Assembly: GCA_964035545.1 (NCBI GenBank) | Contig: OZ037766.1 | Coordinates: 31,672,773-31,736,772 of the forward strand | Origin: Bugula neritina | Taxonomy: Eukaryota > Animalia > Bryozoa | Direction of reading: 5' to 3' | Length of the DNA: 64,000 nt | Shown here: one piece after another, positions 1 through 64,000 of the stretch | Layout: each line of letters opens with the position of its first letter | Position numbering within the stretch: position 1 is the first letter of the stretch | The notes under the pieces: generated by a model | Seen by the model: only the letters and a program-made list of their open reading frames with translations | The model's database searches: none | What the model was told of the DNA's origin: nothing | Program-made: the position numbers and the translations under genes

Positions 1-27
1 ACTCATGCTTTATATGTGTTGTTTTAG

Positions 28-3000
28 CCCCACACATTATTACTGCCTTCCAAAGAGATGATCAACCCCGACATCCCTCTGGACGAACAGACAGACGCTC
101 TGCCGTATGACATTGGCTGGGAATTCCCTCTGGGTAACCTGAAGCTGGGCATGCTGCTGGGTCAGGGCGCATTTGGCCGAGTTCTAAAAGCTGAGGCTAT
201 GAACATTGAGGAGGGGGTATCGAGTACCACCGTAGCAGTGAAAACTGTGCGAGGTGGGTTTTTAAATACAACTGGTTTCTTTCAAACTGATTGTGGACAA
301 AAAGTTGTTGCTATTCTGTATGAAGGGTTTATATTGTGTCTATATTCTCTCTTCTTACAGATCACTCTGATATTGAACAAGTCAAGGCATTAATCAGTGA
401 GCTGAAGATTCTCATACATATTGGTCAACATCTGAACATAGTAAACCTGTTAGGTGCCTGCACTAAGGATATCAGCAAAGGTGAGTGTACTAACTATATC
501 AAAGTAAAGGTGGGTGAGCAATACCCCGACCAACTTGCATATCCTGTCACGTGTAGATTATGTCTATAGCATGTCTTCTTGTTTGCAGGTCATATATTGG
601 TTATAGTAGAGTTTTGTCGCCACGGAAACCTTAGGTCTTATTTACTCAAACACAGAAGCACATACAATCCCAGCATGGATGTGACAGATGGTGAGAACAC
701 AGCCAGTGTCAAGCTGGGACATGTAGCTGTAGATATGACAGGTGGGTGAACGTATGACACGCCAATACAGGTTCTAGCAGGTGCTTGTTGGTATCTCAAT
801 GTTACTGAGTAATAATTACTATACTATACTATAATACATACTATACTACACTACACTATACTATATTATATACTACACTACTATATACTACACTATACTA
901 CACTACACTATACTATACTTACTACACTATACTTACTATACTATAGTTACTATGCTGTAAGTACTATGCTGTAAGCACTATGCTGTAAGTACATAATGTA
1001 AGTACTATACTGTAAGTACATACTGTAAGTACTATACTGTAAGTACTATGCTGTAAGTACTATACTATACCTCAGGTGATGACGACTATCTAAACCCCGG
1101 TACTACTGACGACAAGCCTGTCTCCATGAGAGATCTACTCAGCTGGTGTTACCAGATAGCCCGGGGTATGGAGTACTTGGCCAGTATAGATGTGAGTCAA
1201 TCTGTCTACTCTTGTCGTCATGGTAACGCTCTACTTTGATCTCAATTTCTTATACATTATTTCACAGCTTCCACAACTCTAGACTATGTTAACTTAATCT
1301 CCAACTTCCGGATGTCAAACAGCCTGTTGACTTTCTGATGCCGAAAGCTGTGACCTCAACTGTCTCTATGTGATGCGTTACGTACTGTATGCTGTACATA
1401 GTGCAATCATCTATAAACTATAAACTATGTTGTAGTATATCCACAGAGATTTGGCTGCCAGAAACGTGCTCCTAGCTGATGACAATATTGTTAAGATCTG
1501 TGACTTTGGACTGGCTAAGGACATATACAAATATCAGGAGTACCAGAAGCAGACAGACGTGAGTAACTTGTTCATCAGCTCCTGTCTAACTGAAGAACAC
1601 TGGCTGTAATAGACTGATCGCTGTCCTTTATTATGTAGGGCTCACTACTCTACTCTACAAAGTAATAGACTGATTACTGTCCTTTATTATGTAGGGCTCA
1701 CTACTCTACTCTACAAAGTAATAATAGACTGATTGCTGCCCTTTATTATGTAGGGTCCACTACTCTACTCTACAGAGTAATAGACTGATTGCTGCCCTTT
1801 ATATGTAGGGTCTACTACTCTACTCTACAAAGTAATAATAGACTGATTGCTGCCCTTTATTATGTAGGGTCCACTACTCTACTCTACAGAGTAATAGACT
1901 GATTGCTGCCCTTTATATGTAGGGTCCACTACCGATAAAATGGATGGCACTAGAGTCTCTAACACACAAAGTGTTTAATGTAAGAACAGATGTGTGGGCT
2001 TATGGAGTCACAGTGTGGGAGTTATTCTCCCTGGCTGCTACACCGTATCCTGGCTGGGAAATAGACGACACATTCATAGATAAACTACAAGAAGGATATC
2101 GAATGGAGATACCCAAACATTGTCCTGAACAAATGTAAGATGGCATTCCCTAATGGACAGTGTAGTGTACTGTGTTATGTAGTATACTGTGTTATGTAGT
2201 GTACTGTGTTATGTAGTGTACTATGTTATGTAGTGTACTGTGTTATGTAGTATACTGTGTTATGTAGTATACTGTGTTATGTAGTGTACTGTGTTATGTA
2301 GTGTACTGTGTTATGTAGTGTACTGTGTTATGTAGTGTACTGTGTTATGTAATGTACTGTGTTATGTAGTATACTGTGTTATGTAGTGTAGTGTGTTATG
2401 TAGTGTACTGTGTTATGTAGTATACTGTGTTATGTAGATATCAAGACGTTATGCTCAACTGCTGGCATCCTGATCCTGAAAAGAGACCCAACTTTGCCGA
2501 GTTGGCAGACATGATGGGTGAATCAGTCGACCAGACTGTGAAAGACGTGAGTCTAGTGACATCACATCCAGTTGAATGTATTTCTTACGATCGGCTATGC
2601 ACTGAATCTAAATATAAAGTAGATTGAGTAGATTTACCACCAGCCACTGCATTGTCCAGTCATGTCTTATGTAAACTCTTCTAGAAACTTCTGTCACTGG
2701 AAGACCCGTATCTGAGAAATAGAGATTCTAGAACAGATATTACTATTAGACCGAGTTCTGTGCGCAAGCGTGACCGCAGGGACCTCGAGTCTGACTATCT
2801 CCCCTCTAAAGCTCTGCAACCCAAGGCTAACGGCTCCAGAGCCCAGAATAATTATTATAACACTTCTCCCACCGGCTCTCAGCCCAGCCAGGTGAGCATT
2901 TCCTGTCTGTCTGTCTGTCTTTCAGCCTGTTTGTGTTTGTCTGTTGCTGTGTACACAAGTGATAGGCTAATGATCATATTGAGTTAGACTCGGGCTACAC

Positions 3001-6000
3001 AGCAGACGCCGGGGAGGGGGGGGCTGCTTCACTCACCTGGATAATGTTTGGAACTCGCCTTCACTTGCCACTTGTTTCTTCTGCTAGTACTTTGCAGCTA
3101 GACAGCTAGGTTTCGCGTAGCCATCTGATGTTTGACTTGCTTCACTTCTGTTGACACTTTGTGTTGGTTTCTTTCAGTTATCCTTTTCTAATCCTATAAC
3201 TTTTCCTTCTACATATCTTATGTTTAGTTATTAGTTGCCTCCTCTTTGTATCCATACTTCTAGCAGGGACAACTCCTAAGTTTAGTCCAGATGTTGCTGT
3301 GTAATGATCACATAGAAGTCTTTATTGTTGAGTATATTTCAGTTTCGGTTTGTCATTGTATTGTATGTATTGTTTATGGAACTTTTAGTTTTAAGCAGAA
3401 TGTTATGGACAATATCTTTCCATTAACTTGTGGAAGTTATTCCCCTCCAACAATATGAGTACTTTGGCACTGTTAAAGTATTGCTATTTGCTATAATTAT
3501 TGCTTAGCCTAAGTTTAATCTGCCTGTATCTATTCGATTTGGGGAAGATTGCTAACATCTCGTCTGTTAAAAATTGTTAGTTCAATGAGTTTGAAAAAAT
3601 ATATGTAATTGATGATGTCTTGAAATTAGCACGATATTAATATTGAATTATTCTACAGAACTTACTCTACATTTTACTTTTCTTCGTCATTTATTTTCTA
3701 TTGGCTTGTCTAACCGTTTATATTTCACTTGATCCACCCGCTGCTTGCTCCCAAACATCTTATTTAACCTGGAATATTTTTTCTATATTTTTCTGTCTCC
3801 CCTTTGTTTCGCGTTATGTCTTATTGTTTTCATATTCACATTTGTGTATCAGGTAAAAATAGATTTTACATTCCAAAGTGTAAAGTTATTTTGCTCACTG
3901 GTTACCAATAGTGTGATAGAAGTAGACTCAGTATTGGGACTGTACTGCGTGCAGTATCCACAGTATGTACTCTCTATGTCTATGTACATGTGTCAGTGTG
4001 TGTCTATGTCTATGTTCTAGTTTGACGGCACGTCACACACACACAGTCAGACAATCCACACTGCACTGTAAACTTTTACCTGCATCATAGGTGGCCATGT
4101 ACTCAGGCCACTCTTAGGTAATTTACTAACATTCATCACCGCATACTGCTCTAGCGAATAACTGCAGTTACAATAGTACTAGCTAGACCCTCTGATGGGC
4201 ACTTCACTCCACCTAGCCCTACTTCCTCTCAACATTTGCTCTATTATTGTTGGGATTTATCCCCTCTCTCAGTATCGCTCTTGGCTACTTTACCTGAGCA
4301 TGCTGAGATAAAACTGTTGATTTTTTCTCGTCAGACATTGTATTTAGTACTGTGGGCTAGTAGGACTGCTATTGTGGCGGCTCATTAACCTTGCTTTATA
4401 AGATTGGCGTTGCACCGTGTCATGTTCTAACTATCCTGGTCACTAACAAGCCGAGCTCGCTGATCTGTGCTGCCGCTATACTCCTGGGAGTCCTGCTGTA
4501 TGGTGTAGTGTCCTGTGTAGCGTTCGAGGATAATACCAACCTTATCAGTCCAGTAGTTATACTAGCTCCTTGCATGTGAGATGATTGTAGGATACAGATA
4601 TTGTAAGTTTAGTAGTCACCTCTGTTTCATACTGGGCTAACACAAGTTGACAGGCTTCAGCAGGTGCTAGTAAATCAGCTGAACATGGAGCCAAATGTTC
4701 TCATTGTACATATTAGTTATTTGCTCAACTACCTGGCAAGTTTCACGTACTCAGTGAATTACTCAATAGACCAGCACTATCTATAGCTATATCTTTATTC
4801 TGCTTGCAAATACAGAGTACTATAGTTAAAAGTGGTAACAAAAAATAAAGAAATAAATTAAGTATAAAAAATGCTTTAATTCTACTACTGCGTCTTTGAC
4901 ATTGTTCTGTCTGCTAAGATATTAAATTAGCCAATTATTATGAAATAAACCTTCCGAATGGCAGACTGTGTTATCAGATGTATGTATAAAGACTCCGTTA
5001 TCACCTTTTTAGCTCTATATCATTATACTATATGTAATAACTGCATATACCACAACCTAGTAGATGTCTTCCCTATGTAAATATGTTGTGATTCCCCAGC
5101 ATATTTCTGTATAGAGTATACACGGCTCTTGGGAGTTGCTTCCCAACGTCACAGACACCCTGCTCCCTTCTCAAACTCACTCTGAGACCTCCTGCTCTGT
5201 ACCAGCAGATGGTAATTCTCTCTCCGTGTTGTTACCTGATGTGTTGTTACCTGATGTTCTCACCATGTTGTGACGCTGACTAGAAGTGTCTGTGTGAATG
5301 TGGCAGCAAATATTTACTCCTTAAAGGTGTTTCCTAGATGTTGCTGTGTGTGCATTCATTGCATAGCATGAGTTTGCTGTACCATCAGAATTTCCCCTCG
5401 TCTCTGCATTGTTCATCAGTTAGTAATGTGCTGGTACCAACTCCTAGCTCAGTTATGGTATCTCAACCTTTGTTTTCAGAATTTTATTTATCTGTTTCTT
5501 CATATTCTAAAGATTTATATCTAAAATATCAATTTATGTATTGACTGCCTGCCTGTCATTTTACAGAGCTGTTCCTACCTCTATTTTGATACTTAGTGTT
5601 TCATTCGTTGGTTTGCTCATAAATCAGTCTTCACCCCTCTAGTCTTTGGCTTCACACCTCTAGTTTTTGGCTTCACACCTCTAGTCTTTGGCTTGGCACC
5701 TCTAGTCTTTGGCTTCACACCTCTAGTCTTTGGCTTCACACCTCTAGTTTTTGGCTTCACACCTCCATTTTTTGGCTTCACACCTCTAGTCTTTGGCTTC
5801 ACACCTCCAGTCTTTGGCTTGGCTTTGCACTTGCTAATATTATTTGCACCTACTCCATTTCTGCAGCCCTCGTAAGCTAAGGGTGTAAAAAGTTATTAGT
5901 TTGTGAACTTCCTGTCCATTTGGTGATGCATGATGTGAGCAATATAACTGCATGAGCTTGCCGTGTTTATACTGTTGCCATGGTGACGTGATGTAGCTGT

Positions 6001-6388
6001 AACAGACTGTGTGATTGGTTAACAGGCAGCCAAGTCATGGAGGAAGGAGAGGGCCAGTGATGAGGAGAAACTCCCACTGCATGTAGCTGTTGAAGATGAC
6101 ATAGACATGCCCAGTGCCCCTGCCCCCTCCCCCTGGGAGGGACACAGTCAGCTGGCTAAGCGAGCCACCTTGGGAGACGACAGCCACTCCTTGTTGTCAG
6201 CAGACAGCGACAGCGCGCGTCCCCCCAGCTACAACTATGTAATGAAGAAGAGCGAGCCGGTCAGCTCTAAAGACTCTTCAGCCGCTTCTACGTCTGCGGC
6301 TGTTCAACCTTTGGGGTCAAGGTCGGCTTCTCGGGACGCCCTCACTCAGCCTCCTTCTCAAAAGTCGTACATAGAGACTACATGCTAG
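28..6388 (+). CDS. Pvr: Gene A: PDGF/VEGF receptor-family tyrosine kinase, 3' part (juxtamembrane, split kinase, C-tail); 5' exons lie upstream of the window
   Basis: GT-AG exons joining in frame: 28-253, 361-480, 589-741, 1076-1191, 1436-1558, 1923-2134, 2438-2546, 2685-2891, 6026-6388. Motifs: [18 protein letters not shown] (VEGFR-type JM), [34 protein letters not shown], kinase insert, [48 protein letters not shown]. Tail contains PPSY and ends YIETTC*. Symbol denotes the family, not proven orthology. Confidence 0.95.
818..1068 (+). repeat. (CTATA/CTACA)n followed by 14-bp repeat gtaagtactatgct in the kinase-insert intron of gene A
   Basis: Directly visible tandem units. Confidence 0.9.
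1607..1932 (+). repeat. ~60-bp minisatellite containing copies of the splice acceptor tatgtag|ggtccactac
   Basis: ~5.5 units of taatagactgattgctgccctttattatgtagggtccactactctactctacaaag. Related units at ~39500-39655 and ~62430-62595. Confidence 0.92.
2161..2437 (+). repeat. 17-bp minisatellite (tgtactgtgttatgtag) ending at the real acceptor
   Basis: ~16 units; the last unit supplies the AG at 2436-2437. Confidence 0.92.
2988..3044 (+). CDS. Weak candidate alternative terminal exon of gene A ([18 protein letters not shown])
   Basis: ggctaat branch-like motif, then gagttag|ACT in phase 0, giving a 96-bp intron. GC-rich island, but poor polypyrimidine tract. Confidence 0.25.
   Translation, partial: TRATQQTPGRGGLLHSPG
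4021..4071 (+). CDS. Candidate alternative terminal exon of gene A ([16 protein letters not shown])
   Basis: Acceptor tatgttctag|TTT in phase 0, matching the phase-0 donor after 2891. Ends T-A-L (class I PDZ-type). AATAAA at ~4844 and ~4852. Confidence 0.45.
   Translation, partial: FDGTSHTHSQTIHTAL
5629..5821. repeat. 21-bp minisatellite (cttcacacctctagtctttgg)
   Basis: ~9 units; explains the repetitive ORFs 5617-5802 and 5693-5875. Confidence 0.92.
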
Positions 6389-7302
6389 ACAAACCAGTTT
6401 ACCCTTGACCTTTAGCTCGTCTACTTAACCATTATAGAGTTGTCCTCTCACTGGCTTCAATCATGTAATATATTAACACAGTGTAAATATAACAGGAATT
6501 CTAACTGCTTTTATAGAATATTTTATAATACACTTCCATGTCACCCAGACGCTTGCAGAATACAGGGTGGAGTGAGCTGGTGATTATTAGTCCTGATATA
6601 CTATTGGCTTTGTTGTTAGTTATATATTTATACTTTGTTGTATCATTGTGACTTTACCTTTACCTCTGTACATATCACAATGATTACCTTTGGACTCACC
6701 ATTCTCGTGTTCTAAATTATAGGTGTTTTATATCATTATGATTATTTTTTATAAATTGGAACTGAGTTATTGTGATTAAATAGAGATAGGTTTCTTTATA
6801 TTTTAGCTTGACAGTCATTAACAGATATAACTTTGCTTCAGTTTCATGACATCAATTATCATAGGAGTAGATATTTTAACAATAATTTATATTATCAACT
6901 TTTTAATTAACTGCTCAACTATCTAGCAATACTGCATAAAATACACACTTTAACTAACAATATGATACTGTTAAGTATGCAGCCCTGTTACAAATTTGTA
7001 TTGTTGGAGTTTTCATCAACACATTATAAAGAATTTCTCCAAACTTCCTGTTTTATTAGTCTTGGTATTCTGTTACTGCACAACGCTACTTCTATCACTT
7101 ACAACATTGTAGAGGTATTGCAGTAGCACAGTCACAAAGGCAAAGCGTTTTCCTCAAACATGGCTGTTAAATTTTGTAAAATGCCGTTCACAACTTTTAA
7201 CATATTTTATTCAAAAACAAATTTTACACTAAATGGCTTTTATTTACAGAATTAAAAGTTGAGTTTGGATTCAAATTAAGCAAAAATATTTTATTTCCCA
7301 AT

Positions 7303-7530
7303 TACAGTCAACCTCTAAACTTAATCAGTATTACAGTCAAAGTTTTAAACCCAACACCTGAAACTACCAGCATCGCATTTACTCATTCAGTCTATCCCAA
7401 TGTACTAGTTTCAGTTTTACAACACACTTTGCAAAAGTGCAATCCCTACTCACTACAGTTTCTCTTCATCAAGTCTAGAGCATGTCTAAGTGATAAAACT
7501 TCATATACTAACATCTGGAAAGATAATCCC
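7303..7530 (+). promoter_or_regulatory. Conserved upstream/5'UTR blocks shared by gene B and gene C (~25192-25435)
   Basis: Collinear blocks tacagtcaacctctaaac, ttacagtcaaagt, caacacctga.actaccagcat, tgataaaacttcat.tactaacatctgg immediately 5' of both exon 1s. Confidence 0.6.
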
Positions 7531-7573
7531 TACTAAACAGACAACTCCTCGCTGTTGTCTTCCTTACTTGAAT

Positions 7574-10500
7574 ATGAAAGGGCTTTATCTCTGCCCAGGT
7601 AAGTTCTGTTAATATTCTATATATATTTCCAATAAATATTATAAATATACATAATAGAAGTTATTTAGCTGCTAGCTGTTCAAATGTTTTCCTAAAGATA
7701 TAACATGTCTTGTAAAAGTTTTATTCTTCAGATGCAGGCTGAATATGAAGCTCTTCTGATGGCAGAAAAGTTTGACATTTAATTTAAAAACATTTGCTTT
7801 AATTGAAAGTAAATTCCTGAAAGAAATTATTTGTCAAGCAATAACATACTACCATTTTGTTCAACTGTGCATTTTGTTTCTGTCTACTTTGTATCTAAAC
7901 TAAATATCTAATTAGTAACTATATTGCAACTAACCACCTATATATATATATATATTACGTAAAATTCATATACCTGCGTTCAAGGCTGAGTTGAAATAAT
8001 TAGTCAAATGCTTGCATTATGCTGTATTATATTGAACTTATTGTCTCTTGGTTTGAGTTGTGATAGTCTATTGTATTTGTAGTTGTCTTCTCCATACTGG
8101 TATGTCTAGTTGTGTGTGTAAGTACACAGAGTACTATATCATTAGTACAAGTATCACCCCCTACTGGTAACTCTTACACTCCTGTACCAGTGACCAACAC
8201 AGTCAATCAATATGACATACCAGCAGGATCGAATCTCACTGTAGCTTGTGGAGAATCAGAAACTAGCCTTAGGTACCCGACTAATCAATTCGCTCAGGTA
8301 GGACCTCCTCGTAAAATCATAACTCTGCATAACTTGGGAGTTGCTCTTTCTTTCTCATTCTGTACTTATATTGTGGTGAAGAGAGATAACTCTGTATATA
8401 TTTGCGTCAATTTGTTACACTATATGCATGGAATTTTAAAGTAATAAATAACATTTCTATTTAAATATCTGATATCTGATTCCATTTATAAGATTATATA
8501 TAAAATTTAGTTAGTTATAAAAATATTATGTACTTTAACATTCCATTGGGTTTATAAAGGATAATACAATACATGAGATAACATAATATGATAGTGGAAA
8601 ACATAATGCTAGCCTCTGGTCCTTACAGTTTGATAGATTTGGGTTGGGGACCAGAGTGAGAGTCTCGACAGTAAGTACTGGAGACCAATGGACATTCGAC
8701 TCTCTCAAGTACTATGATACTGGTGTGATAGAGTGTTACAACACTGCAGATAGTAACAATGCTAGTCTCACCTCTTCTGTCTATATCTTTGTTTATGGTA
8801 TGTATACTCACAGGTCTTGATATTCTATAGTGCTTAACTGTTATGTATGGTAATAGACGGTCTATTGGTGATGTTTTATAGACCCAAATGAACCTCTCCA
8901 CGTACCGTTGAGCACATCTGGAAGTACTGGACCTATCAGTGTAACTGTGAAGAGAACTGAGTATGTACCATGCCTTCCCACTCACTCCAGCATCACTTTT
9001 ACTCTTTCTCTGCCTAGTGGCACTGTTTTACCAACTGTAAGTACTTTATTTACTTACATCCAATTGATGTGTCTTCAGAATAATAAACCTATGTTATTTC
9101 TTAAGCTACTAACTTGGTTTGGATACTTATGCTAAACATAAGTAGTACTTTAAAAAACTTGCTAGATATCAAATATAGATATGAACTAAATTAAGTGATT
9201 GGTATTTATAAAAAATGATGATGATTTGCTCTAATTTAACCTTGAACTTTCTGTTTGACAGATGGCAACTCTCAATAATACTCAAGGGTTCAAGTTGCTG
9301 CGTAGTCCCCCTCCCTTACCCCTGTACACTTGCAGTTTCACTTATGCCACCACTGGTCGCACCGACATTGTCACTGTACATGTTGCTATTGCAGGTACGT
9401 TGTGTTACTTACTCACTTGGTTACTTTAAATTCTTAAACCTGGCTCTGTCAGTATCTTGTAACATTAGATGTGAATATTTTGATGGTTATACATACATGT
9501 GCTTTCCGCCAACACCAACGGCTTGCTTAGCTTCCAACTTTCACCCTTCAGTAACTATAGATATTGAGGCGATTATGCCTGGTGCTTTGCAAACATATGG
9601 CGCACAGGCTAATTTCAATGTTTAGTCCACTAGAAACTCTGCAAATGTTAACAACTCCCGTTTTAGAACTAATGTTGACAGAAAGTGTGTAGAAGGCAGT
9701 ATAAAAAAATATAATTATGTGTTACTGCAGCGGGTCTGAGTCATAGAAACAGGTCAAAGTTCAATTGCTGTCACTTTGATGCAGTCTACCTGCTTATCTC
9801 AATCTCAGACTAATGAGTCTAGCAAAAAGCACCAGATTGAACAGCTCACACACAGAGAGGTAGAGAAAGTAGGCTGCCTAGGAAAACTGACATCGAGTTA
9901 CTAAACTTGTCGCACTCACTTACAAATATTCACTCCCTCAAAACATACCTGACTGAAATAAATTCTTTAAGTTGACTTGAAACGGAAATTGTTGAGATTA
10001 TTTTTATAAGCTGTATGATGTTAACAACAAGAAGTTGTCTTTCCTCTAACCTGTCGAAGCCAGAAATCTTGAATTATAGCCTTGATTCTGATACTCATGT
10101 ATGACGGGTTGCGTTACAGTCCCCCCTCAAATCATGGTGAGTTATGTGTACGAGTCAGAGACTGTATCAGTGATGAGTAATCCCCACACGGCCTTCTTTC
10201 AACTCTCCAAGGAGGTGGAGCTAGATTGTACTGTCACAGAAGGGTTTCCCGGCCCTCAACTGTCCTGGATATGGCAGCCATGTGACAACGCAAAACCTGA
10301 CTGCATAGTTGATGAGGCAGTGTGGCAGACCCTTCCCACCACACTCAGGTAGGTTTTGTAACGCACATTCTCATTGGATAATGCATTTGGTGGGAAAAGT
10401 GTTACTAGCCTGCAATTGTTCAGTAGGATGTAGGGGTTTTACAATAACAGAGACCTGAGGTGTTTCCTAAGGAACGCAAACACCAACTACACCTGGCAGA

Positions 10501-10761
10501 CTGGCATTAACAAAGGCAGATAACTCCTAATGACTTATTGAACTGGAGGTATACTTTGCAGTGCTTGCAGTTGTAGTCCACTGCAGCTATTATGGTAGTT
10601 AAGTACTTAAGTGAGTAAGTAAGTAACTAACTAGGTAAGTAACTAGGTAAGTAACTAGGTAAGTAAGTACGTAAATAAGTGAGTAAATAAGTGAGTAAAT
10701 AAGTGAGTAAATAAGTAAGTGAGTAAGTAAGTAAGTAAGTAAGTGAGTAAGAAAGTAAGTG

Positions 10762-10801
<40 letters not shown>

Positions 10802-11627
10802 GTAAGTAAGAAAGTAAGTAAGTGAGTAAGTAAGTAAGTAAGTAAGTAGTAAGTAAGAAAGTAAGTAATTGAGTAAGTAAGTAAGTAGTAAGTAAGAACG
10901 TAAGTAAGTGAGTAAGTAAGTGAGTAAGTAAGTAAGTAAGTAAGTGAGAGAGAGAGTAAGTAAGTGAGTAAGTAAGTGAGTAAGAAAGTAAGTAAGTAAG
11001 TGAGCAAGTAAGTAAGTAAGTAAGTAAGAAAGTAAGTAAGTGAGTAAGTAAGTGAGTAAGTAAGTGAGTAAGTAAGTAAGTAAGTAACTAGGTAAGTAAG
11101 TACGTAAATGAGTGCGTAAGTAAGTGAGTAAGTGAGTAAGTGAGTAAGTATGTAGGTAAGTAAGTAAGTAAGTGAGTAAGTAAATAAGTAAGTATGTAAG
11201 TATGTAGGTAATGCAATACTCCATACTTATCTTCTGTATTCCGTCCAATGGCATTGAAACTCTAATTAGAGTGACTCATCAGTGAGTGATTTGAATATGT
11301 CTAGTATAGTTGGCGTTAGACTCGGGATACATAACAAACCTCATTGAAGGTCTATAACGCACTCTGCAGGTAGAATTCTGAAGAGTTTAGTTATGTTTTG
11401 CTATGTTTTTAGTAAAATTATCTTGTTAAAAGTTAGAATTATGCTAATATACTAATTGTGTTGCAGCCCTTCAACTACTACTTTGGACAACTCCCCGTAC
11501 TTTACTAGCTCGAGTTCTAGTAGCCAGAGTCTCCTTATAAAAACTGGGAGGTCGGGCTGGTACCAATGTCTAGCTGAGAATGGAATTGACTCCCCTGCTG
11601 TGTACAGGATATTTACTGTAGTTTCAG
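7574..11627 (+). CDS. Gene B head: divergent VEGFR-like ectodomain, signal peptide + Ig D1-D2-D5 (no D3/D4 exons found); 3' partner uncertain
   Basis: Exons 7574-7598 (MKGLYLCP), 8083-8297, 8629-8797, 8882-9036, 9262-9394, 10120-10348, 11467-11627 join without stops. Signal peptide MKGLYLCPVVFSILVCLVVCVST. D2 YVPCLPT; D5 PPQI..CTVTEGFPGPQLSWIWQPC..SGWYQCLAEN. Exon boundaries and phases match genes C/D. Confidence 0.85.
10598..11209 (+). repeat. (GTAA/GTGA)n microsatellite
   Basis: ~600 bp of gtaagtaagtgagtaa; explains the LTYL ORFs. Confidence 0.95.
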
Positions 11628-12142
11628 GTGTGTATTGTAGTAACTTGTGGGTTGAATGAAACTCAAGTGCTGAACATATCTCTTTGTAAGAGAGAACAAG
11701 ATGGATGGTATTCTTCAGTAGTAGCAATCTTTATTGTAGCGTAATAGAGTGGTCTTTAACAGGCGAGCTCCAGTGGTAGGCTGAATTTACACTGGAAACT
11801 CGCCTGCTTTTATACAAACAGAACAAAGAACACACACAAAAGATCCTTTGTTGTCCGAAAATGGGGAATTCCGAACTTCGGAAGGCCCGAGACTTGGACA
11901 ACAAATTTCCAGTATCAGTATTGTTACAACACTATAAAATGGTAAAAAGTATATAACTCCGGAATGCCTATTTCATGAAAATTACATTACACTGAAAGCT
12001 TCAACAACAATCACAATACTTAGGCATTAGAAAGCTACCTCAACTTAGCTACAATTACAGCATTCAAAACAATACGCAATAAGTAATTATAATACTGATG
12101 CAGCAGTTACTTCAGAACAAACAGAGGATGAAAATCCTTTAC

Positions 12143-12330
12143 AGTATTATAGTACAGGATATAGTGTCAGGTGTGTATTATAATAGCTACTCAATTTTCT
12201 ACAGGAATGACAACTCCTACATATTGGTTGTTATTTTAAAAGACGTGTAACTCTAAAACCAGTGATGTCATGCTAACTGTACAAGGTAATAATTTTATGG
12301 GGACTCAATTGTCCAAGTATTTACACAACT
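12143..12330 (+). pseudogene. Decayed copy of the D6 region (D6a exon deleted, D6b exon internally deleted)
   Basis: gtattatagtacag.atatagtgtcaggtgtgtattata matches 18777-18815 and is joined directly to aatagctact..acag|GAATGACAACTCCTACATATTG...GTGTAACTCTAAAACCAGTGATGTCATGCT.ACTGTACAAG|gtaat, matching 19124-19270. Confidence 0.85.
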
Positions 12331-13019
12331 TACTGTATAGCTGTTACTAATATGGCTATGCCTTAGCGATTTACTATAAAAAGTATTATATGCATATAAC
12401 TTATGGTAATTACCTTGTAGATTGTTGATGACTCCTTTTAAAGCTGGGTCTTACAGAGAAGTGACTTCAGAGAGCTGTTGGGTGTAGCAAGAGACTTCTT
12501 GTCGGTTAGGTCCACGTCAGCTTGCTCAGGATAGGTTGCTGCATTTACAAGGGTGGCTGCATCTCCATTAAGGGTAGGGCCACGTACATTAAGGGTAGGG
12601 CCACGTACATTAAGGGTAGGGCCACGTAGCTGCAGAGATTAGGATGCTTGCCTGTCAGAGCTGACTTCAAAGCGAAAGTGTAATTGCAATTATAATGAAA
12701 TTAGTAAAGGGAGACAACTTGGCTATTTTTATAATATTAATTATCTCTATAGTCTGCATACCAATAGAAAGTTAATTTATATGTGGAAGAGCTGAGGGTC
12801 AGAAGATGAGAATGTGGAATAAATCCAAAATCCACTACGACAATGTTATAGGGATACAATTATGCTGCGAAAGTAATTATGTTGTGGTTTTCAAAAAACT
12901 ATTTAACTGTTTATCAAGTGTGTCAGCTAGCTTTGAAATTTGATAGAATAAAGTGTAGTGACAGTAAAAAAAAGTTGGTAGTAATTTATTGCAGTACTTA
13001 GCTATACAACACAACAACA

Positions 13020-16000
13020 GAAATAATCACAGAGCAGAAAGTCAACTGACTAAAGATGAAGGTGCTTCATCTCTGCACTGGTAAGTTTCGTTAACTTATA
13101 GAAATAATATGAATAAATGGAAGGATAAAGCTCAAATATACATGTTTTAGTTAGTTTAGTAGTTTGGTAAGCTATATTGACTGAGCTTTGCTTGCTGATG
13201 ACTAAAGTTACAGAGGGTTTCCTACTAACATATACTGTTTCCCCAACACTTGTTATACTGAGATTTTTCTTCTGAATTTGTCTAAAAGTTGTTATCATTT
13301 TAGCACCAACTGAGTGGAACAACTTCTGCTTCAATTTATGGCGCTTACTTTAACTGTAACTGCAACTGTATAGCCGTACTTGCAACCATAACCATACTGT
13401 TTTAACCACTGAACTGAAACTATAAGGGTTATAGTATAATGGTTTTAACCAATTTTAGGTAAAAAGGGCACAGGTAATAATCATAATGGCGCAAATGAAA
13501 AAGTAGGTAAAATGGTATACTGATGTTAAATTTTTCCAAACCCCAAATTCAAATGCCCCACTTAAAACCCAAACTCTTCATCTAAGTCCTACTATTGAAA
13601 AAGTACCATTTTTACTTATTTTGCCATTTTTACTGGACACAGTATTAACCATTGCAAGATAATGGTGGCCAGAGCATAACCAATAAGTGTAACATAAAAG
13701 CAACTTAGACTGAAATTTCATAATTAATGTCTTTATAATGCTAAACGAAGTAGCCATATACTTGCAATTAGTCCATTTATTAGATACATGTGTGACTTGA
13801 TCAATAGTAATAGTGGGAGGAGTGAGGGAGGAAGTCAAGTTGGGTGACCACAAGTTGGTTTCAAGATATTATATTATAGCCACCTTTTCAAATAGCCCAG
13901 TCTGCTTAATGGGCATGCGTTGAGGGGCAGTGGCAGTGCCAAATCTTCTACCTAATTGCTGGTTTTGTTGTGATTAACTCGACCAACAACAGGAATTGAA
14001 GTGCCAAGTGCTTAAACATGCTTTTAGTTTGACCATGTGTTAGAAACTGTTACTAAAATTTTTTTTAACCAAAGAATGTCATTTAAAGATGAGTTGAAGC
14101 ATAAAGCAGAGCTCTGGTTGTGTGGGTAAACTACAATGACTCATCTGCTACTTTAGGAGTCTGATTTGAGCCATCTTCAAGCATTTTAAATTTAAAGCAA
14201 GCGCAACCAGTGAAATTTAGTAAATACTATAATTTGTAACACTAGCAAATAGCGAGTAGCACCTAGCAATCAACAATTAGCAATTGGCAATTGGCAACTG
14301 GCAATTAACAGTTAGCTAGCAAATCGAACCGCTTTCCTAGACATATTCATCTTTATTCAGAGCAAAACACTAGAAATCATTTGTGTTGCTGTTACCCAGT
14401 TACCTAGCTGTGTATTTTAATATAACTAATAATAATATAATTATCCAGTATCGCCTATTACAAGAGAAAGTTCTAGTTAGAGCAAAGGTGGTGCAAAAAG
14501 TGACCAGTGTCAAACAGGTCCTATTATGCTGCCAGCCATTCGGTTTCTTGAATTAGGCTTGTTTATCTACGTTTTCTTATATTCATTTTAAAGCAAAGAA
14601 AATGCAGAGTTGAAAAATAAAAACAGTGCGTGATGCCAAGACCCTATGGCCTAATGCAAACATCACATAACTTCTTGTCATATGACTGGCTACAAAGGTT
14701 TATGGAAATACTATTGGTTTACATCCAAAACTTATATATATATAGTGGGTTTAGAAATGCTACAATGTACTTCATTTAAAGCTGCACTCAATAACTCATA
14801 ACAATCACCCAACTTACTTATCAATTAATCAATCTATTAATAGATATTTGAAAAGCTATAATTTCAACAAAATTCAGAAACTGTCATTAAATCCTTTGCC
14901 AAAGTTATTCAAACAACCAGACTTGACGGTTGAATAACCTAAGTGTGCTGGAAATAATATTTATTCTGAGTTTAGAGGTGCTGTTATAAACACTTCACAT
15001 GATGTTAGGAATACCATTCTCTAAAATAACACCATAAATCACACCTGGCTAGCTGTTGGTACTAACTGTATATAGCTATAGGTAAATGTCTATAAAATGT
15101 CTAAATAAATTGCTTGAACTAAATGAAGTACCAGCTAAGCTTTCTATAGAAAGGTATGCTAAATACTTTAGCTATTTGAAGCTTTTACTTACAGTAATTT
15201 AACTTCACTAAATAAAATACTAACTATGAGAATTTTACAACATAAATAGAAGTTTTTCAATCATATTTGATGCATTTCAGCTGGTTTTTGAGAAATAGGC
15301 TGGGAAATTGTCGTACACTACGATTAGTGATAATTGCTTCACATTAATTGAGATGCTTTTCTATTGGCTACTCTCTATATAAGAAATTGTAATAATTACT
15401 ACTCTTATGTTGATTGGTTGTAGTTCATGTAATCCTCACTCTGATTGGCTGTCACGAAGCTGTGAGAATAGTGAGGATAAAACTACCCTCCATGAAGTCA
15501 CAATCTACTAATATAACCACATCCTGGGATCTACCAGTTGGGTCTACAATAACAGTGGAGTGTGAGAAATCTTCACAGACCTTGACCTACGAGACTCACC
15601 GGTGGGCTGAGGTAGCAACCAATCACACCATCTAACTTCATGCAAATTTGATTTTAAGCCCTTTTGTTAATTGGCAAGCTCTAACTCACACGGGTTCTTT
15701 CATATTGGATAACGAATGTGTAATATACATTTTTATCAACACAGCTCTTTGGAATATAAATAAAAGAAAATAGTGCATTCAGTTTTTTTTGTTATGGCTC
15801 AGTTTTTCTTGACTTAAAAATGTTGACTAATAAAAAACTAGCTTCTTTGTGATGAACAAAAAAAGCAAAATATAGATAGTAAATGAAGTTGCCCCCTTTT
15901 GAATGATGTTAATTCAGGACTAAACCCCCAAAGCTATTGTAGCTCATAAAAAGGCAGTATTTTTGCAAATAAAGGAATTATTCTATAAGCAGCAATAGTA

Positions 16001-18767
16001 GTTGGGGATAAAGGATAATTTTAGTTTAGGGGTTTTAAGTTTAGGGAAAGGTAGGTGTAGTAATGAGGAAACAAAGAAAAGCCAGCATTCTAAATTCTAG
16101 ACAATGAATATTAAGAGAAATGAAGCTCTCAATTTAAGAAAATTATAAACCTACACCCTAAAACAAAGTTGATTAAAGAAATTGCTAAACTTGGGCATCT
16201 TAAATTTGTTCATTACTGTATCTGAAACGGGTTTTTTATCTGTTGGCTAATAGAATCCCAGTATTTAAAGCAACATTTCTACTTTTAAACAACACAATCC
16301 TAGATGCTATTCCTACAGTAAGCAATAATTAAACCTATAATATCTTATTACACAATTATTATTAAATCTTTGTTTCCTACATTTTAGAGTGAAAGGTTTA
16401 GTGGTGGTCGGTTTGTGCATAACTCATCTGCTAATGTGTGGACACTGAGTGATTTGCAATCAAGTGACACAGGATGGCTAGTGTGCTTCAACAATGGCAG
16501 CATTGGCAGTGGCAGCAATAATGGAAACACTACAGTTGAACTTGCTGACGTGGACAGCACCCAAAATTCATCTCTGTATATCTTTGTAAATAACCGTAAG
16601 TATATTTCAGAGTCATTAGCGTCTATTTTACTCCTGGTTGCCAGTTGATTGCAAAGTTGAGCACTAACAATTTTTTCTTATTTCATTATCAAAATGATTT
16701 CTGTATTCCTAACTTAATCGGTTATGCTGATGAAATTTGTTTAGTAGATTTTGCCAAACCTTTACAAAAACTAAGTGGCTAGATGAACTTGTGCTCTGTC
16801 TAGGCATCACTAAAATTTAAATTGAAATCTCAAACCAGTAGAAATACAACAGAGAGCTGATTAATGATGGCTATCTTTGATGTTTTGCAGCTGACTCATT
16901 AGATATGTTTGTCCCTCTTGAGTACTTGGTATACTACAAGTTGTTTTTTGGTGCATATTTTCCTTGCCTACCTACTAACTCGAGTACTGAAGTTACACTC
17001 ATACTTGGACCAGACCTAACTAATCAACTGACTGAGCTAGTCAAGGTGAAACATTTACCATTATCCACATGTTTTTTGTTCTGGCTACATGTTCCTTGAC
17101 TCCCTCAACTCCTAAAGTGATTTGTTTATGCCCAACATATTATGTATGAAGGCTTGGCCCCAGGCTCGTGAAAATCACACGAAACTCATGTGACGATTTT
17201 CGTGAGTTATCCTCTCGTTATGACCAGCCACACACTCGTTGAATGAAACACATAATAGATAGTCCGTGAATGAGTCTTGCACAAGATACCAACAGCAGAA
17301 AATAGCCAAATAGAGAAACGTGGTAGAAATGAAATAAGCACTGTTGCTAAAATTCTATTGACCAATCAAATGGTGCTTATCATTGATTGTGATTTTTTGT
17401 TCATCGCCTTCGTTGTGTACACCCAATGAAGATGATTCCGTTTGAATTTCCTCAAATTTTCTCATACGATTGTGTTTTCGCGTCAAATAGACAATTTCAT
17501 GTGATTCTCCCGAGTATGTGGTCAGGCCTTGACTGTAACTTTGACTGTAACTTTAAAATAGATTACTAGTAATCATTATTTAAAAATATCTAAATTTATT
17601 TCAATTTGGTACTCTATTGTGTTATTGTAATCAATTGATAATAGATTGCATCACTAATAGTAGCTATAACAGCTATCATAATCCAGTATATAAAAAATGA
17701 GTATTTCTCTTACAGTCTGACCTGTATAACATACAAGTTTTAATACACAGGGTGTAGACTACATCTTTGACAATCAAGAAGGGGTAAAGCTGCTTCAAAT
17801 ACCTTCCGATATATCATTTTACACGTGTCAGTATATAAATGGAGGGGATACAGTGTCAGAAAACTACTTCCTCTATATCGTAGATTTAGGTAGGTTTTTG
17901 AAAAGCTTTCATGTGGTAATTGTTTATTGAACACAATGTTTAGCAAAAATTAACATTTTTCTAATTTAGAAATGACATTTCACATTATTTAAAGTAATTT
18001 TCATGAATAATTTTAATGTTACTTCAACTCAAGTGTGGTTTGCTACCACCATGTTACATATTTGTTAGCTGCACTACCACACCCAATACTAAGTCCCGCA
18101 ACTCAACGAACTCACTATCTGGTTGGTGAAGACCTCACTATAGTGTGTTACATCCTGTTTGATGACATTGAATCTGTTGTGTACAAATACCCAGCATCCA
18201 ACTGCTCCTATAATGTCATTGATGATCTCGGCTGTGATAAGGTAGGAAAGGAATGTGTCTAAAATTGTTACTAAACAATTATCCTATTTCAAATATATAA
18301 ATAGTTCATCAGATATCAATTTATCATTCACTAAATAGTCAATTGAGATTTCAATTCTTTTTTATAATAAAAAATAGGAAGTTTACACCTTTTTAAACGT
18401 GACTGCGATTGTTTTTAGCTAGTGCATTTACACTTGTTTTAACAATTTGTCATTTTTCATTAGATAGTTCAACATGCATAAATGTAGTTATGCCTAAAAC
18501 TTTTTAGCCACGGAAATGCTTTAAACACATGATAGTACACATTTACTCTATATTTGTCAAGTTGAAGACCAAAGGGCGAATCACAATGACGCCATTGACT
18601 AAAGTCTCTCCAACCAATGTGACGTCTAGCATCATAATCCGAGACCTCCAACTCAATGACAGTGGGCTGTATACGTGTTCATATAAGATATATCAAGATA
18701 CAGAGTACAGAAGGCAAGACTCTCTGGAAATACATGTAGTAGGTAGGCTTGCAGGGAGAAATTGCCT
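13020..18767 (+). repeat. Segmental duplication of the gene C 5' region (paralogous to ~25427-31290)
   Basis: Exons and introns align from gaaataatcacagagcagaaa (13020 / ~25427) to gcttgcaggg.gaaattgcc (~18767 / ~31290). Paired near-identical ORFs in the track (15414/28382, 16415/29297, 16905/29784, 18035/30558, 18529/31053). Introns differ by indels. Confidence 0.95.
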
Positions 18768-20845
18768 TCATCTTGTGTATTATAGTACAGTATATAGTGT
18801 CAGGTGTGTATTATAGTACTGTATTAATAATATTATTATTATTATTCCAGCTCTACCTCCCAGCTCTAAAGGTATAGGATTTGCAACCCAAACAGTTCAG
18901 ACTGCATCTCAGTTAGTTGTTGGTGATGACTTCTACATGCACTGTCATGTGGCACGTTTTGAGTGTTTAGCTAATCAAGTGGCCATAACAGGAAGTGGTG
19001 GTGTTCGGTATACTCAAGGTCATGCTGATGCATTGTGGGCAGAGTAAGTGCTGTTTCCTGTAGATTGTGTGTTATAGAGATTTTTGACAATATTGAAAAT
19101 TTCTAAGAGTTGCGTAAGTTTTAAATAGCTACTTAATTTTTCACAGGAATGACAACTCCTACATATTGAGTGTTACTCTGACTGGCATTACGAGAAACAT
19201 GACAGGAAATCGGTATTTGTGTGGGTGTAACTCTAAAACCAGTGATGTCATGCTGACTGTACAAGGTAATCATTCTCCTGGCACCCTATTAGCTAAGTAT
19301 TTACAAAATTTTCTCAACTTTAACCTAACCTCGTGTTATTGTCTTGTTTTGGTGGCAAATTGTTACATTTCAGGTCGCATACTATAAAAAGCCTTACAAG
19401 ACTGTTAAGATGTATTACAATTTTATGTTCAGCAAAAGACAGTCTTTTTGGTGCTGTGTTATACTAAAGCTATCTTTTCAAATGCTAAAATCTTGCAACC
19501 AATAAAGTTGGTATGTGTGAATTGTAAAGTTGTTTTTAAAATAAAAATAAAAGGGTTAAATAGGTATTGCTGATGTCTGTTTATTCTTGAGGTGTTTGTA
19601 TCTGATCCATTAATGTGCTAGTTAAAACACCTCCATCAGCAGGCAAGATCAGCATTTAAAGTCTACTAACTTGTTGCGTCTAACTTTTTATAGCAAATAT
19701 ATATAAATCTATTTTACCTTCTTGTAGAGTTCGTGAGGCCTTTCTGGGCACTAAAATCTGATGCAATGATAAATGTAACAGTCGGAGATACGGAAACTTT
19801 CACCTGTCAAGCAGTTGGACAGCCTTTGCCGGAGGTCACGTGGTATAAAGATAATAAGAGGATACTGAATGACAGTAATACAGTGGTACTTGGTAGAAAT
19901 AATCATAGGTAAGTACTACAGTGTTACTTGGTAGAAATAATCATAGGTAAGTATTGCAGTAGTACTTAGTAAAAATGATCGTAGGTAAGTATTACAGTGT
20001 CACTCGGTAAAAATAGTCATAGGTAAGTAAAAGTAGGTGTATTTACACGTAAGTACAGCAGTACGTGCTAACCTGAACCTAGTTTTTGCTTTCCCTTGCT
20101 TACGCAATAAGATAACTATATGCTATATTTAGCCAACAAGACATTAGGAAACTGAAAATCAAAACACAAAGGTGATTAAGCTAGGCTCATCTTTTTGACT
20201 TAGATTTACATCAACATTTTATATTCTCCATACTGTTACAGTCTGACCATCATAGTTTGTCCAAGTTGTCTGCCCTTTCTTTTGCTCTACTCACTCCACA
20301 CTGTTACAGTCTGACCATCTACAAGGCTACACTTGAAGACTCGGGTTCTTATAGCTGTGTTGGTACGACAAGGCGCAGTCTCCCTATTTATAATAACTTT
20401 ACTCTCACTGTCGCTGGTTAGTATATAACATACTTTGACCTATATATTAATATGAACATTGACCTATATATTGATATTTACACTGACCTATATATTAGTA
20501 TCATGTACACTGACCTATATATTGATATGTACACTGACCTATATATCGATATGTATATTGACCTATATATCACTTATGTACATTGACCTTTATTCTTTAA
20601 TAACTATGTTTAAAGCTACTACTGTATTCCTCAATGCAGTGACTTAAACATCATGTATATACTTGTCTGTAAATTATTTAGCCAAGACAGCCAAGTTAAA
20701 GGATGTGGGGATAGCTATGATTGCAGTGTTGGTTCCGGCAGTGATATTCATCGTCATAGCAACCATTGTTTGTGTCATTCACCGAAGAAGGCGGACAAGG
20801 GAGGAAGTTCCACTGGAAAGACTGAGTACTAATCAAAATCTATAA
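13056..20845 (+). CDS. Gene B': chimeric kinase-less VEGFR-like membrane protein (SP-D1-D2-D3-D6-D7-TM-short tail), putative decoy receptor
   Basis: Exons 13056-13080, 15424-15611, 16388-16595, 16891-17045, 17751-17889, 18069-18241, 18562-18742, 18851-19043, 19147-19265, 19728-19908, 20310-20416, 20682-20845 join in frame. TM VGIAMIAVLVPAVIFIVIATIVCVI, then HRRRRTREEVPLERLSTNQNL*. No kinase exons before gene C. AATAAA at ~21177. Confidence 0.82.
17150..17529. mobile_element. 380-bp MITE, PIF/Harbinger-like (3-bp TSD)
   Basis: Imperfect TIRs: AGGCTTGGCCCCAGGCTCGTGAAAATCACACGAAA vs reverse complement of the right end AGGCCTGACCACATACTCGGGAGAATCACATGAAA. Flanked by TGA..TGA. The paralogous site in gene C (~30010-30022, cgtaTAActg) is empty. 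Confidence 0.8.
19881..20030 (+). repeat. 38-bp repeat x4 spanning the D7a donor (aatcatag|gtaagt)
   Basis: cagtggtacttggtagaaataatcataggtaagtacta units at 19881, 19919, 19957 and ~19995. Confidence 0.88.
20437..20590. repeat. ~24-bp degenerate minisatellite (gacctatatattgatatgtacact)
   Basis: ~6 units in the intron before the B' TM exon. Confidence 0.8.
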
Positions 20846-22931
20846 TACGTTTGCTGGTCACAATATTATAGTTATATTTTATGTAATATCTTTTCTATAC
20901 CTAGAATCTATTGCTGGGAAATAGAGTTTTAATTTATATAAACTATATATTGGTTCAAAATCACTAGTTTCGTAATCTAGTATTAATCGATATTTTTTTA
21001 AATCAACTTATAATTTTATTTTGGTAGTTTATTTATCTGTAAAACTATTTTTCCATCACAGTTGATCACAACATTTATTTTAATCTTTATATTTAAAAAT
21101 AATTACCAATAATTTATTGAAGTTGGCAAAGTTTTTCTATTGATTATGTTTTGCTTATGTTTGATGGATTTCCAAGAATAAAAAACAAGATAACAAGTTC
21201 AGATGCTGCCAGAAAAGTCATCACAATACTCCAAGCTTGCGAGAGTGCTCAGCACACTGCTTTCTGCATTGGAGCATTGTATGATTTGTAGCCATGGGGA
21301 GGTAACTCAGCAACCTATTGGCTGTTGCTAGAAAACAGCCCGTTTGTTCAAATGGTGCAGAAAAGTGAAGCCTAATATGCGTTGCTAGTTGGTGGTTGCG
21401 TTGCTAGTTGGTGGTTGTGTTGCTAGTTGGTGGTTTCTAGACCTGTATATATAAATCTTTTCTGTGGTATATTTACTAGTTGCCCCCTCTTTATTTTTGT
21501 AGTTTTAGGAAAGATAATTGATGTGAATTTCAAATTTTGCATGATTTTACAGCTAGGTGAGCACTAATATATTGATGGTATTATAGTAGTTTGCTATAGA
21601 ATTAGTTGTTTAGATGCTATAATAGTATTTTGTCAACTAGAAGTTATGCCCCTTTAATAATTTACTAATAAAAGAATGGTGTTAGTACGCAAGTGTTTTA
21701 CCGACATCTGCAAAATCCGTATCAAATTCAACAAAACTTAATAGCATTTTGTAAATTCAATTTTGGTGCTTGCAGTTGGAAGAGAAACCACGCTCCCCTC
21801 TCTCACCAAGAAATCAGGCAAGCTAGTATAATAGCACTGAGCATTGCTAACTTAATTTTCAGCTGTTACATTAAAAACAAAGGGGTTTCTATAATTGCTG
21901 TAATTTGATCTGCCTAAAATAGAATACATTATATTTCATTTTAGTGTGCCTGTCTTTGTTCATGTTTGGAATAATGCCTGATTTGTTTATTGAACTTTTT
22001 AGTCAATGACTTTAGAAGTTGCATAATGATTGCTATTCTGAAATTGACATGATGCTTTCATGGGTTGAATAAATTTATTTATTTAAGTATAAACTACTGG
22101 TAGGGATCATAGTTAATTAATTTACAGAATTTATTGCTGAGTAGGTACTCAGTTCTGTCTTCGCTATGAATCTTTTTTAGATATTTTTATGTCAATAGTT
22201 TCAGGCACTAATTGTGTACACCCTTCACTGGTTTCAATTAAAAACTCCTTTTGTACTTTTAGCTCTTCTATGTCTTTTCATTTCATTTTTTTGTTCATAT
22301 ACTATTTCTGTGAGATCAGCAGTCAATCTCTAAGTCACTTTACAGCTGCCCTGGATAACTATTTCTTACCATTATGGATAAAGAATAAAATAATTTGGTT
22401 TGAAAGTTATTCTGACCAGATGATGACGAGAAGTAGTTATATTTTATCAGCTTGCAGACCAAAAGGTATTTCCTGAAAATATGCTGAGCTGTGCTAAGAA
22501 ATTCTGACATGTGAAAACTGGGTTTATAGAGGCCTGCTAGATCTATGCTTCCATTAACTGAGGACTCATGTTAAAAATGATAAATAATAAACACGTTAAT
22601 TTATTGTTGCAATATTTTAAAAGCTATATATTTGAAAAACTAGAAGTTATCCCCACAATGTTACCTAACTTTAGCTTGTACCAAAATAGCATACATTATG
22701 TTACTGTGCTATTACTAACTAGCTTTAGTAGCACAACTTCCTGTGTTTGGAGCCATTTCCAAAGGAAACACACCAACACTACCAGCAACTTCTGGCATCG
22801 GCCCTGTTGTCCCATCTCTCTTCACTTTCTTCTTATGAGTCTTCCGCAGGCGGTAGGGGGTGAGATCGTGACTGAAGCTGATAAAAATAGAGTGACACTG
22901 AGTGCTATGACCTGCTGGTACAAGCTATACT

Positions 22932-23935
22932 AACACAAGTTGGCAGGCTTCAGCAGGTGCTAGTAAATCAGCTGAACATAAAGCCAAATGTTCTCATTGC
23001 ACATTAATTATTCGCTCAGCCACCTGGCAAGTTTCCAATTCAGTATAACAATATTCAACAAACTGATGCGTGAACAGTTTTTTTAATTAAAGATGTCTTT
23101 GCACTTGCAAATGCTAATTACTATAATTTCAATGCTATTTATTAGTATTTTATTAAATGATTATTTTTTTAAATAAAGCAATGACTTTAGTTAATCAGCT
23201 TTTGTTTAAATTGTCTAATTTTGTGTCCCTGGAACTTTTTTCTCTGTTTCAAAGTAGTAGGCCTAAAACCTCCTAATAACAGATTGCATTGTTATCAGAT
23301 GTATGTAGAAAGACTACCGTTATCACCTGTTTTTAGCTCTATATCATTATACTATATGTAATAACTGCATATACCACAACCTAGTAGTTGTCTTTTCTAT
23401 GTAAATATGTTATGATTTCCCAGCATATATATGTATAGAGTATACACGGCTCTTGGGAGTTGCTTCCCAACGTCACAGACACCCTGCTTCCTTTTTAAAC
23501 TCATTCTGGGACATCAAGGTTGATACCAACAAGGAATTATCTTCTCTCTCTTTTGTTCCCTGCTATACTTACTTATCTCTGTTATACTTACTTATTTTAA
23601 GCAATATCATCTGTCATCATGCAGATGTTTTTGCTGAAATGTAGTATTCACTGATTGCAATATTGCATGATGTTTACTGGCCAATATGTTGCATATAGGT
23701 GATTATCCTTTTCCACATGACACAAAACCCAACGGTGTATAGCTGTCTCTTATAGAGTTTGGGTCATGCGACATAACTTATTCGATGTTGCTGCATTCGT
23801 CCCACTGGTCACCAGTTAGTAATGTACTGGTACCAACTCTTGGTTTAGTTATGATATCTCAACCTTCTTCTTTAGGATTTTATTTACCTGTTTCCTCATA
23901 TTCTAAGAATTTCTATATATAATATCAAGCTATGT
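22932..23935 (+). repeat. Diverged copy of non-coding sequence from gene A last intron / alternative 3'UTR (~4639-5540)
   Basis: Collinear shared blocks: aacacaagttg.caggcttcagcaggtgctagtaaatcagctgaacat (4639/22932); gttatcagatgtatgta..tagctctatatcattatactatatgtaataactgcatataccacaacctagtag (4970/23291); gagtatacacggctcttgggagttgcttcccaacgtcacagacaccctgct; cagttagtaatgt.ctggtaccaactc. Confidence 0.9.
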
Positions 23936-25462
23936 AGCTTTGCTGTGTAACCTTAGTATTACATTATCACAAATGTGTTTACAGCATGCTTGTCTCATGA
24001 CTCTGTACCAATTTATTCCGACATGTTTTGGCTGCCTGTCATTGAATTTCATCATTCAAAAAATTATTTCTAATTTTAATTTGCAACTGTTTAGTGTCTT
24101 AGTTTGGTGAGTTTTTACTGTGTTGCAAAAACTTCAAATTTGTTTTGTTCCAATAATACCTTCAATACGAGCTCCCAATCTATTTATATCTGCATTTTTT
24201 TACTGCTTCACCACTACCTCTATGCTAACAATGTATCAGCAACTGATGCTTAACACTCATATATTTCTAGACACATTTACACTGTAACTGGAGAAATTTG
24301 CTATAATATTGCTGTTGCTGCCATGATGATGATATACTCCATATGTATGATCCATTGGCAAGCAGCAGTAGAAAAGAAAGAATATAAATGTAGAGTGGGA
24401 AACTCTCACTGCTTGTATCAATGTTTGTCTTCCTTTACAATATTATTTATAAACATATATTATAGCATACTATCAACACAAGGGCTTTGTATGAGTGCAA
24501 ACTAGGGTTCTGCTACTTAATACACAGCAGGTACTAAAACCTTATGCTCTACCATCATATTATTGTTACTGTAACTTTTTATTTGTTAGCTTTCGGAGCA
24601 GATGTTTTGGGGAAATGCCAGCTGATGTATTCCCTAAGAGTTAGAATTAGAGTAGCACATTACATACACTGGTGACTGTTTACTTATGATCTGTTAAACG
24701 TGTGTACCACCACCTTAATGCTTTGGCTTTGATGTTATGTTTTTAGAATAGTCTTTCATAATCATCAATTTGGGAAAAGTAAGCACAGTTTTGCAGTGCA
24801 GTGCAGGAGAGAGCAATTATTTCTTGTTGTCATTATTATCTTCTTTATTATTCTTTATTCAGTGTTAGCAAACCAAAAATACTCAGCAAACTTTTTACCT
24901 GTCTAGCCAAGTAACTGCTCACCTCTTATTACGCAATAACAAAGCTTCTCAATAATTAACTACTTTTAATTCAATTTACAACCAATAAAAATCTCATTAT
25001 TGGTAACATGCAGTTTTCGATGTTGGATGCATTTTTCATACAATTGTTGATTATTGTTTTGAATACTTTTAAAGTGTAGCATTGTCCTACAAATCTAATT
25101 CTAAATTGCTTCATTTATTGACATTAGAGAATAGTGATAGTCCGAATAGAAGACCAACAGTAGCTGCGCGTGCACGACTTGATTTCGTAAGTACAGTCAA
25201 CCTCTAAACCTCATCAACATTACAGTCAAAGTCTCAAACTCAACACCTGACACTACCAGCATAGCATTGACTTTAGCATGTGATTCAGTCAGTCCCCAGC
25301 ATGTTTTCCATTTTACAACGCAGCTGATAATAGCAACGTACACATAGACACAAGTTTTGTCACCACTTCTCTTTACCAAATCTAGTGCACGTCTGAATGA
25401 TAAAACTTCATGTACTAACATCTGGGGAAATAATCACAGAGCAGAAATTCAACTCACTAAAG

Positions 25463-28400
25463 ATGAAGGTGCTTTATCTCTGCACTGGTAAGTTCTGTTA
25501 ACTTATAGAAATAATATGAATAAATGGAAGGATAAAGCTCAAATATACATGTTTTAGTTCGTTTAGTGGTTTGGTAAGCTACATTGACTGAGCTTTGCTT
25601 GCTGATGACTAAAGTTACAGAGGGTTCCCACTAACATATACTGTTTCCCCAACACTTGTTATACTGAGATTTTTCTTCTGAGTTTGTCTAAAAGTTGTTT
25701 TCATTTTATCGCCAACTGAGTGGAACAACTTCTGCTTCAATTTATGGCGCTTACTTTTACTGTAACTGCAACTGTATAGCTGTACTTGCAACCATAACCA
25801 TACTGTTTTAACCACTGAACTGAAACTATAAGGATTATAGTTCAATGGTTTTAACCGATTTTAGATAAAAATGGCACAGGTAATAATGGCACAAATGGAT
25901 AAGTAGGTAATAATGGCATACTGATGTTAAATTTTTCCAAACTCCAAATTCAGCCGTCCCACTTGAAATTTAAACTTTTCATCCGAACACTAATATTGAA
26001 AAGTGCTAATTTCAATTACTTTGCCACTTGTGTCATTTTTACCATTGCAAGATAATGGTCCCCAAAGTATAACCAATAAGTGTACATAAAAGCAACTTAA
26101 ACTGAAATTTCATAATTAATGCCTTTATAATGCTTAACCATATACTTGCAATAAGTCCATTTATTAGATGCATGTGTGACTTGGTTTGTAGTAATAGTGG
26201 GAGGAGTGAGGGAGGGAGTCCAGTTGGGTGACCACAAGTTGGTTTCAAAATATATTAGCCACATTTTCAAATAGCCCAGCCTTCACGTACCACATGGGCA
26301 TGCCTTGAGTGGCAGTGGCAGATGTGAAATCGCCAAATACTCTACCTAATTGCTGGTTTTGTTGTGATTAATTCGACCAACAACAGGAGTTGAAGTGTAA
26401 AGTGTTCAAACATGCTTTTAGTTTGACTGTGTGCTAAAAACTTTTATTGGATTTTTTTAACCAATGAATGTCATTTAAAGATGAGTTAAAGCATAAATCA
26501 GAGCTTTGGTTGTGTGGGGAAACTACAATGACTCATTTGTTACTTTAGGAGACAAGTTCAATCATAGCTAGCTTTATTATGAACATATTTGGTTAGTTTT
26601 AATAAAATATGGTTGAATATTTTCTTGGTCTCTTGTAGTTTCTCCCCCCCCCCCCCCCCAAGAGTCAATATTTAAATAAAGTTAACAACTATCTCGGCTG
26701 AATGGTCGGAAAATATATAAGGCTTTTTATTAAATTTATCTAAAATTTGTAGCCTAATGTTTCATGTTTTTGTAAATTAAAACCGAACACATAATAGCAG
26801 TTAGAAAAGCTTGTAATGCTATTTCTAAGTAGCTATTGAGTCAAGTATATAGTATTTAGTAAAACAAACTGGATTACTTCCGCATTGATACATAATGAAA
26901 ACATGCTTTCGAACAGATTTGAAGCAATGTCTTTTAATTACTTGAGTAAATGCGTACATTGTAGTTGAAGTATCACAGGAAATCTATTGTAGGTATATAA
27001 TTTATCCAGCTAAATTTAAAATAAATATGTGCTGAGAAACGGGTGTTGCATGCTTCAAGTCATCTTCAAGCATTTTAAATTCAAACGAGTCACAAACAGT
27101 GAAATTTAGTAAATATTTTAATTTATAGCACTAGCAAATGGCACCTAGCAATTGGCAAATAGCAATTAGTAACTAAAAGCTAGCAACTGGCAATTAGCAA
27201 TTGGCAACTGGCAACTAGCAGCTAGCAACTAGCAATTAACTAACAACTAGCAACTTGCAACTAGCAATTGGCAATTGGCAAACCGAAAAGCTTTCCTATA
27301 CACAAGTATCTTTACTCACTGCAAAAAACTAGAGATCATTTGTGTTGCTGTTACCCAGTTACCTAGCTGTGTATTTTAATATAACTAATGATAATATAAT
27401 TATCCAGTATTGCCTGTTACAAGAGGAAGTTTTAGCTAGAGTTAGAGCAAAGGTGGTGCAAAAAGTGACCAGTGTCAAACAGGTTCTATTATGCTGCCAG
27501 CCATTCGGTTTCTTGAATTAGGCTTGTTTATCTACGTTTTCTTATATTCATTTTAAAGCAAAGAAAATGCAGAGTTGAAAAATAAAAAACAGTGCGTGAT
27601 GCCAAGACCCTATGGCCTAATGCAAACATCACATAACTTCTTGTCATATGACTGGCTACAAAGGTTTATGGAAATACTATTGGTTTACATCCAAAACTTA
27701 TATATATCGGGTTTAGAAATGCTACAATGTACTTTATTTAAAGCTGCACTCAATACCTCATAACAATCACCCAACTTACTTATCAATTAATCAATCTATT
27801 AATAAATATTTGAAAAGCTATAATATCAACAAAATTCAGAAACTGTCATTAAGTCTTTGCCAAAGTTATTTAAACAACCAGACTTGATGGGTTGAATAAC
27901 CTAAGTGTGCTGGAATAATATTTATTGTTTCAAATTATTCTGAGTTTAGAGGTACTGTTATAAACACTTCACATGATGTTAGGAATACCATTCTCTAAGA
28001 TAACAACATAAAATACACCTGGCTGTTGGTACAAACTGTATATAGCTATAGGCACAAGTCTATAAAATGTCTAAATAAATTGCTTGAACTAAATGAAGTA
28101 CCAGCTAAGCTTTCTATAGACAAGTATGCTAAATACTTCAGCTATTTGAAGCTTTTACTTACAGTAATTTAACTTCACTTAATAAAATATTAACTATGAG
28201 AATTTTACAACATAAATAGAAGTTTTTCAATCATATTTTATGCATTTCAACTGGTTTTTGAGAAATAGGCTGGGAAATTGTCGTACACTACGATTAGTGA
28301 TAATTGCTTCCCATTAAGTGAGATGCTTTTCTATTAGCTACTCTCTATAAGAAATTGTATTAATTACTACTCTTATGTTGATTGGTTGTAGTTTATGTAA

Positions 28401-31400
28401 TCCTCACTCTGATTGGCTGCTATGAAGCTGTGAGGATAGTGAGGATAAAACTACCCTCCATGAAGTCACAATCTACTAATATAACCACATCCTGGGATCT
28501 ACCAGTTGGGTCTACAATAACGGTGGAGTGTGAGAAATCTTCACAGACCTTGACCTATGAGACTCACCGATGGGCTGAGGTAGCAACCAATCACACCATC
28601 TGACTTCATGCAAATTTGATTTTAAGCCCTTTTGTTAATTGGCAAGCTCTAACTCACACGGGTTCTTTCTTATTGGATAACGGATGTGTAATATACATTT
28701 TCATCAACACAGCTCTTTGAAATATAAATAAAATAAAATAGGGCATTTAGTTTTTCTTTGTTTTGGCTCCTTTTTCTTGACTTTAAAATGTTGACTAATA
28801 AAAGGCTGTCTTCTTCTTTGTGATGAACAAAAAATATAGATAGTAAATGAAGTTGCCCCCTTTTGAATGACGCTAATTCAGGACTAAACCCTCAAAGCTA
28901 TTGTAGCTCATAAAAAGCCAATATTTTTGCAAAAGGAATTATTCTATAAGCAGCAATAGTAGTTGGGGATAAAATGTGATTTTAGTTTAGGGGTTTTAAG
29001 TTTGGGGAAAGGTAGGTGTAGTAATGGAGAAACAAAGAAAAGTCTGCATTCTAAAACACCCTGAAACAAAGTTGATTGAAGAAATTTATTCATTACTGCA
29101 TCTGAAAACGGTTTTTTATCTGTTGGCCAATAGAATCCCAGTATTTTAAAGTAATATTTTTACTTTTAAACAGCACAATCCTAGATGCTATTCCTACAGT
29201 AGGCAATAATTAAACCAAACATTTTGTTAGAAAATTATTATTATTAAATCTTTGTTTCCTACATTTTAGAATGAAAGGTTTAGTGGTGGTCGGTTTGTGC
29301 ACAACTCATCTGCTAATGTGTGGACGCTGAGTGATTTGCAATCAAGTGACACAGGATGGCTAGTGTGCTTCAACAATGGCAGCATTGACAGTGGCAGCAA
29401 TAATGGAAACACTACAGTTGAACTTGCTGACGTGGACAGCACCCAAAATTCATCTCTGTATATCTTTGTAAATAGCCGTAAGTAAACTTCAGAGTCATTA
29501 GCGTCTACTTTACTACTTGCTACCAGTTGATTGCAAACATACTAACAATTTTTTCATATTTCATTATCAACGTGACTTCTGTATTTCTAACTTCATCAGC
29601 TATGTTGATGAAATTTGTTTAGAAGATTTTACTAAACTCCTGGAAAAACTAAATGAACTAAATGAACCTGTGCTCTGTCTAGGCATCACTAAAATTTAAA
29701 TTGAAATCTTAAACCAGTAGAAATACAACAGCGTGCTGATTAATGATGGCTGTCTTTGATATTTTGCAGCTGACTCATTAGATATGTTTGTCCCTCTAAA
29801 GTACTTGCTATTCTACAAGTTGTTTTTTGGTGCATATTTTCCTTGCCTACCTACTAACTCGAGCACTGAAGTTACACTCATACTTGGTCCAGACCAGACT
29901 GACCAGCTAACAGAACTAGTCAAGGTGAAACATTTACCATTATTCACATGTTTGTTGTTCTGGCTACATGTTACTTTACCACTAAAGTGATTTGTTTATA
30001 CCAACATATTACGTATAACTGTTCTAGTAATAATATGTATCACTATCTCATCTGCTGTTTGAAAATAGATTACTAGTATTCATTATTTAAAATATCTAAT
30101 TTTATTTCAATTTGGTACTCTACTGTGTTACTGTAGTCAATTCATAATAGATTGCATTACTAATGACAGTTATCATAACTGAGTATATGGAAGGTGAGCT
30201 AATCATGTTATTGCATAATAACAATATGTCTCATACAGTCTGACCTGTATAACATACAAGTTTTAATATACAGGGTGTAGACTACATCTTTGACAACCGA
30301 GAAGGGGTAAAGCTGCTTCAAATACCTTCCGATAATTCATTTTACACGTGTCAGTATATAAATGGAGGGGATACAGTGTCAGAAAACTACTTCCTCTATA
30401 TCGTAGATTTAGGTAGGTTTTTGAAAAGCTTTCCTGTAATAATTGTTTATTGAATACAATGTTTAGCAAAAATTAACATTTTTCCAATTTAGAAATGACA
30501 TTTCACATTATTTAAAGTAATTTTCATGAATCATTTTTATGTTACTTCAACTCAAGTGTGGTTTGCTACCATCATGTTACATATTTGTTAGCTGCACTAC
30601 CACACCCAATACTAAGTCCCACAACTCAACGAACTCACTATTTGGTTGGTGAAGACCTCACTATAGTGTGTTACATCCTGTTTGATGACATTGAATCTGT
30701 TGTGTACAAATATCCGGCATCCAACTGCTCCTATGATGTCATTGATGATCTCGGCTGTGATAAGGTAGGAAAGGAATGTGTCTAAAATTGTTACTAAACA
30801 ATTATCCTATTTCAAATATAAAAATAGTTCATCAGATATCAATTTACCATTCACTAAATAGTCAATTGAAATTTCAATTTTTTTTTATAACAAAAATTAA
30901 GAATTTTACACTTTTTTAAACGTGCCTGTAATTTTTTTAGCTAGTGCATTTACACTTGTTTTAACAATTTGTCATTTTCCATTAGATAGTTCAACATGCA
31001 TAAATATAGTTAAATGCCTAAAACTTTTTAGCCATGGAAATGCTTTAAACACATGATAGTACACATTTACTCTATATTTGTCAAGTTGAAGACCAAAGGG
31101 CGAATCACAATGACGCCATTGACTAAAGTCTCTCCAACCAATGTGACGTCTAGCATCACAATCCGAGACCTCCAACTCAATGACAGTGGGCTGTATACGT
31201 GTTCATATAAGATATATCAAGATACAGCGTACAGAAGGCAAGACGCCCTGGAAATACATGTAGTAGGTAAGCTTGCAGGGGGAAATTGCCATGAAATGAA
31301 GTGCTGATTTCGTTGAAACCTAAAGATACTGTAAAATCTTTTAGGATGTAAAATATAAAGCTGATTTAGCTAAATATTATTACTGAACCTACAAAGTGTA

Positions 31401-34400
31401 AGTTCTCTGTAGTGAACATTATTTAATTAGCAAAATTGCTATCAGAATTACTTAAAATGCCAAAAACATGCACCATTTTTATTTCTTTTCAATTTTTAGA
31501 TTTTAACAGTCTGAACTGCACATTTTTTTAGATTTTCTTACAATAGGCTTTTTTATTACTTGTTAAATGTTAAAAATGTGTTGTTTTTATATTGCATCAT
31601 CTTGATTTCTATTGTGTAAAGACCTTGTGCACTTTGTGTAAGAAACATAGTCGTAGCCTGCTTTATCTAACAGACAGACAGCTAATAAGTTTAGCTACAG
31701 TGGAGACAACTCTAGTTGGAGTTAACTCAGATGAGTCTCTCACTCTCACAGCTAAAGTTGAATCTTTGAGACGACCAAACATCAGGTGGAGTTTTAGATC
31801 TGGGGATTTACAAGCTGATGGCAAATATAACATGTGAGTAGGGAGTATTCATGTAACGTTGAGTAATTACATAAATCAAAAAGTCATTAGTGGCAGGATG
31901 AGTCAAAACCGCTGAATACGCTACAAGCCAATAAAATGTAGAAAAAGAAAACCCACTTGGAATTGGAGATTTAAATTGATCATTTATTGCATGTTGAAGA
32001 GATTTAACTAACTTGGTTTCCTGCAAAAAATAGGATTTTGTGCCATTATAAAAGACTAATGTACTTAAACTATATGAGAGGTATATACTGCATAGTTATA
32101 GTCTTTCAATGTGTAGCAACGTGTTATTTTTAAACATATGTAGTAAACAATGTGATTGAGTGTTGCTGTATTTATACTCCACAATATTGCACCAACAGTC
32201 ATAGTCTTCCTAACAGCGTGTCTGTCTGTAACATTCTTCTAGATTAAAACTTATTAGGATGATAATTTAGCTTACTTGCCAATTTACTTTTACTAGTTTA
32301 GCTTTTAATGACTCCATCTTGGATTTTTAATCGTTTCCAAGAACTGAAACTATAGTTATGATATTGTACAAATTACTACTCATTCTTATGTAATTTTTTC
32401 TAGTAGCCAAACTTCGCTTAACTATTTTTAGGTCTACCAAACAAGCAGACGACACATGGTTTGATGCGAAGCTAGTCATATATAACCCTAGCGTTACGGA
32501 TCAAGGGGCGTACCATTTGACAGCCTCTTTGGGCTCAGAAGACCTTAGTCTAGATTTTTTTGTTCAAGTAAACAGTAAGTGATCTTATTCAATAATTTGT
32601 TTAATTTTTCAAATGATATATAGGAATATTTCGGAACTAATATAAAATAGTTTTATTTTCACAATGTTCTCTCCAAGCCTATAATGTTTTATTTGTACAT
32701 TTTTTTTCATCTTATGTCAAATATGCTGTATTTTAAGTAAAGTTTTAATCAACGAAAAGTATTAGCAAAGTATAAACAACATAAGTAACTTGAATGGTAT
32801 AATTGCTCTTCCAGTTGCTCCTAAACTTAGCTTGCTCTACTCTTACCACAACCACACCATCCCTGTGAGTTCCTCAGGCCAGACGGTGTACTTTCAACCT
32901 AGTCAAGTTCTTACCACAACATGTGAATCTACTGAGGGCTCACCCCAGCCAGACATTACTTGGTACTGGCAGGATTGTAACTACCGGACACTCTGCGCTA
33001 TAAATGAAAGCTTATGGAGTTTATTACCAAGTGAGCTTGGGTAAGCTGAATATGAGATACGAGTTCTTGCAATTTCAAGTTTTTATTAGAGATCAGATAT
33101 ATGCGAGGCATAGTTTAGTAATGAAGTGCTCACACACTAAACTCGTGCTTTTACTGACAGAAAACTTTGTGTACAGTTTCCTCACTATTTACCAAAAACT
33201 AGCAAGCTATCTCAAAGAGGTGAGGCTGCAACTTCTCCCACTTTTATCAAAAGAAGTGTTTACTCTCAGTCTACAAATATTTCAGGGAAACTTTGAATAC
33301 TCACAAGAATCAGCCATACATTCATAGCGTGACTGAAAACAGCAAGATTCTGAGGCTAACCACACAAAAGTCAGGGTGGTTGAAATGCGCTGGTAGCAAT
33401 ATTGTGAGCCAAGTCAACCGTGTCCTACGAGTGGGCATATCAGGTAATACTGTCCTGCCACCATTTTGGTTATGCTTGTGAGAAAACTTCGTAACCAAAC
33501 AAAACAATGTTTCTTCATTGCTGAAGCTTTTTGCTTTCCTGAATTTTATGAGTAAACTATTTTTTCATTTCTAAAATAAAGAATATTTTTAGAGTTTACA
33601 ACTTTCAGTAAATAATGTTTCATAGGCATGACAAAATTTCCAGTTCATTGCTTGCAGATCTGCCAGAAGAGTTCAGTGGCGTGGGGTTTCCTGTTACAAC
33701 AACTAAGCAAGCATCTCAACTAGTGGAAAATGACGTGATTGTCTTACCTTGTTTTGTGTCAAAATTCTCTTGCACTAAAAATAAGATTCAGATAATCAGG
33801 TCAAGTGATGAAGTGTATACTAAGAGCTCCCCTAATATTCTTCACTGGGATTCGTAAGTGTGCCCATGAAAGTACATGGTGTTAGTATGTCAGATTCTTT
33901 GAGGCTTTGCAATGTGTCATTTGAGCATCCCTGCAAGAAATGTCTGCCCTTTTGCTTAATGTTATGTGACCTTTTAAATATAAGTGAAAGAAATTGCTGC
34001 ACTATTACTATGACTGACTTTTATTATGGAGTAAAATAGATGTATTCTAAATCAGTTGTTGCTGCACTTTTTGCATACATACAATGTTTGATCAAGTTTG
34101 AGATATCAAAGTTCAACAAACAGAAGTTGACTTTGGTTGTCTGGTCTGAGAGCGGTTTGAACTAAAAATAAACTGATATAGAGTTCAGACCTAAAGACCC
34201 AGACTAGCACAAAATATATCCTTTATATACATGTAGCTGGGTGCAGTCTATTCCCTAAAACATGAGTGTAAATGAAATACTTTTCAACCATATCGCTGTT
34301 ATTCTACCAATACTCTGTTGATGTCTGCATGTATTTGTAATAGCGTGAATATATTTACAGCAAAGATGAGGTGTACAAACTTAGCATAGCTCTCAATGTC

Positions 34401-37400
34401 ACTCTGGATATGAATGGGTATAAATACGCCTGCAGGTGTAAAGGTGGTAGACAAGGGCCGATAGTAACCTTAAATGTTCAGAGTAAGTCTCCAACTAATT
34501 TATGCATTCACCCAGTTTCTATCTAGCCAGTTTATTATAGATTGTTGTACATTTATTCTTCTAAAGTAGCTGAATAAAACAAACTATGTAAGGAGTTCTA
34601 GCAGTTGTATAGGTTGTTTTAAGTTGCACCAGCTTATGAACTGGTGATTTTACTAACACTGTGTTGTCTTGGAATCTATTTGAAAATTTATAAGTGAAGT
34701 ACAAAGCATAGTAGCCCAGTAATGTATGTAGACACTTGGAAGATACTTTAGACTAAGGATAATTTGCTTACTTCTGTTTGTAGAGTTTGTATATCCATAC
34801 TGGCAGAAACATCTCAACAGCATCGTTGAGATAGTCAGCGGTCAAACATATGCAATGATTTGTCGGGCGGGTGGCACACCACTCCCTACTATTACATGGT
34901 ACAGGGATGGAAAGCTCCTCAAAGAAACTGGCACAACTCTAATCTCCAAAGACAAACAAAAGTAAGTCTCCATAACTGACTCTGTTTGTGGGATGATGGG
35001 TAAAGTTATTAGATGCTGTCGATTTAATTACCTCTGAGCAGCTGTGACTCAAACATGCTTAGTGAGATGAGCTTCCGTAAGAAATCAGGTTTTGTTATGA
35101 AATAATTATGCTGTTTAAATAACTGCTTTTCAACGGTACTTCATGAACTGCTTTTGTAACTGCTTTCCCTATCAGTTTCTCTAATGTAAAGGACTGTATG
35201 AACTCTATGAATGTTACAGTCTCACTCTAATAAGAGTGACGTCTGCAGATTCAGGAGAATACTGGTGTAGAGCAGAAGTCTCTGGTAGATCTGATGGATA
35301 CGTTCAGAGTTCTTCAACTCTCATTGTCACAGGTGATTGTAGTCATGACACTCTTGCACAGGTGATTGTAGTCATAACACTCTTGCACAGGTGATTGTAG
35401 TCATGACACTCTTGCACAGGTGATTGTAGTCATGACACTCTTGCACAGGTGATTGTAGTCATAACACTCTTGCACAGGTGATTGTAATCATGACACTCTT
35501 GCACAGGTGATTGTAGTCATAACACTGTTGCACAGGTGATTGTAATCATGACACTCTTGCACAGGTGATTGTAGTCATAATATTTTTTTGTATCTTGTTG
35601 CTTTTAAGTCTTTGAAACCCTGTATTGATGTTTATTAAAAAACATAAGCAAGAATGTAGTAGTAGAATAATTTAACAAGCTGTATCTGTAACTCCGAATT
35701 ATTTATATTCTAAAAAACATTTTGAGGCGAATTAAACGTTTTAAGTATTTTTTTGCTGAAGAAAAGCAAGTTTAATGATTGTGCAACAATTCTTATTTTA
35801 GACGAAAGCAAATTTTCAAAGCTATCAGACCAAGTACCTCTCATTATTGTAATAATCCTTGTCGCCTGCCTGACAGCTTTCATTGTCAGTTTCTGCATTG
35901 TACGAAAATACTGCCGAAGAAAGTACGTGGTATGTGGCACTCATATAATCTGTAATAGCAAAATGCGGGTGTAAATATTTACTATGACCTAATCAGTGTA
36001 CCTCCTGCATTACCACTCAGTTACGTAAGAATGTTGCCATCTAATTCTTGTGTAATAAAGAATGTGATGAAGGTATGCTGAACGTGTCATAGGAATTCCA
36101 GATCTAGCCTGTGATCTTGAATATTACTAAAATTATGAGCAGAAAATAGTTTTTTTTTCACTAGCCCAAGATTAATAATGATCCTCAGCTATTTTTCGTT
36201 GAATCATAGAAGGTTTACTGTTTATGGGTATCTTTAGGACGTAATATTTTGTTGGGTTAAATAACAAACAACCAAGTGGTTAGTTGAATTTTGAGTTAGG
36301 TTGATTTGTTTAATAATTATCCTATTGCTAGAGAAAAAATCAGCTAAAGATCCACAACCTATAAATTTATTTTAGTGAAGTTATTCTAAAATCATTTTAG
36401 CCACACATCCTTTTATTACCGTCAAAAGAAAGTATCAACCCGGATTTGCCTCTGGACGAACAGACAGATGCTCTGCCGTATGACAGGAAATGGGAGTTTC
36501 CTGTTAGAGATTTGACTCTGGGACCGTTGCTAGGTCAAGGAGCATTTGGTAGGGTCTTGAAAGCTGAAGCTAAGAACATTGAGAGAAGACGATTTGTATC
36601 AACAGTTGCAGTCAAAACTGTGAAAGGTGGGCACGCTGACAAAAATTAGCCGTAGTTCTTTACTTCTTCCTGCTACAGTAGGGACATGTATGCATACTTT
36701 CTCAATAGGTGTTACTACTGATTTCTCAGCCACTGCTAGTTCCTATGTGGTCAAGTTGTCTTTAGTTTTAACTAGGAATCTGTTTACTCGCCTCAGCTGC
36801 ATTACTTTTCCGAATCTATAAAACTAAAACATTGAAGTTTACTCTAGTCTTGCTAATTTTATGCTGCCACCTTGCAATATTATTTCTATGAATTATGCAG
36901 ATGCTCAAGATGCAAAGCAAATGAAGTCATTGATCAGTGAGCTGAAGATTCTCATACATATTGGTCAACATCTGAACATAGTAAACCTGTTAGGTGCCTG
37001 CACTAAGGATATGAATAAAGGTAAATATGCACTAGATAAGGATATGAATAAAGGTAAGTATATACTAGATAAGGATATGAATAGAGGTAAGTATGCACTA
37101 GATATGAATATGAATAAAGGTAAATATGCACTAGATATGGGCACAGAACTACTTTGCTTAGTATAAATACCTGTCGTCAGCATGGTGATTGATTATTAGC
37201 TCGCTATGTTTTCACCTGCTGTCAGTTGCATCTCCTAGTGCAAGTTCTAGCTATATACTAATTATAGCTTGAAACTGTCTCTTGGTGTTGTAGGACAACT
37301 TCTAGTCATAGTGGAATACTGTGAGTATGGAAATTTGAGGTCTTACTTGTTAGAGAACAAAAGTAGATTTGTCTCCTCTCTGCAATCATCTGAAGCAAAA

Positions 37401-37571
37401 TTTAAAAGATCTGTGATACAAACATCAGGTACCTAATATTGTTGTAAACATGAAAGACACGAGAGAACTATTTAATTTATTTTCCCGTTAAGAAAATTTA
37501 CACAGTCTAGTTCTGTGCGTGTGTGTGTGCGTGCGTGTGTGTGTGTGCGTGCGTGTGTGTGTGTGTGCGTG

Positions 37572-37603
<32 letters not shown>

Positions 37604-40600
37604 TGCGTGTGTGTGTGTGCGTGCGTGTGTGTGTGTGCGTGCGTGTGTGCGTGCGTGTGTGCGTGCGTGTGTTTGGGTGACACGACATTTCACAAATGTC
37701 AATTCAAAAACACCTATTTCGAAAAAGACAATTCCCAAATTGACAATTCCCAAATTGAAAAATAATAAATTGACTTTTAGAAAAAAGACATTTCTAAAAT
37801 GACATTTCACAAATGATACGGCCCAGTCGGGTGTGAGCTCGACCGGGTCGAGAATAAGTTAATATAAACTTGGGCAATTGCAGATTAGGACTGCTTGGTA
37901 GCTAACATTTCATAAGTTAAAACTGAAAAGTAAGAAGAAAATGGAATACGGTTAATAAAATTAAATAACATATAATGTACATAGTAACATCACGCAATAA
38001 TACAAGTATAAAAGTAAAAGTAAATAAGTAGTAATTATTTCAACTTGAACTTGACAAGATTTAAAGCTTTCAGCAACAAATATAAACCCGTATGAGTTAG
38101 GCTATCACGGAAGTAATGTTAGCTACCAAGCAGTCCTAATCTGCAATTGCCCAAGTTTATATTAACTTATTCTCGACCCGGTCGAGCTCACACCCGACTG
38201 GGCCGTATCATTTGTGAAATGTCATTTTTAGAAATGTCTTTTTTCTAAAAGTCAATTTATTAATTGTCAATTTGAGAATTGTCAATTTGGGAATTGTCTT
38301 TTTCGAAATAGGTGTTTTTGAATTGTCATTTGTGAAATGTCGCGGATTCGTGTGTTTGTGTACATATCTGGTTGAATCAACACCGTAATGCTAACTGTTT
38401 GCAGGAGAAAAAAACTACATCAACGAAAGCGTATCAACATTCCAACCAATCACAATTGCTGATTTATTTAGTTGGTCTTACCAAATAGCAAGAGGGATGG
38501 AGTATTTGGCTAGTATCAATGTGAGTTCTACAAACCAAATAACTTTTCAACTGAATTCAATATGATTAACTTGAAACAGCAAAACACTTCCGATTTTAAA
38601 TCAGATATGAATGCTCAGTATATAGTTCAATAAATAATACATGAGTTTCCTACCTATGTAAAATTTTTAGACGCGTTTTAAACGAAATTTTGTAGAAATT
38701 TTTAAAACTGTATTTTTGGTTTGCCTGAATAAGCGACTTAAATGAATTCTTGTAGTACCTTCACGGAAGCTTTTAGCGTGGGGCTATAGTACTGGTATTG
38801 TAGATTAGTCTTTGTTCTATTTACTGCTGTGTATTGTAGTATATCCACAGAGATTTGGCTGCCAGAAATGTGCTCTTAGCTGACAACAATATTGTTAAGA
38901 TCTGTGACTTTGGATTGTCAAAGAATGTCTATAAATATCAGGAATATCATAAACAATCACAGGTCTGTCAATAAAATCAATTGTCTTTGGAGGAAAGATA
39001 ACTCCTACACAAAAAGCTATTTGCTTATAAAACCATATATTTATTAAAGAAAAAGTGGTTTCGATTCATTAAACTCATATATTATGGTTATCACTATTAA
39101 TTACTAGTAAGCCAAAGCTTTAACCACTGATACACCTGCATATAATAGAAGGTTGGTAAACTAGCATTTCAAGGGCTAGTGGCATTAGAAAGTTTCTGTA
39201 AGTTGTAGTTTTTACATTACATAATTATAGTATATATTATGTAATCTAAAAACCCGTGCATGCCTTATATTATGCTGTATACCATGTATTTTGAAATTGT
39301 GTTACCTTACTCATGCAGACACGAGTTTTGCATACAAATATAAATAGTCACAGTGACTTTATCTTAAGTTTAATAAAGAAAATTCTACTTTCAACATTTT
39401 TAATAGAGAAATAATATTATTGTACTGATGCTTTTACAGTATTATATAAATTTCATTCACTGACTGATGTATTTTCAATATATATTTGCAATTTGCTCTT
39501 AACTGTCCTTTACTATGTAGTGTTCACTACTCTACTCTACAAAGTAATAGACTGGTTGCTGCCCTTTATTATGTAGTGTTCACTACTCTACTTGTTCACT
39601 ACTCTACTCTACAAAGTAATAGAATAATTGCTGCCCTTTATATGTAGGGTCCACTACCGATAAAATGGATGGCACTAGAGTCTCTAACACACAAAGTGTT
39701 TAATGTAAGAACAGATGTGTGGGCTTATGGAGTCACAGTGTGGGAGTTATTTTCTCTAGCTGCTACACCGTATCCTGGCTGGGAAATAGATGACGCATTT
39801 ATTAAACGATTACTAGATGGGTACAGAATGAGTAGACCTTCCTTGTGCCCTATGACAATGTGAGTGTGTTTTGCTTTAACTCTGTAAATGGGTTTAGCCT
39901 GGTGTGCAATGTGTCTTGTTTTAATAACTCAAATATATCCACCATTTTGTTAGTCCTAACTACCGCTAGCTGCTGATTGCAGATATAAGAACGTTCTCTG
40001 CAAATGCTGGAATGCGGATCCAATGAAGAGACCCAGCTTTGTCACCTTGGCTGAGATGATGAGCGAGAAAATGGACAAGTCACTGGTGGAGGTAAGACAA
40101 TTCTCCGTGACCTTTCAGTCAGCAATTGACCTGCAGTCTTGATATTGGCAAAGAAGTAGTTCCTTCTAGTTTCTGTATTTTGAGTACAAAGCAATCGACT
40201 TGGGCTGCCATTTTCATTCTACATTGTTATTTTACATATTCCAATAATTATATTGCTGGGCTTGTAATTTTGTGAACTTAATTAGGTGAAACTTTTTACA
40301 GTTTCACTGCTATGAACTGTTATATAATGCTTTGTCAATTTATTTGTCACATGCTAGATGAGTTATATTTTAGCCCTGTTACAGCATTACATCATGTGTT
40401 AGATCAGTTATATCATATTAACCCTATTACAGCATTACATCATGTGTTAGATCAGTTATATCATATTAGTCCTTTTACAGCATTTGGAAACTCTGGAGCG
40501 GCCCTATTTGGCGAAAAAAGATTTTGGAAGGCAGAAGAGCTCTGCAGTGAACTCTAGTAAAACTGTGGACATTGATGTCTACAATCCAATGTACAGAGAA

Positions 40601-41657
40601 ATTACAGAAAGATATGCTGCCTCACAGCAATCATGCTCTACAGATCATGGCAAAGTGACGTCTGAATTTGTAACACCTTCTGCCCAGGTTGGTTTACATC
40701 TGGTAACCAAACTTGGATCTTACAATATAATCCAGTCTACTTGCCATTTTACAGTACAGTAGAGTATAGTAGGAGTTTTATGGTACAGCAGAGTATAGTA
40801 GGAATTTTACAGTACAGCAGAGTATAGTAGGAGTTTTACAGTACAGCAGAGTATAGTAAGAACTTCTTGAAAATGTGAAAACATTGCTGCTGGTGAATAA
40901 CTGCTTTAAACCAAAAAACAAGGAACGTTCTTTTAAATTTTTGAGTTTGTGTCCAAAAAAGCATTTAGATAAATTACTGAGAAAGCAATTTTTAACAGTT
41001 TCATAATTTTATGACAACATTGTGGCTAAACAACACTTCTTATGCCAACAGCTTGCAGATGTACACGATTAGAAATTTGTCACATAGAACCATACATTAA
41101 TTCTTCTTATAGTCTAGGTCTTGCCTTATGGAATTGAATAAAGTATGCTGTTTTTTTTGTGTGGAGAAATGTTGCAATAACTATGTAGTTTTGTTTCACA
41201 GACAGAGGTTGTGGATTCCCTCCATCACCAGAATACAGAACTATCTGCAGAGAGACAGAATCTCCCAAAGTTTACAAAAAGAAAAAACTATGCTCACGCA
41301 GCTAATAAGAATTCACTAAATAATACAAACTTATCTGGTCCACCTAGCTACGGCTGTGTGGTAGATGAAAGAGAAGACAACTCAACACTTGAGCGTTTGC
41401 TTGCTAACGAGGACTGCAGCTCAACTCTAGACTCTAGTAACCATGGAAACCTGCCAAACAATAATGAATCAGGATGTGGTGAACAAAACTCTCACGAGAC
41501 CAGAAGAGGTGCTAGTACAGTACCTCCACTGTGTCTGCTGCCCAGGACCTCCGGCAGCAGTGTTGAGACATGTCTGGTGTCTGACCTAAGTCCCCATGAC
41601 AAGAATGTCTCTATGAACAATAACGTGTTCTCAGTTGCATACGACACTTGCGTGTAG
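25463..41657 (+). CDS. Pvr: Gene C: complete PDGF/VEGF receptor-family tyrosine kinase (SP, 7 Ig, TM, split kinase, tail), 25 coding exons
   Basis: Exons 25463-25487, 28392-28579, 29270-29477, 29770-29924, 30274-30412, 30592-30764, 31086-31266, 31674-31833, 32432-32574, 32815-33040, 33286-33443, 33658-33853, 34361-34482, 34784-34961, 35220-35332, 35802-35929 (TM), 36401-36626, 36901-37020, 37294-37428, 38405-38520, 38840-38962, 39648-39859, 39983-40091, 40481-40687, 41202-41657. Cys-less D4 and D7 [10 protein letters not shown] motif as in VEGFRs. [11 protein letters not shown]. Ends YDTCV*. AATAAA at 42392. Confidence 0.95.
35328..35579 (+). repeat. 29-bp repeat x~9 spanning the D7b donor (cacag|gtgattgtagtcatgacactcttg)
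   Basis: Directly visible; the same unit occurs ~2.5 times in gene D at 58793-58865. Confidence 0.92.
37003..37139 (+). repeat. 33-bp repeat x4 spanning a kinase-exon donor, in frame ([11 protein letters not shown])
   Basis: Donors AG|GT after 37020, 37053, 37086 and 37119. Confidence 0.92.
37514..37672. repeat. (GT)n/(GCGT)n microsatellite
   Basis: Directly visible; adjoins the foldback element. Confidence 0.95.
37676..38349. mobile_element. 674-bp non-autonomous foldback / Mutator-like element with ~230-bp TIRs and 9-bp TSD
   Basis: Arm ~37676-37909 is the near-perfect reverse complement of ~38115-38349 (e.g. gatacggcccagtcgggtgtgagctcgaccgggtcgagaataagtt). Flanked by GTGTGTTTG at 37667-37675 and 38350-38358. 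Arms contain short gacattt/gacaatt subrepeats. Confidence 0.88.
40353..40484 (+). repeat. 48-bp repeat x~3 spanning the exon 24 acceptor (ttacag|catt)
   Basis: Acceptor-like AGs ending at 40384, 40432 and 40480. Confidence 0.85.
40748..40858. repeat. 29-bp repeat x~4 (tttacagtacagcagagtatagtaggagt)
   Basis: Directly visible. Confidence 0.85.
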
Positions 41658-42459
41658 CATGCAGTTAAAGTGACTCAGCAACTCAACATACAATGACCTA
41701 CATTTATTTGACATATATTGGTATGTCATGCTACTTATAATGACACCTACACTGACTATCATGTCTATCAGCAAGAACTGCTTCCGCTTTCTGTCATTAG
41801 ATCAGCTATAAATAGCTAAGACTTTCTATATATAGCAAACCACTTGTGAAAAAGAAGTAGAAACAGAATTGCTAGTTTGAAAAGTTAGGTCAGAACTTTT
41901 ATTTTATGTAAATATGACATGCATTATAATTTGACGGGTTTTAGATGGCTACTTTTAATATTTAGTTATATTCTTGCAATCAAATTTACCAAATAGCAGC
42001 AGTTGGTAATCAGAAAATCAATTTTATTCCTTTTTACTTTTTCTATATTGAAAGTAAAGTGAAAAAAAAATTTCATTTTAATTTTTTAGTTTCTCTAAAT
42101 TATCGGTTTTCGCTTACAGATTAGATTAGGAGTTACACAACAAACCTACAGCCGTTCTTCTGTCACTAATTTGTGACGTTTAGCAAAGTATTTAGACTGC
42201 ATAGTGAATTGTAACATATTCATAGTGATACACTCAACTCTAGGTACAGAAAAATCTTTTACCTAAAGTCCTATATTTTTTTGAAACATGGATATTATCT
42301 TGTAATCATTTAGTTATAAGGCATATAATATACATATATTATATCATATTTATTATAACATATTTATATATATTTTACTTTGTTTTTTTTCAATAAACAC
42401 CACTTGATATTGTTCCATCATCAAAATAAAAATAATACAATCTAGAGGAACTGTATTTG

Positions 42460-42548
42460 CTACACAATATTTGATGACATACTACACAATATTTGATGAC
42501 ATACTACACCATATGTAATGATATACTGCGCAATATTTGATGACATAA
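42460..42548. repeat. 22-bp repeat x4 (ctacacaatatttgatgacata)
   Basis: Directly visible; a related unit occurs near 44600. Confidence 0.8.
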
Positions 42549-43723
42549 TGTCAGATCAGAAAATGCATAGGGTTTGGTGTTTTTGCAGAGTAGATACTGT
42601 ACAATAATGTAATACATTTACAGAAAATAATATGCTAGTAATGACTATAGTAGAGTTAACAATTTGAGTAGGCTATGCGTGGTAAATAATTTACCAAGTA
42701 AATGTAATCTGATATAGTGGTGGCAAACTATAATTTAATTCCCAAAAAGTCAGAGTTCTTGGAAAATATGCTGTTCTTGAAACAGTAAATAATTATAGAT
42801 GTATGAGGCCTTCGTTCCTTTTTATGTTTAATTCTTACTTCTGTATTTCACAAGTTATACCTTTAAGATATTCCACCAACTTGCTGAAATGTGGTTCTGC
42901 TGGTGCTGAGGTTTGCCTGCCTCCTTGAGACTTTCAGTGAGATGACTGCTGTGACAGGTTGACGTAATTATAAATTATTATATTTGCTCCGTCACGGTAT
43001 GTAGACTACACTGTATCTACAAAATTCAAGAAAGAATGTGGAATACATAATATTCTGAAAGCAATGGACTTGTTACTTGAGTACAGCTGAAATTGAAATA
43101 TACAAATGAGCTAGGCATGATACTACATGTATGGAGATTGCTTTAAACAAGAAATGTATTTAACATACCAAACGTATGATTTCTAGCTCTTTGAATAATG
43201 CAAATATAATATGCATATGATATTATACAAGTAATTGTGGTATGGGGATAATTCTACGTACATGCTTCGCGTGTTGGGATCTGTAATTTTAACTTCTTCT
43301 TACATGAACATTAATTGGTAAACAAACATGGATAAAACTGGGCTATTTATTCAGTCATATTAACATATGGATGACATTTAATATTAATTATATACTTAAT
43401 AAATTATACAGATTTGATATAATCTGGTGTTTACTTCACTTAAAAAATCTAATATCTACAAAGTCAACACGTGAACAACTAGTACATATTTTTATATATT
43501 ATATAATCTTGCTATAAAAAAACATTTATTCCAGAATATGGGACATGGTAGAAATGATGTTGGTATAACTTATAATCCTTAAAGATCTTTATATGATCAA
43601 AGCCAACAAATTCCTTTACTCTCTTCAAAACTGAAAGCTGCCGGTCAACCAGCAACTTACCTGGTTGATCAATCGAATTAGAGTCGTTGCTAATAATACC
43701 TCAGAAATCCAAAACACCACGAC

Positions 43724-43865
43724 TATAAAAGGCAGCTCAGAGGCAGCAACAGTCGTCAACAATCGGAGAAGTCACAGTGTGTTAAGTTATTTTGTGACGT
43801 AATTTAAAATATATTTGACTGAATTAAATTTAATTAATTTCGGACTGAGGAGTTTCATTGTAAGT
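43724..43865 (+). promoter_or_regulatory. Possible TATA/Inr promoter and non-coding first exon of gene D
   Basis: TATAAAA at 43724-43730, Inr-like aCAGTC ~27 nt downstream, donor catt|GTAAGT at 43860, ~2 kb upstream of the first coding exon. Confidence 0.35.
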
Positions 43866-46425
43866 AACTTGATCTATTTTTTGTGATGTACTGATTCTTT
43901 TTATTAATATTTATTTTTGTTACTGTATAATTTGTACAAATTGGAAAGCTATCATTGAGTTAAGAAATTTATTTTGAAGTCACATAAATCACACTTGAAG
44001 GAATGTTGTTGAAATTGGGAATTTATTTGAGTTACATAAGTTGTGCTTGAGGAAATCCTTTGATCTTTAAAGTTACACCAAATTCATGTTTTACAGGCTT
44101 ATCAATTTTGTTGTCAGTATACTATACACAGCAAGATTTCAAAGGATCGCTAGGATATATTTATTTTATTTCTTTTGGGTTTGGTTATTATAATAATTTT
44201 ACTTGTCTTATAGTTTTTGTCTTCATATTATTATCAAATAGATATTCTAAACATATACAAAATTCATAGTTTCATTCATTTCCAGAGAGGCAGGCCCTAA
44301 ATTTGTCTCACGAAATGTATATCCTGAGTGCTACCATTACACAATACACATAGAACCACACATATTGTTTATACATGAATAATATTGCCAAACCAAACCA
44401 TAAATAAACATTTGTTTATTCTACAGTTGCTGGATTGCACACACTAATTTTAAAAGCAAAATTATCAAGTAAAATTTAAATTATTAATTGTCTCCCCTTG
44501 ATCAATTATTGAGTAAAAATTTATTTTAATAAATAATTTAATATAAATATATATAAATTAAATTTATTATAAAATTATTTTGTTTTTTGTTCGACAATAC
44601 TGCACCATATTTGATGATATGCTACATGCACTATATATACGACATACCACACTGTTTATGATGACACGAGTGTCATGCTGACAATGTGGAAGCTTGTCAT
44701 TACAAAAAATAAAGTTTACATGCAATTTTTTGTCGCTCTAAAATATAATATATAAGCTTGCAGTTGCTTTGAATAAGGATTTGTGTTACCTTGACTATAT
44801 ACTGATGAATATTCCATTATCTTCAGCAGTTGTAGTTGACATTAGTATACCGACTTGTTTAAAGTGCAGCTGTGGTTTACTCTCTTATTGCATATAATAC
44901 AAAAATTTGTGGCTTTGTATAAGGAAGTTTATTACTGACATATAAAGTGTATATATTTTGAAATGAATTAAATGCCTACAGAAGTTAACAAACATGAATA
45001 CCGAATTCTAGTAAATACTAAAACTTTATGTGAAGAGATAAATTTTGGTATTTTGCATCTGTCTGAAGGTTTTTGGTCGCCAATTTACACAAGTATAAAG
45101 TTTAAATAAAACATAATAAAGTCTTAATAGTATTGTTTTAAATTATATAGCACCGGTGTAGCAGCAAAATTTACAAACATTCTAGCTAAACTATTAACTA
45201 TTTATTGTACAAAAGAGCCGTGTTTTGAAACAATTTTTTTAGAAACAAAGTTTAGTAAAAGCTATGAAGTTATTTGCATAATAGTTTAAAAATCTCCAGA
45301 CTGTGTTTTTTATGGTCAAGATGCAAAACTGGATAGAGAAGATAATTGCTGCTTGTGCGTCCTGGTGATAATAATGTATAATGTTGTTTGTAAAGCACCA
45401 ATCAAACTAGCTAAAGAGCATTACATTCAAATAGCTTTTTTATACAATTTTCCATCACAAACAGCCATAATTTATCACAGCATGCTATAACTATAGCCAG
45501 TGTAAAAACACATCTGAAAATCGAGTATATCTGCGTGCAACTTAACATGGCGTATTTTACACCTAGTTAACACACACACATCTAGCACAGGCTACTACTG
45601 CCCAGGTAACTCCAGACAAAGCGGGTGGTTCACTATACCACCTTGTAATTAAAGAGTTCCTATGGTATAAGTCTTTGTTTACAGCTTCTGTTACAGTGAC
45701 AGTGTGATTGTTTATAGAGAACTGGTGCTGGTATTATCATCAGATACCAGCATATGCTGTGTAAGTCACGGTTTGCTGAACTGATACTATAGTAAAGTAG
45801 AGGTGACACTCTAACATACAGCTAGTTGCTGAGAAGGAGTAGGTGTGTGCAACTATAGACTGACTTCATTTTCAATCTGTCTGTTTTGGTGGTTGGAGGC
45901 AAAATGCGATCTCAAGGAAGTATAGTTATAGTTATTGGTAAGTACTTCTACTAATCATTTATAGTTATAGTTATAGTTAATAATCATTTATAGTTATACT
46001 TATAGTTATCAGGTAGTCCCCAATGGAAGATTAAAGGGAATAGTAATTAAATTTGCGTTTCATTAATACAGATTTTTGCTGTAAATTAAATAGAAATGCT
46101 GACATATTATATAATATATAGTACATAGACTTAGTACACTTACTTAACTATAGAAAATGACCTCAAATATTATTTTACATATTATATATCTGTAGCCTAT
46201 ACCAATTTCTGTTATCAGTGACAGTGTGATTGTTTATAGAGAACTGGTGCTGGTATTATCATCAGATACCAGCATATGCTGTGTAAGTCACGGTTTGCTG
46301 AACTGATACTATAGCAAAGTAGAGGTGACACTCTAACATACAGCTAGTTGCTGAGAAGGAGTAGGTGTGTGCAACTATAGACTGACTTCATTTTCAATCT
46401 GTCTGTTTTGGTGGTTGGAGGCAAA

Positions 46426-63908
<17,483 letters not shown>

Positions 63909-64000
63909 GTCAGAGTTCACTCTATACAGATCTTTCTGGTATTTACTAAACATACACTAGTTGTAGAGAAAGTAAACTGCATTGACTTTCTTTGTTGAAG

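Follow-up and report, generated by a model that had tools for sequence, protein, structure and literature searches.

Among a tandem cluster of VEGFR/PVR-like receptor genes of Bugula neritina, in the order A, B, B', C, D, there is one, B', that encodes no kinase and that, judged by its sequence, is a chimera with the head of gene C and the tail of gene A. What might such a protein be for? There seems about an even chance that B' is an expressed, membrane-anchored sink for PVF ligands, born at the junction of a tandem duplication. The window, i.e., the whole stretch of DNA analysed, is 64,000 nucleotides long, contains no N, and its relevant features are in the table.

Features of the receptor cluster, in window positions
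Feature	Position	Strand	Remarks
Gene A, 3' (kinase) half	1..6390	+	source of B' tail
Gene B	7574..11627	+	C-type promoter and exon 1, then A-type D1, D2 and D5 exons
Gene B exons 1-4	7574-7598, 8083-8297, 8629-8797, 8882-9036	+	open
Gene B exons 5-7	9262-9394, 10120-10348, 11467-11627	+	open
A-type D6 remnant, degenerate	12144..12334	+	first D6 exon deleted, second internally deleted
Dispersed repeat, at least 40 copies	12842..13020		ends at 5' breakpoint, where C has its promoter
Duplicated C-type block	13020..18766	+	copy of 25427-31290, self-BLAST 87-93%
B' gene	13056-20845	+	12 exons, one open frame, 610 aa
B' exon 1	13056..13080	+	start of signal peptide, C-type; 1 of 25 nt unlike C
B' exons 2-4	15424-15611, 16388-16595, 16891-17045	+	from exon 2, rest of signal peptide, then Ig
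MITE-like high-copy element	17149..17530 (about)		in B' intron 4; C is without it
B' exons 5-7	17751-17889, 18069-18241, 18562-18742	+	exons 2-7 reach end of Ig D3
Hybrid intron, 108 bp	18743..18850	+	between B' exons 7 and 8
B' exons 8-11	18851-19043, 19147-19265, 19728-19908, 20310-20416	+	Ig D6-D7, A-type
B' exon 12	20682..20845	+	TM helix, 21-residue tail, stop
Patches of gene A last intron (4637-5540)	22930..23936	+	end of older A duplicate
Gene C	25463..41659	+	full-length 7-Ig VEGFR/PVR-like kinase, 25 exons, 1398 aa; head donor

The cluster holds the only three VEGFR/PVR kinases of the genome, counted as genome matches to the first kinase exon of C, which were A, C and D only. All three have seven Ig-like domains, a transmembrane helix (TM) and a split kinase closest to that of VEGFR; the first kinase exon of C has its best matches in VEGFR2 and VEGFR1. 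The exons for the ectodomain and TM of A are outside the window, up to 9.1 kb upstream of it; one of them, the D3-D4 exon, could be aligned with the same two domains of VEGFR1 and VEGFR2, along with other Ig proteins. There are also three PDGF/VEGF-domain loci in the genome, together on another contig (C7). The A-type exons of gene B are mostly 93-99% identical to those of A (one is 85%), and its end, in phase 1, is in frame with the B' exon at 18851; joined to that shared tail gene B gives an open frame of 616 aa, and spliced instead into B' exon 2 it gives 965 aa, also in frame. Downstream of gene B are a repeat, the broken D6 remnant and further repeats, and 3' of the B' stop come patches of the last intron of A and then the promoter of C.

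Every B' intron is bounded by AG/GT and the reading frame continues through all the exons, in keeping with the intact exons and splice sites of the preliminary description. The predicted protein has in order a signal peptide, D1-D3, D6-D7, the TM and a cytoplasmic tail in which there is no tyrosine. Measured against a VEGFR/PVR kinase it has five Ig domains, not seven, and the kinase is absent; of the marks of a decoy receptor its sequence has two, a ligand-binding region homologous to that of a signalling receptor and the lack of a signalling domain. Its TM exon reads through the site from which the kinase exons are joined in A, C and D, and the counterpart of the donor used there is absent, so that the early stop noticed at the outset, in an exon without the donor of C and D, holds. 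Might the exon nevertheless be spliced onward to kinase exons, which would have undone the kinase-less reading? That was looked for and rejected: there is no conserved donor, one RNA contig covers 20754-20866 and so runs past the stop, and the nearest kinase exons are those of gene C, 15 kb away. Domain numbers were set by exon and cysteine pattern; in an exon-by-exon Pfam search exon 7 matched V-set and most single exons matched nothing. Homology searches likewise used single exons as queries; exon 10 against 50% representatives found generic multi-Ig proteins only, and neither the homologue search with exon 8 nor a metagenome scan gave matches.

The D1-D3 protein of B' is 95% identical to that of C. 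Over exons 1-7 there are 41 base differences in 1069 (3.8% coding divergence) and 18 amino acid differences, and the introns of the head show 7.4% divergence and 58 gap events. The recent duplication of these C exons, and a MITE and indels in the introns, had been proposed before, and both are evident in the self-BLAST block, of which a third copy is absent from the whole genome, and in the high-copy insert of intron 4, which has imperfect terminal inverted repeats of 47 bp. At its 5' end the C-type block begins only 36 nt ahead of the ATG. The preceding block in C (25179-25427), which is the C promoter and is common to C and gene B, is missing from B', and because of this co-expression of B' with C is not to be assumed, at least for this haplotype. 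At the other end the hybrid intron is C-type to 18766, then has seven nucleotides of filler (18767-18773) that partly mirror the bases that come next in C, and is A-type from 18774, this last part comprising a minisatellite unit and the acceptor. In phase its two ends agree, for the donor at 18742 is phase 1, as the preliminary description had it, and so is the acceptor at 18851; the C-type/A-type split lies within the intron. A junction at homologous sequence was considered and rejected, the joint being non-homologous and with filler.

Where does the tail come from? An orphan or ancient origin was rejected, since it matches the D6-D7-TM of gene A. DNA identity to A is 93% for D6, 81% for D7a, 94% for D7b and 76% for the TM, and the D6-D7 protein is 86% identical to A versus 35% to C. 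The 3' module had been described as much more divergent than the head; this is right relative to C, but it is a copy of the D6-D7-TM of gene A. That its identity to A is so uneven suggests, from the sequence, that the duplicate is older and that gene conversion has since overwritten parts of it. The D7 motif change remarked on earlier is real, with Lys where C and D have Arg, but the full-length kinase receptor A has the identical stretch, and so the Lys is inherited, gives no sign of decoy design, and was rejected as a decoy feature. By the homotypic motif of the D7 E-F loop, B' lacks the Arg of VEGFR D7; PDB searches did not align the D7 exons to VEGFR D7.

B' may best be seen as a gene made at the junction left by a tandem segmental duplication within the PVR/VEGFR cluster. 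A duplication from intron 1 of A to intron 1 of C would have created gene B, which then would have lost D3-D4 and every exon of the kinase, leaving the TM exon as its present end; colinear homologies (4637-5540 with 22930-23936, and 7290-7660 with 25179-25530) are consistent with this step. A second duplication would have joined intron 7 of C to the intron ahead of B's D6, probably by non-homologous end joining, and while the junction is there to be read, the order of events is one that we infer. Later deletions and repeat insertions would have removed most of the tail of the first copy and the C promoter. Since the junction has phase 1 on both sides, the reading frame carries on across it, and what is encoded is a membrane protein in which D1-D3 of C sit on a short A-type stalk, with neither kinase nor cytoplasmic tyrosine. 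By its mode of origin, not its family, B' is a partial-duplication fusion of the kind known from CHRFAM7A. The intron that follows the D6 remnant seems, at its start, to resemble A more than it does the tail of B', so that gene conversion, or events in some other order, may have played a part.

Is the chimera transcribed? Two runs provisionally classed as RNA (X8 and X12) come from other colonies, about 5% diverged. Together their contigs have exons 2-7 spliced and the joints 8-9, 9-10 and 10-11, and loose ends link exon 11 to B'-type exon 12. The exon 7-8 joint is absent among the 15 listed of 31 joints, but so is the exon 6-7 joint, which is a real one. In X8 the last piece of the head contig ends at 18740 with exactly 30 letters remaining, its end shifted left as at that contig's other joint cuts, and the D6 contig begins exactly at 18849. 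Of five cases simulated with k=31, the only one to fit is that of an exon 7-8 splice together with a second exon feeding exon 8. The evidence for splicing of exon 7 to exon 8, i.e., of D3 to D6, is good but indirect. In X12 the exon 7 contig continues for 130 letters into other sequence, presumably exon 8 of C. The head letters of X8 match the C-type contig of X12 at the places shown.

Could the gene be an error of the assembly, in which one haplotype of C was placed behind the other? The two heads differ about as much as colonies do, and none of the listed contigs of the DNA run X1 spans the junction. However, in that run, to which 88% of sampled words belong and from which the assembly was probably made, the two not being independent, the contigs of the B' head, the C head and the unique tail are all at a depth of 114-140, a gene A variant contig is at about 100, and there is no second allele of the tail among the contigs. 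The HiFi coverage of the assembly, tzBugNeri2.1, is 132-fold (PMC11480708). That both heads and the tail are at full and equal depth fits two real copies on both haplotypes; the halved coverage that would have betrayed a mis-join did not appear. With a junction that is non-homologous and has filler, and no run of N to mark a join, a mis-join is hardly credible.

With respect to selection, dN/dS is 0.26 (P=3e-5) for the head of B' versus C and 0.41 (P=0.004) for its D6-D7 versus A, and the probability that a neutral head would be free of indels at the intronic indel rate is 5e-4. On these sequence comparisons the B' coding sequence shows constraint, unless the heads had diverged as C alleles before the duplication. 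Such prior divergence is possible, as other colonies differ from B' more than C does, and if the heads had diverged as working C alleles, dN/dS and the lack of frameshifts would be silent on selection for B' itself.

In VEGFR1 and VEGFR2 it is D2-D3 that bind ligand, while contacts of D4, D5 and D7 are needed for activation (PMC7765180; PMC4829425). B' retains D2-D3 of C, is without D4-D5, and has the D7 and TM of A. Most likely it would bind the PVF ligand(s) of C and damp signalling, either by ligand sequestration or by forming ligand-bridged complexes with only one kinase; that it is translated, binds ligand and inhibits is inferred. The preliminary description had an intact kinase-less chimera, assembled within the cluster, with C's ligand-binding region, and that much stands. 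It went on to make of this a trap or dominant-negative partner matched, even dedicated, to C. The head is indeed C's, but the promoter of C is missing, and with D4-D5 absent and an A-type D7 and TM, matched stalk contacts are unlikely, which makes a stalk-to-stalk dominant negative of C the less likely form of action. Against a partner dedicated to C there is also gene B, a second, A-type head in frame with the same tail. A selected two-headed decoy is conceivable, in which one tail is used with an A-type or a C-type head, gene conversion keeping it in step with the parent receptors, and which is common to B. neritina lineages, though we think it rather unlikely.

It is also possible, if unlikely, that a young duplication left B' behind as a nearly neutral by-product, weakly transcribed, without a selected role, and in frame only because Ig-domain introns happen to be phase 1. 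A repeat stands in place of its promoter; the 3.8% by which its head differs from C is less than the approximately 5% from other colonies and may be allelic, and neighbouring pieces of the duplication, such as the D6 remnant, are decaying. In a further run, X4, head depth is about 1-1.4x that of the tail compared to 2x in X1, a weak hint, as depth is not copy number, of presence/absence variation. Yet a probable junction transcript is found in a colony about 5% diverged, both X1 haplotypes carry B', and its tail exons stayed intact while their remnant decayed. A further reading, very unlikely, is that the functional kinase-less gene is gene B with the same tail, and the C-type head an intronic passenger or an alternative cassette. 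The exons of gene B are open, its product with that tail would be an intact protein, it has retained the C-type promoter, and the X8 geometry requires a second exon upstream of D6; that exon, though, may be gene A's own D5, the X8 C-type head contig appears to run straight to D6, and in this haplotype gene B is followed by a broken D6 exon whose inclusion in the transcript would bring a stop with it. Then again, B' may be expressed and bind ligand in a positive or other role, in PVF presentation, endocytosis, adhesion or recognition. FGFRL1, first thought a decoy, proved multifunctional (PMC12026108, PMC3820611), and the absence of D4-D5 already speaks against matched dominant-negative pairing. 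We regard this as distinctly unlikely, given a tail without tyrosine and kinase-less VEGFR forms that, as far as described, are decoys (PMC7765180). The PVF sink is the reading we prefer.

How does such a sink compare with known systems? Non-signalling paralogues beside signalling receptors are familiar from TRAIL DcR1/DcR2 and IL-1R2, but these belong to other families and, unlike B', are not known to be head/stalk chimeras. Engineered dominant-negative Pvr constructs are without the kinase and have the whole ectodomain. One of them, PvrDN, blocks PVR signalling in vivo in Drosophila (PMC10945756); it is artificial and overexpressed. The soluble forms of VEGFR1, 2 and 3 (sFlt1 and kin) are decoys, and it is as splice forms that kinase-less decoys of vertebrate VEGFRs are known (PMC7765180). 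B' shares with them VEGFR ligand-binding domains and the lack of a kinase, but they are secreted products of a receptor gene, while B' is a separate, membrane-anchored gene without D4-D5 that mixes two paralogues. FGFRL1 (FGFR5) is, like B', a separate gene for an Ig ectodomain, TM and short tail with no kinase. It is however ancient and of the FGFR family, and B' is young, chimeric and PVR/VEGFR-type, with both halves from VEGFR-like neighbours and without the FGFR-type three-Ig ectodomain. CHRFAM7A, a young partial-duplication fusion, acts as a negative regulator of the receptor from which it arose (PMC8998457, PMC7949125), but there an ion-channel subunit is fused to an unrelated gene, while in B' the ligand-binding part is kept and two paralogues are joined. 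By this comparison B' would resemble soluble VEGFRs and FGFRL1 in action and CHRFAM7A in origin, and be a member of none of these families. In a limited search of the literature no PVR/VEGFR decoy that is anchored in the membrane and encoded by a gene of its own came to light for an invertebrate, and searches on the D7 salt bridge, on PDGFRL and on VEGFRs of invertebrates that lack the kinase gave no matches.

As the donors, the breakpoints and the decaying leftovers are all readable, the birth of B' is datable, and a comparison of the cryptic species of B. neritina would allow selection on it to be tested. There are as many ligand loci as receptors, three of each, and their pairing is directly testable. 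B' illustrates, within one lineage, a mechanism that is already known, and it introduces no new principle.

Exon 2 of gene D matches its C/B′ counterpart at 90%, whereas the remaining head exons show just 35–50% protein identity, and on sequence comparison this exon 2 is taken to be a gene-conversion patch. Self-comparison of the window reveals comparable patches between C and D in D6, D7 and the kinase exons. Exon 1 of gene D was looked for and not found. Introns of several genes carry tandem repeats whose units are exon ends plus their splice sites, and the junction of the kinase-less chimera B′ adjoins one such unit.

Features of the receptor cluster and of related loci (L-numbered loci have their own coordinates)
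Feature	Location	Remark
Gene D exon 2	window 47216-47467	90% identity to C/B′ exon 2
~530-bp tandem duplicate	window 45686-46756	upstream of gene D
725-aa single-exon ankyrin-repeat ORF	L021 6248-8422	upstream of gene A
Exon-end tandem repeats	L019 6361-7100; window 1606-1932, 19874-20029, 35328-35580, 37004-37140	
Inverted-arm element	window 37683-38342	arms 228 bp, 98%; kinase-insert intron of C
Three PDGF/VEGF-domain loci (L025-L027)	G000:C7:10883294-10910425	span 27 kb
Gene B D2 exons	window 8882-9394	
Non-coding patches, last intron of A	window 4637-5540	
Their duplicate	window 22930-23936	
B′ exon 11, duplicated acceptor	window 20231-20310	
D6 remnant exon	window 12205-12285	AG/GT ends kept

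The best protein matches of the ankyrin-repeat ORF are at 32–37% identity. Non-coding patches of A's last intron are preserved at 83–91% in its duplicate, where the sequence around them is unalignable with the original; they may have a regulatory role, or else be exons that belong to a different transcript. Three sequencing runs from other samples (X4, X8 and X12), which carry the same organism label and one of which belongs to the same study, diverge from the reference in this region by ~5% for exonic and ~8% for intronic sequence, as might be seen with either cryptic lineages or very divergent haplotypes.

Compared with A, the D2 exons of gene B have 18 codons changed non-synonymously and 7 changed synonymously, its other exons being almost the same as A, and ligand specificity may have been altered via D2. 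The number of PDGF/VEGF-domain loci mirrors that of the receptor kinases, also three. In B′ the acceptor of exon 11 is duplicated ~68 bases upstream; use of the upstream copy would bring a stop ahead of the TM and so yield a secreted form. Likewise, the D6 remnant, if spliced onto the last gene B exon, would introduce an early stop, the predicted product being a secreted D1-D2-D5 protein.
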